Source: an uncultured Chloroflexia bacterium
GTDB lineage: Bacteria > Chloroflexota > Anaerolineae > Anaerolineales > UBA4823
Length of the DNA stretch: 64,000 nucleotides
Direction of reading: 5' to 3'
NCBI GenBank assembly: GCA_963702535.1
Contig: CAVPDG010000022.1
Location: forward strand, 31,691-95,690
Shown here: piece by piece, positions 1 to 64,000 of the stretch
Numbering within the stretch: position 1 is the first letter of the stretch
How the letters are laid out: each line of letters starts with the position of its first letter
Notes under the pieces: model-generated
Database searches by the model: none
Told to the model about the DNA's origin: nothing
The model's input: the letters and a program-made list of their open reading frames with translations, nothing else
Program-made: the position numbers and the translations under genes

Positions 1-72
1 AATGTTTTTTCAGCGCCTCAGTGTTTTTTCAGCGCCTCAGTGTTCTTTTCAGTGCCTCAGTGTTTCTGTGAT
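1..72. repeat. Short imperfect tandem repeat (unit ~TCAGCGCCTCAGTGTTTTT, about 3 copies)
   Basis: TCAG(C/T)GCCTCAGTG recurs three times in the first 65 nt; truncated by the window edge. Confidence 0.7.
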
Positions 73-1234
73 TACCACCCCCGCCTTCCCCCTCACGTGC
101 GTCAGGAACAGCACCCGCTCCTCCTCCCCCTGCAGCCGCAGCTCGCGGATCAGCTCCTCCGGCTGCAGCGGCGAGCCGCGCTTCTTCACCGTGACACGCC
201 CCACGTTGCGCTGGCGCAGGTACGCTCGCAGGCGCTTCAAGCTGAAGGGCATCCAGTCTTCCACCGCTCCAGGCTCGCGCAAATGGCGTTTCGACCAACC
301 GGTCGCTGCTCAGGTAGGCGATATCCGCGTCGATCTGCCACGCATCCAGTTGCCCACCCAGCGTTTGCACCAGTCCCGCTCGCAGCACGGCGGGATCCGG
401 CTCGTACAGGTACGCCCCCGGCTCACGCACCGCCAGGCTCACGTCCGGCGCTTCCGTCAGACTGTAACCTCCGGGTAATAGCGTCGCCCGGCGCTCGACC
501 GTCTTCAGCGCGCCGAACCATAGCACGGCTTCTTTCAACTCTCCGCGCAGTGAGATGAACTCGATCTCCGCCGCGTATCCCTGCAGCTCTTCCAGCTTCA
601 CTCCCGGCGAGATTTTGACCCCCAGCGCCGGGCAGACTTCGCAGCCAGTCGCTGCATCAAGTAGCAGCGGCGGCTCGTACTCCCTGACCGAGCGCAGCCG
701 CTTCCCCCCGCTGCGCCGCCCTGGGTCAAAGAACAGCGCCAGCCCGTTGTGATCCAGGGAGTAGCGGCAAGGGATTGCGCAGGTCTGCCTGCGCGAAGCC
801 AAGCGCAAGTCCAGCCCCAGCGCCCGGGCGTTCGCCTGCGCCATGCTCAGGCGCAGGGCATCCAGGTCAATGCCGATCGTCGGCGCTGTTTCCGCCAGCG
901 CCAGGCTGTCGCTGCCCGCAGAGCAGCCCAGGTCTGCCAGGTGCTCAAATGGGCGGAAGCGCTTCGCCCGGTGCACAGCGATCTCCCAACTGGAGGCTTG
1001 TTCCAGCGCTTCGCGGGTGAAGAATAGTTTCTCGGCGAAAGGAAATTTAGCCGTCGCCTTACCCCGGGCGATGGCGACCTCCAGGGCTGCCTTCGCCAGA
1101 TCCACATCGAAGCGGCGGGATAGCGCCTGGAGATGCTTCAGGAAATCCTCCTCGCGCGGCTGTAGCGCCTGCGCCGCCTGGAGCGCTTCCTGTCCCGCAG
1201 GCGCCAGCAGCCGGGTGAACGTGTCGATCTGCAT
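49..1234 (-). CDS. Class I SAM-dependent methyltransferase with THUMP-like C-terminus (apparent frameshift near 270)
   Basis: ORF 29..1234 has LEQASS, ADLGCSAGSD and FFDPGRR motifs; the C-terminus continues in ORF 49..282 (FSLKRLRAYLRQRNVGRVTVKKRG). Confidence 0.8.
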
Positions 1235-1349
1235 GATTCGATTCTAACATCCTCCCCCTTGCCAGGAACCTGTTCTGGTACAATTCTCGCGCACCTTTTG
1301 GATACCGCTTGATTTCCGGCATTTCCCGATTATATAACGAGAAAGAACC

Positions 1350-1765
1350 ATGCAGAGAAGCTACCAGGATACAATCCGTTATCAAGCGCATCCTTTCCAC
1401 AAGCAAGACCATCGCTGTTGTCGGGCTTTCCTCTCAGCCCGGCAAAGCCGGCTACTTCGTCCCTGCCTACCTGCAATCCAAGGGCTACAGATCATCCCTG
1501 TCAACCCCACGCTGGAGCAGGCGTTGGGCGAGAAATCCTATCCCGACCTGCTCGTCTGCGCCCCAGCCGGTCGACCTGGTGCTCATCTTCCGCCGCAGCG
1601 AAGCCGTGCCGCCCTTCGTCGATCAGGCGATCCAGATCGGCGCCAAAGCCGTGTGGATGCAGTTGGGCATCGTCAACGAAGTCCGCCGCCCGTAAAGCCG
1701 AGGAAGCCGGTCTGGATGTGGTGATGGACGCCTGCATGATGGTGGAGCACCGCCGCCGTTCTTAA
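1350..1765 (+). CDS. CoA-binding protein (YccU-like), spread over three frames by indels
   Basis: Pieces KTIAVVGLS..YLQSKGY, IIPVNP..LGEKSYPDL, VDLVLIFRRSE..AKAVWMQLGI and AEEAGLDVVMDACMMVEH lie in ORFs 1309, 1350 and 1418. Confidence 0.8.
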
Positions 1766-1781
1766 CGCTTCCAGGAAAGAA

Positions 1782-1827
1782 AAAACGGGCTCGTTTGTGG
1801 ATCACGGTCCACAAACGAGCCCGTTTT
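1782..1827. terminator. Bidirectional intrinsic terminator
   Basis: Perfect 20-bp inverted repeat AAAACGGGCTCGTTTGTGGA / TCCACAAACGAGCCCGTTTT with a 6-nt loop, between convergent genes. Confidence 0.85.
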
Positions 1828-1838
1828 GTATTCCTTGA

Positions 1839-3129
1839 TTACATCATCAGGCGAGCAGACCTGCGCCCGATCTCCACAGCGAAGTTCGTCCCCCTATCCC
1901 AGGGGTACACCTGGCTCATGCTGGCGAAGTACAGGTCCTTCAGCGGGGTCTGGATGGCGGGGATGTTCTGCGAGTGGTTCACCAGCGGCACAGGCTGGGC
2001 GTACGCCGTGCGGAAAAGCCAGGTTTTGCGCACCCACTCCGGCTTGAAGCGCGGGTTGATCTTCGGCAGCACGGGCAGGAAGCGCTCCAGCAGCTCGTCC
2101 TGGCTCAGGCTGAAATACTCGTGGTCGGTCTCCAGGTAATCGCCGGCGTAGACGATATGCTCGCCGCCGAAATGCTCCGCCGGCAGGAAGTTGGTGTGCT
2201 CCACCAGCGCCAGGAAGGGGAAACCCGCCGACTTGGGGATGTTGTACCAGTAGTAGCCCTCCTCGGATAGCTGCTGCTTCATCGCCATCACCATCACCAC
2301 CGCCCCCATGCTTTTCAGGTCGAGCAAGCCCTTCAGGTACTCCGGCGGCAGGTCCGGCGCCAGGCGCGCCATCAGCGAGGGCGCCGCCGTCACCAGGCAC
2401 TGGTCGAAATGCAGCCTCTCGTCAGCCGCCAGCAGGTCAAGCCCGCCCGTGGGTGAGGGCAGGATGCGCTCCAGCGGCGTCGAGAGGCGGATATCCACGC
2501 CCATTTGCCGCAGCCGGTCGGCGAAGCGGTCGGCGAAGACCTGGAAACCGCCGCTGAACGTACCCAGGCGCGTGGTGCGCGCCTTGATGCGCGCCCACAT
2601 CCAAGCCATGTTCACCTCTCGGGCATAGCGCTCCCCGAACTTGCCGTTCATCAGCGGTTGCCACATCAGCTCATAGACCCGGTCGCCCGCCCATTTGCGC
2701 ATCCAGGCGTCCACCGTGGTCTTCTCCAGCGCCTGCCAATTATTCGTCAGCTTCAGGTATAGACCCACCAGCCCGAAGCGCGCCTTGTTGATCCCCCACC
2801 CCAGACCCGGGAACATCGCCATCTGCACGATCGAATCGAAGGGGTAAAACTTGCCCTGGTGGTACATCACTGTGTAAGGGCGTGGGAAGAGCACCTGGTC
2901 GCTCCAGCCCAGCTCTTCGATCAGACCCAGGATATGGCGGTCTGTAGCAAACCAGTGGTGGTAGTACTTCTCCACCCACCAATCCCAGTGCGGCTCCTTA
3001 AACCCGCTGGCCAGCCCGCCGACATAATCGGCTGCCTCGAAGATCGTCACCGGATTTCCGGCGTGCTCTCAGGTCGTAAGCGGCTGCCAGACCACCGATG
3101 CCCGCCCCCAGGATCGCGATTTTCTTCAT
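1839..3129 (-). CDS. FAD-dependent oxidoreductase (protoporphyrinogen oxidase/amine oxidase family); frameshift near 3060
   Basis: ATG at 3129 reads MKKIAILGAGIGGLAAAYDL (Rossmann GxGxxG); body is ORF 1839..3050 (VGGLASGF..EKYYHH..YPWDRGTN). Confidence 0.8.
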
Positions 3130-4146
3130 GCCTCTGCCCTCGCCTTGTCCAGATCGGCTCCCCAGCTGACGCCTTCTCGCATCCCGTAATACAGCCCCAG
3201 CATGGTGATCGGGAACCAGAGGGCGGCGTGGAGCACCAGCGTGTACACCGCTGCAAGGTTGTATTCCACTTTGAAAGCGGTCAGCACGGCGATCCCGGAG
3301 GCGTCGAAGGTACCCAGGTAGCCCGGCGCCGAGGGGATGGTGGTCACCAGGTTGGAGATGCCATTCATCAGCATCAATGTGAAGAAGCTGACCTCGAAGG
3401 GGAAAGCGTGCATCAGGATCCAGTATTTGAACGTCTCAATCAGCCAGATCACCACCGAGGTCAGGAAGACCATCAGGGCTTCACGCGGCGAGCGCAAGGC
3501 GGCCAGACCTTCCAGGAATTTCTCAAGGATGCCGATCAGCTTCTCGCGGTATTTCTTCGGCGCCAGGTATTGCGCCAGCAAGCGCACAATCGTCATGGCA
3601 CGCTCCGGGAACATGGCTGCCGCCAGGAAAACGCCCAGCGCGCCCAGGAAAGCCAGTGTGCCCAACGATCGCCAGGGTGCGGATGTCGCCCACAAAGCCG
3701 GAGGTGCCCGTCAATTTAGCCAGTTCGTTCAGGTTGACGAAAATGAACCCCAGCATCACCACCCCGTCATACACCCGCTCCACGATGATCGTCGCCAGTG
3801 AGGCTGAGATCGCCACCCCCTCATGGCGCTTGAGCACGATCGCCCGCAGCACCTCGCCAGCCCGAGCCGGGAAGATATTGTTGGCTGCATAACCGATGGT
3901 CACGATCGGGAAGAGAGAAGTGGTCGGGATGGCTTTGATCGGGCGCAGCAGGTAATGCCAGCGCCAGGTGCGCACCCATACCCCCACAAAATACACCGCG
4001 ATCGCCGGGATCAGCCACCAGTAGTTCAGCCCTTGCAGCGCTTGCATCACGTCTGCCAGGACCAGTCCCTTCAAAGCCCACCATAAGAAGATCGCGCTGA
4101 TGACCAGCCCAATCCAAAACTGCCAGCGTTTTTTCACGGCTCTCAT
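3126..4146 (-). CDS. Lysylphosphatidylglycerol-synthase TM / flippase-like (UPF0104) membrane protein; frameshift near 3660
   Basis: ORFs 3523..4146 (RTWRWHYLL, NNIFPARAGEVLR, IVERVYD) and 3126..3695 (PSAPGYLGTFD). Confidence 0.8.
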
Positions 4147-4245
4147 TCTACCATGCAGAGGTGCATTCCATGCTTATCGCAAGCGCAAGGCGGCGCTTCG
4201 ATTATTCTCGGAACCCACTCAGCCTGCTCCGTGACGGATTTGCGG

Positions 4246-4273
4246 GGAACTCACCCAATTCGCAAAGCGTCTT
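4246..4273 (+). promoter_or_regulatory. Possible ECF-sigma promoter for the LysM gene
   Basis: GGAAC-N17-CGTCTT. Confidence 0.35.
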
Positions 4274-4394
4274 AAAATCGAGTAGAATAACGCAAATCCT
4301 TGAGTCACACGTACTCCGCGGTTGAAGCGGGAAGACCCCCGCAACGGGCTACTCTTCACCGGTATAAGACATCTGGCTCAAGCGTGAAACGGAA

Positions 4395-5132
4395 ATGGAT
4401 ATGACCGACAAAGATAAAGAATCGGCCCAAGACGTAATTGAAAGATACCGCAAGCACCAGAAGCAGGCGCAAAAAGCCCCCATCATGCTCGGGGTGGCTG
4501 CCGGCTTGCTGGTCGTTGGGGCTGCCGCTCTCATCTTCTGGCTGGTCGGACCGGGACTGCCAGAGTTATCTTTCCTGGCGACAGAAACCCCCACGCCTAC
4601 GGTGACCTCCACCCCAACCGCTACGGCGACAGCCACCCTCAACCCCACCGAGACGCCAACCAGCACCCCTACCCCCACCATCACCCTCACCCCTACCGCC
4701 AGCGGACCCTTTGTGTACGAGGTGCTGGAAAACGACAATCTCTTCAGCATTGCGGAGAAGTTCAACGTCGATCTGCTGGTCTTGATCGCCATCAACAACC
4801 TGGATGCGACCAATCCGATCATCCGCGTTGGCGATAAGCTCACCATCCCGGGTCCGGATACCCAACTCCCCACCTCTTCACCCATCCCCCTGAGCATGCG
4901 CCGCGGCACCCTGGTCGAATACACCGTCCAGACCGGCGACACGCTGGCAATCATCGCCGACAAGTTCAATAGCACGGTCGACGACATCGTCGCGGAGAAT
5001 GAGCTGACCGACCCCAACGCCATCTTCGTCGGGCAGAAACTGAACATCCCGGTCAACCTGGTCACACCGGTCCCCAGCAGCACGCCGGGTCCATCGCCAA
5101 CCCCCAGCGCTACCCTGACCGCCACCCCTTGA
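4395..5132 (+). CDS. Membrane-anchored protein with two LysM domains
   Basis: N-terminal TM helix, Thr/Pro linker, YEVLENDNLFSIAEKFNV and YTVQTGDTLAIIADKFNS LysM repeats. Confidence 0.9.
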   Translation: MDMTDKDKESAQDVIERYRKHQKQAQKAPIMLGVAAGLLVVGAAALIFWLVGPGLPELSFLATETPTPTVTSTPTATATATLNPTETPTSTPTPTITLTPTASGPFVYEVLENDNLFSIAEKFNVDLLVLIAINNLDATNPIIRVGDKLTIPGPDTQLPTSSPIPLSMRRGTLVEYTVQTGDTLAIIADKFNSTVDDIVAENELTDPNAIFVGQKLNIPVNLVTPVPSSTPGPSPTPSATLTATP

Positions 5133-5194
5133 GTAGGGGAGACGCCAATCTCAAGGAGCAGGTGCCCGAGCATCTGCTCCTTTGTTATCCCATC

Positions 5195-5239
5195 TTGACA
5201 GCCTGGATAGAAGCATTATAATGAAAATGATTTTCAATT
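5195..5239 (+). promoter_or_regulatory. Sigma70 promoter overlapped by a Zur/Fur-type operator
   Basis: TTGACA(5195)-N16-TATAAT(5217); near-palindrome TAATGAAAATGATTTTCAATT (5219-5239) resembles the actinobacterial Zur box; lies upstream of Zn ABC genes and a Fur-family gene. Confidence 0.8.
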
Positions 5240-5280
5240 TCAAATCCTGCACGTGCAAGGCGCCCATGAGATCATAGCCA

Positions 5281-6220
5281 ATGAAACATCCTTTCCTACT
5301 GACCGGCTTCTTAATCTTGCTCGCATTACTCCCTCTCTCCGCCTGCTCAATCCCGGCGCCTGGAACCAGCGCGCCGTCCGGAAAGCTCAAGGTGGTAGCT
5401 ACCACTACCCTCATCGGTGATATCGTGAAGAATATTGGCGGCGAACAGATCGATCTATCCGTGCTCCTGCCCATCGGCGCCGATCCCCATAACTACGAGC
5501 CTTCTCCCAAGGAACTCACCCTGGTTGCCAATGCGGACGTGCTCTTCACCAACGGCGCCGGTCTCGAGGGTTTCATGACCCGGTTGCTGGAGAACGCCGG
5601 CAGCCAGGCGAGTATCATCGCTCTCTCCGATGGGCTCACCTTGATCGACGCCGCAGAAGAAGACGACCATGCCGGCGATCCCGATCACGGCGGCAGTGAT
5701 CCACATGTCTGGATGGATCCAACCAATGTAGAGCACTGGGTTGACCGCATCGAGCAGGCTTTGAGTGAGGCAGATCCCGAACAAGCCGCAACTTACCAGG
5801 CAAACGCCCAGGCTTACCGCCAGGCGTTGAGCGATCTGGATGCCTGGATCAGCCAGCAGGTAGCCCAGGTGCCGCAGGCTAACCGCAAGATCGTCTCGGA
5901 TCACGTGGTTTTTGGCTACTTCGCCAGGCGCTATGGGTTCGAGCAGGTCGGTGCGGTGATCCCCTCCATCAGCACCCTCGCCTCGCCCTCTGCTCAGGAG
6001 CTGGCAGCGCTTGGAGGAGATCATTAATAACCTGGGCGTCAAAGCGATCTTTGTCGATTCGACGGTCAATCCCGGTCTTTCCCAGCGCATTGCCAGCGAC
6101 ACCCAGATCCAGGTGGTGCCGGTCTACTCGGGCTCGCTCAGCCCCGCCGCTGGTCCTGCCGCCACTTACCTGGATTTCATGCGCGCCAATGTCACCGCCA
6201 TCGTCCAGGCGCTGAAATGA
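5281..6220 (+). CDS. znuA: Zn/Mn ABC transporter substrate-binding lipoprotein; frameshift near 6015
   Basis: Lipobox LSAC, ADPHNYEP, DPHVWMDP, His/Asp loop; C-terminus in ORF 6011..6220. Confidence 0.85.
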
Positions 6221-6236
6221 CCGGAGGAGGACCCCT

Positions 6237-7091
6237 ATGGCTTTTCTGAAGCAGTTTTATAAAAATGCCTTGCCCTTAACTCACGTCCACCACCAGCCGG
6301 GAGCGCCGCTATTAGAGGTGGCTGACCTTGCCGTGCGCTACAACGGAGTGACCGCTCTGGAAAGCATCGCCTTCTCGCTGCATGCCGGGCAACGGCTGGC
6401 AGTGGTCGGTCCGAATGGGGCTGGCAAGAGCACGCTGTTCAAAGTGATCGCGGGCGTGCTCGCGCCCACCCGCGGCGAGGTGCGCATCTCGGGCTACCAG
6501 CCTGGCGGTCATATCTGCATCGCCTACCTGACCCAGCGCAGCGCGGTCGATTGGAGCTTCCCGGTCAGTGTGGCAGATGTGGTCATGATGGGTCGCATCG
6601 GCAAGCTCGGGTTGTTCCGCTGGCCCAAGAAAGAAGACTGGGCGTACGTCCGCCATGCCATCGAGTCCGTCGGTCTGGCTGATCTCGCCGGGCGGCAGAT
6701 CAGCGAGCTTTCCGGGGGACAGCAGCAGCGCATGTTCATCGCCCGCGCCCTGGCGCAGGAAGCGGAGCTGATGCTGATGGATGAGCCTTTCACCGGGCTG
6801 GACTTCAAGTCGCAGCAGGATATCCTGCAGATTATGGATCTGCTGCGCCAGCAGGGCGTGACGATCTTAGCCTCTACCCATGACCTGAACCTGGCTGGCG
6901 ATCATTTCGATCGCGTGTTGCTGCTGAACCGCCGCCTGGTCGGCTTTGGCTCGCCTCAAGAGGTATTCACCACCGAGCGGCTGGTCGCCGCCTACGGCGG
7001 TCATCTCCGCCTGGTCGAATCAGACAGGGACACCTTCGCCATCAGCGACACCTGCTGTGATGAGGAGGGGGCGCATGAACACACTGTTTAG
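6237..7091 (+). CDS. znuC: Zn/Mn ABC transporter ATP-binding protein
   Basis: GPNGAGKS, LSGGQQQR, LMDEPF. Confidence 0.9.
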   Translation: MAFLKQFYKNALPLTHVHHQPGAPLLEVADLAVRYNGVTALESIAFSLHAGQRLAVVGPNGAGKSTLFKVIAGVLAPTRGEVRISGYQPGGHICIAYLTQRSAVDWSFPVSVADVVMMGRIGKLGLFRWPKKEDWAYVRHAIESVGLADLAGRQISELSGGQQQRMFIARALAQEAELMLMDEPFTGLDFKSQQDILQIMDLLRQQGVTILASTHDLNLAGDHFDRVLLLNRRLVGFGSPQEVFTTERLVAAYGGHLRLVESDRDTFAISDTCCDEEGAHEHTV

Positions 7092-7938
7092 TCTGCTCCT
7101 CGAGCCGTTGAATTACGCTTTCATGGTGCGCGGCATCCTGGCCGCCTTGATGGTGGGCGCCGTCTGCGCCCTGGTGGGCACCTACGTCGTCCTGCGCGGC
7201 ATGGCGTTCTTTGGCGACGCCCTGGCGCACGCCATCCTGCCCGGCATTGCCGCCGGTTACCTCATCGGCGGCGGGGCGCGCGAGCCCCTCTTCTGGGGGG
7301 CGTTGCTGGCGGCTGTGATCAGCTCCATCGGCATCGGCGCGGTCAGCAAGATGACCAACCTGCGCCAGGACACCGCCATCGGCATTGTCTTTGCCGGCAT
7401 GTTCGCCCTGGGCATTGCCATGATCTCCACCGTGCGTAACTACACCCTTGACCTAGCGCACTTCCTCTTTGGAGATGTCCTGGGGGTATCGAACAGCGAC
7501 CTGCTGCTCATCGCCGCCCTGGGTAGCCTGATCCTCCTGGCGGTGGTGCTCTTCTACAAGGAATTCCTGGTGCTTTCCTTCGACCCGCTCCTGGCCGCCA
7601 CCCTCAGGCTGCCGGACCGCATCCTGGAATACCTGCTGTTGATCCTCATCGCCCTGGTCATCGTCGTCTCGCTGCAAACGGTGGGGGTCGCCTTGATGGT
7701 CGCAATGCTGGTCACCCCGGCGGCAACGGCATACCTGCTCACCCGCCGCCTGCCTTTCATGATGGCGCTGGCAGCCGCCATTGCCTGCTTTTCCGGCGTG
7801 GTCGGTCTGTACCTTTCGTATTACGTGCGCGTGTCCTCCGGCGCGGCGATCGTGCTGACCTGCACTGCTTTCTTTATCCTTGCCTGGATCGTGCGCCTGG
7901 TGCGCACAGCCCGCCTGGAGAGGCTGCCGCCGCTATGA
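7075..7938 (+). CDS. znuB: Zn/Mn ABC transporter permease
   Basis: ATG at 7075 (MNTLF); GDALAHAILPG motif; multiple TM helices. Confidence 0.9.
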   Translation: MNTLFSLLLEPLNYAFMVRGILAALMVGAVCALVGTYVVLRGMAFFGDALAHAILPGIAAGYLIGGGAREPLFWGALLAAVISSIGIGAVSKMTNLRQDTAIGIVFAGMFALGIAMISTVRNYTLDLAHFLFGDVLGVSNSDLLLIAALGSLILLAVVLFYKEFLVLSFDPLLAATLRLPDRILEYLLLILIALVIVVSLQTVGVALMVAMLVTPAATAYLLTRRLPFMMALAAAIACFSGVVGLYLSYYVRVSSGAAIVLTCTAFFILAWIVRLVRTARLERLPPL

Positions 7939-8402
7939 CCGGATATATTCCCCCCTCTTCACCCGCACTCGTCGACGAATGGCTGCGGCGACTTGAAGCC
8001 AACGGCTACCGCCTCACCGCGCCGCGCCGCGCCGTTGTTGAGATCATCGCCCTCAGCCGGCATGTGCTCACCCCCATGGATATCTTCGAGCAAGCGCGAC
8101 CCCACCATGCCAGGCTGGGTCTGGTGACGGTTTACCGCACACTGGAAAAGCTCGAAGAGCTGGAGCTGGTGCAGCGCGTCCACCGCCCATCCGGCTGCCA
8201 GGCGTTCATCGCCGCTTTTTCAGGGCACCAGCACCTGCTCATTTGCCAGGGCTGCGGCCGCGTAGAGTTCTTCAATGGGGAAGACGACCATATCGAATCC
8301 CTGATGTCGCATGTTGGGGAAGCGTGTGGCTACCAGGTGCAATCGCACTGGCTGCAGCTTTTCGGCGTCTGCGAGCATTGCCAGGGAAACGGCACTACTT
8401 GA
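7935..8402 (+). CDS. zur: Fur-family regulator, probably Zur
   Basis: RLTAPRRAV, TVYRTL, HQHLLICQGC, C-terminal CEHC; lies in the znu operon. Confidence 0.8.
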   Translation: MTGYIPPSSPALVDEWLRRLEANGYRLTAPRRAVVEIIALSRHVLTPMDIFEQARPHHARLGLVTVYRTLEKLEELELVQRVHRPSGCQAFIAAFSGHQHLLICQGCGRVEFFNGEDDHIESLMSHVGEACGYQVQSHWLQLFGVCEHCQGNGTT

Positions 8403-9550
8403 TCGCCTGGCTGGCAGCCTCGATGCGCTCCATGATCTCAGCCGCCTCAGCTTCACCGGCGATGTGCACGCGCCCGTCGCCGTCTACGTGCGTTGGGATC
8501 AGCTCGAAGCCCTGGAACTCCTTGCCTTTGAATTTGACCAGCAAGATCACGCCTTGTTGGTGATCGTCCGCCCAGGTCTGGTCGAAGACGAAGTTTCCCA
8601 ATCCGTAGAACACCGGCACACCGTTGAGCTCCTGCAACGCCTGGACGACGTGCGTGTGGTTGCCAACCACCAGGTCAGCCCCGGCATCCACCAGCTCCTG
8701 CGCCAGGTTGCGCTGCAGCCAGTTGGGCACAGCCATGTCCTCCGGTCCCCAGTGCGGCATGGCAATCACCACGTCGGATACCTTTTTTGCCTCCGCAATG
8801 GCAGTCTCCAGGTTCTCCTTGTTCAGGATAGCGATGCCCGGCTTATCCTCGCTCGCGAACGCCATCGGCTCAATCTGTCCAAGTGAGACAATCCCGAAGC
8901 GCGTCCCGTTCACCGTCACCACCACCGGCTGCATCGCCTCGGCGTGGTTCTTCCCGGCGCCCACTGGCAGGATGCTCACCCGGCGCAAGTTATCCAGGGT
9001 GTCGAAAAACGCCCGGTCGCCGCAGTTGGTCAGCCCGCAGTTCTTGATGTGGTTGGTTGCCACGCTCATCACGTCGAAGCCCGCCCGCTGCAGGGCATCT
9101 GCATTTTCGGCGCTGCCCACCAGCACATAGGTGGGCACGCAACCTGTGTGCGGAGGATAATCGCTGATGGTTGCGTTCAGTGTGCCAATCGCCAGGTCAG
9201 CCTGTGTGATCAAAGAGCTCACCTCTTCGTAGGGCAGGTCCGGGTTGCCGGAGGCGTCTATGGCTGCCTGCACGCAGCGCGCCGGCACGATGACCCCGGT
9301 AAACAACAACGTGGTGATCGGCTGCGGTGTTGGCGATGGCTCAAGCGTCGCTGTTGGCGCGGGCGTGTCTGTGGGCGGCAGGAGCGTTGCGCTTGGCGCC
9401 GGGACTTGGGCTGGATGTTGCGGCAGCGCGTTGAGGCACAGCCGTTTCCCCCGGCAGCGGCGCGGCTTGCGCCTGGCAGGCGCTCATCAGAAGAATGACC
9501 AAAAAAGCAATCAGGCTGAGGCGAAACGGCATCGTCTTTGTCTCTCGCAA
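8395..9550 (-). CDS. CapA/PGA_cap metallophosphatase-family lipoprotein; N-terminal frameshift(s)
   Basis: ATNH, PHWG, GADLVVGNHTHV and YGLGNFVFDQ in ORF 8395..9309; signal peptide/lipobox LMSAC in ORF 9341..9550. Confidence 0.8.
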
Positions 9551-9590
9551 TGGGAAAGGTGGCAGATAACCCCCTGATTATAAACCGCAA

Positions 9591-10730
9591 TCAGGCCAGT
9601 TTCGCCAGCGCCAGGCGAATTTCGCTCCGAACCGCCTCGTCTGTTTCACGGGTCAGGGCTGCCAGCAACTGCGCCTTGCCACCCAGCCTGCCCAACGCCC
9701 AGGCGGCGTGTTGGCGCACCAGCGCCTCCGGGTCATTCAGCAGTGCGGTCGCCAGCGCCTGGAGGGCGGTAGCATTGCCACTGTTGCCCAGCGCCGTAGC
9801 CACGTTGCGCAGGTAACCTCGCCGGCGGGTGCGTTGGACCGGGCTACCCCTGAATTGTTGGTTGAATGCCTGCGGAGTCAACCCCATCTCACTTACCAGG
9901 CGCGGGCGCTGGTTTTCGGGCCGCGGCGCCAACTCCGGATCGCCATCGCTCCTGCCAAAGCGCAGGTTCCACGGGCAAACCTGCTGGCAAACGTCGCAGC
10001 CGAAAATCCAATCGCCCATCTGTGCCCTTAGCTCGATGGGGATGCCTCCTTTGAGCTCGATCGTCAGGTAAGAGATGCAGCGCCGGGCGTCCAGCGTGCG
10101 GTCGGGGAGGATGCACTGCGTCGGGCAGGCATCGATGCAGCGCCGGCACTTCCCGCATTGGTCTGTCTCGATAGGCGCATCTGGCTCCAACTCGATGCCC
10201 AGCAAGATCTCAGCTAGCAAGAAATAGGAGCCGTGCCGCGGGTTGATCAGGCAGGTATTCTTGCCGATCCAGCCCAGCCCTGCCCTTTGCGCCAGGTCTC
10301 GCTCCAGCACAGGTCCGGTGTCCGTATAAATGCGATGTGGGACGGGCTGCTGTACTTGCTGCTCGATGAAAGCTGCCAGGGCTTGCAGGCGGACGGGCAG
10401 GATATCGTGATAATCTACCCCCCAGGCATACGCCGCCACCCGTCCGCGTGGTTCCGCCTCCTGGTCAGGGACAGAAACGGCGCCTGCCGCCGGGTAGCGC
10501 ATTCCCAGGACGAGAATCGACCGGCACTCCGGCAGGATCTGGCGCGGGTCGGCGCGCCGCTGGCGGGCGCTCTCCTTCGCCAGGTATCCCATCTCCCCAT
10601 GCCTGCCCAGCTCCAGCCAGCGCTCGAACGCCCGGTAATGGGCGGGAGGCTCTGGGGTTGTCACCCCCGCCAGCTCAAATCCCAGGCGGTGAGCTTCCGC
10701 CTTGACTGCTTCGGTCAGGGTTATTCGCAC
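9591..10730 (-). CDS. queG: tRNA epoxyqueuosine(34) reductase
   Basis: YAWGVDYH, DTGPVLER, GWIGKN, CGKCRRCIDACPT, GCDVCQQVCPWN; probable GTG start at 10730. Confidence 0.92.
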   Translation of the reverse strand: MRITLTEAVKAEAHRLGFELAGVTTPEPPAHYRAFERWLELGRHGEMGYLAKESARQRRADPRQILPECRSILVLGMRYPAAGAVSVPDQEAEPRGRVAAYAWGVDYHDILPVRLQALAAFIEQQVQQPVPHRIYTDTGPVLERDLAQRAGLGWIGKNTCLINPRHGSYFLLAEILLGIELEPDAPIETDQCGKCRRCIDACPTQCILPDRTLDARRCISYLTIELKGGIPIELRAQMGDWIFGCDVCQQVCPWNLRFGRSDGDPELAPRPENQRPRLVSEMGLTPQAFNQQFRGSPVQRTRRRGYLRNVATALGNSGNATALQALATALLNDPEALVRQHAAWALGRLGGKAQLLAALTRETDEAVRSEIRLALAKLA

Positions 10731-11731
10731 TTGAGTGTGAAGGTCATCTTGTCGGATGCCACATCCTCTGGCGCGGTCACATGGAAGCGCGCCCAGGCGT
10801 TCACCGCATTGCTGAACTCCAGCGAGTAGCTTAACGTGTAGGTGCCCGCATCCAGAGCGCCCGTCACCGGCGCCGGCAGGTCGAGCGGGAAACCCGTCTC
10901 CGCTTCGAGGCTGTAGGTCACGGTAGCCGGGCGGGTCAGGGTGAACTTGGCGATGAAGTTGAACGTGTGTGGGCACGCTCCTTCAAAAGCCGCGTTATCG
11001 ACGGCAAGGCTGACGTCTGTCACCGTCTTCCCGCTGGCGCCCGGCGTCAGGGTGATCGATGGCGTGCTCGAGCTGCTTGCAGCCTGCACGTTGATCTCCA
11101 CGTACACCGGCTGGTCGCTGTTCGGTCCCACTCCAAAATTCTTCTGGCTGGCGTTGCGCAGCATCCAGAAGCCAAAGTAATTACCACCCTGGTCCGGAGC
11201 CTTCATGCTCACCGAGACGTCCACGGTTTCACCGGGGGGCACGTTCTTGGGCAGCGGCGCCGATGCAGAAGCACCCATCTGGTTGCCGCTCATGAAGACC
11301 AAAGTGTAAGCTGGCGTCCAGGTGGCGCTGCCCGAGTTCTTCAAGCGCCAGGTCTTGGTGAAGCTCTCGCCTGGCGTGAAGAGTGTTCCGTCCGGCACGC
11401 TGACGTCTAAGACGAACTCCGCCTTATCCGTTCCGCCTGCCGCCGGCGAGAGCGCCGGGGTAAGGTTTGCGGTCGGGCTCGCCCCTTGCGTCACACTTGC
11501 CGCCTGGGTCGCCGTTGCAGAGCTGGGCGTGGCAGAGGCAGGTAGCGGGGATGGCAGGCTGGTCGCCTGGGCGCTCATCCGCGCCAATGCCGTCGATGCC
11601 GCCGCCGTCAGTATCACGGCAGGATCAGGCACGGTGGGCGTGGGCGTTTGCTCACTCCCACCGCAGGATGCCAGCATCAGGCTGGCAACCAGAACTACCC
11701 CCCAGATGGTTTTCCTGGATACCCAAGACAC
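10721..11731 (-). CDS. Lipoprotein with NBR1-Ig-like domain
   Basis: Lipobox LASC, Pro/Thr linker, DVSVPDGT..FTKTWRLKNSG..W..VPPGETVDVSV. Confidence 0.8.
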   Translation of the reverse strand: MSWVSRKTIWGVVLVASLMLASCGGSEQTPTPTVPDPAVILTAAASTALARMSAQATSLPSPLPASATPSSATATQAASVTQGASPTANLTPALSPAAGGTDKAEFVLDVSVPDGTLFTPGESFTKTWRLKNSGSATWTPAYTLVFMSGNQMGASASAPLPKNVPPGETVDVSVSMKAPDQGGNYFGFWMLRNASQKNFGVGPNSDQPVYVEINVQAASSSSTPSITLTPGASGKTVTDVSLAVDNAAFEGACPHTFNFIAKFTLTRPATVTYSLEAETGFPLDLPAPVTGALDAGTYTLSYSLEFSNAVNAWARFHVTAPEDVASDKMTFTLKCE

Positions 11732-11758
11732 AAATAACCTCCCATACCCCGGTAGCAG

Positions 11759-12943
11759 CTAGTGCTCGATGCGCAGTGAATTCCAGATCGCCCAATCGTC
11801 CGTAGCCGCCCCGTTTGCCCGCACGGTCAGGATAAAACGCACATTCTGCCCTTTGATCCCCGACAGGTCAACGTCGATATCGATCAGCTTTCCTGTGCAG
11901 GTCTTGGTCCAACCTTTGACCGGACGGATCGTCGATCCATCATAGTAGCTGACCTGGAAGATCACATCACCTTCTCCGCATGTGCCATCCGGGTTCATCA
12001 TGAAACCAATTCTGCCCTTCAGGTGGTCTCCCTGCTGCACCAGGTATGCCGGGTAAATCCCGTTGACATAGCCATCGATATCGTGCTTCGGGAAATTCAG
12101 CAGCACGCGCCCGGATTTAGCGCCTGTCTCCAGCTTGACCTGGTCCACGATCTTCGCCGTGCCATTCGGGTCGTCATCTGCCCCGCCGAACGTCAGCGGT
12201 GAACCCGAGGAGTCGCCGACACCGCTCGACCACTCCGCTTGCGAAGCCCGGGCGATGAAATCGAACAGCAATCCGGTCGCTACCGGCACTTTGATCTGCG
12301 CCCAGAAGGGCTTGTTCCCATCTCCCAACCCGAAGATGACGTTGGACGCATTGCGCAGCTTGAAATCGCTGCGGTAGGTCCCGCCGTCATTCGGCGCGGT
12401 CAGCGTAACCGAAATATCCACGCTCTCTCCCGGCGCCACGTTGCGCGGCAGCGGCGACGCCGCAGGCGCGCCCATCGCAGCCCCGCCCACGAACACCAGC
12501 GCATAGGCTGTCGTCCATGTGCAGGAGCCGTCGTTTTGCAGCCGCCAGATCTTGTCGAACTTCGTCCCCGGCAGCACTTCCGTGTTATCCGGGTAGGTCA
12601 CATCCTTTACAAACTTGATGCGGTCGCATGGCACCGGCGTCGGCGAAACTGGCAGGCGCGTGACCGTGGGGCTTGGCAGCGGCAGTGTAGGCACGGCAGA
12701 TGGCGGCAGTGTAGCCGGCGCAGGGAATGTCGGCACGCCTGTCGGCGCGCCTGGCGTTGCCACGGCAGAAGTTGCCGGCGGTTGGGAAACCTGTGTCATC
12801 TGCACCGCCAGGGTCTCTGCCGCTGCGGTATAGATCAGGTCCGCCTCGGAGGGCGTCGGTGTGCCGCGCGGCATGTTGCAAGCTAACGCCGGCAGTAAGA
12901 GCATAAAGACAAGGATCAGGAAGCGATTGCCAGGGAAGCGCAT
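11759..12943 (-). CDS. Lipoprotein with NBR1-Ig-like domain and a C-terminal beta-sandwich (NPCBM-like)
   Basis: ATG at 12943, lipobox ALAC, DVTYPDNT..FDKIWRLQNDGSCTW; C-terminal DIDVDLSG..DDWAIWN. Confidence 0.75.
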   Translation of the reverse strand: MRFPGNRFLILVFMLLLPALACNMPRGTPTPSEADLIYTAAAETLAVQMTQVSQPPATSAVATPGAPTGVPTFPAPATLPPSAVPTLPLPSPTVTRLPVSPTPVPCDRIKFVKDVTYPDNTEVLPGTKFDKIWRLQNDGSCTWTTAYALVFVGGAAMGAPAASPLPRNVAPGESVDISVTLTAPNDGGTYRSDFKLRNASNVIFGLGDGNKPFWAQIKVPVATGLLFDFIARASQAEWSSGVGDSSGSPLTFGGADDDPNGTAKIVDQVKLETGAKSGRVLLNFPKHDIDGYVNGIYPAYLVQQGDHLKGRIGFMMNPDGTCGEGDVIFQVSYYDGSTIRPVKGWTKTCTGKLIDIDVDLSGIKGQNVRFILTVRANGAATDDWAIWNSLRIEH

Positions 12944-12954
12944 ACTCTTTCTCC

Positions 12955-13860
12955 TCAAGGGATGGTGAAATCTACGATCTTGTCCACACAGGTCCCGCTC
13001 GGTCCATTTTGCGTGCATAGCCGGATCGTTGCCCGCGCCGAGTGCCCGGAATTACCCTCGCCCACAGCCCCGCCAATGTAGCCGGTTGCCCCTACTTTCA
13101 GCAAATCTCCCCCGTAGGGGCATTCCGTGTTGGTGCCCATGAAGGGGGCGTCGTTGCTTTCCGGACCAAACAGCACAACATTGTCAGTCAGGTCATCGAT
13201 CTTCAGGGTCACGGAGTGCCAATCAGCGGTGCCGCTATTGACAATCTTGAAGATGGCGGTTGGTGTATCAATGCAAGTATGCACATTGTCGAAGGACGCC
13301 GTAAATAACGCCCCTGGAGTAGCAGTCGGGGTGGCAGTTGGCGGGGGCGGCGGCGGCGTAATTACCGGCAGAGTGCTCACATTGCCCTCTACCCTGGTTG
13401 TCTCGCCCCATACCCAGCAGAACTGCCCCGCCTTACCCGGGTTAGCAATGTACCACCACGTGCTGGTGTCATTGCGTCCCCTCACTTCAGATTTCTGCCC
13501 GGGCATCAGCATCCCCACCGGCGGGTCGTAAATTGTGCTGGGACCCAGCCGGCAGTTGGTGCCCACGTCAGCGCTGATCAACGGGAATGCCGATGTAGCC
13601 GTGACAACCGGTGCGATCGTTGGTGTGAGCGTAGGCGTCCCAGTCGGCGGCAGCGGCGTAAGCGTGGCGGTGGGTTGCGCGTTTGCCGTCATGGTCAGGT
13701 TGGCGTCGATGGTCTCAGCAGCCTGCGTAAAGTAGACATCCGGTGAGACCTGGGTAGGGGTTGCAGCGCCTCCCGGCAGGTTGCAGGCGCTCAGCGCCAG
13801 CAAGCATAGGATAACCACCCCCGCAATTCCCCCAGACCACAGCATCCGTTTCGATCGCAT
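12955..13860 (-). CDS. Lipoprotein with SH3b-like domain
   Basis: Lipobox LSAC; TNCRLGPSTIY..VRGRN..WWYI..CWVWG. Confidence 0.7.
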   Translation of the reverse strand: MRSKRMLWSGGIAGVVILCLLALSACNLPGGAATPTQVSPDVYFTQAAETIDANLTMTANAQPTATLTPLPPTGTPTLTPTIAPVVTATSAFPLISADVGTNCRLGPSTIYDPPVGMLMPGQKSEVRGRNDTSTWWYIANPGKAGQFCWVWGETTRVEGNVSTLPVITPPPPPPTATPTATPGALFTASFDNVHTCIDTPTAIFKIVNSGTADWHSVTLKIDDLTDNVVLFGPESNDAPFMGTNTECPYGGDLLKVGATGYIGGAVGEGNSGHSARATIRLCTQNGPSGTCVDKIVDFTIP

Positions 13861-14015
13861 TTCTCCTCCAGGATTAAGTGCCTTTGGTAGAGTTTACATC
13901 GAGTTAATTGAAAAAGCAACACTCGAGTAGGGTCGGGCTCTTATTAAGACGAAAACCCGCCCCTGCCTGTTCCCAGATGCAGAGACGGAGTAGCCTGGTC
14001 AGTTGGCTGCCGGCT

Positions 14016-15389
14016 TCAATGGGCGATCGTCAGCAGCTCGAGCGGCATCCTGCCGGCGCTCTTGAGCAAAGTCGCCTGCATCGACCACGGTCCGCTCCAC
14101 GTCACCTGGACGGGTCTCACCTGCCCCAGCAGGTCTTCCTCCGCTTCGACGAAGACCAGTTTATTGGTGGGCGTGCGCCCCTTCCACCTGCCGCGCACTT
14201 TCTCCTCGAAGAGCACGTCCACCACCTGCCCCAGGTAGCGGGCATTGATCTCAGCCACGATGCGCTCCTGCTGTTCCTCCAGCAGCCGGAAACGCCGCCA
14301 TTTTTCCGCTTCGGGCACATCGTCGGGCATGCGGCGCTCGGCGACCGTGCCGGGTCTGGGCGAATAGCGCGCCAGGTGCGCCACATCCAGCCGCAGCTCC
14401 TCCAGCAGGTCATAGGTACGCTGGAAGCGCTCCTCGCTCTCGCCGGGGAAGCCCACGATGATATCAGTGGCGATCGATATCCCTGGAAAATCAGCCCCTC
14501 CCAGCCGCTCGCGGATCTTAGCCACCAGCCGGCGATAATCACCGGCAGTGTAGCCGCGTTTCATCTCTTCCAGCACCTGGTCATCGCCCGCCTGCACCGG
14601 CACCTCGATATGTGGCATCACTTTCGGCAGTTCCGCTACCGCATCCAACAGCTCATCTGTCATCCAGTTGGGATGCGAGGTCAGGAAGCGGATGCGCTCC
14701 AAGCCGTCGATCGGGTGGATGGCGCGCAGCAGTCCCGCCAGGCTGGGACCATCGGACACATCCTTGCCATAGCGGTCCACGATCTGCCCCAGCAGCGTGA
14801 CCTCCTTGACTCCTTGCGCCACGAGCGAGCGCACCTCACCGGCGATCTCCCCCACCGGGCGGCTGCGCTCCACGCCGCGCCGGTATGGGATGATGCAGAA
14901 TGTGCAGGCATGCGAGCAGCCCAGCACAACCGGCACGTGCGCCGAGACCAACGCCCCGCGCTCGTGCAGCGGCAGCATAAGTCCATCATCCATCGCGCCA
15001 AAGCGCCTCTCCGTCTCTGCCTGCTCCAACTGGCGGCTTTCATCCTGCGTCAGGAACGCTACCAACGGACCGGGATCAGATGGCGGCGAAAAAACGTCTA
15101 CAAAAGGAAAGCGTTTTTTGAGATGGTCATAACCCTTAACGCCAACCAGGCAGCCCATCAGGTTGATCACCAGTCCAGGGTGCTTGTCCTTCAGCGGGCG
15201 CAGATTGTGCAGGTGACCGATCGCCTTGTCTTCGGCGCTCTGGCGCACGACGCAGGTGTTCAACACCAGCACGTCAGCTTCCTCCACGCCTTTTGCCGCC
15301 TGGTAGCCCAGCCCTTCCAGGGCAGATGCCACGCGCATCAAATCGGCTACGTTCATCTGGCAGCCTTCTGTCCAAATGTGATATTTCAT
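14016..15389 (-). CDS. miaB: tRNA-2-methylthio-N6-dimethylallyladenosine synthase
   Basis: TEGCQMN, NTCVVR, radical SAM CSHACTFC, IIVGFPGE, YSPRPGT, C-terminal TRAM domain. Confidence 0.92.
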   Translation of the reverse strand: MKYHIWTEGCQMNVADLMRVASALEGLGYQAAKGVEEADVLVLNTCVVRQSAEDKAIGHLHNLRPLKDKHPGLVINLMGCLVGVKGYDHLKKRFPFVDVFSPPSDPGPLVAFLTQDESRQLEQAETERRFGAMDDGLMLPLHERGALVSAHVPVVLGCSHACTFCIIPYRRGVERSRPVGEIAGEVRSLVAQGVKEVTLLGQIVDRYGKDVSDGPSLAGLLRAIHPIDGLERIRFLTSHPNWMTDELLDAVAELPKVMPHIEVPVQAGDDQVLEEMKRGYTAGDYRRLVAKIRERLGGADFPGISIATDIIVGFPGESEERFQRTYDLLEELRLDVAHLARYSPRPGTVAERRMPDDVPEAEKWRRFRLLEEQQERIVAEINARYLGQVVDVLFEEKVRGRWKGRTPTNKLVFVEAEEDLLGQVRPVQVTWSGPWSMQATLLKSAGRMPLELLTIAH

Positions 15390-15537
15390 GTCCAATATTA
15401 TAACATTTAGGCGTTACGCAATTGTGACGAGATGATCCCCGCGCTCCATTTCTGGGGCTTTCTTCACCGAGAACCTTAAGTCCCCGGGCTATTAATCAAA
15501 CATTAATCTCGGCGCTCAATATTCCTCAATATTCTTG

Positions 15538-15565
15538 TTGACATTTTGACAAACTGTGCTAATAT
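15538..15565 (+). promoter_or_regulatory. Sigma70-like promoter of the lysW operon
   Basis: TTGACA(15538)-N16-TAATAT(15560) with an extended -10 TG. Confidence 0.55.
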
Positions 15566-15575
15566 TTTTGCCAAT

Positions 15576-15659
15576 ATGCCCGCCTTGCCTGTCTACTTGC
15601 GCTTGCGTCCCTTCCCCCCGGGGTCTCTCAAGAGAGGGTTAAGGCGCGTCTTGGCATAG
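15576..15659 (+). CDS. Putative attenuator leader peptide MPALPVYLRLRPFPPGSLKRGLRRVLA (27 aa)
   Basis: Short ORF just downstream of the promoter and upstream of a terminator; 5 Arg, 6 Leu, 1 Lys; not in the ORF track. Confidence 0.5.
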   Translation: MPALPVYLRLRPFPPGSLKRGLRRVLA

Positions 15660-15688
15660 ATAATCGTTAAATTGTTCGTTCTGGCGCT

Positions 15689-15722
15689 AGAGGACCTCTC
15701 TTCATCGATGAGGTCCTTTTTT
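15689..15722 (+). terminator. Intrinsic terminator (attenuator) in the lysW leader
   Basis: AGGACCTC...GAGGTCCT stem followed by a T-run, about 30 nt upstream of lysW. Confidence 0.75.
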
Positions 15723-15753
15723 GTTATCTACAAATCTTTAGGAGGAAGAAGAT

Positions 15754-15921
15754 ATGACTGCAAACTGTCCTGAATGTGACGCCCAAATGAATTTGGTTGA
15801 TGTCGTCAAAGGCGAGATCGTTGTGTGTCCAGATTGTGGCGTGGACCTGGAGGTAATGGAGATCCAGCCTGAGATAAACCTCGCCCTCGCCCCTATGGAA
15901 GCTGAAGATTGGGGCGAATAA
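15754..15921 (+). CDS. lysW: Amino-group carrier protein LysW (55 aa)
   Basis: Hand translation [55 protein letters not shown]: two CxxC motifs and the C-terminal EDWGE; AGGAGG RBS; missing from the ORF track. Confidence 0.97.
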
Positions 15922-15985
15922 AGCTCCCGGATGCTCGCTCCCGGACCCAAAACTCGATACCTACTATCCGCGAGGAGAAAAAACC

Positions 15986-16885
15986 TTGAAAATCGGCGTG
16001 CTTTACTCACGTATTCGTGTTGAAGAAAAATGGCTATTTGAGGCGCTTGAGAAACGCGGCGTGGACTACGATCGCCTGGACGACCGCGAAGTCGTATTTG
16101 ACCTGAGGGATCCGGGCCCCTGGCAAGCATACAGCGTAGTATTGGAACGTAGCCTCTCTTATACCCGCGGTCTTTATGCGGTGCAGGTGCTGAACCGCTG
16201 GGGAATACCTACTGTAAACAGCGCAGCCGTTTCTGCTACCTGTGGGGATAAGTTATTGACTTCCTCGGCGTTGCAGGCTGCGGGCGTACCCCAGCCTCGC
16301 GTCATTCTGGCATTCACGCCTGAATCCGCGCTCCAGGCAATGGAGATGCTGGGCTATCCGGTGGTGTTGAAGCCGGTTGTCGGTTCCTGGGGCAGGTTAG
16401 TCTCCAAGGTAAATGACCGTGAGGCTGCAAGTGCCCTGCTTGAGCATCGGGACGTTCTGGGAAATTACCAGCAGCAGGTTTACTATATCCAGGAGCACAT
16501 CCGCAAGCCGGGGCGCGACATCCGCGCCTTTGTGATCGACGAGGAGACGATCGCGGCCATCTACCGCACATCAGACAATTTCATCACCAACACTGCCCGG
16601 GGTGGGACCGCGATGAATTGTCCGGTGACGCCCGACCTTAACGCCATATGCCTGGCTGCCGCCCAGGCTGTCGGAGGCGGCGCGTTGGCGATCGATCTCC
16701 TGGAGGACCCCGATCGAGGTTTCTTGGTAAACGAGGTCAATCATACGATGGAATTCCATGCTTCAGCGCCTGCCACAGGCGTCGATATTCCGGGTAGGGT
16801 TATCGACTACGCCATGAGCATCGCTGGGAGGTTGACCATCCGCTCTGCAATATATGCCTGCCCCATTGTACGCACAGGCAGATGA
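15986..16885 (+). CDS. lysX: LysW ligase (RimK/ATP-grasp family, LysX/ArgX)
   Basis: [35 protein letters not shown]. Confidence 0.92.
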
Positions 16886-16906
16886 TATTCCTCTTCAGGT
16901 AAGCTC

Positions 16907-18088
16907 GTGATTGATTTAATGAACGTAATCGAGCAGGAAGATCGCTATACGTCTGGGCTTTACACCAAGCGACCGGTCGTGATTGAGCGCGGCAGCGGTG
17001 CTCATTTGTGGGATATCGATGGAAAAGAATACATCGATTGCGTTGGAGGGCAGGGAACCGCTAACGTAGGTCATGCCAATCCCTTCGTGGCAGAAGCCAT
17101 TTCACGGCAGGCCGGTGTGCTGATCTCGTGCCCCGAAATGTTTTATAATAGCCGCCGCTCTGCGCTCGCCGAAAAACTGGTCAGTATTTCTCCCGCCGGA
17201 TTGGATCGGGTTTATCTATGCAACTCCGGCACGGAAGCCATCGAAGCGGCGATCAAATTTGCCCGCCTCAAAACCGGGCGCACCGAGCTGGTGGCTGCCA
17301 TGCGCGGCTTCCACGGGCGCACCCTGGGCGCCCTTTCTGCCACCTGGGAGAAAAAGTACCGCGAGCCTTTTGAGCCGCTGGTGCCAGGCGTTCGGCACAT
17401 CCCCTACAACGACGTGCCCGCCCTGGAAACAGCCATCACCGAGAGCACAGCCGGGGTTATCCTGGAAGTGGTGCAGGGAGAGGGCGGCGTCCGCCCAGCG
17501 ACAACGGGATTCCTGCTGGAGGCGCAAAGGTTGTGCCGCCAGAGAGGCGCATTGCTCATCATCGATGAGGTCCAGACCGGCTTTGGGCGCACAGGCAAGA
17601 TGTTCGCCTGCCAGCATAGCGGTCTGCAGCCAGATATCCTCTGTGTGGCGAAATCGATCGGCGGCGGCATCCCCATGGGCGCTGTTCTTTTTGGGGAGCG
17701 TGTTGGAAAGCTGCCTTCCCAGGTGCATGGCTCGACCTTCGGCGGGAACCCCTTAGCCTGTGCCGCAGCGCTCGCGGCGATCAACTATATCCTGGATAAC
17801 CACCTCGCAGAACAATCTGCTGAGCTGGGGAACTGGTTCATCAACCGGCTGGCGCAGATACGCTCGCCACTGATCCGCGAAGTCCGCGGTCTGGGTTTGA
17901 TGGTCGGGATCGAGCTCAAGCAGAAAGTTACGCCTTACTTGATGGAATTAATGGATAGGGGTGTGCTGGCATTGCCAGCGGGGCTCACGGTGATGCGCTT
18001 TCTGCCCCCACTGGTAATTACTCGCCAGGATCTTGTTGTCGTGTCTGATTATGTCGAAGAGGTGCTCAGCCGTCCGTTGCCAGAGTAG
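16907..18088 (+). CDS. lysJ: [LysW]-semialdehyde aminotransferase (class III PLP, ArgD-like)
   Basis: NSGTEA, GFHGRT, DEVQTG, AKSIGGG, HGSTFGGNP; lies in the lysW cluster. Confidence 0.88.
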   Translation: MIDLMNVIEQEDRYTSGLYTKRPVVIERGSGAHLWDIDGKEYIDCVGGQGTANVGHANPFVAEAISRQAGVLISCPEMFYNSRRSALAEKLVSISPAGLDRVYLCNSGTEAIEAAIKFARLKTGRTELVAAMRGFHGRTLGALSATWEKKYREPFEPLVPGVRHIPYNDVPALETAITESTAGVILEVVQGEGGVRPATTGFLLEAQRLCRQRGALLIIDEVQTGFGRTGKMFACQHSGLQPDILCVAKSIGGGIPMGAVLFGERVGKLPSQVHGSTFGGNPLACAAALAAINYILDNHLAEQSAELGNWFINRLAQIRSPLIREVRGLGLMVGIELKQKVTPYLMELMDRGVLALPAGLTVMRFLPPLVITRQDLVVVSDYVEEVLSRPLPE

Positions 18089-18115
18089 AAGCGGCGCAAT
18101 CGCTGGTCGGATCGC

Positions 18116-19174
18116 TCAAGCATCTCCGGGGCATAGTGTGGATAGAACGCTCGTCAGTACCTGCACCGAACGCCTGTATTCCTCCAGCACCAGGTGCTCG
18201 CCGGGGGTATGGTCGAGCGCCGAATCCCCCGGACCATAGGCAACCGCCGGGCAGCTCCAGGCTGGAGCGACAATGTTCAAATCGGCGGTGCCGGTCTTGA
18301 CCACAAAACCCGGTGAGCCACCTACCTGGCGGATCCCTGCCAGGAATGCTCGCACCAGGGGTGTGTTCTTCTCAGCCTGGTATGCCGGAATAGCAAAACT
18401 GGCAGGCGTTCGCTCAGCCTCTGGGGCGATCTCAGCCAGGCGCTGGAACCAATCCTCGGGGGTCATTCCCGGCGGCAGCCGGACCCCCACCCGCAACCTG
18501 GCCCATTCAGTGAACCCGTCGCTGCCCGAGTCAAATCCCCTCAGCGAAGGGCTTACCTGATCGAAGACCCGCTCACGCCCTGTATTGAACGCCCTGCTCC
18601 AACCCTGGATCGCCTTCCAGGCTTCGACTGCCGCCTCACAGGCGTTCAGCGCTTGTGCAGCCGGGTGAGCAGTTGGCTGGCGCAAAGTATATCAACCTAT
18701 CGCACTTCCCTTGTAGCCCAGGGTGACCCGTTCCCAACGCGACGGCTCGCCGATGATGGCGTATTCTGGGCGATACTGGTCGACGATAAAACGCGCCCCT
18801 GCTGAATCGCTCTCCTCATCCACCGCCCCGATCAGGACAATTTGCCAGCCGGGGATGGCGCCCAAGCCCGCAGCAGTATCCACGAAAGCCGCCAGTGGAC
18901 CTTTGGCGTCCACCGAGCCGCGGCCGTAAAGTTTCCCGCCTTCCACCCGCGCTGCAATCTCGCCCGGCACAGTATCGATGTGACCCAGCAAGACGAACTG
19001 GCGCCTCCCATCTCCTAAAATCCCAACGGCATTGCCGACCGGATCAACAAACGCCCTGGAGTAGCCTAATTCCTGCATGCGCCCCACCAGCCAGGCAACC
19101 GCCTCCCCTTCTTGTCCGCTAGGGCTGTAATGCTCGACCAATCCTAACAGAGTGGCATACTCATCCATGCCCAT
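18116..19174 (-). CDS. lysK: [LysW]-lysine/ornithine hydrolase (M20, ArgE-like); frameshift near 18690
   Basis: LGHIDTVPG, GRGSVDAKGP and GEPS..LGYKG in ORF 18692..19174; KTGTAD..YGPGDSALDHTP in ORF 18116..18685. Confidence 0.88.
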
Positions 19175-19977
19175 CAGGCGATCACCGTGCCTTTTCCTGC
19201 CAGAGCCCTGGAAATGGGGTCCTCCACCCGTCCGTCGGCGATCACTACTTGTTTGACCCCGCCCTGCAATGCCTCCTCAGCTCCCAGGACTTTCTTCTTC
19301 ATCCGGCCCTGGGCGTACTCCAGCGCTTGGGGCAGGTGCTGGCGAGAAAGGCTGTCGATCAGGCTGCTCTCGTCGGGAAAATTCCGCATCAATCCGGGCG
19401 CCGCGGTCAGCAAAATCAGGCTCTCGGCCTGCAGCGCCGCGGCGATCATCGCTGCGGCACGATCGGCGTCTACATTGAGGGCTTCTCCAGCCGGGCTGAT
19501 GGCTAGCGGAGCTATCACCGGCAGGTAGCCCTGCTCAAGGAGTGTTCTCAACAGCATCTCATTCACCTGCTCCACCTTGCCGGTGAAATCATCCCGGATC
19601 ACTTTGCGCTTTCCATCCTCAATCACCTGAACGGTTGCCTTCCGCGTGGCGGTCATCAGCCGGCCATCCAGCCCGCTCAGTCCGATGGCGTTCACGCCCA
19701 GGGATTGAATTTGCTCGACCAGGAGCGAGTTCACCTTGCCATTTACCGCCATCAAAAAGATTTCGAGCGTGCCGCGATCCGTGTAGCGTGAGGTATAGCC
19801 CGAAGGCGAGGTCAAGAAGCGCGGCGGAGAGCCAAGTTTTTCGCCCAGGTCATTTGCCTCCGCTGAGCCGCCGTGCACCATTACCAGCTGCTTCCCTTGA
19901 GCCAACAAAGCTGCCGTATCCCGGCATACTGCCCCAAAATCCACCCCCTCGGTACCACCGATCTTCACAACGATCAT
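19174..19977 (-). CDS. lysZ: [LysW]-aminoadipate/glutamate kinase (ArgB-like)
   Basis: VVKIGG, VHGGS, TSPSGYTSRYTD, LNVDADRAA, GRMKKK. Confidence 0.92.
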   Translation of the reverse strand: MIVVKIGGTEGVDFGAVCRDTAALLAQGKQLVMVHGGSAEANDLGEKLGSPPRFLTSPSGYTSRYTDRGTLEIFLMAVNGKVNSLLVEQIQSLGVNAIGLSGLDGRLMTATRKATVQVIEDGKRKVIRDDFTGKVEQVNEMLLRTLLEQGYLPVIAPLAISPAGEALNVDADRAAAMIAAALQAESLILLTAAPGLMRNFPDESSLIDSLSRQHLPQALEYAQGRMKKKVLGAEEALQGGVKQVVIADGRVEDPISRALAGKGTVIA

Positions 19978-20005
19978 TGCCTGGTCTCCTCAAATACCCG
20001 GTGAG

Positions 20006-21040
20006 TTATATGGGATGCAGCCCCGAAAAATCCATGCCGAGTGTTTCCTCCCAGCCGAACATCAGGTTCATGCTCTGCACTGCCGAGCCCGCCGCGCCTT
20101 TCATCAAGTTATCGATGGCGCACATCGCAACGACATGCCCGCTGGCGGCATCCAGCTCGAATCCCAGGTCGGCGTAATTGGAGCCTGCCAGGATTTTCGG
20201 CTCAGGCGCCCGGTAAACGCCGCGCTGCTCTTTCACCACGCGGATGAAAGGGTTCTCGGCAGCCAGTTGGCGGTACGCTTTCCACAGATCCTTATTGCCA
20301 ATCCCTGGCTTCACCTGGGCATGAGCCGTCGCCAGCACGCCGCGCACCAGGTCCACCGAGGTGATCGTCAGGATTACATTCTCCAACTGGAGCTCCTGGA
20401 TGACTTCGCCAGTGTGCCGGTGCCCGGTTGGGGAGAAGGTGCGGATCACCCCGCTGCGTTCGGGGTGATGCGAGCCGGGATTGCCCTCTGCCCCGCCCTC
20501 CGAGGAACCCACCTTTATCTCGACGATCACCTGTTGCTGCCGGTCGATCAGGTCATACTTCACCAGCGGCAGCAGAGCCAGGATGCTCGCCGTGGCATTG
20601 CACCCCACCCCGCTGATGTAATTCGCCTGGTACATCTCGCTGCGGTGCAATTCCGGGAGTCCGTAAATAAAACGAGTAAGCCACTTGTGTGAAGCGTGCG
20701 CTTTCCCGTACCAGCGTTCGTAGTCTGCGGCGCTTCGCAGACGGAAATCGGCAGAAAGGTCAATGACGCGCGGGGCGAGTGCGACATACTGCTCGATCTT
20801 GCGCTGCGCCTCGCCGTGCGGCAGCGCCAACAACAGCAAATCACACGGCTGGACCATCTCCGGGCTACTGAACTGCAAAGCCGTTCGCTTGCGCAGATTG
20901 GGATGGACCTGATATACATACTCGCCAAGGTGGCTGCGCGAGCTCACTTGCGCCACGTCAACTTCAGGATGGGCGTCCAGCAGGCGGAGTAACTCGCCTC
21001 CTGTATAGCCGGATCCGCCAAGGATGCTTGCCTCGATCAT
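20006..21040 (-). CDS. lysY: [LysW]-phosphate reductase (ArgC-like)
   Basis: GGSGYTGGE, DLSADFR, GCNATA, SHHPER, DNLMKGAAG. Confidence 0.92.
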   Translation of the reverse strand: MIEASILGGSGYTGGELLRLLDAHPEVDVAQVSSRSHLGEYVYQVHPNLRKRTALQFSSPEMVQPCDLLLLALPHGEAQRKIEQYVALAPRVIDLSADFRLRSAADYERWYGKAHASHKWLTRFIYGLPELHRSEMYQANYISGVGCNATASILALLPLVKYDLIDRQQQVIVEIKVGSSEGGAEGNPGSHHPERSGVIRTFSPTGHRHTGEVIQELQLENVILTITSVDLVRGVLATAHAQVKPGIGNKDLWKAYRQLAAENPFIRVVKEQRGVYRAPEPKILAGSNYADLGFELDAASGHVVAMCAIDNLMKGAAGSAVQSMNLMFGWEETLGMDFSGLHPI

Positions 21041-21148
21041 ACGAGCCTCCTGCAAAGATGATTACGCCTGCAACCCTGCACCATTCGAGCGACAAGATAC
21101 ACCATTCTAATCCAAATTCCCCTTTTACATGATGATACAATTGCCGCC

Positions 21149-22405
21149 ATGTCCTATACCACGCTCAAGCGCCTCCTTCTCCTCTTTGTAGGATTGATGC
21201 TGGTCGCAGCTATGCTCTTCCTTCTGCCATCCGTACGGGACCGCTTTGCCTGGCGAATGGAGATTGCCCGGGTTTACCTGCGCGGCGTGATCAACCCGGT
21301 TGGGAAAATGCCAACGGCTGATCCCTCCCGCGCACCGATCGAGACACCCGTTCCGAGCCTCACCCCCACGCCAACCGCGCCGGCGCCCGCCCCCACCGAC
21401 CAGCCCCCCACTCCCACCGCCCTCCCCTCGCCCACACCCACGGCGATTCCGCAGGCTGTCTCCCTGCCGCCTCCCGCCTGGGAGAAGCAGGATATGAACA
21501 ACTGCGGACCGACCAGCCTGGCGTTGTACCTGCGTTACTATGGCTGGGAAGGCGACCAGTTCACAATCTCCGACCTGATCAAGCCGGAGCGCACCGATCG
21601 CAATGTCAATGTGGATGAGCTGGCATACTACGTGCGCAACCACGCCGGCTGGCTGAATGTCGAGTTCCGCGTCGCAGGCGACCTGGATACGCTAAAAAAG
21701 CTGATCGCCGCCGGAATCCCCGTCATCGTCGAGGAAAGCTTCTACTTTGACACCCCCTACTGGCCCAATGACGACCTGTGGGCGGCGCACTACAACCTGG
21801 TTACCGGCTACGATGACGTCTCTCAGACGGTCACCACCCAGGATAGCTTCCACGGCGCAGACCAGCAGATCCCTTACCAGACTCTGCTGGATTACTGGCG
21901 CTCTTTCAACTACGTTTATCTGCTCGTTTACCCGCCTGAAAAAGAAGCCACAGTCAAGGAGATCCTGGGGGCAAACTGGGACGTGGATACCAACCGCCAG
22001 CTCGCCCTGGAGCGCGCTCAGGCTGAGACGCTATCCAACCCGCAAAACGCCTTCACCTGGTTCAACCTGGGCAGCAACCTGGTCTATTTTGAGCGTTACA
22101 TCGAAGCCGCCGATGCCTTCGATAAAGCCCGTGAGATCGGCCTCCCGCAGCGCATGCTGCGCTACCAGTTCAGCCCCTTCTTCGCCTATTTCCACACCGG
22201 GCAGATCGACGACCTGCTCGCCCTGACGGATTACGCCTTGCGCATCACCAACAATGCCGAAGAGGCGTTTCTCTGGCACGGCTGGGCGCTATACCGCAAT
22301 GGCGACTCTGCCAGCGCTATCGCTGATTTCCAGAAAGCCCTCGTCGAGAATCCCAATTACCAGGACGCCCAGTACGCCCTGAACTTTGTGCAAGCTAATC
22401 CTTGA
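21149..22405 (+). CDS. Membrane-anchored C39-like peptidase with TPR repeats
   Basis: QDMNNCGPTS (catalytic Cys), HYNLVTGYD, QDS; C-terminal TPRs. Confidence 0.8.
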   Translation: MSYTTLKRLLLLFVGLMLVAAMLFLLPSVRDRFAWRMEIARVYLRGVINPVGKMPTADPSRAPIETPVPSLTPTPTAPAPAPTDQPPTPTALPSPTPTAIPQAVSLPPPAWEKQDMNNCGPTSLALYLRYYGWEGDQFTISDLIKPERTDRNVNVDELAYYVRNHAGWLNVEFRVAGDLDTLKKLIAAGIPVIVEESFYFDTPYWPNDDLWAAHYNLVTGYDDVSQTVTTQDSFHGADQQIPYQTLLDYWRSFNYVYLLVYPPEKEATVKEILGANWDVDTNRQLALERAQAETLSNPQNAFTWFNLGSNLVYFERYIEAADAFDKAREIGLPQRMLRYQFSPFFAYFHTGQIDDLLALTDYALRITNNAEEAFLWHGWALYRNGDSASAIADFQKALVENPNYQDAQYALNFVQANP

Positions 22406-22410
22406 AAAAG

Positions 22411-23812
22411 TTACCCGCTTGAACTGGCCGCGCTTGCCGGCAGGGATTCTCCCGCTTCTGGCTTGATGCGCAGCAATGCCAGCGCCCACAGGGCTGCCAT
22501 CAGCAGTCCGGCTAACAAGAAAGGTGCCCGCGCCCCAAACGCCTGGAAAATCAATCCGCCAATCAGAGGCGCGATGGCATTCGCCCCGCTAAGAAAGGCG
22601 GCTGAGATACCCAGCATCCCGCCTACCTCAGCCTTGATCACTTTCTTGGTGATCATGCTGTTAATGCTGGGCTGCAGCACGCCGCCCCCCACAGCTATCG
22701 GCACCATCGCCGCAAGGATCCAGAGCAACCCCAGCCAGCCGTTGTTATTGTCGGGCGGCAACTCCACTGCCAGGTTCTGCGTGGTGGGGTTCTCGTGGGC
22801 GCGGAAGCTTCCGCTGGAGCTCAGCTCAGCCTGCAGCTTCGCTTGCGAATAGCCGGGCAGCGGCTGGCGCGGTGTGAGCGCCGTCAGAATCAGCCCAACT
22901 GCCAGCAGCCCCAATCCCATGCTGATCAGGCGCCGCTCGCCCAGCTTTCAACTCCAGGGACCGATGAATCCCCCCTGCACTGCCACCACGATCACGCCCA
23001 CAAACACAAAGATGATCGAATTCCCTGAGGCATTCAACCCCATGCGCGCCAGAGTGAACAAGGATAAAAGCTGTTCGAAATCCGCCAAAGGCAATCTGTT
23101 GAAAAAATATCAGCATCAGCAAGAAGCCGATCGTTGGGCGTTTCAGGGCTTCCACCATCGCCCCGAACGAAAAAGCAGATTTTTGCTGGCTGGTTCCCCG
23201 GCGTTCTTCCGGCAGGGTCTCCTCGAACCAGAACCAGGTCAGCAGGATCGAAATGAGCGAGAACACCGCCGCCACAAAAGCCGGGACATGGTAATTGTTC
23301 TGGCTGACCATGAGCGAGAGGAATGCAATAATTGGACCGATGACAAATCCCACCCCAAACGCTGCGCCCAGCAAGCCCAATCCCTGCGTGCGATTCTTCT
23401 CATTCGTGCTATCGGCAATCGCCGCCTGGGCGGTGGAGATATTGGCGCCGGAAATGCCGTCGATCACGCGCGAGAGGAACAGCATCCACAGCGAGCTGGC
23501 GAACCCCAGCACCAGGAAACCCACCAGCGTGCCGACCTGGCTGATCATGAGCACAGGCTTGCGCCCGTAGCGGTCGGACAGGCGCCCCAAAATCGGCGCG
23601 CCGATGAACTGCATCATCGGGTACACCGCGCCCAACAAGCCGATCGTGAAGGCGTTCGCCCCAAAAGACACCGCGTACAGCGGCATCAATGGGATGATGA
23701 TCGTCATGCCGAGCAGATCGATCAGCACGATCACGAAAACGGGCAGTAGCTTCTTAAAATCAAGTTTGTCTTCTGGAGCAATCTCCGGCTTTGGTGTATT
23801 CTGCTTTGCCAT
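22411..23812 (-). CDS. MFS transporter (TetA/DHA1-like); frameshift near 23080
   Basis: GRLSDRYGRKP, RVIDGISG, GFVIGP; C-terminal half in a shifted frame (ORF 22411..22920). Confidence 0.85.
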
Positions 23813-23843
23813 ACCTTTTCCTTCTGTTGTTTTGATCTTGCGC

Positions 23844-24752
23844 CTATTGGGCGTGCTCGCCCCGGCGCACCCCGCCCAGCACCTGCCGGGCGCGTTCCAC
23901 CCCGGCTGCCAGCGAGCGCTGCACTGCCGCCTGGGAGAAATCCAGCGTATCACCCAGCGATGCCTGCGGCTCGATGATCTTACAGTCGTAATACTTCAGC
24001 GCTCGCCCGCTCGTCGGGTGGAACAGCGTATGTCCCAGCGCCTCCGCTTGCTTCACCAGGGCATTGATGCGCACGAACTCGCTCATATCGCTACGGAACA
24101 GCTCGTTTAATAATAGGTCCAGCGTGCGCTCGCCGATCTTGAGGATGTTCCCCGGCGGCTCAGGCAGCGCCTCCGTCGTCTCCGGGCTGCAGTTGATGAT
24201 CACCACCTCATCCGGGTCGGCATCCAAGATATCCCCGATCGGGCTGATGTTGCGCACGCCGCCGTCCACCATGCTGCGATATTGCGCCGAGATATCCACC
24301 GGCGTCCAAATGATCGGCATCACCGTCGAAGCCAGCACCGCCTGCCTCAGGTTGGGATCATCACCCCTGAACTCAACGTACTCCCCGCTCACCAGCGAGA
24401 CTGCCCCCACGCGCAGATCGGCGGCAATTTTATCCGGCTCCCATTCATTCAGCAGCAGCCGGCGCAGCGGCTCGTTGCCGTAGAAGGATTTGGCGCCGAA
24501 AAGCAGCTTGATGGTCGAGAGCAGGTTGAACCCTCCCGTATAGACCTGATCGCTGGAGATGGTGCTCCACACCTCGTACAAGCGCTGGTATTTCTCCATC
24601 GCCAGCATCGCCGCGTTGAGCGCCCCCACCGACACCCCGGCGATGATATCCCAATGGTAGCCTTTCACCTCACGGGCGTACTTCTCCGCGCCGCACTGGA
24701 AGGCGCCCTTCGCCCCGCCGCCGCTGAGTACAAGTGCTGTCTTTTTCACCAT
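23844..24752 (-). CDS. Patatin-like phospholipase
   Basis: LSGGGAKG, GVSVG nucleophile elbow, DGG. Confidence 0.9.
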   Translation of the reverse strand: MVKKTALVLSGGGAKGAFQCGAEKYAREVKGYHWDIIAGVSVGALNAAMLAMEKYQRLYEVWSTISSDQVYTGGFNLLSTIKLLFGAKSFYGNEPLRRLLLNEWEPDKIAADLRVGAVSLVSGEYVEFRGDDPNLRQAVLASTVMPIIWTPVDISAQYRSMVDGGVRNISPIGDILDADPDEVVIINCSPETTEALPEPPGNILKIGERTLDLLLNELFRSDMSEFVRINALVKQAEALGHTLFHPTSGRALKYYDCKIIEPQASLGDTLDFSQAAVQRSLAAGVERARQVLGGVRRGEHAQ

Positions 24753-24894
24753 CGCGCCGCCTCCTTGTTCCGATCCCAATCAGGGACGAACCGCCGCCCG
24801 CCCCGAAGCAAGACCACTTGATATGACCAACCAGGAGAGAGCAATTTATGTGCCAAAAGATCACCGGGGCGCCGTGCTTCTGGCAAGCAACAGC

Positions 24895-25452
24895 TTACTT
24901 CTTGGGGGTGTAAACCTCCGGCTTCAACTCAGCCACGTAGGGCAGGGTGCGGTAGCGGTCGGCGTAATCCAGGCCGTAACCCACCACCCATACATCCGGG
25001 ATGGTGAAGCCCAGGTAGTCGATGGTCACTTCAAGGCTCTCGCGCTTCTTCTCCACCAGCGCGCAGGTATGGATCGATGCCGGGTTTCGCCCGCGCAGGA
25101 TCTGGTGCAGGTAGTGCAGTGTATGCCCCAAATCCACGATGTCTTCCACCACCAACACGTGCTGCCCCTCGATCGGCTCGCGCAGATCCATCAGGATGCG
25201 CACCGCCCCCGAGCTGGTCGACTTGCCATAGCTCGAGAGCGCCATGAAGTCTACGATATGCGGCACGCTCAGGCAGCGCGTCAGGTCCGCCAGGAAGATG
25301 AACGCCCCCTTGAGGATACCGATGATGTACAGCCGCTCCGCCTGGCTGAAATCTCGCGAGATTTCAGCCGCCATCTCCTCCACGCGCTTTTGGATTTGCT
25401 CCTGGCTGATCAGCACCCGCGCCAGGTCTGGATGAATCTTGTTCATAGCCAT
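24895..25452 (-). CDS. hpt: Hypoxanthine phosphoribosyltransferase
   Basis: ILKGAFIF, VLVVEDIVDLG, VVGYGLDY..YRTLPY. Confidence 0.93.
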   Translation of the reverse strand: MAMNKIHPDLARVLISQEQIQKRVEEMAAEISRDFSQAERLYIIGILKGAFIFLADLTRCLSVPHIVDFMALSSYGKSTSSGAVRILMDLREPIEGQHVLVVEDIVDLGHTLHYLHQILRGRNPASIHTCALVEKKRESLEVTIDYLGFTIPDVWVVGYGLDYADRYRTLPYVAELKPEVYTPKK

Positions 25453-25594
25453 ACCCTCCCGCAATCAATACCGGGGCGTAAATCCCGGCTCTTTCCGTTC
25501 CAACAAGGCAAACTCTGATTATATCAAAATCCATTAATCTTTCGATTGACAGGCGCGCCGAATCCTGATATTAAAAGAGGGCTAGACAACTTTT

Positions 25595-25709
25595 TATTCC
25601 AATGGCGCCGCTCCTGGTCACCAACAGGGGGGAGAGTAAGTATGCTGGCAGCTTCTGTATGGCTTTGCAGCTCTCATGGCTCCGCTCAATTTGTGCGTGA
25701 GCCGGAATA
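25595..25709 (+). ncRNA. Candidate structured 5' leader RNA (multibranch), family not recognised
   Basis: Nested helices TATTCC/GGAATA, CTCCTG/CAGGGG, GAGAG/CTCTC and GGCTC/GAGCC, between a TTGACA (25546) and the plsY-like start. Confidence 0.3.
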
Positions 25710-25751
25710 GTTTTTCGCCAAACGTTTCGGCGTGACACTGTGGAGATAACG

Positions 25752-26456
25752 ATGCAACCCACAATCGCAGTTCTGGCGTTGGTCGCAGGCTACCTGCTCG
25801 GCTCGATCTCCTTCACGCGCCTGGTCACCCGCATCAAAGACCCTGGCGCTGAGCTTGAGACCATCGAGCTGCCGGTCGAAGGCACAGACGAGACCTTCAA
25901 GGTGACCTCGATGGGCGCTTCCACTGCATCCATGAAGCTTGGTCCCAAAGTCGGCTGCGCTATCGGCATGCTTGATATCCTCAAAGTCACCGTTCCCACC
26001 CTGGTTTTCCGCTTCCTTTACCCCGGGGAGACTTATTTCCTCATCACCGCCGCTGCCGGCATGGCGGGTCACAACTGGCCCATCTTCAACCGTTTCAAAG
26101 GCGGGCGTGGCATCTCCGCCTTCTACGGCGGTTTCATCGCCATCGACTGGATCGGCGCCATCCTGTGCGCCCTCAGCGGTATGGCATTGGGTCTCTTCGT
26201 CTTCAAGGACTTTGTGCTAGCCTACATGGCGGGCGTCTTGCTCGCTATTCCCTGGTTCTGGTTTACCACGCATGACCCCGCTTACCTGCTCTACGCCGTG
26301 GTCACCGCGATTTTCTTCGTGCTGGCGATGGTCCCCGATCTGCGCCAGTACCTCAAGCTGCGCAAGACCGGCAAAGTCGATATGCGCGCCGCTATGGACA
26401 CATCTCCCATGGGGCGGGGCATGATGAAGATGATGGATCGTTTTCAAAAAAAGTGA
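25752..26456 (+). CDS. Divergent PlsY-family (glycerol-3-phosphate acyltransferase-like) membrane protein
   Basis: GYLLGSI, DILK, GHNWPIF..FKGGRG; motifs 1 and 3 are degenerate. Confidence 0.8.
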   Translation: MQPTIAVLALVAGYLLGSISFTRLVTRIKDPGAELETIELPVEGTDETFKVTSMGASTASMKLGPKVGCAIGMLDILKVTVPTLVFRFLYPGETYFLITAAAGMAGHNWPIFNRFKGGRGISAFYGGFIAIDWIGAILCALSGMALGLFVFKDFVLAYMAGVLLAIPWFWFTTHDPAYLLYAVVTAIFFVLAMVPDLRQYLKLRKTGKVDMRAAMDTSPMGRGMMKMMDRFQKK

Positions 26457-26536
26457 CCGGGAATCCTTCCGGTAGTCGTGTTATTTTTTTGTTATGGGTT
26501 TGTCAGGCACGCACGCGTTCAGGGGAGTTTTTTGTG

Positions 26537-28966
26537 ATGGATATTTTGGATGGTACGGCTTCAAGCGCAAATAGTGCATCATCTGCAAAAGGGTCAAATA
26601 GTGCTTCTCCCGCCAGCGGTTCCAGGTATATCGTCCATTTAACCAGCCACAAGCTGCCTGCCTCGATCGGCAATAAAGCCTGGAACCTCCAGGTGCTGCG
26701 TGACCAGCGCCTGCCGGTTCCAGATACCTTCGTCTGCACCTGGGACGCATTTCTCACCTACCAGCAGCAGGGCGCGGCTGTCCTGCCTCGGCTGAGGGAA
26801 GAGCTAGAAAAGATCATCAAGCCGGGAAAATTATACGCGGTGCGCTCCTCCGCCAACGTTGAGGATAGCCTTGCCCACTCCTTTGCCGGTCAATTCGAGA
26901 CCGTCCTGGATCTCGCCGGCGTCGATCAGATCCTCCAGGCGGTCTTCGCCACCTGGGAATCCACCCACTCCCCAGGCGTGCTAAGCTACCTGCAAAAGAT
27001 CTCGCCGGGCAGCGAGCCGCTCAAGATGGCGGTCATCATCCAGGATATGGTCAATCCTGTCCTTGCCGGGGTCGCCTTCTCCAAGAATCCCATCACCGGT
27101 CTGGATGAGATCGTCGTCGAGGCGGTGCAGGGCAGCGGTACAGCCCTCGTCCAGGGCGGCGTCACCCCTTACCGCTGGGTGAGCAAGTGGGGCAGGTGGG
27201 TCTCTCGCCCGGATGATCCCGCTCTACCGCTCAGCGTCATCCAGGATGTCGTCGATCAGACCCGCAAAATTTCCCGCCAATTGGGCAAAGATGTCGACTT
27301 GGAATGGGTTTACGATGGCTCAGCCCTCTACTGGCTGCAATTGCGCGATATCACTGCCCTGGGCAATACCAACATCTACTCCAATCGCATCGCCAAAGAG
27401 ATGACCCCCGGCATGATCAAGCCCCTCGTCTGGTCGGTCAAGGTTCCCATCCCCGCCAGTGTTTGGGTCGGCTTCTTCAAGGAGCTGCTCGGCAAGATCG
27501 ATGTCGATCCGAACGACCTGACGCGCGCCTTCTACTACCGCGCCTACTTCAACATGGGCGTCTTCGGGCGCATCTTCGACAGCATGGGCATGCCGCGTGA
27601 ATCGCTGGAGATCATGATGGGCGTTTCCCCGCCCAGCGCAGACAAGCCGAAATCAATGCCGCGCATGAACATGAAGATGGTCCGCCGCCTACCGCACATG
27701 CTTGCTTTTGCCTGGGATAAGTGGACCTATGCCCGCCAGGCTGAGGCGGTTTACAGCCAGATCAAAGCCGATGCCGCAAAGTACCCCATCGCGCCTTCCC
27801 CCAGCCTGAGCGAGGCGCAGTTATTGGCGGTAATCGATGAGCTCATCCTCCTCAACCGGCGCTCCACCTATGAGACCACCGTCACCATCCTGCTCATGCA
27901 GTTCTATAACCGCCTGTTGAAGTCCCGCCTTGAGCGCCTCGGTATCGATTTCCAGCGCTTCGCCCTTACCGATGATATGCCCACCCTTGCGCAGCACGAC
28001 CCGCACACCAACCTGCAGGCGCTCCACAACCAGTTCTGCCAGCTCGCCCCGCAACAGCAGGAGGCAGTCCGCCGCAGCGACTACGCCGCGTTCCAGGTAT
28101 TACCCGGCATGCAGCCCTTCCAGGCGGCTGTCGCCCAATTCCTGGCGCAGTTCGGTCACCTCAGCGATATCGGCACCGATTTCAGCTTTGCCCCCTGGCG
28201 CGAGACGCCCGACCTCATCTTGAAGATCATCACCGATTACCCTCACGCCAGCGCCGCTAGCGGGGAGCCCCGCTTGCGCTTTGAAGATTTGCCGGTCAAA
28301 GGGCTCCAGAAGCGCATCCTTGCCCATCTCTACCACAAAGCCCGCCAGTTCAGGCTCTACCGCGAGATGCACAGCTCGCTGTTCACGTATACTCTCATGC
28401 TCTTCCGCGGCCACTACCTTGCCCTTGGCGACCACCTCGTGCGGCGCGGCGCCCTCGCCTCCCGCCAGGATATCTTCTACCTCTACGATGGCGAGGTCCG
28501 CTCGCTGGTCGCCGGGCAGGTATCCGGCGAGGACTTCCCCGCCCAGGTACTTCAACGCCAGGCGGAGATGGAAGCCTGTCGCGACGTGCTCCTCCCCGAG
28601 GTGATCTACGGCGATACGCCCCCACCTATCATCGCCCCTGGGGACGAAAAGCTCACCGGCACACCCACTTCCCGCGGCTACTACACCGGCAAGGTCAAGA
28701 TCGTGCGCAGCATCAGCGACTTCCCCAAGCTCGCCGCCGGCGATGTCCTCGTCATCCCCTACTCTGATGTCGGCTGGACCCCCCTCTTCGCCCGCGCCGG
28801 CGCAGTCATCGCCGAATTGGGCGGCATTCTTTCCCATAGCTCGATCATCGCCCGGGAGTACAATATCCCTGCCGTGGTCTCCGTCGCCGGAGCCATGCAG
28901 CTCAGCGACAACACCACGGTCACCATCGACGGTTACAAAGGCGAAATCACGGTTCACATGGCGTGA
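26537..28966 (+). CDS. PEP/pyruvate-binding ATP-grasp plus phospho-His swivel dikinase (RPH/PigC-like architecture)
   Basis: GNKA, AVRSSANVED..SFAGQFET, DLEW..LQLRDIT, long central helical region, GGILSHSSIIAREYNIPAV. Confidence 0.88.
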   Translation: MDILDGTASSANSASSAKGSNSASPASGSRYIVHLTSHKLPASIGNKAWNLQVLRDQRLPVPDTFVCTWDAFLTYQQQGAAVLPRLREELEKIIKPGKLYAVRSSANVEDSLAHSFAGQFETVLDLAGVDQILQAVFATWESTHSPGVLSYLQKISPGSEPLKMAVIIQDMVNPVLAGVAFSKNPITGLDEIVVEAVQGSGTALVQGGVTPYRWVSKWGRWVSRPDDPALPLSVIQDVVDQTRKISRQLGKDVDLEWVYDGSALYWLQLRDITALGNTNIYSNRIAKEMTPGMIKPLVWSVKVPIPASVWVGFFKELLGKIDVDPNDLTRAFYYRAYFNMGVFGRIFDSMGMPRESLEIMMGVSPPSADKPKSMPRMNMKMVRRLPHMLAFAWDKWTYARQAEAVYSQIKADAAKYPIAPSPSLSEAQLLAVIDELILLNRRSTYETTVTILLMQFYNRLLKSRLERLGIDFQRFALTDDMPTLAQHDPHTNLQALHNQFCQLAPQQQEAVRRSDYAAFQVLPGMQPFQAAVAQFLAQFGHLSDIGTDFSFAPWRETPDLILKIITDYPHASAASGEPRLRFEDLPVKGLQKRILAHLYHKARQFRLYREMHSSLFTYTLMLFRGHYLALGDHLVRRGALASRQDIFYLYDGEVRSLVAGQVSGEDFPAQVLQRQAEMEACRDVLLPEVIYGDTPPPIIAPGDEKLTGTPTSRGYYTGKVKIVRSISDFPKLAAGDVLVIPYSDVGWTPLFARAGAVIAELGGILSHSSIIAREYNIPAVVSVAGAMQLSDNTTVTIDGYKGEITVHMA

Positions 28967-28990
28967 GCCATCCAGTTCTCGGAGGCTTTT

Positions 28991-29740
28991 ATGCACGTAC
29001 TTGAAGCAAAAGCGGTGCGCAAGCAGTACAAGATGGGCAATCACAGCGTCGACGCCCTGGCTGGCGTCGACTTCCTAGTGGAGCAGGGTGAGTTCGTCGC
29101 CATCATGGGTCCCTCTGGCAGCGGCAAATCCACCCTTCTGCACCTCATCGGTGGGCTGGATCAGGCCACCGAAGGCGAAGTGACCATTGCCGGGCAGCCC
29201 CTCTCCCTGCTCAAGGATACGCAGATCACCCTGCTGCGCCGGCGGCACGTGGGGTTCGTCTTCCAGTTCTTCAACCTGTTGCCCACCCTCACCGCCGAAG
29301 AAAACATCACCCTGCCGCTGCTCATCGACGGCAAAAACCCGCGCAATTACCAGGAGCGCCTGACGGCCCTGCTCAGCCTGATCGGCCTCACCGACCGCCG
29401 TGGTCACAAGCCGGAACAGCTCTCCGGCGGCGAGCAGCAGCGCGTCGCCCTGGCGCGCGCCCTCATCACCGAGCCGGCTATCATGCTGGCTGACGAGCCC
29501 ACCGGCAACCTGGACTTTAAAACCGGCACCACCATTATGGAGCTCCTGCGCCGCTCCTGCCAGCGAGCTGGGGCAGACCGTCATCGTCGTCACCCACGAC
29601 CCGCGCGCCGCCTCCTACGCCGACCGCGTCGTCTTCTTGCGCGATGGCTTGATCGCCTCCGAGGTGCGCTTCGAGGCGAAGGCAGCCTCCAACAAAACCT
29701 GAAGATCATCATGGAGCAGATGGAGAAGCTCGAGTTCTGA
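28991..29740 (+). CDS. ABC transporter ATP-binding protein (LolD/MacB type); C-terminal frameshifts
   Basis: [25 protein letters not shown]; VVTHD lies in a shifted frame. Confidence 0.88.
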
Positions 29741-29779
29741 TCCCCCTCCTCGCTTCTTTCCTGAAAGAACCCCCTCAGT

Positions 29780-32365
29780 ATGACTCTCCTGCGCTTATTG
29801 ATCCTTCGTTCGCTGCGCTCCCGCCCGCTGCGCACCCTTTTGAGCGGCTTTGGCATCGTCCTCGGCGTTGCAACCATCCTCGCCATCAGCATTACCAACC
29901 AGACCGCCCTGGAATCCGTCACGCGCCTGTTCAAAGACACCTCCGGCAAGGCAAACCTGGTCGTCTCCAGCGCCGACGCCGAGGCGGGCGGCTTCTCCAC
30001 AAGCGCACTGCAGCGCATCAAAGCCGTCCCTGGCCTGGCGGCAGCAGTCCCTTCCGTCCACGTCCAGACCAGCCTGGTTGAAGACGCCGGTCAAGCGCAG
30101 ATCGGTCTCAACTTCTTCGGCGCCAGCGCCGGCGGGCTCACCCTCTATGGCATCGACCCCCTGCTCGACCCGCAAGCGCGTGAATACAAGATCGTCGCCG
30201 GCGAGTTCCTCTCCCCGCAGGGTCAGGGCGACCAGGTCGTTCTGGTCAAGAGCTTCGCCGATGAGAACGAGATCGAGTTGGGCAAGTCCGTCGCCATCAT
30301 CACCGACAGCGGCGTTGAAAAGCTGCGCGTGGTTGGCTTGATGGCAAAGGAAGGTCCCGGGCAGCTCAACAACGGCAACTTTGGCGTCATCCCCCTCGAG
30401 ACCGCTCAGAAGCTCTTCTACCGCAACAACAAGCTGGACCAGATCGATTTAATCGCCTCCCCCGAGAACACCAGCACCGAAGCCCTCGCCAGCCTACGCT
30501 CCAGCCTGCAAGCCGCTCTGGGGAACGAGTACACCGTCACCTATCCCGCCTCGCAGGGTCAGCGTATGACCCAGATGCTTGGCAGCTACCAGATCGGTCT
30601 GAACTTCTTGAGCGGCATGGCGCTCTTCGTAGGCGCCTTCCTCATCTACAACGCCTTCTCCATGACCGTGGTGGAGCGCACGCGTGAGTTCGGCATGCTG
30701 CGCACCGTCGGCATGACGCGTGCCCAGGTCACCCGCCAGGTATTGCTGGAAGCCGCCACCCTTGGCTTTCTCGGCTCGATTTTAGGCATCGGGCTGGGCA
30801 TCCTCCTGGCGCGTGGCCTCACCAGCCTGATGGAGGTCATGCTCTCGCAGGACCTCTCCAGCATCGCCATCCCCCAGGGCGTGGTGCTCACCAGCATGGC
30901 GATCGGCATCCTGGTTACCCTGGTATCAGCGGCTATCCCCGCCCTGCAGGCCGGGCGCATCTCCCCTCTGGAAGCCCTGCGCGTGCGCGGCGTGGGTAAG
31001 GAAGGCTGGCTGATCCGCAAGGGCTGGATCCCGGGCGCGGTGCTGCTGGCGTTTTCAGCAGTCATCCTGGTCATCAACCCTTTCCCTTATGACGTCCAGT
31101 TCCGCATGGGCAGCATGGTGGTCTTCTCGCTCTTCCTGGGCGGCACGCTGATGATCCCCGCCAGCGTTAACTTCTGGGAGCGCAGCCTGCGTCCCGTCAT
31201 CCGCCTCTTCTATGGCAATAGCGGGCGCCTGGGCAGCAGCAACATCCAGCGCGCCAAGCTGCGCACTACCCTCACCGCTGGCGCGTTGATGATCGGCGTT
31301 TCCATGATCATCGTCGTCTGGGTCATGACCGACTCCTTCAAGGGCGACCTGGACAAGTGGCTGAAAGGCTATATCGGCGGCGACCTGTACGTCGCCTCCA
31401 GCCTGCCCCTGGGTCGGGATGTCTGGAAGCGCCTGGAAGCCGTCGAAGGCGTGGCTGCCGCCGCTCCGGTGCGCTACTTCGATGTTGAATGGCGCACGCC
31501 CGCCGGTGAAAAAGAAAAGCTGGCCTACATGGGCATCGACCCCGCCAGTCACAGCCAGGTGACAACGTTCATCTTCAGCCAGCCCAATACCGATGCCTTC
31601 TCAGCCCTCCAGCAGCTGGCGGATGGCGATGCCGTCTTCATATCCAGCGTCATCGCCGAGAAGTACGGCCTCCAGGCCGGTGATTCCATCATGCTGCTCA
31701 CCAAGACCGGCGAGAAACCCTTCAAAGTGGCTGCCGTGGTGGTCGATTACTACAACCAGGGTCTGGTGGTTACCGGCAGTTGGGTGGACATGGGGCGCTA
31801 TTTCCGCCAGAAGGACGCCAACGCCTTCCTCATCAAGGTCGCCTCTGGCTACGATATCGACCAGGTTGGGCAGCGCATCGATGACCTCTATGGCAAGCGC
31901 GACCAGCTCATCGTCGAATCCAACCAGGCGCTCCTGCAGCGCGTCTCCGGTCTCATGCAGAATGCCTTCAGCATGTTCGATGTGCTCGCCCTTATCGCCA
32001 TGCTGGTGGGCTTTATGGGCATCATGAACACCCTCACGATGAATGTCATGGAGCGCACCCAGGAGATCGGAATGCTGCGCGGCGTGGGTATGACCCGCCT
32101 GCAGGTCCTGGTGATGATCCTGGCAGAAGCAGTGCAGATCGGCTTGCTCGGCGGCGTGCTCGGGCTGGCTTTTGGCGTGATCCTTTCACGTATCCTGATG
32201 GCAGCCATGAAAGCCATGTCGGGCTACACCCTGGCTTATGTCCTGCCCCTGGAGCGCGTCCTGCTTGCCATCGTCATGGCGGTGGTCATCTCGCAGCTTG
32301 CCGCTCTCTTCCCCGCCCTCAAAGCTGCCCGCACCCGCATCCTGGAAGCCATCCAGTACGAGTGA
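29780..32365 (+). CDS. FtsX-like/MacB-type ABC permease (duplicated)
   Basis: Two MacB-PCD plus FtsX repeats, with ERTREFGMLRTVG and ERTQEIGMLRGVG. Confidence 0.9.
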   Translation: MTLLRLLILRSLRSRPLRTLLSGFGIVLGVATILAISITNQTALESVTRLFKDTSGKANLVVSSADAEAGGFSTSALQRIKAVPGLAAAVPSVHVQTSLVEDAGQAQIGLNFFGASAGGLTLYGIDPLLDPQAREYKIVAGEFLSPQGQGDQVVLVKSFADENEIELGKSVAIITDSGVEKLRVVGLMAKEGPGQLNNGNFGVIPLETAQKLFYRNNKLDQIDLIASPENTSTEALASLRSSLQAALGNEYTVTYPASQGQRMTQMLGSYQIGLNFLSGMALFVGAFLIYNAFSMTVVERTREFGMLRTVGMTRAQVTRQVLLEAATLGFLGSILGIGLGILLARGLTSLMEVMLSQDLSSIAIPQGVVLTSMAIGILVTLVSAAIPALQAGRISPLEALRVRGVGKEGWLIRKGWIPGAVLLAFSAVILVINPFPYDVQFRMGSMVVFSLFLGGTLMIPASVNFWERSLRPVIRLFYGNSGRLGSSNIQRAKLRTTLTAGALMIGVSMIIVVWVMTDSFKGDLDKWLKGYIGGDLYVASSLPLGRDVWKRLEAVEGVAAAAPVRYFDVEWRTPAGEKEKLAYMGIDPASHSQVTTFIFSQPNTDAFSALQQLADGDAVFISSVIAEKYGLQAGDSIMLLTKTGEKPFKVAAVVVDYYNQGLVVTGSWVDMGRYFRQKDANAFLIKVASGYDIDQVGQRIDDLYGKRDQLIVESNQALLQRVSGLMQNAFSMFDVLALIAMLVGFMGIMNTLTMNVMERTQEIGMLRGVGMTRLQVLVMILAEAVQIGLLGGVLGLAFGVILSRILMAAMKAMSGYTLAYVLPLERVLLAIVMAVVISQLAALFPALKAARTRILEAIQYE

Positions 32366-32411
32366 ACCCCAATTTTCGGGAGCATTCCAGACCAACTGCG
32401 TATCTCCTCCG

Positions 32412-33413
32412 TCAATCTGCTTTACCCACAACGCTGCCATCCGCAGTAATATTGCTCACCCCGGCGAGCCCTGAATAGGCGATTGCCAGCGCCTCCGCCC
32501 GCAGCGTCTCACCCGCCTCCAGGTGGGCGCACGTCCCGTTCTGCCGCGCCACGTCCAGGTCATAGGGGTATCCGGTCGAGGCTTCCAGGATCAGCGTATG
32601 CAATCCCCGCCAGCCGCCGAATGTCCGGAACAGCCACACGTGCGGGAAGACCTGTGTGGGGAAGGTCAGCGCAAAGCCCACCCTCGCCCGGCGGTCAGTC
32701 ACCGCGTACCAGCCCTGCTCCACATCCACCAGGTAGTGCATGTCGGCGATCCCCGCATCCGCCGCAAGCACCTGCCTCAGGTCGACCATCCTGCCTTGCC
32801 GGTCGCGGGCGTAAGGCCACTCGAAGCGCCCCCCGCCCGGGAACTGCTCCTCGCGCCAGGCATCCGTGATCCCCTGGCGCGCCGGCACGTCCAGCCAGGA
32901 ATCCGCCGAGATCGCCAGCGGCGGGTGGATGTTCCACAGGAAGTCGATCGGCGCCGGTTCCTGGTTATGGTAGGCGTAGCTCAGGCGGGCGTGCGGCGCC
33001 CCTGCCTCCAGGCAGATCGTCTTCTCGAAGCGCGTTGCCAGCACCCGCCCGTAGCTGCTGAAGCGCACCTCGACGCGCTGCTCCGTCGCCGCCACCACCT
33101 CCCACTCCGCCGCCTGCGACCAGAACTCCCCGTGGTCTGGCAACAGGTCTCCGCCTGGCGCGGCGCGCGGCAGGTCGTTGGGCAGCAGCTCGTCCCACCC
33201 CCCGCTCCAGTTGTCGTCGAACCCCGCCCCGTAATGCTGGCGGGCGGGCGGCAGAGTCGGGTTGTGCCACAGCAGGTTGTGCCCCGACGGCTTGTGGACG
33301 AAGTTGTAGATCTTCGCCCCCAGCTCGGGCAGCACGTCGATGCACAGCAGGTCGTTCTCCAGGCGCACCACCTGCAAGCCGCGGTACTGCCAGTTTGTAT
33401 CCAGTTGTAGCAC
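32412..33413 (-). CDS. Galactose mutarotase-like (aldose 1-epimerase/DUF5107-like) protein
   Basis: LENDLL..LPELGAKI, GGWDELLP, PDHGE, WNIHP. Confidence 0.7.
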   Translation of the reverse strand: MLQLDTNWQYRGLQVVRLENDLLCIDVLPELGAKIYNFVHKPSGHNLLWHNPTLPPARQHYGAGFDDNWSGGWDELLPNDLPRAAPGGDLLPDHGEFWSQAAEWEVVAATEQRVEVRFSSYGRVLATRFEKTICLEAGAPHARLSYAYHNQEPAPIDFLWNIHPPLAISADSWLDVPARQGITDAWREEQFPGGGRFEWPYARDRQGRMVDLRQVLAADAGIADMHYLVDVEQGWYAVTDRRARVGFALTFPTQVFPHVWLFRTFGGWRGLHTLILEASTGYPYDLDVARQNGTCAHLEAGETLRAEALAIAYSGLAGVSNITADGSVVGKAD

Positions 33414-34272
33414 CTAGCCCTCCACCTGTACCACCCGGTTGCTGATGCGCCCGATGCCCTCCACCTCGCACGCCACCACGTCGCCCGGCTTGAGGAACTC
33501 CGGCGGCGTGCGCGCGTAGCCCACCCCGCTGGGCGTGCCGGTCGAGAGGATATCCCCCGGCAGCAGCGTCATGCCGCGTGACAGCCATTCGATCAGCGCC
33601 GGGATGTCGAAGATCAGGTCGCCCGATGTCGATTTCCTGCTTCAGCTCGCCGTTCACCCAGCAGCGCAGAACCAGACTGTGCGGGTCGGGGATCTCATCT
33701 CTGGTGACGATCGCCGGTCCCATCGGGCAGCTCCCGTCCAGCGACTTGCCCTTGAAGAATTGCTGGTGGCTCACCTGAAGATCGCGGGCGCTGATGTCGT
33801 TCAGCACCGTGTAGCCGAAGATGTAATCGAAAGCCTGCGCGCGGGTGATGTTCTTGCCCTGCTTGCCGATCACCACCGCCAGCTCCACCTCCCAATCCAG
33901 CTTCGCCGAAACACCTGGGTCGAAGGGGATGTGCCCGAACGGCGCGTTCACCGTCGTCGTCGCCTTGGTGAAGAACACCGGCGTCTCCGGCATCTTGATC
34001 GGCAGGCTCTTGGCGCGCAGGCTCTCCGCGGCGTGCGCGGCGTAGTTCATCCCCAGGCATACGATGTTGCGTCGCGGCTGCGGGATCGGCGCCAGCAGCG
34101 TTAACGACTTCAAAGCCAGCTCGGTCTCCGCCGCAGCCGCCGCCCTGGCTAAGCCCGCCTCCCCCTGGCGGATCAGCTCCAGCATGTCCATCCCGGGCAC
34201 AGGTCGCACCCGCTCGCCGTTTAGCACGCCGACACTCGGTCCTTCCGCAGACTGGTATGTAATTAATCGCAT
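33414..34272 (-). CDS. Fumarylacetoacetate hydrolase family protein; frameshift near 33630
   Basis: CLGMNY, PVFFTK, DWEVEL, NDISARD, GKSLD; the C-terminus (TGTPSGVG) is in a shifted frame ending TAG at 33414. Confidence 0.88.
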
Positions 34273-34344
34273 ATCAACTCCTTATCTGGTCCTTAGTTGA
34301 CAGTCACCTGCCAGGTGACTGTCAACGGATATCGTCATGCGCGA

Positions 34345-34890
34345 CTATCGCCGAAAAAACCTCTTCCATATCGCCGCTCCCAGCGCCGCCAGCAGCAGCG
34401 CGAAGCTCGCCGCGATGAAACCCCACTTCAGCAGCGTGAAGACCCCCGCCAGCGCATCGAGCACAGGCGTGGGCTGCGGGAAGCGGACCATCACCAGCGA
34501 GGTGGCGATATTCTCCAAGAAGTCGAAGAGCATCCCCAGCACCGGCGCCAGGTTGGCGAGCTGCCAGCGGCTACTCGGTCGGAATGCCTTGCCGCACAGC
34601 CAGCTGATGGAAGTGACCAGGAAGAAGGTGTACACCAGCGGCCAGGCAACATCGAAGGTGAAGCGAGCGCGCACGTAGTCCTGCCTGCCCTGCTCGCCGT
34701 ACGCCTCCGCCCAGCGGTACAGGTCGCCCCTTGTGTAAAACAGCGAAAGATCGGGCGTCCCCGCCTCGCTCGGCTGTGGGCGGGACTGGCGTGGCAGTAC
34801 CAGCGCGCTGAACAAAATGAAGATAAGCAGCGCCGCCAGCGCCACCCTGCCCGTAGAATAGTATTGTAACCAGCGTGAAAGGCGTGTCAT
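34345..34890 (-). CDS. Hypothetical 4-TM membrane protein
   Basis: PDLSLFYT..YGEQGR..D..WPLVY..DFLEN..LKW; hydrophobic helices. Confidence 0.7.
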   Translation of the reverse strand: MTRLSRWLQYYSTGRVALAALLIFILFSALVLPRQSRPQPSEAGTPDLSLFYTRGDLYRWAEAYGEQGRQDYVRARFTFDVAWPLVYTFFLVTSISWLCGKAFRPSSRWQLANLAPVLGMLFDFLENIATSLVMVRFPQPTPVLDALAGVFTLLKWGFIAASFALLLAALGAAIWKRFFRR

Positions 34891-34929
34891 TAGAGCCTTA
34901 TTGTAATAGGTTAAGAGGAGCTACGCCAC

Positions 34930-35691
34930 TCACCACACCCCGGGTATCAGGGCTTTCCTCTCCGGCGGGTAATCAGGAAAGTGTTCCCGATACCACTGGT
35001 GGTGGGAGCGAGCGCGCGGCGCCAGGTTGGCAAAGGTCCACACGGCGAACGTCAGCCCCGCCAGGCTCCAGGTTGCCAGCGCCCAGCCGCTCCATTCGAT
35101 GATCTCCCCCAGGTAATTGGGGCATGACACCCGCTCGAACAACCCCCCGTGCGGGATCTTGTAGCCCATCTCGCCCGGCGCCCGCAGTTGGCGCAGCCTG
35201 CGGTCCGCCCGCCGGTTGAGTGCGAAACCCGCCACGAACAGCGCCGCCCCGCAGATGAAGCGCGGGTCTGCCAGCCACTTCAGGGGATAGCCGCCCGAGA
35301 GCGAGAACAGGTAGGCGCCGTTGAGGGTCGCGTTGCCAGAGTTGAAGACGAACCCCATCAGGATCACAACCACCGGCATCTTCTTCCTGCCGTCGGCAAT
35401 CTGGAAGGGGTAGATGAAAGCCCGGTGGATATAGTGCGCTTCCCACAACCCCAGGAATACGAAAGCCGTCAGGTTCTTGGGTGCGCTGCCGGTGATAAAA
35501 AAGTAGGCGAAAACCAGCGCCGCCGGGGCTTCCATGATCACCCAGCCGGTGTGGTTCGGCACAGCCGGACCCCATTCCCGGCGCACGTGCCGCCCGTAGG
35601 GGGCGCTGATGAAGAACAGCGCGGCGAAGATGACCCCCGCCAGCACGAAGCTCAGCCGCAGCAGGGCATTGTACACGACAGGGCTAATCAT
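34930..35691 (-). CDS. 3-oxo-5-alpha-steroid 4-dehydrogenase (steroid 5-alpha-reductase)-like membrane protein
   Basis: APYGRH, GWVIMEAP, HYIHRAFIYP, YKIPHGGLF, CPNYLGEIIEW, NLAPRARSHHQWY, RKALIP. Confidence 0.9.
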   Translation of the reverse strand: MISPVVYNALLRLSFVLAGVIFAALFFISAPYGRHVRREWGPAVPNHTGWVIMEAPAALVFAYFFITGSAPKNLTAFVFLGLWEAHYIHRAFIYPFQIADGRKKMPVVVILMGFVFNSGNATLNGAYLFSLSGGYPLKWLADPRFICGAALFVAGFALNRRADRRLRQLRAPGEMGYKIPHGGLFERVSCPNYLGEIIEWSGWALATWSLAGLTFAVWTFANLAPRARSHHQWYREHFPDYPPERKALIPGVW

Positions 35692-36686
35692 GCCCGGCGC
35701 TCCTTCTCCCTCGCAGGTAGCCATTCTGCGCGAACCAGTCCAGCGTATCTCTCAGCGTCTCTTCCAGCGGGCGCGGCTGGTAGCCCAGACTCGCGGCTGG
35801 CTTTGGCGTGGCTGATCTGCCGGTTGCTCTTCAGGGCGTCCAGCGTCAGGCGGGTGTAGATCGGCTGCGAGTTGTTGAAGCTCGCCAGGGCGGACATCAA
35901 CGGCGCTGCCAGGTAAGCCAATCCGGTGGGCACGGTGAGCAGCGGCGCCTTTCTGCCGCTTAGCTCCGCCGTCATCTCGGCGATCTGCCGCACCGAGCGC
36001 CACTGCCCGGAGAGGATGTAGCTCGCCCCGCTTTCAGCCATCGCTTCAGCCTGTACCGCCGCCTGGACCACGTCGCGCACGTCCACCCAGTCGAAGCCGC
36101 CCCGCACCAGCGCCGGGACATGCCCCTTTGCCAGCGCCAATAGCGCCTTGCCGATGTACGAGGGGTAGTAATCGTAGGGACCGATCATGGCGGTCGGTTG
36201 CAGGATCACCACCTCCAGCCCGCCCCGCATGCCTTCCAGCGCGACCAGCTCGCCCTGCGCTTTGGAGCGGTCGTAAGGCGAGTGGTTGTCTGCGGCGACG
36301 CGCCGCCGTCCCTCATCCAGGGGCTGGTCCAGCGGCGCCTGCTCCAGGGCGTGGATCGAGCTGAAATGCACCAGCCGGCGCACCCCACATGCCAGGCATG
36401 CCTCCACCACGTTGCGCGTCCCTTGCACGTTGGTCGCTTCGGTCTCGGCTAAATCCTTCGTGCCCAGCGAGATGCGCGCCGCCAGGTGATAGACGACATC
36501 CGCTCCCGCCAGCGCCTTGCGCAGCGAGGCTGGATCGCGAATATCCGCCTGCACCAGCTCAATGTCCAGCCCTTCCACTGCCCGCCGGTCGCGGTGCACC
36601 AAGCCGCGCACCTGCCGTCCCTGCTCCAACAGCAGCCGGATTAAGTTAGCGCCCGTCAGCCCATTCACGCCGGTGATGACAACCAT
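35688..36686 (-). CDS. Extended SDR, NAD-dependent epimerase/3-beta-HSD (HpnA-like); probable C-terminal frameshift
   Basis: ITGVNGLTG, VYHLAA, HFSS, YDRSK, GGFDWVDVRDV. Confidence 0.85.
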   Translation of the reverse strand: MVVITGVNGLTGANLIRLLLEQGRQVRGLVHRDRRAVEGLDIELVQADIRDPASLRKALAGADVVYHLAARISLGTKDLAETEATNVQGTRNVVEACLACGVRRLVHFSSIHALEQAPLDQPLDEGRRRVAADNHSPYDRSKAQGELVALEGMRGGLEVVILQPTAMIGPYDYYPSYIGKALLALAKGHVPALVRGGFDWVDVRDVVQAAVQAEAMAESGASYILSGQWRSVRQIAEMTAELSGRKAPLLTVPTGLAYLAAPLMSALASFNNSQPIYTRLTLDALKSNRQISHAKASRESGLPAAPAGRDAERYAGLVRAEWLPAREKERRA

Positions 36687-36814
36687 ACGCTATGCTTAAC
36701 CCTTCTAACACAAATAGACGCGCGGAAATACCTGACAATCGCGCGAGTATAATCGAGAGGCGCTCGTACAGAATCGAGCGGGATGTCTTTCTTGAGGTCG
36801 GTAGGATGGCTAAA

Positions 36815-38752
36815 ATGTGGTGGCGCGTTGGACTGTTGACCTGCTTTCTGCTCTCGGGATTGTTTGCGCCGGGAGGGCGACACGCCGCGGCGGCTCCCGC
36901 TGCCGGACCGGTGGTCACGGGGGTCGCCACCAACCTGGCGGATTATCCGGACGGACGGGTGCCGCGCTACGAGAAGCTCGAGGTCAGCCTCACCCTCGCT
37001 GGGTCCTACGCCAACCCCTTCGACCCGGCGCAGATCCGCGTGGATGGCGTTTTCACAACACCCGGCGGCGCCGTCCTCGTCCAGCCCGGCTTTTATTACC
37101 AGGCGTACCAGCTCACCACCGTCAACGGCGTCGAGACCTACACCCCCAGCGGGAGCCCCGTCTGGAAGGTGCGCTTCTCCCCCCGAGAAGCGGGTCTCTA
37201 CCACTACTTCATCCGCCTGAGCGATGCAAGTGGCACCACCGATACTACACAGGCTTCCTTCCAGGTAGCAGCCTCAAACAATCCCGGCTTCATCTCCGTC
37301 TCCCCGAAGAACAGCCGCTACTTTGAGTTCGACAGCGGCACCCCGTTCATCGGTCTCGGATTGAACGTTGGCTGGTGGCAGTTCGAGAACCGCCGCATCT
37401 CCACCTACAACTATTACCTCAGCCGCATGCAGGAGTACCAAGCCAACCTGGCGCGCGTGTGGATGGTGAACAGCGGTCGTGACCAGGACTGGATCCTGTC
37501 CATCCAGGACCAGGACCTGGGCAGCAACTACAACCTGGAGGAAGCCTGGGCGTTCGATGCCATCCTTGACCTGGCTCACCAGAAGGGCGTCTACTTCCTG
37601 CTCACCCTGGACGACGTCAACCAGTACACCTACAACTGGTCAAGTAACGTGTATAGCAGCGACACGGGCGGTCCATGCGCCTACCGCTCCGCCATCTTCA
37701 CCGACACCGATGCCCGCCGCTACCAGGAGCGTATCTTCCGCTACATCGTCGCCCGCTGGGGCTACAGCCCCAACATCCTCTCCTGGGAGCTCTTCAACGA
37801 GATCGACGAGCTGCAGTGGTCCGACCAGGGTCACTGGGACTGGGGGGCGGTGATCGACTGGCACCAGGAAATGGCGCAGTACATCCGCTCCATAGACGCC
37901 CACCGCCACCTGGTCAATACCAGCACCGGCAGCTTCAAGACCCACCCCGACCTGTACGGCTTGCCCGAGCTGGGCTTCGCCGAGATGCACTTCTACTACG
38001 TCCCCGGCTGCTGCGATTATGCCCCCTCCGACCCCGCCGGGCGGGATATGGCTGACCTCACCCGCTACTACGCCCACCTGGCATACGGCAGCGTCAGCAG
38101 CAAGCCCAGCATCATCGGCGAGTGGGGGCTGTTGAACCAGGGCTGGGGTCCCTCGCCCTACCTGGAGGAGGACAGCTCCGGCGTCCACCTGCATAATGGG
38201 CTCTGGTCTGCGCTGATGAGCGGCATGGCAGCCACGGGTCTGAGCTGGCACTGGGATTACCACCACCAGCACGACCCCGCCTGGTGGCAGCACTACCGCC
38301 CGCTTGCCCGCTTTTTCCAGGGCATCGAAGTCCCCAACCTGGCGGTCATGAAGCCGCTCAACGTCAGCTTCGACCTGCCGGGCGGCGCTGACAACCGCCC
38401 GGATGCCTTTTCTTCCACCAACAGCAGCCTGCGCATCCTGGGCTTGCGCAGCGGCGATTGGGTCTACGCCTGGATGCAGAACAAGAACAACACCTGGTGG
38501 AACGCCACGCACGCCATCCCGCCCGGCGCCCAGTCTGGCACGGTGACGATCTACAACCTGACCCCCGGCAGGATGTTCATCGTCGAGTGGTGGGATACCT
38601 ACACCGACCAGCAAGTCACCAACACACAGGTGCTGGCTGCCCAGGCGAACGGCTCGCTCATCCTGGCGGTGAGCAACCTGGAAAAAGACGTCGCTATCAA
38701 GGTGCGCCCGGTGATCAACCCTCGCCTCTGGCTGAGCGTAGTCATGAAGTAG
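36815..38752 (+). CDS. Secreted DUF5060-domain / clan GH-A glycoside hydrolase
   Basis: Signal peptide, NPFDP..WKVRFSP, RYIVARWG..WELFNE (acid/base), IIGEWG (nucleophile); C-terminal LWLSVVMK. Confidence 0.75.
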   Translation: MWWRVGLLTCFLLSGLFAPGGRHAAAAPAAGPVVTGVATNLADYPDGRVPRYEKLEVSLTLAGSYANPFDPAQIRVDGVFTTPGGAVLVQPGFYYQAYQLTTVNGVETYTPSGSPVWKVRFSPREAGLYHYFIRLSDASGTTDTTQASFQVAASNNPGFISVSPKNSRYFEFDSGTPFIGLGLNVGWWQFENRRISTYNYYLSRMQEYQANLARVWMVNSGRDQDWILSIQDQDLGSNYNLEEAWAFDAILDLAHQKGVYFLLTLDDVNQYTYNWSSNVYSSDTGGPCAYRSAIFTDTDARRYQERIFRYIVARWGYSPNILSWELFNEIDELQWSDQGHWDWGAVIDWHQEMAQYIRSIDAHRHLVNTSTGSFKTHPDLYGLPELGFAEMHFYYVPGCCDYAPSDPAGRDMADLTRYYAHLAYGSVSSKPSIIGEWGLLNQGWGPSPYLEEDSSGVHLHNGLWSALMSGMAATGLSWHWDYHHQHDPAWWQHYRPLARFFQGIEVPNLAVMKPLNVSFDLPGGADNRPDAFSSTNSSLRILGLRSGDWVYAWMQNKNNTWWNATHAIPPGAQSGTVTIYNLTPGRMFIVEWWDTYTDQQVTNTQVLAAQANGSLILAVSNLEKDVAIKVRPVINPRLWLSVVMK

Positions 38753-38993
38753 CCTTACAGGTTCAGTTCAACAAAAGTACACCAAAAATGGGGGAACCGG
38801 CGGGCTACGCCCGCCATTTTTCGGAATTCTTTCGCTTAAAAGGGGCAGCTTGCGGAGAGCTTATATCACAGTCCCTTAACCGATTTGGAAGCATGCCTTA
38901 ATGAGGCGTCGTTGAAAGTTAATGTATAGTAATCACGCAACACTTATCCATGGGATTTGAAACGGCAAGCCAATTCAAGAGGTGTATCAAACT

Positions 38994-40154
38994 ATGACCA
39001 GGCGTTCAGGCATCCTTCTCATCCTTGCTATCCTGCTCCTCTCAACCTTCTACCCCGCGCTAAGCGTCCTTTCTGCGGCGCAAAATCCGGCGGCGCCCGT
39101 CGCTGTCAAAGCCACTCCTACCCCTCAGGCAAACATCGGTGATGTAGGACCCGATACCTTTCCCCCGGGCGTCAATCCGCTCACCGGGCTGCCGGTCAGC
39201 GATCCCGCTTCGCTTTCCTTGCCGCCAGCCCTGGTGTCCGTGGCGAACTTTCCCGTCAGCGGCAGGCCTCAGGCTGGCTTATCCTTCGCTCCGTATGTGT
39301 TCGAGCTGTTCATCGGCGAGGGGATGACGCGCTTCCTGGCGCTATTCTACGGCGATTATCCCGAGCTGGATGACGCCCCCGCCTCACAATCCTCGCCTGC
39401 CGTAGATAACGCGGGTATCGGACCCATCCGCTCCGGTCGTCTGCCCTACCGCAGCCTGAGCAAGCTCTACAACGGCTTCCTGGTGATGGCAAGCGCCTCC
39501 AGCGAGGTCCGCTCTGAGCTGACCGGCTCCACGAATGTTTACGGATCGAACACCGAGGACATCAACAGCGCCCGCATCGACGTCACCCGGTTGCAAGCGC
39601 TCGCCCAGGCGAACAAGAAGGATAAAGCCTTCAATATGACTGGCAATACGTTCAGCCAGCAGCCACCGGCAGGCGGGCAAGAAGCCTCCGATCTGTGGGT
39701 ATTCTATTCCTTCTTGAACCAGGTGCTGTGGACCTACGATCCCGCTTCCCAGGCATACCTGCGCCAGCAAGATAAAGCCGACGGCTCCGGCGAGTTCTAC
39801 CCATCCACCGACCGGCTGACCGGCGAGCAGCTCGCTTTCGAGAATGTCATCGTGCTCTTCGCCCGCCATGAGGTGCTCAACAGCGACCACACGCTGATCG
39901 ACCTCGACCTGCTTTATACGATGAACAAGGCATACCTCTTCCGCGACGGCAGGACGTACCCCATCTACTGGAGCACTGCCAACGGCGACTACGAGAAAAA
40001 GAGCGGTCTGCTGCGACCGATCCGTTTCGTCGATAAAGAAGGCAAGCCATTCCCGCTCAAGCCGGGTCAAACCTGGGTCGAGGTGGTAGACCTCTCCGCC
40101 ACCCTGACCGAAAAAGAGCCCGGCTACTGGAAAGCCCGATTTTACGCCCCCTGA
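38994..40154 (+). CDS. DUF3048 (YerB-like) exported protein
   Basis: NPLTGLP, RPQAGLS, EGMTRFLA, GPIRSGR, PLKPGQTWV. Confidence 0.85.
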   Translation: MTRRSGILLILAILLLSTFYPALSVLSAAQNPAAPVAVKATPTPQANIGDVGPDTFPPGVNPLTGLPVSDPASLSLPPALVSVANFPVSGRPQAGLSFAPYVFELFIGEGMTRFLALFYGDYPELDDAPASQSSPAVDNAGIGPIRSGRLPYRSLSKLYNGFLVMASASSEVRSELTGSTNVYGSNTEDINSARIDVTRLQALAQANKKDKAFNMTGNTFSQQPPAGGQEASDLWVFYSFLNQVLWTYDPASQAYLRQQDKADGSGEFYPSTDRLTGEQLAFENVIVLFARHEVLNSDHTLIDLDLLYTMNKAYLFRDGRTYPIYWSTANGDYEKKSGLLRPIRFVDKEGKPFPLKPGQTWVEVVDLSATLTEKEPGYWKARFYAP

Positions 40155-40162
40155 GAGCGGAT

Positions 40163-40696
40163 TTACATAAACTCAGTGAACTTCATCCCATGCCGCTTGC
40201 GCGCCTCCAGCCAGGCGCGGCGCAGGGTCTCGTAAACCTCCTCCGGCTTCGAGACGTTGCGCAGCTTGATGTCCGGGTTGGATGGATCGGCGCCGCGGAT
40301 GGAGATATCGCCGATGCCGAACATGCGCTCGGTCATGCCCTGCTTGAAGTCGATGTCCTGGACGCGGATCAGCTCGAAGTTCTCCACGCGGCGGGAAGCA
40401 AACCCTGAGGTGATTTTCACGCGCTCGGTTGTGATGGTGTAACGCTCCACCAGGGAAAGGAAAGGGCGTCCCTTCCAGATCACCTTCTCGGCGAACTCGT
40501 CAACTTCATCTTCATTGACCGTCAGGGGTTCTTCTTCGTCGAGCATATCGTTCACGGCTACCAGAACGCTGTCGGCGATCTTGCTGACCAATTTTTCCTG
40601 CTGTTGCTGAGGGATGGCAGACAGGTCGACGCCGCTTTGGGCGATCGCCTGCCAGATGCTGCTGATCACCTGGGCACGGGTTTGATCAATTGACAT
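40163..40696 (-). CDS. Bacterial PH-domain protein
   Basis: YTITTERV..G..ELIRVQDI..QGMTERMFGIGDI. Confidence 0.75.
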   Translation of the reverse strand: MSIDQTRAQVISSIWQAIAQSGVDLSAIPQQQQEKLVSKIADSVLVAVNDMLDEEEPLTVNEDEVDEFAEKVIWKGRPFLSLVERYTITTERVKITSGFASRRVENFELIRVQDIDFKQGMTERMFGIGDISIRGADPSNPDIKLRNVSKPEEVYETLRRAWLEARKRHGMKFTEFM

Positions 40697-40709
40697 GGAT
40701 ACCTCCTTG

Positions 40710-41063
40710 TTATTGCTCGGTTAATAAGCCTGAATATTCCAACACCTGGTCCGCCCATTTCTTCGCCTGCACTGTTAGCAGCGTGCGTTGCGCTGGGCTG
40801 CTCTGCGCTTCGGGCCAGGCGCGCCGCCAGGCGACGATCATGCGCTGGATATCCACCAGTTCGCTAGCCACCTCCGGCTCGGCTTCGGCTGCCGTCCATT
40901 CGATATAGTACTGGCTTTCCTCCAGCATCTCGACCACACTGGCAGCACCGCCAGAATAGCGTGCAGACGAAGCGATGCGCTCGAGATCTGCAGCCAGGCC
41001 AGCCAAACGGACCGGCAGGGGGTCACGCAGGTAGCGTTCTCTTTTACGCTCTCGGTTGATCAT
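40710..41063 (-). CDS. Hypothetical helical protein coupled to the DUF5674-like gene
   Basis: 117-aa ORF with 4-nt overlap; RERYLRD..RLAGLAADL, YYIEW. Confidence 0.7.
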   Translation of the reverse strand: MINRERKRERYLRDPLPVRLAGLAADLERIASSARYSGGAASVVEMLEESQYYIEWTAAEAEPEVASELVDIQRMIVAWRRAWPEAQSSPAQRTLLTVQAKKWADQVLEYSGLLTEQ

Positions 41064-41398
41064 TGCAAGTCCCCAAGGATTCCCCGCGTCACAGACTCGA
41101 CTTTCCGGCGAATCTCTTCATCCCGAATAAGAATACTGCGATTGCCTAGCCTTGGACGGATATTCATCAGCGCCTCGAACTCGAGGCGCTGCTCAGCCGG
41201 ATACCAGTTTGCACCCCAGATATCGTCTTGCTCGCTGCCATTTTCGAGTAATAATTGTTCGCAATCGGCATGCATTTCCCCGCCGCCTGCGAGAATACGG
41301 CGTCGAATATCTACGGCGAGCTTGATCATGCGGCTATACTCTTCCAGCATAGTCTGGATTTGGAGGGTGTCGGCTTTGTCTTTAAGCAGAAGAATCAT
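41060..41398 (-). CDS. DUF5674-like protein
   Basis: IKLAVDI..GGEMHADCE..LL..GS.QDDIWGANWYP..NIRP. Confidence 0.75.
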   Translation of the reverse strand: MILLLKDKADTLQIQTMLEEYSRMIKLAVDIRRRILAGGGEMHADCEQLLLENGSEQDDIWGANWYPAEQRLEFEALMNIRPRLGNRSILIRDEEIRRKVESVTRGILGDLQ

Positions 41399-41415
41399 CG
41401 TTAATAATCGCCTCC

Positions 41416-42968
41416 TCATTCCCCGGTCAGGCTGCGCGGGCGGTATTGGAGCGCTTCTGCCAGGTGGGCAGGCCCGATCCCCTCCGCTCCCGCCAGGTCG
41501 GCGATGGTGCGCGCCAGCTTCAGGATGCGGTGGTAGGCACGCGCCGAGAGCTGCAACTGGCTCATGGCGGAGCGCATCAGGTTACGACCGGTTTCATCCA
41601 GGCTGCAATACTGGCGCACCTCCGCCGGGCGCATGTCGGCGTTGCAGCGATGATTTCCTGTAGGGGCGCGCATGGCCATCCGCCCCTTCGCTGAATCGTG
41701 CTCGCTGCCTCGCGCGCGCCCGCTCGACCCGCTGGCGGATGACTCCCGAGGGCTCGCCCAGGCGGTCGTCGGAGAGCTTCTCGTACTCCACGCGCGGCAC
41801 CTCGATGTGGATGTCGATGCGATCAAGCAAGGGTCCGGAGATGCGCTTCTGGTACTTCGTGACAATACCGGTCGAGCAGGTGCAGGGTTTCACCGGGTCG
41901 CCGTAATAGCCGCACGGGCAGGGGTTCATGGCGGCAATGAGCTGGAAGTTGGCAGGAAAAGTGAGCGAGCCCTGGGCGCGGCTGATGGTGACGACCTTGT
42001 CCTCGATCGGCTGGCGCATCACTTCCAGGACGCGCGGCCCGAACTCGGGCAGCTCGTCCAGGAAGAGCACGCCGCGGTGCGCCAGGGAGATCTCGCCGGG
42101 ATGGGGCCAGTTGCCGCCGCCCACCAGCCCGGCATGGCTGATGGTGTGGTGCGGGGCGCGGAAGGGACGCTGCTGGATGAGCGGTACGTCCGGCGGAAGC
42201 TGGTCTGCCACCGAGTAAATGCGCGTGACATCCAGGGCTTCCTCAATGCTCATGCGCGGCAGGATGCCAGGCACGGCGCGCGCCAGCAGCGTCTTGCCGG
42301 CGCCCGGGGGACCGACCATGAGCACGTTATGCCCGCCTGCGGCTGCGACTTCAAGGGCGCGCTTGACGTGCTCCTGCCCTTTGACCTCGCCGAAGTCGGT
42401 CAGCAAACCGCTCGGGCTCTCTTCAGGTGTAACCTGCACCTGGGAGGCAATCGGGACCGCGCCGGTCAGGTGAGCATGCAAGCCCGCCACGGATGCCACC
42501 GGGATGACCTCCAGCCCAGGGATCAGGGCTGCCTCGGCGGCGTCCACCTGGGGGACGAAGATGCGCTTGTAGCCTTCCTGGGCGGCTGTGGCAGCCATGG
42601 GCAGCACGCCGCGCACGTGGCGCACGCTGCCATCCAGAGAGAGCTCGCCCACCACCAGCGCTTCGTGTATGCTCTCGGCTTTGAGCTGCCCGGTGGCGAT
42701 CAGCACCCCCAGGGCGATGGGCAGGTCATAGGCAGGACCTTCTTTGCGCACCGAGGCAGGCGCCAGGTTGACGGTCAGGCGCTTGCGCGGGTAATACAGG
42801 CCCGGCATTCTTAATCGCCGCCTGGACGCGCTCGCGGCTCTCCTGCACGGCAGCGTCGGGCAAGCCAACGATGACGATGGAGGGCAGCCCATCGCCGGTA
42901 TCGACCTCAACCTCGACGATGACGCCCTCCAGACCAATCACAGCGCAAGAGTAGACGCGTGCCAGCAT
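41416..42968 (-). CDS. comM: YifB/ComM Mg-chelatase-like AAA+ ATPase; two frameshifts
   Basis: [72 protein letters not shown] across three ORFs. Confidence 0.9.
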
Positions 42969-43070
42969 GGGATAAGTGTAGAATGATCGGATGGAAAAGT
43001 CAAGTTCTGCAGGAGCGGCTATTAATTCTGAAATGCTCGATTCTCGGTTAGAATCGGGGCTTGTAAATCC

Positions 43071-44639
43071 TTGCCAGATGATACGCTCCCCATGACGAAA
43101 ACCAGGCAGTGGGTGATCCACCCGTTCCTATTTTGCATCTACCCGATCGTGGCGATGGTTGCCAGCAATCTTACCGAGATGCGCCTGACCGACGCCCTGC
43201 GCGCCTTGCTCGTCTCGCTACTGGTCACAGGCGTGCTCTTCATCCTGCTCAGGGCGCTGTTGCACGATGGTACCCGGGCAGCATTGGTTTGCTCCCTGGG
43301 GATCCTGCTGTTCTTCTCCTACGGGCACGTCTACAACCTGTTCCGGGATAGCACCGTGTTCGGCATTTACCTGTTCCGGCACCGTCTGCTGGGCTTCATC
43401 TGGTTGGGTATCTTCCTGTTGGGCTCCTGGTTGATCGCGCGCAAGCTGCGCGACCCCCGCCCGCTCAGCTCTGCGCTGAACATTGTGGCTGCGGTCGCTC
43501 TGGTGATACCCCTGTTCAATATCGCCAGCTACGAGGTAAAAACCGCCAACCTGCAAGTCAAGCCGCAAACCAATGATACGGTAGCGCCCGTAAGCAGCGG
43601 GCAGGCGTTTCCAGACGTGTACTATATCATCCTGGATGGCTATTCGCGCGACGACTATCTCTTGCAGGGCTTCAAGTTTGATAACACCCCGTTCCTGGAT
43701 GCCTTGCGGCAGAGAGGCTTTTTCATCGCAGAATGCAGCCAGAGTAATTACAACCAGACACGCCAGTCGCTGGTGAGCTCGCTCAACATGGATTACGTGA
43801 CTTCGGTTTACCCCGAAACATACCAAAATCTGAACCAGGTCGATGTTTACAAAAAAGGACTGGAGCAATTTATCAAGACCAGCCAGGTGAGGCAGAACTT
43901 CGAGAAGTTGGGTTATACCACCGTGGCTTTCGAGACCGGTTACCCGTGGACGGAGATCGAAGATGCAGATGTGTTCCTCACGCGCAGCGGACAAGGAGAC
44001 AGGCTGAATCTACTCTCCGGCGCCAACGATTTCGAAGCCATGTTGATTCGCTCTTCAGGGCTGTTGTTCCTGAGCGCCGTCTCGCCGCAGGCGGCGGATG
44101 TGCTCCTGCCCGAGCTGAACTTCCCCAATAAGGACCACCGCGACCTGGTGCTGTTTGCGCTGGATGCTCTTCAAGAAGCGCCCGCCATCCAAAGCCCCAA
44201 GTTCGTGTTCGCTCATATCGTCTCGCCGCACGAGCCGATGGTCTTCGGACCCAACGGGGAGGCGCTGGAGCGCGAGCCGAGCTACGATACGGGCTACCCG
44301 GACCAGATCGCCTACATCAACAAGCGCATCCTCCCCATTATCGACAGCATCCTGAAGAATTCGCCTGTTCCGCCGGTCATCATCATCCAGGGCGACCACG
44401 GGGCGCGCCAGAGCGTGGGCGAGTATGGCAGGCTGGGGATCCTGAACGCTTATTACCTGCCGGATGGCGGCAAGCAGAGGCTGTACAAGAGCATCTCGCC
44501 GGTCAACACTTTCCGGGTGCTGTTCAACACCTACTTCGGGCAGGAATATGAGCTACTGGAAGATATCAGCTACAAATCCATGTACACCGATCCGCTGAAC
44601 ACGATCGTCATTCCCAATACGCGCCCAGAGTGCAAATAA
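43071..44639 (+). CDS. Membrane protein with sulfatase/LtaS-like extracellular domain
   Basis: About 5 TM helices, then [29 protein letters not shown]. Confidence 0.75.
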
Positions 44640-44657
44640 CAAGGTTTTTTGGACAAG

Positions 44658-44879
44658 CTATCCCCCGCTCAGTGGGTAGAGGAAGACGACGATATCCCCA
44701 TCCTTCAGGATGTGGCTTTTTTTCACCTGTTCCCCATTGACGAAAACCGGCAGCAGCCGGGCGGGATTGAGACCGCTGCCTTTGAGCACATCTTTCACCC
44801 GGCTGCCCGCGCGCATTTCCAGGCAGTCTTCCTGATCCAGCCCGCGGACGGGGAAGGGGGCGATGACCTTAACCTTCAT
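44658..44879 (-). CDS. MoaD/ThiS-family sulfur carrier
   Basis: 73 aa, VFVNG..LKDGD, C-terminal GG. Confidence 0.88.
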   Translation of the reverse strand: MKVKVIAPFPVRGLDQEDCLEMRAGSRVKDVLKGSGLNPARLLPVFVNGEQVKKSHILKDGDIVVFLYPLSGG

Positions 44880-46846
44880 GCTGGCTGGCAGCAGTTGTGA
44901 GCTGCGGCAGGCTCAGGGTTTGCAGCGTCTCCGGGAGCGGGATGCCGGTGTCGCCATCCCAGCCGATTGCCTGCCAGTAGAAGCGGCGCAGCTCATCGAT
45001 AGGGACCTGCCTGCCCTTGTTGGGACCGCTGCGGAAAGGCGGCTCGCCGGCGCTGCGCCCGGGCAGGCGCACATCGGCGGGCTGCAGCCCTTCGCGGATG
45101 TTGAAACACTGGCGCAGGGTTTGCACGCGTCGCCCGATCTCCATGTACTCGTCGGGCGTCTTCTGCCAGCCGGCGGCGGCGTTGAGGTACTCGAACATGG
45201 GCATGCGGTCCACGCCCATCAAGAGACCGAAGGTACACAGCCCGGCGCCATCGATCACCATTTTTGCCAGGCTGCAGCCGGCGGCGTATTTGCCATGCGC
45301 CTCGTCAGCCTCGTAACGCTCGCTGACGGGGTAGGAGCGCGGCGCCTCCGGCGCCCAGCTTACTTTAGTCCATAACCTCAGCGTCTCATACGTGCCATAC
45401 GAGCCGACCGTATGCCTGCCGGGTGTTGGCTCGACGATATAGTGAACGCCGTAGCCTGGATCGCTTTTGGGATCGTGCATGGGCAGCTCCTGCCCGCCGG
45501 CGTGCATGGCATAGCGCTCCGCGCCGCGACCGATCTTTTCCGCCGCCACTTTGACGCCATCTGCCAGCACGTCTCCAATTCCTTCGCGGGCGATCATCAG
45601 CTTGACAAGCTGGATAATGGCTGGGGTGTTGCCCCAGGAGAGCTGCAGCCCGCCGGTGTCTTGCTCGGTAATTACGCCGTTTTCAAAGCATTCGATGGCG
45701 AAAGCCACGATGGCGCCCGCCGAGATACTATCCATGCCGGCGCGGTTGAGGAGCTCATTGACGGTGAATATGCCATCCAGGTCCTTGTTGAGCAGCAGAG
45801 CGCCAAAAGTTGTCGATGTCTCGTATTCCGGGCGGTGGGTCTCAGAATCGCCCTCCGCTGTGGTTCCGGTGGCGCCGCAGCCTAACGGGCAGGAGTAGCA
45901 ATGGTACTGTTTTGGCGTGCGGCTGAGCAGGCGGTCGGGGTTGACCGTTGCCATCGGATAGTCGCGCCCCACACCGCCCCAGTTCTTTGACCGGCGTGTC
46001 GCCGGTGACCAGGCCGATCTGGTTGATGGTGGTGGTGCCCCACTTGCGGAAGGCGGCGACGCCCAGCATACCGTCCGTGCGCATGGCAGTCTTGCGGGCT
46101 GTCATGAGGCGGTAGAGGATAGGGAAGACCCAGGAGGGGTAGCGAAACTTGCCTTTGGGGACATAGGCGTTGGCAGCCTTGCTCAACCGCTTGAGCTCGG
46201 CGCTATCGGCGGTGCGGATAGGCTTGGAGCCAGCCAGGACGAGCGCTTTCAAGCGCTTGGAGCCCATCACCGCTCCCAGCCCGGAGCGACCCGCCAGCCG
46301 TCCCCCCTCATTGCAGATCCCGGAGACCAGGGAGAGCTTCTCGCCCGCCATGCCGATGCTGGCGACGCGCGGCTGGCGCTTGCTGCCCGCCTCGACTTTC
46401 AAGCGCTTCTCCGTCTCGCTGGCGTCGACTCCCCACAGGTGAGCGGCGCTGCGGATCTCCACAGTCTCTCCGTCAGCAAACAGGTAAACAGGCTCGCTGG
46501 CGATGCCTTTGAAGAAGATGGCATCATAGCCGCAGGCTTTGATCGCCGGACCAAAGTTTCCGCCGCAATTGGCGTCTCCCCAGCCGCCAGTGAGGGGAGA
46601 TTTGCCCGTCACCATCCAGCGACCGCTGAACAACGTCCCGGCGCCGGTCAGGATGCCGGTGACGAAGCCCAATAAATTGTCCGGACCGAGCGGGTCGGCG
46701 CCGGGCGGCATGTGGTGGTAGGTCACATAGGCTGCCAGCCCAACGCCGGACAGGTATTGCTCGTAGATTTCATCGGGTATAACCTGCTCTTCCCAGGAGC
46801 GGGAAGCCAGGTCAACCAGCAGGATCTTGCCAGTATAGCCTCTCAT
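44869..46846 (-). CDS. Aldehyde:ferredoxin oxidoreductase family (W/Mo); frameshift near 45980
   Basis: GYTGKIL.VDL, KSPLTGG, GRSGLGAVMGSKRLKA, CYSCPLGC, PEYET, GMDSIS, ELPMHDP. Confidence 0.9.
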
Positions 46847-47054
46847 TGTATGTTCCTTCACCTTTACTGTATTTTCCCCCAAAGGGGCAAGTTGCGCAAG
46901 TCAAAAGCAAATATCCCCGGCAATATTAATATTCTTCGGCGTGCGCCTCCCTGAACTGCGTAACTCCGTTTTCTTAGGACTGATGCGTTTTTCTTCATGC
47001 TATACTGGTAGCTTGTGTGTGCAGGACAAAATATCTGATTGAGGTGTCGCAACG

Positions 47055-47644
47055 ATGCTTCTTCTCTGGCAAATCTTTTTCCTTTTTACCGCGTGGCTTT
47101 GTTCTCCTGGGGCGGCGGCCCGGCTTCCCTGGCTTTGATGCAGCGCGAGACGACCTCGGCGCGCTGGACCCCGCCCGGGCAAAGCGAGCCGGCGCCGTGG
47201 GTCACCCCGGATGAGTTCGCCGACGCGGTGGCGATCGGCAACGCCTTGCCCGGACCGATCGCGCCGCAGGTTTCGGCTTACGTGGGCTACAAGCTGGCCG
47301 GGGTCGCCGGCGCCATCGCTGCGGCGGCGGGCACCGTGCTGCCGACGACGGTCCTGATGCTGGTGATGATCGTCTATTTCTTCTCCATCAAAGACAGCCC
47401 TAAAATCCAGTCGATGCTGAAAGCGGTGCGCCCGGTGGTGGTGGGCTTGCTCTTGTGGACGGCGTTCGATATGGCGAGCACCGTTTTCGGGGCGAAGAAG
47501 CTGGGCTGGGGCGCAGCGCTTGCCCAGGGCTGGGATAAGCTGGCGATAGCCGGTGCAGCCTTCCTGCTGCTCACCTTCACATCGGTCAACCCGGTGCTGA
47601 TCATCCTCGGGGCGGCGATCCTGGGACTGGTCGCTTACCGGTGA
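47055..47644 (+). CDS. Short-chain chromate ion transporter (CHR) family; N-terminal frameshift
   Basis: ATG at 47055 (MLLLWQIFF), FSWGGG, EFADAVAIGNALPGP, AYVGY. Confidence 0.8.
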
Positions 47645-47732
47645 AGGGGCTGGCGGCTGATCTGCGCCGTTTCTCTCGCCGAGCTATGTAAGTCCTGGGT
47701 ATAATTACCCAATTTAACCTGGAGCCTGCTCT

Positions 47733-48605
47733 ATGCCACTCGTGCATACCCGCAATTTCCGCGTGCGCCACTACGAATGCGACGCATACGGTCACCTGAA
47801 CAATGCCAACTACCTGCGCTACATGCAGGAGGCGGCTTTCGACGCCTCGGCAGCCGCCGGCTACGGCATGCTGCGCTACGAGCAGATCGGGCGCCTGTGG
47901 CTGGTGCGCGAGACGGAGATCGAGTACCTGCTGCCGCTGTATTACAACGATAGCGTGGCGGTGAAAACCTGGGTGCTGGATTTCCGGCGCTACACCTCGC
48001 GGCGCGCCTACGAGTTTTCCAATACGGCGGATGGGTCGCTGGCTGCGCGCGGCGTCACCAACTGGGTCTTCCTGGACTCGACCACAGGCAGACCGGCGAC
48101 CATCCCGGCTGACCTGGCGTCTGTGTACCTGCCGGAAGGGCAGGCGGAGTCCCTGCCGCCGGCGGAGCGCTTCCCCAAGGCGCCCCCGCCGCCGCCGGGG
48201 GTCTTCTCCACGCAGCGCAAGGTGCGCTGGCGGGATATCGACCGCCTGAAGCACGTCAACAACGCCATCTACCTGGAGTACGTGGAGGAGTGCGGCTTCC
48301 AGGCGCTGGCGCGGCGGGGCTGGTCTGCCCAGCGCATGATCGAGGAGGGATTTGCCGTGCTGGTGCGCAAGAACCAGCTCCACTACCGCCAGCCGGCGCT
48401 GCTGGACGATGATCTGGAGATCACCACCTGGGTCTCCGAGGTGCGCCGCTCGACGGCGATGCGCTACTACCAGGTGCGGCGCATCCCGGACGGGGAGCTG
48501 CTGGTGGAAGTCCACGCCCTGGGGGTGTGGGTCGATCTGAAGACAGGGCGCCCGAGCCGCATCCCGGCGCAATTCCTGGAAGATTTCCAATCCGATATCG
48601 TGTGA
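47733..48605 (+). CDS. Double hot-dog acyl-CoA/ACP thioesterase (YbgC/FadM-like)
   Basis: ECDAYGHLNNANY and DIDRLKHVNNAIY. Confidence 0.88.
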   Translation: MPLVHTRNFRVRHYECDAYGHLNNANYLRYMQEAAFDASAAAGYGMLRYEQIGRLWLVRETEIEYLLPLYYNDSVAVKTWVLDFRRYTSRRAYEFSNTADGSLAARGVTNWVFLDSTTGRPATIPADLASVYLPEGQAESLPPAERFPKAPPPPPGVFSTQRKVRWRDIDRLKHVNNAIYLEYVEECGFQALARRGWSAQRMIEEGFAVLVRKNQLHYRQPALLDDDLEITTWVSEVRRSTAMRYYQVRRIPDGELLVEVHALGVWVDLKTGRPSRIPAQFLEDFQSDIV

Positions 48606-48610
48606 GTGCT

Positions 48611-50042
48611 ATGAGCCAACAACCTGAAACTGGACCTCTTGTGATGAAGTTCGGCGGCACGTCCGTCGGAAGCGCATCCGCCATCCGCCAGGCGGCGCGC
48701 ATCGTGCTGGAGCAATCCTCGCGCGGGGGCGGGGTCGTGGTGGTGGTCTCCGCCATGAGCGGGGTGACCGATAAGCTGGTGCGCGGGGCGCACACCGCCG
48801 CCTCCGGCGACGGAGAGACTTTCCGCCAGATCGCTGCTGAGCTTGCCGAGCTGCACACGCGCACGGCGGACGAGCTGCTGGCGGCGGGCAGCGAGCTGCA
48901 CAGCCAGTTCCTGCACAGCCTGGACCGCTACCTGGCGGAGTTCAGCACGCTGTGCCACAGCGTCTCGGTGCTGGGCGAGCTGACGCCGCGCGCCATGGAT
49001 ACGATCAGCGGGCTGGGCGAGCGCATCAACGCCCGCCTGTGCGCAGCGACGCTGGACGCCCTGGGTGGACGGGCGCAGGCGATCGACGCCACCGAGCTGA
49101 TCGTGACCGACGACCACTTCCAGAGCGCGGCGCCGCTGATGGCGCTCACCAAGCCGCGCGCTTTGGCGCGCTTGGGACCGCTGCTGGAGCGGGGTGTGAT
49201 CCCGGTGGTGACGGGCTTCATCGCCGCTACGGCAGAGGGCATCGGCACCACCCTGGGGCGCGGCGGCAGCGATTACTCGGCGGCGATCCTGGGCGACGCC
49301 CTGGACGCGCGGGAGGTGTGGATCTGGACCGACGTGGACGGGGTGATGAGCGCCGACCCGCGCGTGCGTGCCGGAGGCGCAGGTGATCCCGGTGCTTTCG
49401 TACAGCGAGGTGGGCGAGCTGGCGTATTTCGGGGCGAAGGTGCTGCACCCGCGCACCATCCGCCCGGTGGTCGAGCGCGGCATCCCGCTGTGGGTGAAGA
49501 ACACCTTCAACCCAGACTTCCCCGGCACGCTGATCGAGCGCCAGGCGCAGTCCGTGGCGGGCACGGTCAAGGCGGTGACGGCGATCAAGGGGCTGAGCAT
49601 GGTCATCGTGGAAGGGCGGGGCATGATGGGCGTGCCCGGCATCGCGGCGCGCACCTTCGGGGCGGTGGCGAGCCAGGGCGCCAGCGTGCTGATGATCTCG
49701 CAGGCGTCTTCGGAGCAGTCGATCTGCTTCATCGTGCCGCAGGAGACGGCGCGCGGCGTGATGAGCGCGGTGGAGCACGAGATGCGCGATGAGCTGCGGC
49801 GGGGCGACATCGACCGGGTGACATCGATGGACGAGGTGGTGATCGTCACGGCGGTGGGAGCGGGGATGCGCGGCACGCCGGGCGTTGCCTCGCGCCTCTT
49901 CGCCGCGCTGGGCGATAACGGCATCAACGTCATCGCCATCGCCCAGGGGGCGTCGGAGTGCGGGGTCTCGATGGTCATCGCCGCCTCGGACGCGCCAGAG
50001 GCGCTGCGGCGCATCCACGAGCGCGTCATCATCAACCGCTGA
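48611..50042 (+). CDS. Aspartate kinase with two ACT domains; frameshift near 49370
   Basis: MKFGGTSVG, VSAMSGVTD, TTLGRGGSDYS, WTDVDG..DPR, GAKVLHP, ACT domains. Confidence 0.92.
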
Positions 50043-50058
50043 CAAAGCCATTAAGAAT

Positions 50059-50158
50059 GGGACACGGATTTCACTGATAAACACGGATCTTATTACCATA
50101 ATGTTCTTCACTGAATTCCCTATTTTGATCCGTGCAATCGGTGTGTATCCGTGTACCC
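50059..50158. repeat. Imperfect inverted-repeat intergenic element (CACGGAT units)
   Basis: GGGACACGGAT..CACGGATC / GATCCGTG..ATCCGTGTACCC flanking an AT-rich spacer. Confidence 0.7.
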
Positions 50159-50201
50159 CAAAAAAACAAGCGGAATGGAAGAGAATTACGGGGAGCAAGT
50201 T

Positions 50202-51539
50202 ATGGACTCGGCTTATAACTGCTGGCTGGAATGCTCGCGGGGCTGCGGGCAGCGCTACCCGATCTACGAAGTGATCTACCGCTGCGAGAAGTGCGGCGGG
50301 CTGCTGGACGTGGAGCACGACCTGGAGGCTCTGCGCCGGCGGGAGGCGGGCGATTGGAAGGCGCTCTTCGATGCGCGCCTGCACACCAACGCCTGGCCCT
50401 ACGGCAGCGGGGTGTGGGGCAAGAAGGAATGGGTGCTGCCCCTGGTGGATGACGATAACGTGGTCTCGATGTACGAGGGGCAGACCAACTGCTTCTGGGC
50501 GAAGGAGCTGGGCCGCGAGCTGGGGATGAGCGACCTGTGGATCAAGCTGTGCGGCAACAGCCACACCGGCTCCTTCAAGGACCTGGGCATGACGGTGCTG
50601 GTCTCGGCGGTGATGCAGATGCGGGCGGACGGGCATCCGGTGCGGGCGGTGGCGTGCGCCTCGACGGGCGACACCTCGGCGGCGCTGGCGGCTTACGCCG
50701 CGGCGGCGGGCATCCCGGCGATCGTCTTCCTGCCCAAGGGCAAGGTATCCACGGCGCAGCTCATCCAACCGATCGCCAACGGGGCGCTGGTGCTGGCGCT
50801 GGACACCGACTTCGACGGGTGCATGCGCATCGTGCAGGAGGTGACCGCTGACCGCAGCCTGTACCTGGCGAACTCGATGAACCCGCTGCGCATGGAGGGG
50901 CAGAAGACGGTGGGGGTGGAGATCGTGCAGCAGTTCGACTGGGAAGCGCCGGACTGGATCATCATCCCGGCGGGGAACCTGGGCAACGTCTCGGCGCTGG
51001 GCAAGGGGCTGCTGATGATGCGCGAGCTGGGGCTGATCGAGCGGCTGCCGCGCATCGCCTGCGCCCAGGCGGAGCGGGCCAACCCGTTCTACCGCAGCTT
51101 CCAGGAGGGGTTCCGGTCTTACGCGCCGCTGCAGGCGGAGAAGACGCTGGCGAGCGCCATCCAGATCGGGGCGCCGGTGAGCTACGAGCGGGCGGTGAAG
51201 GTGCTGCGCCAGTTCGACGGGGTGGTGGAGCAGGCGAGCGAGGACGAGCTGGCTGAGGCTTCCGCCCGCGCCGACCGCAAAGGGCTGTTCTGCTGCCCGC
51301 AGACGGGGGTGGCGCTGGCGGCGCTGTTCAAGCTGGTGGAGCGGGGCGTGATCCGGCGCTCGGAGCGGGTGATCGTGCTCTCCACCGCCAGCGGGCTGAA
51401 GTTCACCGGCTTCAAGGTGGACTACCACGAGGGCGCCCTGGCGGGGGTGGAGGCGCGGCACGCCAACCCGCCGCTGGAGCTGGCAGCCGACGCCGGACTG
51501 GTGCGGGAGGCGATTGAGAGGGCGTTGGAAAGCGGGTAG
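50202..51539 (+). CDS. thrC: Threonine synthase (plant-like subfamily)
   Basis: [45 protein letters not shown]. Confidence 0.92.
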
Positions 51540-51601
51540 AGACAGGTGTCAGGCGCCAGGTCCGAAAAGAGAAAGGTCAGTAAATCAAGAGTCAGCGGTG
51601 A

Positions 51602-51883
51602 GAGGCGGCAACGAGGTTGAGATGGTCAAAGGTGGATTGAAAATATAGGCGTCCACGAGTGAATGCCGTCCACGAACAGGGCGCGAAGGCGCGAAAGACA
51701 TTTGCAATGGACAGATTTCGATGATCCGGGATGTCCTTCGTGGCTAGGCGCCTGCGTCCAGTACACACCGGGACCAGTACCTATGCTCTAATTGCAAACC
51801 GGATGGGAGGAAAAGTAGGGATTCGAGGGAGTGAATTTTGGAGGGGGAAGTTGGCGATTGCGAGATTCAGTGAAGCAGCGATG
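51602..51883. repeat. Diverged non-coding direct repeat, copy A
   Basis: Shares ordered blocks with 54682-54905: TTGAGATRGTCAAAGG, TCCACGAGTRAATGCCGTCCACGAA, TGATCCGGGATGT, TCTAATT, TCGAGGG, AGATTCA..CAGCGATG. Confidence 0.75.
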
Positions 51884-52016
51884 AAGCGACTTCTACTGTC
51901 CTGGAGAAGTAATTGGCGCACCCGGGAATACAGCTGACCTCAAAGTTGATGGGATTACCCAGGCAATGGTTGGGGATGCATTGCTATACAAACCGCACGC
52001 TCTCTGGATGAACGAA

Positions 52017-53300
52017 TTATGGGTTACAGTTTTCCTCCCCGGGAAAGCTATCCGGCGCGGCCTCCCATCCAGCGACATCAAGGATATCGGTAACATTCGG
52101 CATTTTGTACAATTCTCTTGTGTTTACATCAAAGATTTTAAGGCCATATTCCAATTGATCCTCAAAACACCAAAAACAAGCGATACGACTTGTCGATCCA
52201 AAAGGTTTCATACCCCCATTTCCTGCCGGAACATTTTCTAGTGAACGTACTACCTTCCCACTCGCTGGATCGATCCAGCGAATGACATCATCATCCCATG
52301 TCCCAAGAATATTGTCGTCTTCCCACCAAAATTCATCTACCTCCCCTACGGGAACGATGTTTTGATTTTCAGAGTTGGCTATCCAAAGGTTAGACCTGTC
52401 AAATGCAATGTATTTGAGAACAAAATACTTGCTATTTGGCGACCACAATATTCCATCCGGCGCATTGCCTGCTTCCGGAAGAGTTTGATATTCTACATGC
52501 TGGTTTCCATGGTAATCGGCACTATAAATTTTAAGAGTATCATTTTCGTCATAGTCGGTGTAAGCCAGCAATTGGCTGTTTGGAGACCAATCGAATTTCC
52601 ACGCCCCACCGTTTTTTGATATGAAGAAAGGCCCTTCTGAACCGTCAGTTGACATCACCGCCAGGTTTTCAACCGGATAATGATATCCTTGCCCGGTATC
52701 CTCCATCAGTTCTCCGCTGTGGATCTCCATGGCAACATAAGCTTCGGATGGAGATAACTTAACCCCAGGCCAGATCTCCATTGATTTAATCTCAGGCAGG
52801 TTTTCATGGGAGAATATCGTGCGCAGGATATTCCCGCGGAAATCCACCTCAACGATATCGGCGTTATCCAAATAGAGGTAAAATCCACACCCCTGCCGGG
52901 TCCAACCCAAAAAATGTGCATCAGAGATGTAGAGCTCGGGATTTATCGCTCTGGTTTCACCTGTGTTTACATCCTGTAGGTAGATCTCGCCGCCAAATCC
53001 CATTTGAATGATCAGGGGGTTTCCCAGCAACCCATCTGTTGCCTCTGGCCAGATCGTGGGTGTGATCGTGATTTGTTCATGAACGCCCGTAGGCGTAGGA
53101 GTATCCACGTTTCTCAAATCCAAGGTGGGTGAAACAAGGATCCAGGCAGTTGGAGTTCCATAATCGAGGGGGACCGTCGCCGATGGGCTTTTTGTCGAGA
53201 TAGGAGAGGGTTGGGAGGCAAGAGCGCATCCTCCCAACAAGAGAATCGAGCCTATCTCACAAGCAATGACTGCTAGTGGTTTTTTCCTGTTAGTTTCCAT
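52017..53300 (-). CDS. Lipoprotein with TolB/PD40-like beta-propeller (candidate immunity protein)
   Basis: ATG at 53300, lipobox LGGC, WSPNS repeats; overlaps the end of the M23 fragment. Confidence 0.75.
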   Translation of the reverse strand: METNRKKPLAVIACEIGSILLLGGCALASQPSPISTKSPSATVPLDYGTPTAWILVSPTLDLRNVDTPTPTGVHEQITITPTIWPEATDGLLGNPLIIQMGFGGEIYLQDVNTGETRAINPELYISDAHFLGWTRQGCGFYLYLDNADIVEVDFRGNILRTIFSHENLPEIKSMEIWPGVKLSPSEAYVAMEIHSGELMEDTGQGYHYPVENLAVMSTDGSEGPFFISKNGGAWKFDWSPNSQLLAYTDYDENDTLKIYSADYHGNQHVEYQTLPEAGNAPDGILWSPNSKYFVLKYIAFDRSNLWIANSENQNIVPVGEVDEFWWEDDNILGTWDDDVIRWIDPASGKVVRSLENVPAGNGGMKPFGSTSRIACFWCFEDQLEYGLKIFDVNTRELYKMPNVTDILDVAGWEAAPDSFPGEENCNP

Positions 53301-53697
53301 ATCGTTCCGGTATTGTTTTGAAATCGGAATCATAACCATATATTGCACCCAGATCCAAAAAGTATTGACCCCAATCACTCTGAGCATACCCCCAAAAATA
53401 TCTGCCTTGAAATGGATCTGAAGAGGCCAGATTAACATTGCCAGCTGTTCGGACTTCAAAGTGGAGGTGAGCAGGTACCATATCATCGCCCTTCGTGATG
53501 CCGGTTGTACCGATTATTGTATCTGAATTAACATCTTCACCAACCCCAACAAAAAATCCACTGTTGCGCTCTGTACCTAAATGTGCATAGATAGAATAGA
53601 ACTTGTTATCGTATAGCTCGTGCTCGACCATGACATAATTACCAAAATCGTCAGACCAGCCAGAAGCTACCACAACACCGGGGGCGATGGGAGGCGG
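53290..53697 (-). pseudogene. 5'-truncated M23 peptidase, probable Rhs C-terminal domain
   Basis: PIAPGVVV..FGNYVMVEH..YAHL..IGTTG..HLHFEVR; no N-terminal HxxxD motif or start codon; abuts the nucleotidyltransferase gene. Confidence 0.75.
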
Positions 53698-53708
53698 CAA
53701 TTCGAGAT

Positions 53709-54287
53709 TCAGAGAGAAGATTGTTTCAAAGCTTTGTCCAGCAGATCTCCCACATCCAACTGGTGCGCCCACTTGTATAGATAATCAAGGTCGAGGTTCC
53801 CTGCTTGCACTTCCAAGATGCCCAAGACATCACGCCATTGTCGTTCAGAAACCTCACCACCCTGACGGTACCATTCTAATTTAGCCAGCAAGGTATCTTC
53901 AGGTGTAGCTACCCATGCTTCGGCAAGCGGTTCAACAGAGAGGGTCTGTCTTCGGGCGCGGGATAATTGCTGCTCTACGAACGGTCTCGGCCTCGGAATA
54001 AATACATCAACCTTAAAAAAGCTATCCCTATGGATAATATTGAAGGCGGATTGACGGGCAACGGCCCCGACAACCATCTCCTCGTCAATATAAAACTCGC
54101 CATCTAATTCTCGAATAAAACCGGCAACATGCTCCGGGCGCATTTCGGCTACGATGTCGGAATCCTGAGTGGTCCGAACCATACCATGCAGCGTGCTGGC
54201 CAAAGAGCCGCCAATCAGGTAGCGCACCTGTAATTTTTCCAGGACGACGGTCACCCTGGCGGTGATCAACACCGGATCAAGCAGCAT
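53709..54287 (-). CDS. Nucleotidyltransferase (pol-beta superfamily, DUF6036/DUF2204-like)
   Basis: YLIGGSLAS..HG..RTTQDSD, KVDVF, EDTLLAKL, RQWRD. Confidence 0.75.
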   Translation of the reverse strand: MLLDPVLITARVTVVLEKLQVRYLIGGSLASTLHGMVRTTQDSDIVAEMRPEHVAGFIRELDGEFYIDEEMVVGAVARQSAFNIIHRDSFFKVDVFIPRPRPFVEQQLSRARRQTLSVEPLAEAWVATPEDTLLAKLEWYRQGGEVSERQWRDVLGILEVQAGNLDLDYLYKWAHQLDVGDLLDKALKQSSL

Positions 54288-54531
54288 CTTCCGCTTCTCC
54301 AAGCACTTTTCGCGCCAGGTCTGGTCCGAGCAAAAGGTCAGCCAGCCGGCGGTTCAGCTCGGCATCCGTGGCGTGGGGAAAGCGCTGGCGCAGCCCGATG
54401 AGAGCCAGCCTCCTGGCAGAAGCATTCAACCCGGACAGCATTTCCATTTTACGCCAGGAGGGAACGGTACGCAGGAGCTGCACCTGGAGGGCTTCCATGG
54501 CGGGAGAAGTGTCGGTATAAAAAGGCGGCAT
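54277..54531 (-). CDS. Small helical partner of the nucleotidyltransferase (putative toxin-antitoxin component)
   Basis: 84 aa, DTSP..Q..LLR..P..RK..GLRQRFP; overlaps the NTase gene. Confidence 0.65.
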   Translation of the reverse strand: MPPFYTDTSPAMEALQVQLLRTVPSWRKMEMLSGLNASARRLALIGLRQRFPHATDAELNRRLADLLLGPDLARKVLGEAEDAA

Positions 54532-54681
54532 AAACCTAGTATAGCACGCAGGGTATACTTTAGTGTTTATATATTCTGCCCCAGGGGAGCGAGCACCTGA
54601 ACTAAGAAGGCGCGCAAGGAGGAACGGTGTGCGCCTGGTCTTTGAAAGGTGGCGGACCTGGCTATTCGGCTTGAAAGGTGC

Positions 54682-54905
54682 GAGGTTGCAGCGATATTGA
54701 GATAGTCAAAGGCAGAGCGACAAATAGAACTCTCCACGAGTAAATGCCGTCCACGAATGATATTTACAGCGGACGCACGTCTTGATCCGGGATGTATCAG
54801 TACATACGTTCTAATTACACAGCTATTGGAAGAAAAAACAAGGACTCGAGGGTGATTTTTAGGGGAAGAAGAGGCGGAGATTAAAGATTCAACGAATCAG
54901 CGATG
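54682..54905. repeat. Diverged non-coding direct repeat, copy B
   Basis: Same blocks as copy A; both copies lie just 3' of a beta-propeller lipoprotein gene. Confidence 0.75.
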
Positions 54906-54985
54906 TGGAGATACGGGAAAGAGGCTAAGAAGGGAGATGCGCCATACTATAAGCGCGAGGGGTACAAAGGCGAACGCACAAGCCT

Positions 54986-56404
54986 CTATGGCGACTGCAT
55001 CCACCCGAATGCCTCTACATCTTCCTTGATCTGGGCCGCGAAGCCGCGTGCCAGGTCAACCAGGACCACCCGGTATCGAACAGTACTGTGATCTGCTGTG
55101 TCGGTCCGCTCCGTAACAACCAACTGCTTCCCGTCTGGCGACCAAATCGGTCTGAAGTGAATCTCGGTACTTATACAAGAATCGATGACCTGGCGGGTCT
55201 GGGTATCCACGACAACCAAATCCGAGGTTTCACTTGGAATCCAGTTTTCATAGGTCGTAAGCCAGGCTGCAAGGTAGCGCCCATCCGGCGACCAGCTAAA
55301 ATTGGTCAGCCCCGATTTTTTGTACTTGAAGAGCTCGGTCAACTGCTCCACCTGTCCATCCCTGGTAACCAGAAAGATTTCAAACGCGGGTTCACCGTTC
55401 ACGTCTTCCACATTCCCCTGCACCGCCAGGCGGGAGCCATCTGGCGACCAGACTGGCATCGGAGCCCCGAATGGTCCATCGCCGGCGAAGACCGCATCCA
55501 GGGTTGCCAACAATTTCTGTTGCTGCAAGTCCCACAGCGCGTAGGTATAAATACCGTCATCACTGAGGTAAGGATAGATCACGCGGGTCAGGGTTGGGTC
55601 AATGAGCGTGCCTCCCCAGCCGTCCCAAAAAGCATCGCGAATCCTATAGATGCCTGTGTAATCCGGTTTCAGGACCTGCCGCTGGCCGGTGAATGGGTCG
55701 AGCAGCAACAAAGTCGAAGGTTTTTGGCCGTTTCCTTCGTCTGGGTCAAGGCCAGCCAGGCTGATCACCAAACGATGATTGTCAAGCCAGCCGAGCGGAC
55801 CCAACCAGCCATCCTCCCAGGGGATGGACTCCAACCGCTGCCCGGTCGCATCGGAGACCACCAACTCCTCACCGGTGATCTTATCCGAGGCGTCAACAAG
55901 TACGCGATAATAGGCAAGCAAAGTTCGATCCGGCGACACAACATGAGAACCTTGGTTTTCAGCAGGCATGCTGGCGATTTGCCGGCTATCGCCTGTCGCC
56001 AGATCGAGAAGGAACGTGTCTCGAGCAAAACGACCGTTGAGATCCAAGCGACTATCCAGGACGAGGACGCCTTCAATGCCGGCCTCCGGCGGCAGCTCAG
56101 GGAGGAACTCCAGGCACTGAGCCGCCAGATCCCCCTGCGGGAGAATGAGCGGGCTCAAGGAAGGCGTTAGCGTCACTGCCGCAGATGGTGTGACCGCCGG
56201 CGGGGCTGTCCTGCTGGGTGTTGGGGAAGGGACAACCACAGAGGCGACAGGTCCACCATCCGTCGATAAGGCAGCGGTGCTCGTCGGGGACGCAGGTCCG
56301 GTAGGAGCAGCATCACCCGACCCGGTGGTGATTACAGCCCTTCCCGTACAAGCGATTAGAAAAGGAATGAGCACAAATGATAGGAATATCGTCCGCGTTC
56401 TCAT
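54986..56404 (-). CDS. Lipoprotein with TolB/PD40-like beta-propeller (candidate immunity protein)
   Basis: ATG at 56404, lipobox LIAC, Pro/Thr linker, three WSPDG repeats. Confidence 0.8.
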   Translation of the reverse strand: MRTRTIFLSFVLIPFLIACTGRAVITTGSGDAAPTGPASPTSTAALSTDGGPVASVVVPSPTPSRTAPPAVTPSAAVTLTPSLSPLILPQGDLAAQCLEFLPELPPEAGIEGVLVLDSRLDLNGRFARDTFLLDLATGDSRQIASMPAENQGSHVVSPDRTLLAYYRVLVDASDKITGEELVVSDATGQRLESIPWEDGWLGPLGWLDNHRLVISLAGLDPDEGNGQKPSTLLLLDPFTGQRQVLKPDYTGIYRIRDAFWDGWGGTLIDPTLTRVIYPYLSDDGIYTYALWDLQQQKLLATLDAVFAGDGPFGAPMPVWSPDGSRLAVQGNVEDVNGEPAFEIFLVTRDGQVEQLTELFKYKKSGLTNFSWSPDGRYLAAWLTTYENWIPSETSDLVVVDTQTRQVIDSCISTEIHFRPIWSPDGKQLVVTERTDTADHSTVRYRVVLVDLARGFAAQIKEDVEAFGWMQSP

Positions 56405-56414
56405 GTGAGCATCC

Positions 56415-57165
56415 TTAATGGTGCCAATCATATGCCTGACGCGGGGAGTATACATAAAAGCTGGGTAGCACAAAAAAATAAACGGGGGCCGCACTATTGT
56501 ACGGTGTGTTGGGTAGCAAACCCGATTTGAGAAAGGACTTGACCCTAGATGGGTCATTCCCCCACTGGCTTGGACCAACTCTTAGACCACGTTCTATATT
56601 TCGATCTAACGTTGTTGGGTTTAGTGCTTTATTCCCGTATATGCGGGCAGGTTCTAACAAGCTTGCCCCCAACTTTCCTTGGCCCAGGTATCCTCCGGGA
56701 TTCTTAATACCGCTTATGAAACCACTGCTATCGTTCATACTCGTACGCTCTGCTATGAAATTGAAGACGCCATTGTAACAGGATGAACTGGTGCAGGTAG
56801 GATCTCTCCAACTTCCAACATATAGACTTTGTGATACTGCGACTGAAACCCAATCCGCGCGCATAAAGCGGTTATCATCATCAATAACCCAGTTCGCCTC
56901 ATGCATTATATACAATCTAAGAAAAGTGGCAACATCCATTGTCCCATTTGAATTCCACCAAGCATCACTATAGGCTACCATAACCAGATAGTAGTTATAT
57001 ATCTCCTGACCATGTTCGGTCAGCGCGACATCAACAGTTAAACCAGACCCGCCAGAACCAGTACCGGTACCGTCATTGTTCACACCCCCGCCAGGAGTCG
57101 TACCATCATCATCATCGTCAGGACAATCGGGATCTAGACCATGTTCATAGTTACAAATGGAAATT
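56415..57165 (-). pseudogene. Orphan Rhs-type C-terminal domain of unknown family, 5'-truncated
   Basis: Reading frame begins ICNYEHGLDPDCPDDDDGTTPGGG..GTGTGSGGSG, a Cys pair plus Gly linker like that after DPSGH at 58.7 kb; low GC. Confidence 0.55.
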
Positions 57166-57204
57166 GGTAACCAACCGGGCCACCTTTGAACCAGGCTATG
57201 GCCG

Positions 57205-57392
57205 GCTCAAAGGCGCCGGTTTGAAACCCTCGACGAACTGACCCGGGCGCTGAACGAGGCTATGCAGTACTGGAATTTGCATCGACATCCGTATCATTGG
57301 CGTAAAAGACCGCCACAGCAAGTGACCATCCTCGGTGGGTTCGGGATCAGCTGAACCACAATTAGTTTATCTATCTAGCGAGAGTACCCCTA
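57205..57392 (+). mobile_element. IS630-family transposase 3' remnant and right end
   Basis: Hand translation RRFETLDELTRALNEAMQYWNLHRHPYHW; ends ATCTAGCGAGAGTACCCCTA (terminal TA). Confidence 0.6.
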
Positions 57393-57415
57393 AGGTGCAG
57401 CTTCATAGCCCAATA

Positions 57416-57982
57416 TTATGGTAGTAACCGTGCGTCGTAATATGCGGCGTAAGATTTTCCAGTCTCCTTTCCCACACCCATAATGTAAATTCTAACTTTG
57501 TCGTGTTCAAAATCCGCAAAATCTAGATCATCTAATGCCCATGAGTTATTGATATGATAATCATATCGTTCAAGCCCGGCGGGTAATGTCTCCTCTGTAG
57601 GTGCGGGCTTCTGGAGATGGATTTCAGACCACGCCTCCGTCAATTCATCATAAATAAAAGTGCGGAGTCCAAAACCCTGATTCGGGAAGACAATCGGCTC
57701 CTTCGTATGGTTGTAAACGGCAAAATGAATGAACTTGGGAGAAGGCGTAGCATCGACCGCCATCAGATAACCAAATCTGACGATGGAGATACCGGTATTC
57801 AAATCCACATCCTTCGCGTAACTCTCAACAAAGTTATCATCAACAGCAGGAGGAAAAACACTCGGTGTAGAAGATGCCAGGTAAGTGGAATGCTGTTTTT
57901 GCAGTATGGAGAAGACTCCAATCGCGATGACTACAAAAACCAAAGCGACGGCAATCTTGGAAAACCGACTAGCTATTGGCAT
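57416..57982 (-). CDS. Membrane-anchored hypothetical protein (candidate immunity protein)
   Basis: N-terminal TM helix; low GC; follows an Rhs CT. Confidence 0.65.
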   Translation of the reverse strand: MPIASRFSKIAVALVFVVIAIGVFSILQKQHSTYLASSTPSVFPPAVDDNFVESYAKDVDLNTGISIVRFGYLMAVDATPSPKFIHFAVYNHTKEPIVFPNQGFGLRTFIYDELTEAWSEIHLQKPAPTEETLPAGLERYDYHINNSWALDDLDFADFEHDKVRIYIMGVGKETGKSYAAYYDARLLP

Positions 57983-58040
57983 ATTAGCCTCTATCGTTTC
58001 TTGACGTTTCCCCTGGTGGTACTATCTTTCCGGCGAGTTA

Positions 58041-58733
58041 TCAAGGTTGATTTCTAAACCTATAACTATTACTGATATCGGTCATATGCCACGTCTCAGA
58101 TAGAGACCAGATAACTATTATCTTGAGATAAGTCGGGCGATTTCTTTCGCCGTAGAAGGTGACTGTGGTAACGCGATGACCTGGAAAATCATCAAACTCT
58201 CCCAAACTGATTTCATGCCGGGTTTCATCGACAGTGGCAACATTCAGCATTGTTCCACCCCATGGTTTTACGGGAACAGGCATATTCTTAGGGTAATCGT
58301 AATCTTCATAGATTGTTATCTGTACTCCATTTTGATAGTAGTCTATGTTATATCTGGCATTGTAGTTTAGTACAACACCATTGAATTGATGTTGTTTTGT
58401 TTCCCCGTCAGCATATAGCCCACCGGCATAAAACACATTGGGAGATCCGCCTCCCTTACATTGACCTCCGAGATATGGACCCAAGTCGCAAGGCTCTCCA
58501 ATATGTGGAGTATCTGGGATATTCTCCTAGGTGCGGGCTGGGATTGTCGGCAACTGTGGAAAAAATAGTGTCGGCTGTTCGTTATTGGGAAGAATTACCA
58601 CTGGGATTGTATCGTTATTACCGCTCCCGTTGCTCCCCGTGTCACTCGTTCCTCCCCCTGTATCACCGGGCCAGCAATTGTATCCGTCTTCCTCGCAATT
58701 CCTGTGGCCGGAGGGATCAATATATTTTAAGGG
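58041..58733 (-). pseudogene. Orphan Rhs core end plus C-terminal domain with an in-frame TAG
   Basis: PLKYIDPSGH (Rhs PxxxxDPxG motif); ORFs 58527..58766 and 58041..58484 share a frame and are separated by one TAG at 58527-58529. Confidence 0.8.
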
Positions 58734-58744
58734 AGTACCCTGAA

Positions 58745-59135
58745 CAAGAAACACCCAACAAGTCACAGGATAGCGGATTGATCCGAGTGACTCATCCCCA
58801 TCATCCCTTGTACAATCAAGTTATTAAGGTTCTGCGCCGGGCGGGCAACCTGGCTTACCCCGAGCCCTGTTACCTGATCGAGCTGCCCGATCAAACCCGG
58901 GCCGAGCTGCCCTGTTCCTGGGCAATCCCGGCCGTTCCAGGGGAATACTCACTGCTCTGTTCCACACCGGCGCCGGAACTGTGGGCTGGGGTCGTCGAAT
59001 ACCTGGCCCTAGCCCATCTGGTTCAAGCCATATTGGCTCCGGCCATGGAGGAAAAGGCTAATGAGCGTCTCTCCTTTGATTGTACATCCAAACCCGCCCG
59101 AACAGAACAGTCCAGCGCCACCTTGGGAACAGTTC
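58745..59135 (+). mobile_element. Mobile-element remnant with a DUF5372/Y4bD-like small ORF
   Basis: RVTHPHHPLYNQ..LPDQTRAELPCSW resembles the family motif; truncates the Rhs core. Confidence 0.5.
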
Positions 59136-59137
59136 CC

Positions 59138-59359
59138 GGCGGAACGCGATCTCCGCATGGTCAAGCTGAAACAGAAAGTGTCTGGCTGTTTTCGCTCAAC
59201 AGAGGGCGCCAGAGTATTTTGCCAAATCCGCAGCTACGTCTCAACAGCCCGTAAAAACGGCCAGCCGGTACTGGATGTGCTGCAATTGGCTTTGACTAGA
59301 TCGCCTTATGTTCCTCCTATTCTTCAGGCTCGGTTGAGTTCACCAGCCTGAGCAGTTAC
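59138..59359 (+). mobile_element. IS66-family transposase 3' remnant with right end
   Basis: [31 protein letters not shown]; terminal CTGAGCAGTTAC. Confidence 0.85.
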
Positions 59360-59617
59360 TACAATTCTTACAATCTGTATCGCTAGATTAGGGAGATTAG
59401 TAGGTAAATGCCCCGTTGGATCAGAGTAAGATAATATACAAAATTTCACAAGAAACGTCAATAGAGATTTGGCTAGGGATTCTGCAGAATCCCATTCTTA
59501 TCCCTTTCCGCTACGGATTTCACCACTCATCCCGGCTATTCGTACAATCAGCATGGTTAAGTTTGTTATAATTCCGATAACAACTATCCCTTTTACCGTT
59601 ATGGAGATTTCCTTCCA

Positions 59618-60482
59618 ATGGCTACGCAACCACGCAAGATCAAGCAAATCATCGAGCCGCAGATGGTGATCGAGGGGGCGGGGGTGCTGCTGCGCCGCTC
59701 ATTCGGTCCCAGCCGGCTCAACCTGTTCGACCCCTTCCTGCTCTTCGACCATTTCGCCTTCAACGACCCACGCGAGGGACCGATCCGCGGCTTTCCCACC
59801 CACCCGCACCGCGGCATCGAGACGGTGACCTACATGCTGGAGGGCAACGTGCGCCACCGCGATTCGCTGGGCAATGCGGGGGTGATCGGGGCGGGCGACG
59901 CGCAGTGGATGACCAGCGGCAGGGGCATCCTGCACGAGGAGATGCCGCAGCGCGGACCGAACGGCGTGATCTATGGCTTCCAGCTCTGGGTCAACCTGCC
60001 CAGGGCGAAGAAGATGAGCCAGCCGCGCTACCAGGAGATCAGCGCCAAGGATATCCCCGCCGTCGAGAAAGACGGCGCCTGCATCCGCCTGGTGGCGGGG
60101 GACTACGCCGGCGTGCGCGGACCGGTGACGGAGATCGCCGCCAACCCGGTGTACATGGATGTGACCCTGGAGCCGGGGGCTGTGGTGAGCCTGCCGGCGC
60201 CGGCGGGGCACGCTGCCATCGCTTACCTGTTCGAGGGAGAGGCGCTGTTCGGCGCAGAAGGCGAGGAGCAGCACGTGGTCCTCCGTGCACATGCTTGCCT
60301 TCGAGGATGGAGACCAGGTGCGCGCCCAGGCGGCGCCCGGTGCGCCGGCGCGCTTCATGCTGATGGCGGGGGCGCCGTTCAACGAGCCGGTGGTGCCCTA
60401 CGGACCGTTCGTGATGAACACGCAGGAGGAGATCCAGCAGGCGCTGATGGATTTGCGCAACGGGACATTCGTCCAGAATTGA
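59618..60482 (+). CDS. Pirin family protein; frameshift near 60285
   Basis: DPFLLFDH, HPHRGIETVTY, GILHEE, FQLWVNLP; EPVVPYGPFVMNT in ORF 60285..60482. Confidence 0.92.
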
Positions 60483-60485
60483 CCC

Positions 60486-60513
60486 GTAGGGGCGGAGGAC
60501 CATCCGCCCCTAC
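60486..60513. repeat. REP-like palindrome (GTAG type)
   Basis: GTAGGGGCGGA-N6-TCCGCCCCTAC. Confidence 0.6.
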
Positions 60514-60557
60514 TATCGACCCCCACCCCGGCCCTCGAAGCGGGGGAGGGAAAATCA

Positions 60558-60609
60558 AACGAAAAAAGGGCACTTTGGCGGCTTCACCGCCAAAGTGCCT
60601 TTTTTCGTT
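60558..60609. terminator. Bidirectional intrinsic terminator
   Basis: AAAAAAGGGCACTTTGGCGG-CTTCA-CCGCCAAAGTGCCTTTTTT between convergent genes. Confidence 0.85.
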
Positions 60610-60663
60610 ATGCATACCCGTGCAAAATTACAAGGAAAGCAAAAGGGAAACAGCCACATTAAT

Positions 60664-61742
60664 TTACACGGATAGGCGATTGAAGTCGCGCAAGATGCGG
60701 CGCAGGGGCTCATGGGGTAAACTGTGGACGGTGAGACCGTTCCGCCCGGTCATGGTCTCGGCGGCGACCAGGGCATTGATGATGGCTTCCTCCACAGCGT
60801 AGATGGCGGCGCCGAAGAGGGGGTCCATGTGGTCGTTGGGTAAGGCTTGCAGGCAGGCGAGGTCCGCCGACGGGGCGGGCGGCGCCGGGGTTGGCGGTGG
60901 AGAAGGCGAGGAAGATATCCCCCGAGCCGTTGCCGGACATGCCGCCGGTGCGCGCCATGCCCAGGGACCCGCGCCGGGCGATGCGCTTGAGCTGGTGCGG
61001 CAGGAGAGGCGCATCGGTGGCGATGACCAGGATGAGCGAGCCCTGCTCGACATTGGGATTCTCGCCGCTGGTAAAGGGGGCGTCCTCGGTCAGATAATGC
61101 CCCACCGGCACGCCGGAGATGGTGAGCTGGTAGCGGCGCCCGAAGTTTGCCTGGGCGAGCACGCCCACGGTGTAGCCGCCATCCTTCTCGGCGAGACGGC
61201 GGGAGGCTGTGCCTGTACCCCCTTTGAACTCGTAAGCAGATCATGCCCGTGCCGCCGCCGACGTTGCCTTCGGCGAGCGCGCCGCCATGCGCTTCCTGCA
61301 GAGCCTGCCAGGCGTGCTCCGGCTGGATGTGGAAGCCGTGCATGTCGTTGAGCCAGCCGTCGGCGGTCTCGCCCACCACCGGGCAGGACCAGGGCTGGAA
61401 GAGGGCTTCGTGCTCGATCTGCCAGTGGATGATGGCGTCGCGCACGACGCCGACGCTGTGGGTGTTGGTGAGACCGATGGGACCTTCCAGGAAGCCGCTC
61501 TCCTCCACCCAGGCGGTGCCGGTGACCTCGCCGTTGCCGTTGAGGGCGAACCAGCCGGCGCAAACAGGGTCGTGGTCGTCTATCCCGCGGGGGTGGATGA
61601 CGGTGACGCCGGTGCGGATGGAGTCGCCGCGGATGACGGTGGCATAACCGACCTGGACGCCTGCCACGTCGGTGATGGCGTTACAAGGACCGGGCATGCC
61701 TTCGAAGAGGATGCCGAGGTCACGAGCGCGGGGTTTGGACAT
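60664..61742 (-). CDS. dmpA: DmpA/P1 (S58) aminopeptidase; two frameshifts
   Basis: NAITDVAGV.VG, NGNGE, TNTHSVG, EGNVGGGTGM, GSLILVIATDAPL, GSGDIFLAFST, EEAIINAL. Confidence 0.88.
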
Positions 61743-61770
61743 GGTGCCTCCTGTTCGGTAACGAGATTAC

Positions 61771-61889
61771 ACCGCAAAGATTAAACCGCAAAGAGCACGA
61801 AGAATAATAAAAAAGAACACAAAGAGAGCTTCTTTAACAACTCATTCTAAACCTTTATGCTTTCTTTGTGATCTTTGTGTTTCAGGTTT
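61771..61889. repeat. Low-complexity inverted-repeat intergenic element (C(G/A)CAAAG / CTTTGTG units)
   Basis: CGCAAAG, CGCAAAG and CACAAAG followed by CTTTATG, CTTTGTG, CTTTGTG. Confidence 0.55.
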
Positions 61890-61975
61890 TGATATCCGGC
61901 ATAAGCGCCCTTGCGGGAGAGGCGGATATGGGGGAAAATACACCTGGTAAGGTACCTTGAGGCAGGGAGGCAGGT

Positions 61976-62738
61976 GTGAGGAAAATTGCCGTTGCACTGG
62001 CAAAGGGAGGGGTAGGCAAGACGACCACGGCGGTGAGCCTGGCGGCGGGGCTGGCGCGCCAGGGGCAGAGGGTGCTGATCGTGGATGTGGACACGCAGGG
62101 GCAGGTATCGCGCTCGCTGGGAGCTGAAGCCAACTGCCGGGCTGGGCGAGCTGGCGCTGGGCGAGGCGAGCCAGGAGCAGGCGATCCTGCCGGCGCGCGA
62201 GAACCTGTGGCTGCTGGGGGGCGGCAGGTCGCTGGCGGGGCTGAAGATGCTGATCAACCGCAAGGAGTACGCCGGCGAGCAGACGCTGGCGGAAGCCCTG
62301 GCGCCGCTGGATGGCGAGTACGACTACGCCATCCTGGATACGCCGCCCGGCTGGGACACGCTGACGATCAACGCCCTGTTTTACGCCGACGAGGTGCTGG
62401 CGCCGGTCTCGCTGGAGGTGCTGACGCTGCAGGGGCTGCTGGATTTCAACCAGAACCTGAGCGCCATCCAGCGCTTCCACCCGAGCCTGGAATTGCGCTA
62501 CGTGCTGCCCACGTTTTTCGACCGGCGGGTGCGCAAGTCGCTGGAGATCCAGGAGCTGCTCCAGGCGCATTACGCCGCGCAGCTCTGCGAGCCGGTGCGC
62601 TACAACGTGCGCCTTTCGGAAGCGCCGGGCTACGGGCAGACGATCTACGAATACGCTCCGCGCTCACCGGGAGCGGAGGACTATGGGAAGCTGACGGAAA
62701 GGATCATGCAAGATGGCAGAACGCAAGCAAACCCCTGA
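61976..62738 (+). CDS. parA: ParA/Soj-family ATPase; frameshift near 62125
   Basis: [35 protein letters not shown]. Confidence 0.88.
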
Positions 62739-63094
62739 TATCCTGGCAGAAATCTTGAGCGGAGCGCCCAGCGAGGCGCCCCAACCCGTGCGCGCCGGCG
62801 GCAAAGACGCCGCCCAGAGCGAAGAAAGCCGCGGCGCCAGCCGCAGCGAAAGCGCCAAAAGCGGCAAAAGGGCGCTGGGAGTACCGCGTGGCGTCCTTCC
62901 AGCATTACCACGGCTGCCGGCTGCGCTACGTCGATGGGGTAGAGTATGCCAATTGGGAGCGGGCGCCGCTGCTGCACGAGTACCTGAGGCAGATGGCGGA
63001 GCAGGGCTGGGAGCTGGTATCAGCCTGCGCCGGCGAGCGGCTGTTCGGCTTGAATGATAAGCAGCAGCTATTCTTCAGGCGAATAGCTGAATAA
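62713..63094 (+). CDS. Small ParA-coupled protein with DUF4177-like C-terminus; frameshift near 62875
   Basis: [15 protein letters not shown] plus a disordered linker, then [27 protein letters not shown]. Confidence 0.6.
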
Positions 63095-63102
63095 GGACAA
63101 TT

Positions 63103-64000
63103 TTGTCCGTACAGAGCACGGAAGAAGCGGTCAGCGCTGCCATCCAGGCTGAGATCCTGGGAGTGCTGGGGCTGAGGGAGAGGGCTTGGGCGCAGCGGCT
63201 GCTGAGGCCTGTAACCCGCCCCCCCGCCAGGCGCATGGCGAAATTGCTGGCGGAACTCGACCAGAACGTCGCCGAATACGGCTGGCAGGGCGGGGCGCAG
63301 CGCTTCCTCACCCACTTCGTGCAAGGGGCGCAGGTGAGCGGCGCAGAGAGCCTGCCCAGGAAGGGCGCGCTGCTGGTGGTCTCCAACCACCCGGCGGCTA
63401 CCGATGTGATCATCCTGGCAGCCAGCCTGCCGCGCGACGACCTGAAGATCATCTCCAGCCCGGTGAGCGTGATCACCCGCCTGCCGGCGGTGGCGCCGCA
63501 CTTCATCTTCATCTCTGAGGATACCCACGAGCGCATGGGCACGGTGCGGGCGGCGCTGCGACATTTGAGAGAGGGCGGGGCGCTGCTGATCTTCCCGCGC
63601 GGCGACGCCGAGCCGGACCCGGCGGTCTCACCCGGGGCGCTGGAGAGCCTGGAACACTGGTACGCCAGCATCGACCTGTTCCTGCATAAAGCCCCGCAGA
63701 CCCAGACGGTGATCTCGGTGGTGACGGGGGTGCTCTCGCCGCGCTGGTTCCGCAGCCCGCTAGTGCGCCTATGGAGGCGACCCGAGCAGCGCCAGAAGAT
63801 CGCAGAGATCCTGCAGGTTTCCCAGCAGCTCGTGCGGCGCAAGAGACCTGGGGCTGACGCCCAGGGTGGCGCTCTCGCCGCCGCTGACGGTGGAAGACCT
63901 GAGCGAGGGGACGGCGCAAGCGGATACCTATCTGCACGCCATCACCGCCCGGGCGCGGCAGATGCTGGTGGAGCAGGCGAGCGGCCGACCCGGAGCTACA
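63103..64000 (+). CDS. PlsC-family acyltransferase, runs off the window end
   Basis: Hand translation from TTG 63103: LLVVSNHPAATD (HxxxxD), LLIFPRG; absent from the ORF track. Confidence 0.8.
   Translation, partial: MSVQSTEEAVSAAIQAEILGVLGLRERAWAQRLLRPVTRPPARRMAKLLAELDQNVAEYGWQGGAQRFLTHFVQGAQVSGAESLPRKGALLVVSNHPAATDVIILAASLPRDDLKIISSPVSVITRLPAVAPHFIFISEDTHERMGTVRAALRHLREGGALLIFPRGDAEPDPAVSPGALESLEHWYASIDLFLHKAPQTQTVISVVTGVLSPRWFRSPLVRLWRRPEQRQKIAEILQVSQQLVRRKRPGADAQGGALAAADGGRPERGDGASGYLSARHHRPGAADAGGAGERPTRSY

Follow-up and report, generated by a model that had tools for sequence, protein, structure and literature searches.

A putative arginine-codon attenuator upstream of lysW in an uncultured Anaerolineales bacterium and the lysW leaders of related Anaerolineae

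The segment 15538-15753 of the DNA analysed here, a stretch of 64,000 nucleotides from an uncultured Chloroflexota bacterium (the window), has somewhat better than an even chance of being a classical ribosome-mediated transcription attenuator of lysW-lysX-lysJ which is read through arginine codons. It would be the local form of a family of lysW leaders in the Anaerolineae whose small open reading frames carry both lysine and arginine codons. An earlier sequence-only reading of the segment had described a promoter, a near-leaderless ORF of 27 codons and a terminator, and every one of its coordinates was confirmed in the sequence. The elements of the segment and the genes next to it are listed in Table 1.

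Table 1. Positions in the window of the elements of the putative attenuator and of the neighbouring lysW pathway genes
Feature	Position	Strand	Details
Sigma-70-type promoter	15538..15565	+	-35 TTGACA 15538-43; 16-nt spacer; extended -10 TGcTAATAT 15557-65
Leader ORF, 27 codons, near-leaderless	15576..15659	+	ATG 15576; TAG 15657-59; product MPALPVYLRLRPFPPGSLKRGLRRVLA, then stop
Region 1, anti-antiterminator strand	15582..15601	+	Predicted (MFE) to pair with 15627-15645 in the absence of a ribosome
Candidate regulatory codons	15600..15608	+	Arg9 CGC 15600-02 and Arg11 CGT 15606-08, Leu10 between; from family alignment and stall folding
Region 2	15627..15645	+	Holds the putative antiterminator strand AAGAGAGG 15630-37 and the sole Lys codon AAG 15630-32
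Intrinsic terminator	15689..15722	+	Stem 15689-15700 / 15707-15719, then T6 15717-22; RNAfold -16.4 kcal/mol
lysW with Shine-Dalgarno, putative first regulated gene	15740..15921	+	AGGAGG 15740-45; CDS 15754-15921
lysX-type ligase and lysJ-type transaminase, remainder of the operon	15986..18088	+	15986-16885 and 16907-18088
Convergent lysY(argC)-lysZ-lysK, same pathway, outside attenuator control	18116..21055	-	

The promoter is a strong one and scored 10/12 in a motif scan, with the -10 box TAATAT at 15560-15565 and its TG at 15557-58. Two promoter-like sites were found in the interval 14800-16400, against 0.8 +/- 0.9 in shuffled sequences, and both represent the same promoter in two registers. 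Transcription probably starts about 3-5 nt 5' of the leader ATG, which lies 10 nt 3' of the -10 box without a Shine-Dalgarno sequence, and a start so near to the ATG would mean that the leader ORF is translated without one. The leader begins 178 nt 5' of the lysW ATG and extends over 151 nt from its own ATG to the end of the terminator, which is separated from the lysW ATG by 31 nt. The terminator hairpin is missing from the list produced by the motif scan because its loop exceeds the maximum allowed in that scan; it was obtained by RNAfold.

The gene downstream was identified as lysW by its match to TIGR01206 (60.3 bits, cut-off 53.2). In a phylogenetic tree the LysX of the window was placed in the clade of lysW-adjacent proteins and not in that of the hcs operons. 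The nearest LysX for which genome DNA was compared is 77% identical, while a LysX of 97% identity is present in the protein set (P0002). The lysK gene of the window has an in-frame TGA. Since there are split genes in the window, the leader may also contain assembly errors. A C6G4 run in the window leader is located downstream of the Arg codons.

The octamer AAGAGAGG is complementary at every base to CCTCTCTT (15695-702), giving a duplex of -12.9 kcal/mol. The antiterminator and the terminator have 15695-15700 in common and are mutually exclusive, and in this the sequence-only reading was correct. When the dinucleotides were shuffled 5000 times, exact complements of at least 8 nt between 15573-15680 and 15685-15706 appeared 107 times (P = 0.021). 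The best duplex energy of the window was not exceptional by comparison with 200 shuffles (P = 0.235), and the whole leader folded with a z-score of -2.05, 7 of 200 shuffles being equally stable. The antiterminator of the window is only 8 bp long. At equilibrium the full terminator is always favoured, so that the attenuator model requires kinetic competition.

According to the proposed mechanism, region 1 would pair with region 2 when the leader is translated without interruption or carries no ribosome; the antiterminator strand is predicted to be sequestered by region 1 unless the latter is covered by a ribosome. The terminator with its six T residues would then form and transcription would end before lysW. 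When charged tRNA-Arg is scarce, a ribosome would stall with Arg9 or Arg11 in the A site and cover region 1. The freed AAGAGAGG (15630-37) would pair with CCUCUCUU (15695-702), and with the left arm of the terminator occupied RNA polymerase would enter lysW.

Stalling was modelled by masking the ribosome footprint and ending the transcript 5' of the right arm of the terminator. The probability that the left arm is paired upstream was 0.02 for the ribosome-free leader, 0.71 for a stall at R9 and 0.58 for a stall at R11; the outcome is sensitive to the mask, a shift of one codon from R11 to P12 taking the value from 0.58 to 0.05. Stalls at PPG and at K19 gave 0.02 and 0.00, respectively. Based on six footprint settings, the productive A-site stretch is predicted to comprise about codons 5-11. 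The result for R9 and R11 held in five of the six, with R11 at about 0.0-0.1 for the shortest footprint, and the specific antiterminator helix had a probability of 0 in the six settings for all A-site positions from about codon 13. Two Arg codons are few; they lie at the 3' end of this stretch and share it with Leu codons. Since Leu8, Leu10, Tyr7 and Val6 are all within the stretch, it is the family comparison alone that singles out arginine.

These predictions agree with two earlier proposals, namely that a stall at the sole Lys codon (K19), situated inside the antiterminator strand, would abolish the antiterminator, and that L-R-L-R could be the operative site: R9 and R11 lie in the only stretch predicted to be productive and on Arg columns of the family. 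Leucine and EF-P had been proposed as well. The attenuator would then read the TTG triplets at positions 4, 8 and 10 of the ORF, or EF-P-dependent stalling at P-F-P-P-G. PPG is a strong EF-P-dependent motif, and the presence of L8 and L10 in the predicted productive stretch is the sole support for leucine; both versions are nevertheless highly improbable. A ribosome halted at PPG would cover part of the antiterminator strand (pairing probability 0.02, and 0 in the scan of footprint settings), only 2 of 37 leaders have PP, and leucine, the second commonest residue of the leader peptides (10.3%), has no tie to the pathway.

In relatives which gave a clean result (L074, L063, L059, L070 and L080), the predicted productive stretch stops at or just past the codons of R-R-x-P. 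In many others the antiterminator is favoured even without a ribosome (0.88 in L002, 1.00 in L009), and for this reason the equilibrium scan discriminates weakly. When it was applied to 37 leaders, no terminator was picked in four (L026, L051, L053 and L060) and a wrong, weak hairpin was picked in two (L057 and L072).

The strongest support for an attenuator is comparative. Of 80 related loci, 62 (Anaerolineae and Thermoflexales) have the lysW gene immediately 5' of lysX, and a small ORF followed by a terminator recurs in the same place and with the same geometry in 40 of these 62. The 40 consist of 36 loci with a complete small ORF and terminator plus L025, L038 (partial), L065 and L067, L025 and L038 having been added to the set by eye. 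Among the cultured strains of the set, Leptolinea tardivitalis (L078) is a candidate carrier of a family member, and Anaerolinea thermolimosa (L071) is without the leader. The positional family supports the earlier view that the element attenuates a bacterial lysW operon through a leader peptide. The aligned leader set (n = 37) was made up of the 36 complete loci and the window. Family leaders start 159-217 nt 5' of lysW, have ORFs of 22-32 codons and measure 140-174 nt from the ATG to the end of the terminator, the last range excluding one locus with a mis-picked terminator which was re-set by hand; the window lies inside all of these ranges. Promoter-like sites were found at the equivalent place in 29 of the 37 leaders, with 4-20 nt (median 9) between the end of the -10 box and the ATG.

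An untranslated ORF, with a terminator that acts constitutively or responds to an RNA-binding protein or to an RNA that binds a small molecule, is improbable in the light of this family. This explanation would account for an ATG at 15576 without a Shine-Dalgarno sequence, where leaderless initiation in the host is an assumption, and for a window ORF that is statistically unlike the family. However, the short distance from the -10 box to the ATG is fixed in the 29 leaders, and ORFs of 22-32 codons persist despite nucleotide divergence past alignability. Moreover, the codons of the best-kept Arg column (R in 31/37) vary synonymously, being CGT in 23 leaders, CGA in six, and CGC and CGG in one each, which argues for a translated patch. 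A structured RNA of a known class, such as the L-box lysine riboswitch or the T-box, was sought in Rfam: there were no matches at the gathering score in 15 related loci, and at a permissive threshold the best scores for 15300-15900 of the window, obtained on the opposite strand, were 15.9 and 12.3 bits (gathering scores 45 and 46.9).

The leader peptides of the family share a basic patch at about codons 8-15, with the consensus K-R-A-R-R-x-P-K-P. All 37 peptides have at least two Arg and at least one Lys, and among their 1027 residues Arg amounts to 13.3% and Lys to 7.7%. Pairs of the type [KR][KR] are present in 36 of the 37, KR in 32 and RR in 29. Codons 8-16 of the window (L-R-L-R-P-F-P-P-G) fall on this patch, ungapped from the ATG, in the DNA as well as the peptide alignments. 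Arg9 and Arg11 are on Arg columns of the family (column 11, R in 27/37; column 13, R in 20/37), both Lys positions (columns 10 and 18) are lost, and Pro is found at the most conserved Arg column. The window thus appears to have kept Arg and not Lys where the family has Lys and Arg positions. At the sequence level no significant homology between its leader and the family can be demonstrated. A search of the window with an nhmmer profile of 23 relatives gave nothing at 15576-15726, the sole match being elsewhere (1.5 bits, E 5.5), and the window leader scored 3.7 bits (E about 3) with a peptide HMM of 36 relatives, a value exceeded by at least 10 of 525 small ATG-initiated ORFs.

The claim that the leader does not look lysine-sensing stood for the window and not for the family. 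The leader of the window has the single Lys codon K19 and no KK, where a leader of the Thermus type has at least two adjacent Lys codons; the leaders of the family carry Lys as well as Arg. It is conceivable, if rather unlikely, that the same attenuator senses lysine and arginine together, or mainly lysine, with K19-R20...R23-R24 contributing, for example through queued ribosomes or other pairings. Column 10 has Lys in 18 of 37 leaders and column 18 has it in 20, the window possesses a second basic cluster (LKRGLRR), and stalls at R20, R23, R24 or the stop codon let the left arm pair upstream in another way, with probabilities reaching 0.17-0.28. There is, however, no Lys codon in the productive stretch of the window, and its only one takes up the initial three nucleotides of the antiterminator strand, the helix of which has zero probability from about codon 13 in the six settings.

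It is decidedly unlikely that the basic patch, instead of providing hungry codons, is an arrest or pause motif of the nascent peptide, either for the sensing of a free metabolite in the tunnel, as in speFL, or for pacing the ribosome with RNA polymerase. Such a motif would be consistent with the conservation of the Pro that follows the patch (column 16, 31/37), the window having R-P and PPG, and it has a precedent in speFL, a leader peptide which senses ornithine within the ribosome (PMC12360218). The make-up of the patch varies, however (KRARR, KRR, KKR, KRK, RLRRK), and this fits codon counting better. The P-K-P codons of the close relatives coincide with the helix strand CCGAAGCC, so that their conservation may stem from the RNA. 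In addition, an arrest induced by a metabolite must terminate a biosynthetic operon, for which a different geometry is needed, and the peptide of the window fails the profile of the family.

For the attenuator read through Arg codons, the helices of the family were also compared. A duplex between an upstream strand and the left arm was better than 95% of shuffles in 19 of 37 leaders, a count that keeps all 37 rows including L057 and L072 with their mis-picked terminators; the upstream partner is located at about codons 16-27, 3' of the patch. Across 23 close relatives the 2:3 helix was paired in 96.1% of cells, with zero double compensatory changes, since there is hardly any variation in the three strands. 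The strands of the nearest relatives (CCGAAGCC, GGCCTTCGG and CCGAAGGCC) differ from the helices of the window. The comparison of lysW upstream regions in Anaerolineae was favourable to the earlier reading in part: the ORF and terminator recur and two Arg columns match, whereas the helices differ and a profile homology was lacking. In L031, GGGGTCTCGG with CTGAGACCCC seemed compensatory by eye, but was out of register in the alignment and was excluded from the count. Also excluded from the counts was an automatic search for the partner of the left arm by folding without the right arm, which was noisy and was affected by mis-picked terminators in L022, L040, L042, L026 and L057.

The presence of Lys and Arg codons in a conserved leader before an operon for a carrier protein is an indirect genetic indication of how the pathway is used. 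It suggests that the LysW system of Anaerolineae serves arginine besides lysine, and the lysW operon is probably common to the synthesis of both. Among 26 lysW loci beyond the main leader set, argH or argG precedes lysW in 19, and argH matches were found upstream of five leader-bearing loci. In Thermococcus the enzymes of the LysW system turn glutamate into ornithine in vitro, and in the accessible part of that paper biochemical proof of the dual role is so far given for archaeal systems only (PMC11032458). A second LysX paralog, without lysW, is encoded in hcs-hacA-hacB-hicdh-lysX operons and forms a separate clade of 12. The hcs genes of L024 and L025 are preceded by small ORFs of their own, which contain KK pairs and lack an Arg patch; in 12 loci the sequence 5' of hcs was truncated. 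An assignment of the lysW-adjacent LysX as "ArgX" by similarity to solved structures was tried and abandoned: both paralogs were best against 3vpd and 1uc8 and lower against 3vpb/3vpc, and as they prefer the same structure chains their substrate is unreadable from similarity.

A joint reading of these observations is possible but somewhat doubtful. One LysW carrier system would provide for lysine and arginine synthesis in Anaerolineae under two tiers of leaderless leader-peptide attenuators, one with Lys codons, placed before the lysine-only hcs operon, and one with both kinds of codon, placed before the shared lysW operon. The window would have an Arg-only version, in which the shared operon has been handed to arginine control. 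Leader codons could also serve as a simple read-out of the amino acid to which a LysW operon is tuned in uncultured lineages, and the family would contribute a group of regulatory ORFs which seem to be leaderless.

Leader-peptide attenuators of the trp, his, thr and ilv type are a textbook mechanism for amino-acid operons, described chiefly for Proteobacteria and Actinobacteria, with a few examples elsewhere. The segment resembles them in its promoter-proximal ORF, in candidate stall codons that would place a ribosome over region 1, in its alternative helices 1:2, 2:3 and 3:4, and in an intrinsic terminator just 5' of the first gene of the biosynthetic operon; the family, with its combination of Lys and Arg codons, is reminiscent of the multivalent thr and ilv leaders. 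It differs from the classical cases in its use of Arg codons (Arg and Lys in the family), of which the window has only two, separated by Leu, as well as in the near-leaderless ORF and in the Chloroflexota host. The lysine (alpha-aminoadipate) cluster of Thermus thermophilus is attenuated by a leader peptide with tandem Lys codons, encoded before the homocitrate synthase gene. With this leader the segment shares a translated leader (presumed here) and a terminator, and the LysW-dependent alpha-aminoadipate pathway family. Unlike it, the leader of the window precedes lysW, lacks tandem Lys codons and has its single Lys codon in the antiterminator strand. The Thermus element seems to have a closer counterpart in the short KK-bearing ORFs 5' of hcs in L024 and L025.

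To our knowledge no arginine-codon attenuator of a biosynthetic operon is known, and leader-peptide attenuation has not been described in Chloroflexota; if the proposed mechanism is true, the Arg-only leader of the window would be the first case in which an operon for amino-acid biosynthesis is attenuated through arginine codons. A literature search returned nothing on a lysW leader, on Arg-codon attenuators or on leader-peptide attenuation in Chloroflexota. PMC4833913 does not treat the case of a lysW leader or of Arg codons, and in PMC545781 the names lysW and lysX belong to unrelated genes. In Escherichia and Salmonella the leader speFL (orf34) of the speF gene is similar in having a short upstream ORF, a link to arginine or ornithine, and premature termination. 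Conformations of its mRNA are reported for low versus high arginine (PMC6386406), and its control of a catabolic decarboxylase involves Rho and the binding of ornithine in the exit tunnel (PMC12360218). The leader of the window differs from speFL, as far as the latter is described in the accessible parts of these papers, in that it has an intrinsic terminator and would control a biosynthetic operon.

The promoter, small ORF and terminator that the sequence-only reading described at 15538-15753 were correct as stated. The leader ATG lies 10 nt past the -10 box and is not preceded by a Shine-Dalgarno sequence. The terminator hairpin was overlooked by the consensus scan because its loop exceeds the length permitted by the scan; it is located between the promoter and the first gene of the same operon and, since the upstream neighbour (miaB) is divergent, it cannot belong to an upstream gene. 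The reported complementarity was also found: AAGAGAGG (15630-15637) is the exact complement of CCTCTCTT (15695-15702), which overlaps the terminator stem at 15695-15700. Among 5000 dinucleotide shuffles, 107 contained an exact complement of 8 nt or more (P = 0.021), while the best duplex energy of the leader was not unusual in comparison to shuffles (P = 0.235). Rfam contained no family matching this leader, and none matched 15 related loci at the gathering threshold.

Coordinates of the leader elements, the downstream genes and the loci carrying the second lysX paralog
Feature	Position	Details
Promoter	15538-15565	TTGACA, 16-nt spacer, TAATAT preceded by TG; score 10 of 12
Leader ORF	ATG 15576 to 15659	27 codons, MPALPVYLRLRPFPPGSLKRGLRRVLA*
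Terminator	15689-15700 / 15707-15719, then T6	-16.4 kcal/mol
lysW	15754-15921	downstream of leader
LysX-type ligase gene	15986-16885	downstream of leader
LysJ-type transaminase gene	16907-18088	downstream of leader
hcs-operon lysX paralog (related loci)	L020 3-7211; L021 22-4855	also L019, L029, L030, L044, L046, L048, L056, L066, L068, L079

Related loci (L001 to L080) were recovered by scanning one genome per species with the LysX of the window and keeping the best 80 of 565 confirmed loci, the LysX proteins of which are 63-77% identical to it. All but one carry titles of Anaerolineae, Thermoflexales or other Chloroflexota, L041 being titled as an Alcaligenaceae MAG. Among these best 80, lysW is directly 5' of lysX in 62. 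In 36 of the 62, lysW is immediately preceded by a complete small ORF and then a terminator, and the same leader is present in four further loci: L025, L038 (partial; both by eye), L065 and L067. At 19 loci argH or argG precedes lysW and such a leader is absent, and at three the upstream sequence was too short for a judgement. The leader ORFs are 22-32 codons long, with start codons 159-217 nt upstream of lysW (178 nt in the window). Counted from the ATG, the terminator ends 140-174 nt downstream, a range excluding one locus with an initially mis-picked terminator which was re-set by hand; in the window this distance is 151 nt. A promoter-like site ending 4-20 nt (median 9) before the ATG was identified in 29 of 37 leaders (the 36 complete relatives plus the window), so that near-leaderless translation looks like a trait of the family. 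By this comparison a leader-peptide attenuator upstream of lysW, as originally proposed, is a well supported reading of 15538-15753. Four leaderless loci (L013, L014, L049 and L055) carry in the argH-lysW spacer, about 150-180 nt before lysW, tandem short repeats such as GTAAAACG/GTGAAACG and inverted copies, which could be operator-like sites or repeat elements. Directly upstream of lysW on the short contig of L054 (1-139), a repeat of about 32 nt (…CTCTCCCACAAGGAGAGGGGGAGGCTTGGCCC…) occurs three times in tandem.

The nucleotide sequences of the leader subfamilies could not be aligned with one another. The peptides have in common a basic patch some 8-15 codons in (GLKRARRSPKP, AKRSPRRPKP, PLKRRPT, IRLRRKP, PLKKRS and LPKRKSP, for example). 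At least two Arg and at least one Lys were found in all 37 peptides and two adjacent basic residues ([KR][KR]) in 36; Arg and Lys make up 13.3% and 7.7% of residues, respectively. The best-conserved Arg column (31/37) is encoded by CGT in 23 cases, CGA in six, and CGC and CGG in one each; a residue kept while its codon changes is the pattern that selection on translation would predict.

Aligned with 23 relatives using MAFFT, the leader of the window is gap-free from the ATG through codon 16. Over codons 8-16 the family reads K R A R R S P K P and the window L R L R P F P P G. Its R9 (CGC) and R11 (CGT) coincide with Arg columns of the family (27/37 and 20/37 with R, respectively); both family Lys positions are occupied by other residues, and the best-kept Arg column by Pro. 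One subfamily (L024, L053 and L060) has (E/I)-(L/R)-R-L-R-R-K, which resembles the L-R-L-R of the window closely. A profile of the relatives gave no nhmmer match at the leader, and with the peptide profile it scored 3.7 bits, being outscored by at least 10 of the window's 525 small ORFs. Similarity to the family is thus below statistical detection with both profiles, so that membership is argued from position, geometry and the two Arg codons. The helices of the window are also unlike those of its nearest LysX relatives, and its LysX sits on a long branch (0.47). We regard the leader either as a family member that has diverged strongly or as a functional replacement.

Two structures emerged from RNAalifold analysis of the 23 closest relatives: a hairpin CCGAAGC/GCCTTCGG immediately behind the patch, and the terminator GAAGGCCTC/GAGGCCTTC. 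Pairing between the right arm of the hairpin and the terminator's left arm is possible in 96.1% of cells; no double changes were seen in this antiterminator-type helix among the 23, because all three strands are nearly invariant. In 19 of the 37 leaders the left arm forms an upstream duplex stronger than 95% of shuffles, with its partner at about codons 16-27.

In the minimum free energy structure of the window leader without a ribosome, 15582-15601 pairs with 15627-15645; this helix would sequester AAGAGAGG and allow the terminator to form. Stalling was modelled by masking a 30-nt footprint at each A-site codon in turn, on a transcript that ends at 15706 and so lacks the right arm. The probability that the left arm is paired upstream rose from 0.02 without a ribosome to 0.71 with the A site at R9 and 0.58 at R11; it was 0.05 at P12, 0.02 at the G of PPG and 0.00 at K19. 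Values of 0.17-0.28 at R20, R23, R24 and the stop codon arose via another pairing. With six footprint settings, the stretch productive for the 15630-15637/15695-15702 helix spans about codons 5-11, and the helix is at zero from about codon 13 on. These predictions agree with the proposals that stalling at L-R-L-R would leave the antiterminator strand free and that stalling at the only Lys codon, inside it, would favour termination. A stall at PFPP responding to EF-P is not supported, given the value at PPG and the occurrence of PP in just 2 of 37 leaders. Nor is the leucine reading: Leu8 and Leu10 are in the productive stretch too, but the family comparison, and this only, singles out Arg. An arginine-responsive leader is the best available reading for the window, held with moderate confidence. 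In five clean relatives (L074, L063, L059, L070 and L080) the productive stretch stops at or just past the R-R-x-P codons; in many others the equilibrium model favours the antiterminator even without a ribosome, and the scan can therefore serve only as an indication. Once the window's terminator is complete, termination always wins at equilibrium, so the switch would have to be a kinetic competition, as in classical attenuators. All mechanistic statements on the window's attenuator are predictions.

The genes lysY(argC)-lysZ-lysK lie on the opposite strand, convergent to the lysW operon. lysK ([LysW]-lysine/ornithine hydrolase; 18116-19174, minus strand) contains a single in-frame TGA at 18692-18694 (...GSAIG*YTLRQ...), its halves matching the N- and C-terminal parts of one NCBIfam model; gene decay to a pseudogene, an error in sequencing or read-through could each account for it. 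Genes for an MFS transporter (22411-23953) and an aldehyde:ferredoxin oxidoreductase (44869-46882), both on the minus strand, are both broken up into two overlapping ORFs, one frame encoding the N-terminal and another the C-terminal domain; this suggests assembly-error frameshifts or gene decay. Sequence errors are therefore possible, which limits trust in single bases of the leader. The C6G4 run at 15614-15623 could shift the frame of its second half; the run sits past both R9 and R11. A zinc-uptake cluster 7 kb upstream (5281-8402; ZnuA-like binding protein, ABC ATPase, ABC-3 permease and Fur-family regulator) is ordinary and has no connection to the leader.

The predicted mechanism is the classical one of attenuation by a translated leader peptide. 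The nearest specific case is the leader of the lys cluster of Thermus thermophilus, upstream of homocitrate synthase, which reportedly has tandem Lys codons. Adjacent Lys codons, the one Thermus-type feature that could be checked, are absent from the window's leader. The literature searches yielded no account of a lysW leader, of amino-acid operons attenuated by leader peptides in Chloroflexota, or of a biosynthetic operon attenuated through Arg codons. The upstream ORF of speF is tied to arginine and ornithine (PMC6386406) but, in the available text of PMC12360218, acts via Rho and ligand binding in the exit tunnel, unlike the classical type predicted here. To some degree, the wider interest lies in how the LysW pathway is used and controlled in bacteria beyond the model phyla.

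Two LysX lineages were resolved among the loci. That without an adjacent lysW is encoded in hcs-hacA-hacB-homoisocitrate dehydrogenase-lysX operons and makes up a clade of 12 (SH-aLRT 93), the lysine-specific branch; in L020, lysJ and lysK follow lysX. The lysW-adjacent lineage includes the gene of the window. Its operon reads lysW-lysX-lysY-lysZ-lysJ in L061, L071 and L078, after argG-argH in L071; argH or argG matches lie just upstream of lysW in the 19 leaderless loci, and argH matches upstream of five leader-bearing ones. Several genomes possess both paralogs, and on three contigs the hcs operon is, by coordinates, just downstream of the attenuated lysW operon. The one annotated pair, L061 and L021, has together one lysW, lysY and lysZ but two ligases. 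From the two lineages, the arg neighbours and this gene complement, the most economical reading is that lysine and arginine synthesis both draw on the carrier and the common enzymes. Dual synthesis in vitro is reported for the Thermococcus system in the available text of PMC11032458. With these parts shared, a leader with Lys plus Arg codons would amount to multivalent control of the shared part. Similarity to solved structures did not reveal the substrates of the two ligases, as the same chains scored best for both.

Two closely related loci, the only ones with the region upstream of hcs in view, have two further small ORFs there (L024, about 4010-4430; L025, about 5460-5878), each with a terminator-like hairpin and T-run behind it. 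Separate from the lysW leader and rich in paired Lys codons (...AGKKECKKPE*, ...LDKKNGP...), they are candidate lysine-codon attenuators, on thin evidence, which would place a lysine-only operon under lysine-only control. A further LysX group, the third, also lacks lysW and branches as sister to the subclade of the window (L001, 2279-4897; also L004, L006, L010 and L052). In L001 its lysX directly follows a gene for L-piperidine-6-carboxylate dehydrogenase, which hints at a link to aminoadipate from lysine breakdown.

What the first reader, a model, noticed from the sequence alone, without database searches (positions are those of the whole stretch)
25752..32365. Divergent PlsY + RPH/PigC-type dikinase + ABC exporter: candidate undescribed lipid-modification system
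Seen: four co-oriented, closely spaced genes. The PlsY homolog keeps GH.WP and the GG(R)G phosphate-binding loop. It has TSMGASTASM in place of motif 1 (GSGNxGATNxxR) and no RHxxNI motif 3, so the canonical catalytic His is missing. The dikinase has an ATP-grasp domain, a large central substrate domain and a C-terminal phospho-His domain, but no PEP TIM barrel, so it is not PpsA/PPDK. Known: this architecture phosphorylates small, often hydrophobic acceptors (rifampin phosphotransferase, PigC), and PlsY uses acyl-phosphate. Inference: the dikinase makes a phosphorylated donor or acceptor (acyl-phosphate, or an alkyl/diol phosphate) for the PlsY paralog, and the product is moved by the MacB/LolCDE-type transporter. 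That would be a PlsX/Fak-independent route or a novel lipid.
Basis: partly seen in the sequence, partly recalled or inferred. Interest (0 to 1): 0.8.

Follow-up and report, generated by a model that had tools for sequence, protein, structure and literature searches.

The report
PlsY-like protein paired with dikinase
A membrane protein related to the lipid-making enzyme PlsY, but without its glycerol-phosphate site, is almost always encoded beside (in some microbes fused to) an ATP-driven phosphate-transfer enzyme and usually a membrane exporter, which points to an undescribed system that handles some water-repelling molecule.

Summary
The four genes are real and at the stated coordinates. They encode a divergent PlsY-family protein, an RPH/PigC-architecture dikinase without the PEP TIM barrel, an ABC ATPase and a duplicated FtsX/MacB permease. 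Against the solved PlsY, the paralog keeps the acyl-phosphate "phosphate hole" (His111, GGRG loop). It has lost the glycerol-3-phosphate clamp (S35, R45, H177, N180 equivalents).

The pairing is not chance:
- The dikinase adjoins the PlsY-like gene in 79 of 81 loci found with the PlsY-like protein.
- A PlsY-family gene adjoins the dikinase in 62 of 75 loci found with the dikinase.
- These loci span at least 14 phylum-level groups.
- 21 of the 120 best relatives of one fused form are single 980-1020-residue PlsY-like-dikinase proteins.
- MacB-type ABC genes accompany the pair in 94-100 of 156 loci.

Accessory genes recur. The most notable is a membrane-anchored chelatase-like protein, which this genome also has on another contig.

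The genome also holds plsX, DegV genes and two nearer-canonical PlsY genes, so this module is an addition to the standard pathway. The chemistry is untested. Most likely the dikinase activates a membrane-resident substrate, the PlsY fold handles the activated form, and it is then exported. My searches found nothing in print.

The parts
25752..26456 (+). PlsY-family paralog, 'type 1' (234 aa from the ATG; 238 aa from the GTG at 25740)
   Evidence: PF02660 scores 74 bits against a cut-off of 24.1. TIGR00023 (PlsY equivalog) scores 60.6 against 137.2. The family alignments are A1 and A2. A profile of the family finds 169 representative clusters at E<=1e-30, against 11841 PF02660-like clusters at E<=1e-3.
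25899..25943 (+). Remnant of PlsY motif 1 (KVTSMGASTASMKLG, residues 54-68)
   Evidence: Alignment to aaPlsY 5xj5 and to a canonical PlsY gives these replacements: S35->V55, N37->S57, T41->S61, R45->M65. The roles of these residues are taken from PMC5700162.
26067..26117 (+). GHNWP and FKGGRGIS: the retained 'phosphate hole' (H92->H111; GG-x-G loop; K104->R123)
   Evidence: H111, G121, G122 and G124 are invariant in the 29-sequence alignment; the same residues (H107, G117, G118, G120 in A2's numbering) are invariant in the 56-sequence alignment. The R123 position varies (A/S/V/M) in some members.
26406..26429 (+). Family-specific C-terminal motif PMGRGMMK
   Evidence: The motif is nearly invariant in type 1 and absent from the canonical PlsY sequences in A5. 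Its role is unknown.
26453..28966 (+). Three-domain dikinase. The likely start is the ATG at 26537; homology to relatives begins near residue 57.
   Evidence: PPDK_N covers residues 124-305 and PEP-utilizers covers 762-830. The best NCBIfam match is PRK06241.2-2 at 238 bits against a cut-off of 883, spanning residues 258-834. RPH scores 181/999, PigC 178/1300 and PEP synthase 153.5/739.75. The best PDB matches are the Listeria RPH chains 5hv2/5fbs/5hv1, at E about 1e-39.
28835..28837 (+). Codon of the predicted phospho-carrier His795 (GGILSHSSIIAREYNIP)
   Evidence: G-G-x-L-S-H is invariant in the 56 sequences of A3.
28991..29740 (+). ABC ATPase (LolD/MacB-like). The window copy has two compensating indels.
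   Evidence: ABC_tran scores 126 bits. LolD TIGR02211 scores 219 against a cut-off of 307.75. The H-loop lies in another frame but is in frame in relatives. Contigs of 4 of 4 runs lack one base at 29562 and carry an extra T after 29677.
29780..32365 (+). Duplicated MacB_PCD + FtsX permease (861 aa)
   Evidence: FtsX scores 128 bits and MacB_PCD 94 bits, two stretches each. LolCE TIGR02212 scores 138 against 362; ADOP scores 101 against 622. Orthologs at 52-68% identity lie beside the pair in Chloroflexota loci.
23844..24779 (-). Patatin-like phospholipase upstream on the opposite strand (context; membership of the system is uncertain)
   Evidence: PF01734 scores 93 bits. A second patatin-like gene lies beside this genome's chelatase-like gene on contig C13.

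Best explanation
The PlsY-like protein and the dikinase form one membrane-bound 'activate and hand over' module, and the ABC machine removes what it makes.

**Proposed steps**
1. The dikinase takes the beta-phosphate of ATP onto His795, giving AMP + Pi, as in RPH, PigC and PEP synthase.
2. It passes that phosphate to a water-repelling substrate at the cytoplasmic face of the membrane. The most likely acceptor is a carboxylate, which would give an acyl-phosphate. That is the only ligand class known for the PlsY fold, and it is a high-energy product of the kind dikinases are used for.
3. The PlsY-like protein holds the phosphorylated head group in its conserved phosphate hole.
4. Because its glycerol-3-phosphate clamp is gone, it passes the activated group to a different, probably uncharged, acceptor.
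5. The MacB-type ABC transporter then extracts the product towards the cell surface. Other hosts use HlyD, LolA-like and barrel-like partners, or an ABC-2 pump.

**Shown here**
- The domain content and which residues are kept or lost.
- The conserved adjacency and the fusion of the two proteins.
- The frequent exporter partner.
- Coexistence with ordinary PlsY and PlsX.

**Inferred**
- Physical contact between the two proteins.
- The nature of the substrate, the acceptor and the product.
- The direction of transport.
For: **Residue pattern**
- His111 and the GGxG loop are invariant, while the equivalents of S35, R45, H177 and N180 are replaced. Residue roles come from PMC5700162.
- The dikinase keeps the ATP-grasp and phospho-His invariants in all 56 sequences.

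**Linkage, starting from the PlsY-like protein**
- 78 of 81 unique loci hold the dikinase.
- One further locus (L013) holds a dikinase fragment at the contig edge.
- The median gap is -3.5 nt.
- All 78 pairs are on the same strand; 50 are in the order Y>D and 28 in the order D>Y.

**Linkage, starting from the dikinase**
- 61 of 75 unique loci hold a type-1 or type-2 PlsY-like gene.
- L130 holds a third variant.

**Fusions**
- L132/P0127 is one open frame carrying PF02660 + PPDK_N + PEP-utilizers.
- 21 of the 120 best hits to it are 980-1020 aa with all three families. My own scan confirms three of them.
- Their dikinase parts are 40-43% identical to the window's dikinase.

**Exporter, in 156 unique loci**
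- ABC ATPase in 100, MacB/FtsX in 94, HlyD in 25, LolA-like in 17, a barrel-like protein in 20.
- ABC-2 in 7 Bacillota loci.

**Lipid-flavoured neighbours**
- Lipase/thioesterase-like alpha/beta hydrolase in 20 of 156 loci.
- PAF-AH/PETase-like hydrolase in 4 loci.
- Patatin-like genes in this genome.

**Addition, not replacement**
- 4 of 4 bacterial host genomes tested hold a higher-scoring PlsY (114-152 bits) beside the paralog (60-72 bits).
- This genome has plsX and two other PF02660 genes.
Against:
- To my recollection, no member of this dikinase family is known to phosphorylate a carboxylate. The characterised acceptors I could list are hydroxyl, enol or phenol oxygens (paper listings).
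- 14 of 75 dikinase-seeded loci show no type-1 or type-2 PlsY-like gene. Three of them (L158, L164, L165) have full 4-kb flanks. A fourth, L130, also has full flanks but carries a third variant.
- An ABC gene is seen in only 100 of 156 loci, although many loci are cut by contig ends.
- The chelatase-like membrane protein fits no acyl scheme. It lies beside the pair in 27 of 156 loci, with a more canonical ferrochelatase-like gene in a further 10. Seeded the other way, D or Y lies within 5 kb in 57 of 78 loci. The HupE + DUF6512 pair (14-16 of 156) is equally unexplained.
- The K104-equivalent Arg is not invariant.
- Type-2 partners lack the His92 equivalent, so 'phosphate hole kept' rests mainly on the glycine loop in that clade.
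Confidence: 0.45

Rival explanations
1. Detoxification or resistance. The dikinase inactivates a membrane-active, water-repelling toxin or antibiotic by phosphorylation, as RPH does with rifampin. The PlsY-like protein captures the compound or its phospho-form in the membrane, and the ABC pump expels it.
For: - The closest solved relatives are RPH chains.
- The partner pumps are of the MacAB/HlyD and ABC-2 (DrrA-like) kinds.
- One Bacillota locus has an AraC/GyrI-like regulator directly upstream.
- The distribution is sporadic and spans many phyla: 0 of 300 other genomes sampled from this genome's own phylum have the paralog.
- MATE pumps lie nearby in 4 loci.
Against: - RPH equivalog score is 181 against a cut-off of 999.
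- RPH needs no membrane partner (recalled; RPH paper seen only as listing and abstract start). This pairing, by contrast, is near-obligate and sometimes a fusion.
- tblastn with the PlsY-like protein finds no match in 72,556 plasmid records.
- The lipase-like and chelatase-like neighbours are unexplained.
Confidence: 0.22
2. Fatty-acid scavenging. The PlsY-like protein presents membrane-dissolved free fatty acid, playing the role FakB plays for FakA. The dikinase makes acyl-phosphate from it. Ordinary PlsY or PlsX then uses that acyl-phosphate: a third route to acyl-phosphate that feeds normal phospholipid synthesis.
For: - The acyl-phosphate site features are kept while the G3P site is lost, which fits a presenter rather than a transferase.
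- Lipase, thioesterase and patatin neighbours could release fatty acids.
- Ordinary PlsY and PlsX are present to consume the product.
Against: - This genome already has at least 7 DegV (FakB-family) hits.
- MacB-type machines are not known as importers (recalled), yet they are the commonest partner.
- In the Bathyarchaeota MAG, PF02660 finds only the paralog, so no ordinary PlsY was found there.
- The chelatase-like and HupE partners are unexplained.
Confidence: 0.13
3. Tetrapyrrole or metal-cofactor handling. The substrate is a salvaged porphyrinoid whose propionate (or another group) is activated by the dikinase and esterified or anchored by the PlsY fold. The chelatase-like protein and HupE serve metal exchange, and a HrtAB-like MacB pump exports the result.
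For: - The chelatase-like membrane protein (three N-terminal hydrophobic helices plus a CbiX/CfbA-like half with the IH..D(I/V)P motif) is very conserved, at 60% mean column identity across phyla. It typically sits between the dikinase and PlsY-like genes.
- This genome has a copy on contig C13 scoring 494.8 bits.
- HupE/UreJ adjoins the pair in 14 loci.
- PigC-type relatives act on pyrroles (recalled; HapC paper seen only as listing and abstract start).
- No porphobilinogen synthase (PF00490) was found in this genome (85% complete) or in 3 of 4 other hosts tested.
Against: - The chelatase-like gene was not found in 5 of 5 other host genomes that carry the pair. It has 157 relatives, against 318 for the PlsY-like protein, in the same genome collection. 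It is therefore an accessory.
- Similarity to solved chelatases is weak: E = 0.009, 17.6 bits.
- No cobalamin or other riboswitch was found in 14 loci or in the window.
Confidence: 0.1
4. The four genes are unrelated neighbours and the dikinase works alone.
For: Some dikinase loci lack a PlsY-like gene.
Against: - Adjacency holds in 79 of 81 and 62 of 75 loci, in both gene orders, over at least 14 phylum-level groups.
- Single-chain fusions exist.
- Pairwise identities of the two proteins are correlated (Mantel r = 0.445; 0 of 999 permutations reach it). Shared ancestry alone could produce part of that correlation.
Confidence: 0.03

Closest known systems
PlsX-PlsY and FakAB-PlsY acyl-phosphate pathways of bacterial phospholipid synthesis
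   Same: - Both use a PlsY-fold integral membrane protein with the His + GGxG phosphate hole that binds acyl-phosphate.
- Both have a separate cytoplasmic enzyme that would supply the phosphorylated lipid.
   Different: - The G3P clamp (S35, R45, H177, N180) is lost, and the protein scores below the PlsY equivalog cut-off.
- The partner is a His-swivel dikinase (ATP to AMP + Pi), not PlsX or a Dak-type kinase with FakB.
- An exporter is co-encoded.
- The module exists in addition to plsX, PlsY and DegV genes.
Rifampin phosphotransferase RPH (Listeria, PDB 5hv1/5fbs; PMC4844700, listing and abstract start seen)
   Same: - It has three domains in the same order: ATP-grasp, large central substrate domain, C-terminal phospho-His swivel domain.
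- It has no PEP TIM barrel.
- It is the best solved match.
   Different: - The RPH equivalog score is 181 against a cut-off of 999.
- The window's dikinase is near-obligately paired with, or fused to, a membrane protein.
- No resistance context was shown.
PigC / RedH / HapC prodiginine ligases
   Same: They share the dikinase architecture. Phosphorylation activates a carbonyl oxygen so that a second substrate can displace phosphate (recalled; HapC paper PMC13534948 seen as listing and abstract start). The logic is the same as that proposed here for activation followed by transfer.
   Different: - Scores are 178/1300 (PigC) and 187/1350 (RedH).
- In PigC both steps are in one soluble protein. 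Here the transfer step would sit in a separate PlsY-fold membrane protein.
Two-component and multi-subunit dikinases (phenylphosphate synthase, recalled; HpeHI, PMC12167813, listing and abstract start seen)
   Same: They are dikinase-family enzymes that work with separately encoded partner subunits on hydrophobic aromatic acceptors.
   Different: Their partners are soluble pieces of the dikinase itself, not an unrelated integral membrane fold.
MacAB-TolC / LolCDE type ABC machines
   Same: - Both have FtsX + MacB periplasmic core domains and a LolD-like ATPase.
- HlyD-type adaptors or LolA-like proteins are encoded nearby in relatives.
   Different: - The permease is a duplicated 861-aa single chain.
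- It scores below the LolCE, LolD and MacB cut-offs.
- The cargo is unknown.

Membership tests
PlsY, glycerol-3-phosphate acyltransferase (TIGR00023 equivalog) | Score at or above the curated equivalog cut-off | tested here: not met
   60.6 bits against a cut-off of 137.2. At the Pfam superfamily level PF02660 is met, at 74 bits against 24.1.
PlsY, glycerol-3-phosphate acyltransferase (TIGR00023 equivalog) | G3P pocket: Ser35, Arg45, Lys104 and Asn180 phosphate clamp, plus Ser142 and His177 (PMC5700162) | tested here: not met
   The replacements are S35->V55, R45->M65, K104->R123 (variable in the family), H177 gapped and N180->V. S142 was not mapped.
PlsY, glycerol-3-phosphate acyltransferase (TIGR00023 equivalog) | Acyl-phosphate 'phosphate hole': His92 and the loop-3 backbone (residues 104-107, glycine-rich) | tested here: met
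   H111, G121, G122 and G124 are invariant in the 29-sequence alignment; the same residues (numbered H107, G117, G118, G120) are invariant in the 56-sequence alignment.
PlsY, glycerol-3-phosphate acyltransferase (TIGR00023 equivalog) | Acylates G3P with acyl-phosphate | not testable with these tools
   This needs an enzyme assay or complementation of a plsY depletion strain.
Rifamycin-inactivating phosphotransferase RPH (NF041857) | Three-domain architecture without a TIM barrel | tested here: met
   PPDK_N and the PEP-utilizers mobile domain are found, and no PEP-utilizers_C hit. The central region aligns to PRK06241-type models over residues 258-834.
Rifamycin-inactivating phosphotransferase RPH (NF041857) | Curated equivalog score | tested here: not met
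   181.4 bits against 999; NF000283 scores 127.6 against 1700.
Prodigiosin ligase PigC / RedH | Curated equivalog score | tested here: not met
   PigC scores 177.8 against 1300; RedH scores 187.4 against 1350.
PEP synthase / pyruvate phosphate dikinase | C-terminal PEP/pyruvate TIM-barrel domain and the equivalog score | tested here: not met
   No TIM-barrel family appears in the Pfam scan. TIGR01418 scores 153.5 against 739.75; TIGR01828 scores 32.6 against 843.
MacB / LolCDE (type VII ABC) | FtsX transmembrane domain, MacB periplasmic core domain, and a LolD/MacB-like ATPase | tested here: met
   FtsX scores 128 bits, MacB_PCD 94 bits and ABC_tran 126 bits.
MacB / LolCDE (type VII ABC) | Equivalog scores for LolCE, LolD or MacB | tested here: not met
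   LolCE scores 138/362, LolD 219/307.75 and MacB 90/966.
Known anti-phage defence systems (PADLOC-DB) | A match of the PlsY-like protein or the dikinase to any model | tested here: not met
   There are no hits for P0001, P0002 or the chelatase-like protein.

The most novel reading that the evidence does not exclude
The PlsY fold has been recruited as the membrane-embedded half of a dikinase. A phospho-His swivel enzyme, separate or fused, makes a high-energy lipid phosphate in the membrane, most simply an acyl-phosphate. That would be a third biological route beside PlsX and FakAB. The G3P-blind PlsY paralog then couples the activated group to a new acceptor, giving an exported envelope lipid or lipid conjugate. 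In about a quarter of loci this is linked to a membrane chelatase-like protein. The module has spread by gene transfer through anaerobes of at least 14 phylum-level groups, archaea included.
Probability: 0.3. Interest if true: 0.85.

Novelty: new variant of a known kind. Interest (0 to 1): 0.72.

Why it matters
**Annotation.** Public sources name these genes 'glycerol-3-phosphate acyltransferase PlsY' and 'phosphoenolpyruvate synthase / pyruvate, water dikinase' (names). Both names are probably wrong, so metabolic reconstructions of Chloroflexota, Aminicenantes, Bacteroidales, Thermotogota and some archaeal MAGs inherit the error.

**New biochemistry.** The near-obligate pairing and the fusions turn an anonymous dikinase clade and an anonymous PlsY clade into one testable system:
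- It would be the first integral-membrane partner for a PEP-utiliser-family dikinase.
- It would be the first PlsY-fold protein with an acceptor other than glycerol phosphate.

If it makes acyl-phosphate, it adds a third route to that intermediate. If it makes an exported lipid, it adds an unknown envelope component to abundant wastewater and sediment anaerobes.

**A cultured host exists.** The pair is present in Ornatilinea apprima P3M-1 (locus L119), so experiments are feasible.

**A limit on the wider claim.** I checked whether these genes explain the PlsY homologues that papers cite for Asgard archaea (PMC6737245 and PMC13400652, passages read). They do not, in general. In a 251-genome sample of that phylum, 92 genomes have PF02660 matches. 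Most of the 150 listed rows are stand-alone frames of about 180-290 aa, a second group are 340-437-aa frames, and the best rows reach 182 bits. The seed genome's own 964-aa frame was not among those rows.

Tried and rejected
- Complex prediction of the dikinase (residues 39-809 of A3) with the PlsY-like protein: the queue was full, and declared the tool unavailable. Nothing was folded.
- The protein-atlas search could not read a new sequence.

**Searches that found nothing**
- Fusions among longer relatives of the window's type-1 protein: none scored among 4238 candidates. The fusions found later are all type 2.
- P0117, a 330-aa ORF with a His domain followed by type-1 PlsY-like sequence, could be a gene-calling read-through. 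I do not count it as a fusion.
- Expression: no RNA holder is listed among the 20 runs.
- Riboswitches: none in the 14 loci or in the window.
- Promoter and terminator scan of 24700-32600: no more hits than in shuffled sequence.
- Plasmids: tblastn with P0001 found no match.
- PADLOC: nothing for the two core proteins.
- Literature:
  - PlsY + dikinase / PEP synthase terms: none of the 15 listed papers contains 'PlsY'.
  - 'PlsY-like / homolog / paralog / family': 5 papers, none on this pairing by their titles and abstract starts.
  - DUF6512 / ferrochelatase-like / PEP-utilizing / PlsY / HupE: 0 papers.
  - Supplementary files were not opened and may hold gene lists that I could not see.

**Ideas rejected or left open**
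- The idea that Asgard 'PlsY' genes are generally of this dikinase-coupled kind: rejected.
- Naming the window's phylum: not possible with the tools. The best hits are Chloroflexota MAGs, yet 0 of 300 other genomes sampled from its own phylum carry the paralog.

Full report
**What is in the window**

Four ORFs on the + strand lie head to tail:
- 25740/25752-26456
- 26453/26537-28966
- 28991-29740
- 29780-32365

The spacings are -4 (with the GTG start), 24 and 39 nt. The next gene downstream is on the other strand, and about 220 nt separate the cluster from the upstream ORF.

| Gene | Pfam result |
|---|---|
| first | PF02660 (PlsY family), 74 bits |
| second | PPDK_N (140 bits) + PEP-utilizers mobile domain (69 bits); no TIM barrel |
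| third | ABC_tran |
| fourth | two copies each of MacB_PCD and FtsX |

No NCBIfam equivalog cut-off is reached:

| Model | Score | Cut-off |
|---|---|---|
| PlsY | 60.6 | 137.2 |
| RPH | 181 | 999 |
| PigC | 178 | 1300 |
| PEP synthase | 153.5 | 739.75 |
| LolD | 219 | 307.75 |
| LolCE | 138 | 362 |

The best solved relatives of the dikinase are the Listeria RPH chains, at E about 1e-39.

**The PlsY-like protein, residue by residue**

A profile of 29 relatives aligns to Aquifex PlsY (5xj5) over residues 4-176 at E = 1.9e-15. The structure paper (PMC5700162, passages read) assigns these roles:
- The acyl-phosphate 'phosphate hole': His92 and the backbone of residues 104-107.
- The G3P pocket: Ser35, Arg45, Lys104, Asn180, Ser142 and His177.
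- His177 positions G3P; the paper argues it is not a catalytic base.

In the window protein (238-aa numbering):

| aaPlsY residue | Window protein |
|---|---|
| His92 | His111 |
| GG-K-G loop | G121 G122 R123 G124 |
| Ser35 | Val55 |
| Asn37 | Ser57 |
| Thr41 | Ser61 |
| Arg45 | Met65 |
| His177 | falls in a gap |
| Asn180 | Val |

His111 and the three glycines are invariant in the 29-sequence alignment, and their equivalents are invariant in the 56-sequence alignment. The Arg123 position varies. The family also has:
- an insertion of about 11 residues before the motif-1 remnant;
- a C-terminal PMGRGM motif that canonical PlsY lacks.

So the site for a lipid phosphate is kept and the site for glycerol phosphate is not.

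A family profile finds 169 representative clusters at E<=1e-30, against 11841 PF02660-like clusters at E<=1e-3, among 1.84 billion representatives. This is a small, distinct clade.

**Is the pairing more than chance?**

*Seeding with the PlsY-like family* found 318 relatives in a collection of one genome per species; the best 80 were kept.
- Together with the four loci, and after removing two duplicates, there are 81 unique loci.
- 78 hold the dikinase by profile search. One more (L013) holds the dikinase C-terminus at the contig edge. L019 and L079 do not.
- The median gap is -3.5 nt.
- All 78 pairs are on one strand: 50 in the order PlsY-like then dikinase, and 28 in the reverse order.

*Seeding with the dikinase* gave 75 unique loci after removing five duplicates.
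- 61 hold a PlsY-like gene scoring at least 100 bits.
- Five of these are a second subfamily ('type 2', GTGNxGVxNAF).
- L130 has a third variant.
- Of the 14 without type 1 or type 2, ten are cut within about 2.5 kb on at least one side. L158, L164 and L165 have full flanks and none. L130 also has full flanks but carries the third variant.

The 156 unique loci carry record titles from these groups:

| Group | Loci |
|---|---|
| Chloroflexota | 84 |
| Actinomycetota | 18 |
| Bacillota | 13 |
| Bacteroidota | 12 |
| Aminicenantes/Acidobacteriota | 9 |
| Archaea | 5 |
| Pseudomonadota | 3 |
| Thermotogota | 3 |
| Ignavibacteria | 2 |
| unclassified | 2 |
| Desulfobacterota, WOR-3, Spirochaetota, Calditrichota, Cloacimonadota | 1 each |

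These are MAG labels as deposited; binning errors are possible.

**Fusions**

- In L132 (a Heimdallarchaeota-labelled MAG), one open frame of 964 codons, cut by the contig end, carries PF02660, PPDK_N and PEP-utilizers.
- Searching with it, 21 of the 120 best hits are proteins of 980-1020 residues with all three families precomputed. One is an NCBI record from an Asgard archaeon.
- My own scan confirms the order PlsY-like, ATP-grasp, His domain for P0278, P0280 and P0334.
- All 21 N-terminal domains are type 2: 154-202 bits on the type-2 profile against 18-42 bits on the type-1 profile.
- Their dikinase parts are 40-43% identical to the window's dikinase. They are interleaved in the hit list with unfused, type-1-associated dikinases such as that of L047, which is 54.8% identical to the window's.
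- A C-terminal cytoplasmic dikinase would fit the cytoplasm-facing active site that I recall for PlsY; I did not check the topology in the paper.

Fusion and adjacency together make a shared function, and probably direct contact, the only reasonable reading. Contact itself was not tested, because the complex predictor was unavailable.

**Partners (156 loci, lower bounds because many loci are truncated)**

| Partner | Loci |
|---|---|
| ABC ATPase | 100 |
| MacB/FtsX permease | 94 |
| HlyD adaptor (Chloroflexota only) | 25 |
| LolA-like protein | 17 |
| Signal-peptide-bearing barrel-like protein (diderm groups and some Bacillota-labelled MAGs) | 20 |
| ABC-2 permease (Bacillota) | 7 |
| PGAP1/palmitoyl-thioesterase-like alpha/beta hydrolase | 20 |
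| 3-beta-HSD/epimerase-like | 6 |
| HupE/UreJ | 14 |
| DUF6512 | 16 |
| Chelatase-like, long form | 27 |
| Chelatase-like, more canonical form | 10 |

P0162 is one ORF holding the PlsY-like protein and the barrel-like protein.

The exporter type changes with the envelope type of the host while the core pair stays. I read this as evidence that something is moved out of, or along, the membrane.

**The chelatase-like protein**

- It is about 415 aa, with three N-terminal hydrophobic helices.
- It has weak but specific similarity to CbiX/CfbA. CfbA scores 35 bits against a cut-off of 120. PDB 6m2a matches at E = 0.009, aligning the IH..D(I/V)P motif.
- It is unusually conserved, at 60% mean column identity across phyla.
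- Seeding with it gave 78 new loci: 55 hold the dikinase, 43 the PlsY-like gene, 57 either. The typical order is dikinase, chelatase-like, PlsY-like.
- The window's own genome has a copy on another contig (C13:63506-64711, 494.8 bits). It lies beside a second patatin-like gene and an ABC-2 permease.
- It is not universal: 0 of 5 other host genomes carrying the pair have it.
- Porphobilinogen synthase (PF00490) was not found in this genome (85% complete) or in 3 of 4 other hosts. If the protein handles tetrapyrroles, they would have to be salvaged.
- No riboswitch was found.

I cannot fit this protein into the lipid model, and I list it as the main unexplained fact.

**Relation to ordinary lipid synthesis**

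- The genome has plsX at 339 bits.
- It has at least 7 DegV-family hits.
- It has two further PF02660 genes at 118 and 117 bits. These reach 109.8 and 101.6 bits on TIGR00023, still under the cut-off of 137.2.
- In 4 of 4 bacterial hosts tested, a PlsY scoring 114-152 bits coexists with the paralog at 60-72 bits. In a Bathyarchaeota-labelled MAG the paralog is the only PF02660 hit.

The module is therefore an addition, not the cell's PlsY.

**Quality of the sequence**

- The ATPase reads out of frame over about residues 191-229. The expected H-loop lies in another frame and is in frame in relatives.
- Contigs from 4 of 4 runs of one wastewater study differ from the window by one base fewer at 29562 and one extra T after 29677. 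No other indel appears in 25700-32400.
- The gene is therefore intact in the population, and the frames of the other three genes are independently supported.
- Other split-looking genes in the window suggest an indel-prone assembly.

**Mechanism**

Dikinases of this family spend two phosphoanhydride bonds to make high-energy phosphate esters. This rests on established knowledge of PEP synthase, RPH and PigC; the RPH, HapC, HpeHI and MarK papers were seen only as listings and abstract starts. The PlsY fold is known only to bind acyl-phosphate.

The simplest union is as follows:
1. The dikinase phosphorylates a membrane carboxylate.
2. The paralog binds the acyl-phosphate.
3. Lacking a G3P site, the paralog transfers the acyl group to another acceptor.
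4. The ABC machine extracts the product.

My confidence by level:
- The coupled-module reading: about 0.85.
- The full chain as stated: 0.45.
- The acyl-phosphate step taken alone: about 0.35-0.4.

The rivals are:
- detoxification by phosphorylation plus efflux (0.22);
- fatty-acid scavenging feeding normal PlsY/PlsX (0.13);
- tetrapyrrole or metal-cofactor handling (0.10);
- chance adjacency (0.03).

**Novelty**

Three full-text searches found nothing on this pairing. Supplements were not readable. Public names for these proteins are generic.

I rate the finding as a new variant of a known kind: acyl-phosphate / PlsY-type chemistry with a new activating enzyme, a new acceptor and an exporter. 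If the chemistry proves different, it would be further from anything known.

I tested and dropped one tempting extension, that the PlsY homologues cited for Asgard archaea are generally of this type. In a 251-genome sample of that phylum, 92 genomes have PF02660 matches. Most of the 150 listed rows are stand-alone frames of about 180-290 aa, a second group are 340-437-aa frames, and the best rows reach 182 bits. No frame of fused length appears among those rows; the seed genome's 964-aa frame is known only. A further 45 rows were not listed.

Noticed in passing
window 28991-29740 (sites 29562 and 29677): The ABC ATPase gene carries two compensating indels that put the H-loop out of frame. Contigs from 4 of 4 public runs of one study lack both changes, so this is an assembly error or a minor allele.
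   Followed up: yes
window 22411-22920 / 22826-23953 (-) and 32412-33413 / 32965-34272 (-): An MFS transporter appears split into two overlapping ORFs. A DUF4432-type ORF overlaps a fumarylacetoacetate-hydrolase ORF. These are probably further indel errors or decayed genes.
   Followed up: no
own genome G000:C13:63506-64711 (locus L265:7998-9224, -); e.g. L111:6398-7669: A membrane-anchored class II chelatase-like protein of about 415 aa is highly conserved across phyla and usually sits between or beside the dikinase and PlsY-like genes. This genome's copy is unlinked and lies next to a patatin-like gene.
   Followed up: partly
e.g. L124:2693-3931, L140:7010-8317, L174:2737-3968: A HupE/UreJ gene and a DUF6512 membrane-protein gene occur as a pair directly beside the dikinase/PlsY-like pair in 14-16 of 156 loci from Chloroflexota, Actinomycetota and Pseudomonadota.
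   Followed up: partly
e.g. L178:7103-8260, L148:4284-5438; protein P0162: A protein of about 384 aa with a signal peptide, a barrel-like sequence and no Pfam match follows the PlsY-like gene in Bacteroidota, Aminicenantes and others. In P0162 it is in one ORF with the PlsY-like protein. LolA-like genes accompany it.
   Followed up: partly
own genome L001:1462-2184 and L002:1456-2064: The genome's two other PlsY-family genes are themselves non-standard and fall under the TIGR00023 cut-off at 109.8 and 101.6 bits. L001 reads SGRTGATNAMR, has an insertion before the GG loop, and has LRPNIRRL. L002 reads GDGNPGATNVFR and HRHDLR. An Ornatilinea gene is of the first kind.
   Followed up: partly
window 34930-36686 (-): A 3-oxo-5-alpha-steroid 4-dehydrogenase-family gene sits beside an HpnA/SdmB-like NAD epimerase (215 bits against a cut-off of 368), about 2.5 kb downstream of the cluster. 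Related epimerase genes lie directly upstream of the dikinase in four Bacillota loci.
   Followed up: no
own genome and host genomes G301, G303, G305: No porphobilinogen synthase (PF00490) was found in the window's genome (85% complete), in Ornatilinea apprima, in a Bathyarchaeota MAG or in a Bacteroidales MAG. It was found in a Caldilineaceae MAG.
   Followed up: partly
L064, L073, L032, L038, L140, L147: Some loci hold two or three PlsY-like genes, and L064 holds two dikinases, so the module has duplicated locally in some lineages.
   Followed up: no
window 52000-60000: G+C falls to 0.47-0.54, against about 0.60-0.65 elsewhere. This may be a foreign island.
   Followed up: no
genomes of the phylum of G306: In the sample of that archaeal phylum, many PF02660 matches lie in open frames of 400-437 aa. 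This suggests a different, unexamined PlsY fusion or extension.
   Followed up: no

Follow-up and report, generated by a model that had tools for sequence, protein, structure and literature searches.

What remains of a polymorphic toxin locus when its toxins have been lost? The window, a 64,000-nt stretch of contig C22 from a MAG (contigs C4, C7, C9, C10, C16, C24 and C25 belong to the same genome), carries three pairs of a C-terminal toxin tip (CT) and a partner gene, all on the minus strand. Across 51750-59500 most 500-bp windows have a GC content of ~0.43-0.58, compared with 0.62-0.72 in most flanking windows, and the sequence and its ORFs place the three lower-GC pairs where the initial annotation had put them. 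The partner genes start between an 11-nt overlap with the tip and 58 nt past the tip stop codon. None of the 24 RHS_repeat matches or the 12 core matches of the genome falls on C22. Two unstranded copies of a dispersed repeat lie 3' of the partner genes for propeller 2 (54599..54775) and propeller 3 (51597..51848); the first has no match in Rfam, and resembles the second as well as C4:552038-552349 and C4:364330-364472.

The first tip, CT1, spans 58731-58044 on the minus strand and starts LKYIDPSGH. Its proximal part (58530..58731, minus strand) consists of this junction, a Cys-containing linker and a Gly/Ser/Thr/Asn-rich linker, a design also present in CT2 and in the C9 Rhs protein described below. 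An in-frame TAG (58527..58529, minus strand), absent from the initial annotation, splits CT1 between the linker and a 161-aa distal domain (58041..58526, minus strand), and occupies the position of a Trp in the 96%-identical relative P0001. The distal domain is predicted to be all-beta; its structural model, at a pLDDT of 50.2, is not usable. CT1 matched no Pfam or NCBIfam model, and only two relatives, with no longer forms, were found among 5.8 billion clusters. Its 188-aa partner (57416..57982, minus strand) has a predicted N-terminal membrane anchor, a single strong hydrophobic segment (hydrophobicity 3.26 over residues 10-24) without a lipobox; the partner has no family match in the libraries searched, Pfam and NCBIfam among them, and no paralog elsewhere in the genome.

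CT1 is cut at its 5' end by a 416-bp remnant (58732..59147, plus strand) that is 98.3% identical to C16:250129-250544, the CT-proximal end of an element whose full copy on C16 encodes, besides an ORF similar to DUF5372, a large serine recombinase with Resolvase, Recombinase and Zn_ribbon_recom domains. The interrupting element is thus a large-serine-recombinase element and not an IS. Beyond the range covered by the initial annotation lies a fourth Rhs junction remnant, CT0 (59327..59497, minus strand), with the junction LSYSDPTGHLPTNLPNL at 59435-59362, a segment that has 89% DNA identity to C24:372771-372844, where the core of a 335-aa Rhs ORF meets its CT. Frame translation keeps ~37 codons of CT0 past the motif and no more, ending ...ILSYSDPTGHLPTNLPNLAIQIVRIVV..., after which comes a weak IS66-like transposase C-terminal tail (59150..59351, plus strand; PF03050 E 0.0014, 18.6 bits where the cut-off is 23.1, covering positions 258-283 of the 284 in the profile) with 52% identity over 63 aa to C7:51287-51469.

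CT2 (56415..57161, minus strand, with an open frame of 57206-56418) consists of a Cys linker, a Gly-rich linker and then a ~200-aa domain, termed GWWN. Both the DPxGH motif and the Rhs core are missing; relatives are homologous from SICNY (~57161) onwards, three residues past the position of KYIDPTGHD in a 60%-identical relative. The 254 bp upstream (57162-57415, unstranded) contain no recognisable element and have no second copy in the genome, and homology to the relative P0006 ends at this spacer. Like CT1, CT2 matched no Pfam or NCBIfam model, so that both are unrecognised domains, as had been proposed. At E<=1e-3 the CT2 family has 109 representative clusters, of which two come from the same genome. 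DPxG lies upstream in 61 of these, at a median of 26 residues ahead of the domain, RHS repeats were detected in two of the 46 relatives scanned, and the family profile, in its N-terminal flank, hits solved shells of Rhs, TcC and teneurin proteins at E values down to 5.6e-6.

What might CT2 do? W28, W29, E48, C83, C88 and N94 are near-invariant in the family, and the predicted structure is confident (pLDDT 91.7). Its best structural neighbours are SleB catalytic domains (Z 5.7 and 5.4), followed by three MltG/YceG chains (Z 3.0-2.5), so that the top five rows are all peptidoglycan lytic transglycosylases, with unrelated rows at Z <=2.4. Judged from this model, CT2 probably cleaves the glycan strand of the wall in the manner of SleB/MltG lytic transglycosylases. 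CT2 may instead belong to some other class of toxin, for example with lipid II, teichoic acids or the membrane as its target or with a non-enzymatic action, its likeness to SleB/MltG being no more than a common helical arrangement; we regard this as possible, at well under even odds. A Z of 5.7 is below the safe level of the structure tool, in a range where the tool warns of exactly such common arrangements, and neither Foldseek nor sequence-profile searches give backing to SleB/MltG: Foldseek found nothing for the model in PDB and BFVD at E<=0.001, against a Hydrolase_2 member the family profile gave no match (0.4% in hhalign), and a PF07486 search of the genome gave zero matches. Against this stand the consistency of the five top structural rows, the near-invariant Glu at a helix end together with a conserved Cys pair, which would suit an exported glycan-cleaving enzyme, and the export of the CT2 partner.

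The third tip is an M23 peptidase fragment (53290..53692, minus strand; PF01551, 51 bits where the cut-off is 28.7, covering positions 19-92 of the 96 in the profile) that keeps the HxH of the zinc site (AHLHFE) and lacks the HxxxD. Its homology to an M23 copy on C16 stops at 53692, and in place of its 5' half are two overlapping ORFs of 84 aa and 197 aa (53709..54531, minus strand), which have no match in Pfam, NCBIfam, PADLOC or PDB sequences and have a 27%-identical paralog on C25. The proposal that each CT is cut by a different element therefore stands for CT1, with its serine-recombinase remnant, and for the M23 tip, with its two-ORF insert; at CT2 no such element was found. The toxin tips in the window are inactivated and the partner ORFs are intact.

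The parentage of the tips can be read from the rest of the genome. In the window, CT1 and CT0 retain their junction motifs. The segment 52019-53692 has 96.4% DNA identity to C16:150216-151897, located after a TIGR03696 core match, and the C16 M23 copy extends upstream through YHMAVDGG and RRYVDPTGH into the Rhs core. A full-length parent gene, whose location had been suggested as a check, lies on C9: a 2361-aa ORF, the sole full-length Rhs ORF found in the genome, in which SpvB and RHS repeats are followed by the core end, KYIDPTGH and an M23 domain that has the motifs HAGVD and HLH. One nucleotide after its stop codon begins a gene for a lipoprotein bearing PD40 repeats. On C4 a third Rhs-M23 tip precedes the gene of a different lipoprotein. 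In the genome as a whole, M23 is found after the core motif at three loci. Because of the junction motifs in the window, the paralogs behind Rhs cores, and the full-length Rhs ending in M23, the tips are, by sequence, Rhs-derived; homologs of CT2 and of the M23 tip do occur on Rhs proteins, in agreement with the initial assignment. The SpvB-type (TcdB/TcaC-like) Rhs class is among those tabulated for Chloroflexi by Zhang et al. 2012 (PMC3482391). The tips named in that catalogue include NlpC/P60, L,D-peptidase and glucosaminidase, and the words 'M23' and 'transglycosylase' are absent from 300,000 characters of it.

The partners of CT2 and of the M23 tip are both lipoproteins. Propeller 2 (54986..56404, minus strand, intact ORF) is built from a LIAC lipobox, a Pro/Thr/Ser-rich linker and a PD40 beta-propeller (Pfam PD40, 52.4 bits against a cut-off of 20.9), and has 89 relatives at E<=1e-10. 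Propeller 3 (52017..53300, minus strand, intact ORF) has an LGGC lipobox and a PD40-like propeller, and from its ATG on it shares 11 nt with the end of the M23 frame. It has no Pfam match of its own, but a two-sequence profile of propeller 3 and the C9 partner aligns to the propeller-2 family with an hhalign probability of 97.5% (E 6.4e-12), and propeller 3 is 23% identical over 359 aa (E 1e-7) to the gene following the C9 full-length Rhs-M23. With the two lipoboxes and the anchor of the CT1 partner, all three partners are predicted to be extracytoplasmic, as first described.

Is the pairing of tips and partners meaningful? All three CT2-type sequences in the genome, in the window, on C24 and as a fragment at C16:247815-248018, directly precede propeller-2-type genes, and the order is repeated at three of the four CT2-type loci from the genomes of other species: L030 and, in the same Chloroflexia MAG, a frameshifted copy, L032, as well as L031 from an Anaerolineales MAG. 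Downstream of the fourth, a distant locus from a Gammaproteobacteria MAG, there is no propeller, and a CT2 profile search of 400 sampled genomes of the phylum returned nothing. Tip and partner share the same nearest relatives: between the window and L031 the tips are 30% identical (E 6e-14) and the propellers 36% over 425 aa (E 3e-81), and between C24 and L030 the values are 36% (E 2e-56) and 41% (E 6e-80). The propeller is thus a conserved partner of CT2, with which it co-diverges, in two other Chloroflexota MAGs. The M23-propeller pairing was found in the source genome alone; none of the matches in 400 further genomes of the phylum spanned both the junction and M23. The C16 copy of this pair contains eight indels, seven of them inside the propeller-3 gene; the genome is a MAG that is 84.8% complete and 4% contaminated, and some of the frameshifts in paralogs may be assembly errors.

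It would be conceivable that the adjacency is incidental, the propellers being ordinary envelope proteins, TolB-like or peptidase-linked, amid mobile DNA and Rhs debris. Element fragments are indeed abundant in the island, one propeller-2 paralog, on C10, has no CT2 match beside it, and relatives of propeller 3 occur in three of 200 other genomes of the class, where none adjoins Rhs. This explanation is nevertheless very improbable: it does not account for the recurring tip-propeller order with its matching divergence, nor for the same order after the full-length Rhs-M23, and the propellers score 29.7 and 17.7 bits with the TolB equivalog TIGR02800, far below the cut-off of 343. Because the same CT-partner pairs recur elsewhere in the genome and in other genomes, the pairing is, on comparative grounds, not due to chance.

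Taken together, the region is quite likely an 'orphan' island left by the decay of a polymorphic Rhs toxin system, in which the tips have been inactivated and the cognate protection genes remain intact. Intact copies elsewhere in the genome suggest how the complete system would work. A large Rhs protein would be exported, its variable tip standing behind a self-cleavage motif (DPxGH), a pair of Cys residues and a Gly-rich, flexible linker, and the tips would attack the cell envelope from outside, the M23 metallopeptidase type cleaving peptidoglycan cross-links and the CT2 type, with its near-invariant Glu and conserved Cys pair, probably cutting the glycan strand like SleB/MltG. A few bases behind each tip gene would come the gene of an exported protein anchored on the outer face of the membrane, for the M23 and CT2 types a lipoprotein whose long Pro/Thr/Ser tether carries the PD40 beta-propeller. 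The propeller would most likely bind the tip and block its active site, protecting the producer and its kin. In the window, where the tips are dead, the propeller and anchor genes may have been retained as stand-alone immunity genes against the toxins of relatives. The toxin side of the island is dead, and there is therefore no active envelope-targeting system at this locus of the kind that the initial annotation envisaged.

That the exported partners act in immunity is most likely. They might alternatively be accessory factors of the toxin, serving as its receptor or docking site on the surface, helping it to fold or become active, or forming part of its release route across the wall, and a receptor role had been left possible at the outset; tight linkage and co-divergence would suit any specific binding partner, inhibitor or not, the propellers (~350-aa domain) are far bigger than known propeller-like inhibitors, and PD40 propellers frequently act as scaffolds. 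We consider this unlikely. Both propeller ORFs are full length relative to their relatives and the tips are truncated, and intact partners beside tips that are all dead are what is expected of immunity genes, not of the helpers of a lost toxin. The crude count of exported partners, eight of ten, has to be set against a high background of 144 of 400, and the paralogs in it are not independent. To our knowledge, effectors that target the wall are as a rule countered by immunity proteins outside the cytoplasm, so exported immunity is no oddity here, and its earlier presentation as one was overstated. Also against an accessory role, known wall-hydrolase effectors have exported inhibitors, some of them propeller-like, and exported propeller-like immunity is already known: Tsi1 is described as a partial propeller resembling the DPP IV propeller (PMC3391265), and X-Tfi XAC2610 as a propeller-like immunity protein, considered together with PliI (PMC10933484).

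How does the island compare with described systems? As in the orphan Rhs/CDI arrays of PMC3482391, variable tips stand behind a core-end DPxG, each with its own partner gene after it, and several tip fragments lie in a row at lower GC with a full-length parent elsewhere in the genome. Unlike in those arrays, C22 is without RHS repeat or core, every tip is inactivated, and the partners are exported, two of them ~430-470 aa. T6EC3, a SleB-like T6SS effector that requires one catalytic Glu and whose immunity protein carries a signal predicted to place it in the periplasm (PMC11148199), and the Acinetobacter type VI effectors Tpe4, 14, 18, 24 and 29, which bear M23, Tpe29 also Hydrolase_2 (PMC6833914), are likewise antibacterial with wall-cleaving domains, but they are Proteobacteria type VI cargo, not Rhs tips, and CT2, unlike Hydrolase_2 effectors, has no Hydrolase_2 sequence match. 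TolB of Tol-Pal is also a PD40-type propeller in the envelope, whereas the propellers here are tethered lipoproteins adjoining toxin tips. The type VI pair Tse1-Tsi1 and the Xanthomonas type IV pair X-Tfe/X-Tfi XAC2609-XAC2610 share the combination of a wall-degrading effector with an exported propeller-like partner, here a presumed inhibitor; delivery would be by Rhs proteins here and is by type VI or type IV machines there, and small partial propellers there contrast with repeated PD40 motifs, a ~350-aa domain and a long tether here. The resemblance of Tsi1 to the DPP IV propeller has a counterpart in the weak DPPIV_N matches of the window propellers.

What survives of the Rhs genes from which the tips of this island derive? 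The island, about 8 kb long, lies between a threonine-synthase-like gene (50151-51539, plus strand) and a pirin gene (59618-60802, plus strand), and its GC fraction is about 0.43-0.58 as against 0.62-0.72 in the flanks, in most 500-bp windows of each. The three tip-partner pairs described in the initial annotation are all present on the minus strand, as judged by frame translation and gene positions; beyond that description, a fourth junction remnant, CT0, lies outside the range it covered, and CT1 contains a stop codon. Read from the pirin side, the island opens with the CT0 junction scrap (59435-59362, minus strand, ...LSYSDPTGHLPTNLPNL...), which has 89% DNA identity to the junction between core and tip in an Rhs ORF of contig C24 of the same genome. 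On the plus strand are a weak IS66-like transposase tail (18.6 bits, under the cut-off) and a 416-bp element remnant (58732-59147) with 98.3% identity to the end of an element on contig C16. The rest is on the minus strand: CT1, consisting of LKYIDPSGH, a Cys linker, a Gly/Ser/Asn-rich linker, an in-frame TAG (58529-58527) and a 161-aa domain, and its 188-aa partner with an N-terminal anchor helix; a 254-bp spacer, with no other copy in the genome, upstream of CT2; CT2 itself and a 472-aa lipoprotein, propeller 2, with the lipobox LIAC; two overlapping ORFs of 84 and 197 aa (53709-54531) that occupy the place of the 5' half of the M23 tip; and the M23 peptidase fragment (PF01551, 51 bits against a gathering score of 28.7, profile positions 19-92 of 96) with propeller 3, a 427-aa lipoprotein with the lipobox LGGC. 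An Rfam search of 51400-59700 gave no match.

The tips are Rhs-derived and inactivated in the window, and the partner ORFs are intact. The core-end motif PxxxxDPxG precedes the tip as LKYIDPSGH in CT1 and LSYSDPTGH in CT0. Homology of the CT2 frame to a 60%-identical relative, P0006, begins at SICNY, three residues past the KYIDPTGHD of that protein, so CT2 is without both the motif and the carrier. All 12 matches of the genome to the Rhs core-end model TIGR03696 fall on contigs C24, C9, C4 and C16 and none on C22, the contig on which the window occupies positions 31691-95690; none of the 24 RHS_repeat matches falls on C22 either. Since at most nine core residues survive in the window, these are detached cassettes, not an Rhs gene. 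M23 peptidases bind zinc through the motifs HxxxD and HxH, and intact M23 paralogs on C9 and C4 possess both. Positions 52019-53692 are a 96.4% DNA copy of C16:150216-151897, where the M23 frame extends upstream, first through YHMAVDGG, which supplies HxxxD, then through RRYVDPTGH, and reaches a core match. Homology to the C16 copy stops at 53692, and the fragment in the window therefore retains HxH (AHLHFE) without HxxxD. In the C16 copy both genes are broken, by eight indels that distinguish it from the window. In CT1 the element remnant truncates the 5' end and the TAG interrupts the frame; at the position of the TAG a 96%-identical relative, P0001, has Trp. An alternative genetic code reading through this TAG was rejected: there is a single stop, and the Trp of the close relative is encoded by TGG. 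The 197-aa ORF of the 53709-54531 insert has a paralog on C25 (27% identical), and neither ORF of the insert is named by Pfam, NCBIfam, PADLOC or PDB sequences, which likewise lend no support to a nucleotidyltransferase-type toxin-antitoxin pair, an identity considered on account of a motif and discarded.

The full-length parent Rhs gene that the initial annotation proposed to locate is on C9 (G000:C9:9520-16605, locus L011). This ORF, 2361 aa from stop to stop and the only full-length one found in the genome, encodes an SpvB domain, RHS repeats, a core end, the same Cys-plus-Gly-rich linker design as CT1 and CT2, and an M23 domain in which HxxxD and HxH are both present. Its first ~115 residues contain neither a Met nor an obvious signal peptide. 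A query combining the C9 junction with its M23 domain had no match covering both in 400 other genomes of the phylum. For CT2 the best parent of the same type in the genome is a 325-aa core-plus-tip ORF on C24, and for CT1 no parent with the same tip type was found in the genome. On C24 (G000:C24:371000-382000, L012), four Rhs core-plus-tip modules follow one another, every one accompanied by an exported or membrane partner of its own; one of these tips is Gly/Ala-rich and membrane-like, and the C24 propeller is 96% identical to a propeller at C16:246415-247806. A further Rhs tip, behind a recombinase element on C16 (G000:C16:249444-250217; L014:3945-4718, minus strand), carries a zincin-like HEFGH motif, has no Pfam match, and is followed by a 186-aa lipoprotein (LLSSGC).

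All three partners in the window carry export or anchor signals, and their starts range from an 11-nt overlap with the tip to 58 nt past its stop. Propeller 2 matches PD40 (PF07676) at 52.4 bits against a cut-off of 20.9. Propeller 3 itself matches no Pfam model. The lipoprotein gene that starts 1 nt beyond the stop of the C9 Rhs-M23 gene encodes a homolog with 23% identity to propeller 3 over 359 aa (E 1e-7) and a PD40 match at 35.1 bits, and a two-sequence profile of propeller 3 and this C9 partner aligns to the propeller-2 family profile with an hhalign probability of 97.5%. These profile matches indicate that propellers 2 and 3 are probably both PD40-type beta-propellers. Identity with TolB was rejected, since the two proteins score 29.7 and 17.7 bits with TIGR02800, whose cut-off is 343.15. 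Elsewhere in the genome, eight of 10 uninterrupted Rhs tips precede an exported or membrane partner, as judged crudely by a hydrophobic N-terminus; the same criterion gives 144 of 400 when applied past the ends of randomly chosen long ORFs, an excess that is only suggestive because the Rhs paralogs are not independent. Rhs tips in two genomes of this order have small multi-helix membrane proteins after them. Among 8000 candidates scored, 89 belong to the propeller-2 family at E<=1e-10, mostly of ~430-500 aa and named in their sources as hypothetical or WD40/PD40; for propeller 3, 200 other genomes from the class yielded only three weak relatives, none of them Rhs-linked. A propeller-2-family paralog on C10 (G000:C10:138085-139629, L018), 29% identical to that of the window, has no CT2-type match adjoining; it could be either an orphaned immunity gene or an ancestor with a housekeeping role.

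Is the association of tip and propeller specific? Within the genome a propeller-2-type gene follows three of three CT2-type sequences, those of the window and of C24 and a fragment of 72 aa at C16:247815-248018. When one genome of each species was scanned with an alignment of 13 sequences, four CT2-type loci were confirmed. In a Chloroflexia MAG, a 509-aa Rhs fragment ending ...RYNDPSGH... and a CT2-type domain is followed by a 456-aa lipoprotein propeller (L030), and the same MAG holds a frameshifted copy of this pair (L032); an Anaerolineales MAG has tip and propeller in the same order (L031), and the CT2-type tip of a Gammaproteobacteria MAG (L033), at 24% identity, has no propeller downstream. 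Nearest-neighbour relations are concordant between tips and partner propellers: the window and L031 share 30% identity in their tips (E 6e-14) and 36% in their propellers (E 3e-81), C24 and L030 share 36% (E 2e-56) and 41% (E 6e-80), and the window and C24 share 29% over 97 aa and 33%, respectively. Such matching divergence is the pattern that would be expected of specific binding partners. It would also suit the main rival explanation, that the partners are receptors or helpers of the toxin, a role that accounts less well for partner genes remaining intact next to dead tips. We therefore prefer to view the partners as putative immunity proteins and the window as an immunity island that would have been retained against the toxins of relatives. 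In the intact copies the Rhs protein would be exported and its tip released at DPxGH, a property of the Rhs family. The released tip would damage the peptidoglycan of cells without the matching partner, and the tethered propeller would bind the tip at the membrane surface and block its active site, much as Tsi1 and X-Tfi block that of their effectors with an inserted loop (PMC3391265, PMC10933484). The export signal and the position of the gene directly after that of the toxin are features that the partners in the window share with the Tsi1 and X-Tfi type.

The CT2 family, which we call GWWN, is a sizeable family of Rhs tips. A profile of the window and C24 sequences searched against 1.84 billion representatives recovered 109 proteins at E<=1e-3, two of them this genome's own sequences, 32 at <=1e-10 and five at <=1e-30; the CT2 profile had no match in 400 sampled genomes of the phylum. 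The initial annotation had named a complete absence of CT2 or CT3 homologs from Rhs proteins as one observation that would count against it, and for CT2 the opposite was found: DPxG stands upstream of the domain in 61 of the 109, at a median of 26 residues, and many of the other 48 begin inside the domain. A Pfam scan of 46 of the 109 found RHS repeats in two, a Hint/intein module in one, and kinase, FHA, SH3_3 and CBM_4_9 domains in one each, with nothing in the other 39; in none of the 46 did a Pfam family cover the CT2 domain itself. An alignment of 83 sequences (81 of the matches, the window and C24) gave the signature Y..Y......GWWN....G.(F/L)T.E.F.G..I..E..G ... C....C.NG.FNF ... WGN, in which W28, W29, F40, E48, C83, C88 and N94 are near-invariant. 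Against PDB sequences the family profile matched the core ends of Rhs, TcC and teneurin proteins through its N-terminal flank (best E 5.6e-6), with no match over the domain.

To what fold might this domain belong? The AlphaFold2 model on the family alignment is confident (pLDDT 91.7, pTM 0.89). Foldseek against PDB and BFVD (viral models) returned nothing at E<=0.001, SleB-named phage proteins appearing only among the non-significant rows, and ESM Atlas scores of 0.79 served as leads only. VIA-align, which is independent of Foldseek, compared the model with 48,161 chains, of which 16 had Z>=2; the top neighbours were the SleB catalytic domains 4f55_A (Z 5.7, rmsd 4.4, 111 aligned) and 4fet_A (Z 5.4, rmsd 3.8, 104 aligned), followed by three MltG/YceG lytic transglycosylases (Z 3.0, 2.6 and 2.5), with unrelated chains at Z<=2.4, and any Z below 8 can reflect a common arrangement. 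The corresponding Pfam family, Hydrolase_2 (PF07486), has no match in the genome, and for the CT2 family and one Hydrolase_2 member hhalign gave a probability of 0.4%. Our best guess, somewhat favoured and not a finding, is that CT2 may be a wall enzyme that cleaves glycan strands, because the model places one near-invariant Glu at a helix end, the conserved Cys pair fits an exported protein, and the partner is exported. The distal domain of CT1 gave no usable match in an ESM Atlas search. Only two relatives of CT1 were found, near-length and with no longer forms, and a model from the three sequences (pLDDT 50.2) was not used for fold search. The sole locus of the metagenome scan for CT1 relatives, L034, was rejected: the pattern is matched there by chance, on the strand opposite to that of a long ORF without relation to CT1.

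How does the island compare with known systems? Orphan arrays of Rhs tips and immunity genes are described in the polymorphic-toxin catalogue (PMC3482391), and the island is a member of that class. The catalogue lists SpvB-type Rhs toxins for Chloroflexi and, as wall-acting tips, NlpC/P60, L,D-peptidase and glucosaminidase; the words M23 and transglycosylase are absent from the 300,000 characters of it that were covered. Type VI cargo effectors with M23 and Hydrolase_2 domains are known (PMC6833914), and a SleB-like type VI effector has a catalytic Glu and is paired with an immunity protein that is exported (PMC11148199). The initial annotation was largely right about Rhs-derived tips and exported partners and overstated their novelty, wall effectors with propeller-like exported immunity being already in print. 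Since such effector-immunity pairs are established, the island extends a known theme and opens no new one. What is new here is the Rhs carrier in Chloroflexota, the unnamed GWWN family, and large tethered PD40 propellers as a conserved partner; a literature search found no description of such interbacterial toxin systems in Chloroflexota, nor of M23 tips with immunity on Rhs or other polymorphic toxins.

One tip type is shown by its profile match to be an M23 peptidase; for the CT2 type a wall target, and for the partners a role in immunity, are what we infer. Chloroflexota are abundant in the environment and have an unusual envelope. Together, the locus and its intact paralogs point to Rhs toxins that in this lineage would target the wall from outside, and to tethered propeller lipoproteins as a family of partners dedicated to them. 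They offer a new toxin-tip family without a Pfam name, with 109 representative clusters, a confident structural model and a single Glu as catalytic candidate, together with a conserved tip-propeller pair and an apparently site-specific element landing in the Rhs core end. A joint reading, which we put forward tentatively and with more doubt than the activity of CT2 by itself, would be that tethered PD40 lipoproteins form an unrecognised immunity class against wall-degrading Rhs tips at the membrane's outer face in Chloroflexota, that these tips include the widespread GWWN family as a new lytic-transglycosylase-like toxin, and that a serine-recombinase element inserts precisely in the core-end codons, between NNP and xxxDPxGH, uncoupling and possibly shuffling tips from their Rhs carrier.

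A full copy of this element on C16 (G000:C16:250129-~252833, L014) encodes a DUF5372-like ORF and a large serine recombinase, and sits exactly within conserved Rhs core-end codons, splitting NNP from xRFVDPTGH. With a slash at the break, its junctions read ...AAT AAC CC/A... on the core side and ...ACT CC/T ATC CGG TTT GTT GAT CCT ACG GGC CAT on the tip side. This arrangement suggests that the element inserts site-specifically into Rhs junctions; recombinase homologs in six of 200 other genomes had no Rhs junction in the flanks examined. The remnant in the window is the tip-side 416 bp of the element, preceding a different tip, CT1, and the same peptide derived from the element (...RYPVTRWV...VDPTGH) stands at the start of P0023, a foreign protein of the CT2 family. 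A dispersed repeat of ~180-250 bp, without an Rfam match, is present at 51597-51848 and 54599-54775 in the window and at C4:552038-552349, C16:245976-246144 and C4:364330-364472. Its copies adjoin the 3' side of both propeller genes, and a C4 copy lies just 5' of an RHS-repeat ORF. The repeat contains a GAAC-N4-GTTC-like palindrome, perfect in the C4 copy only, followed by GGAGG, which we take to resemble a Gram-positive SOS box and ribosome site.
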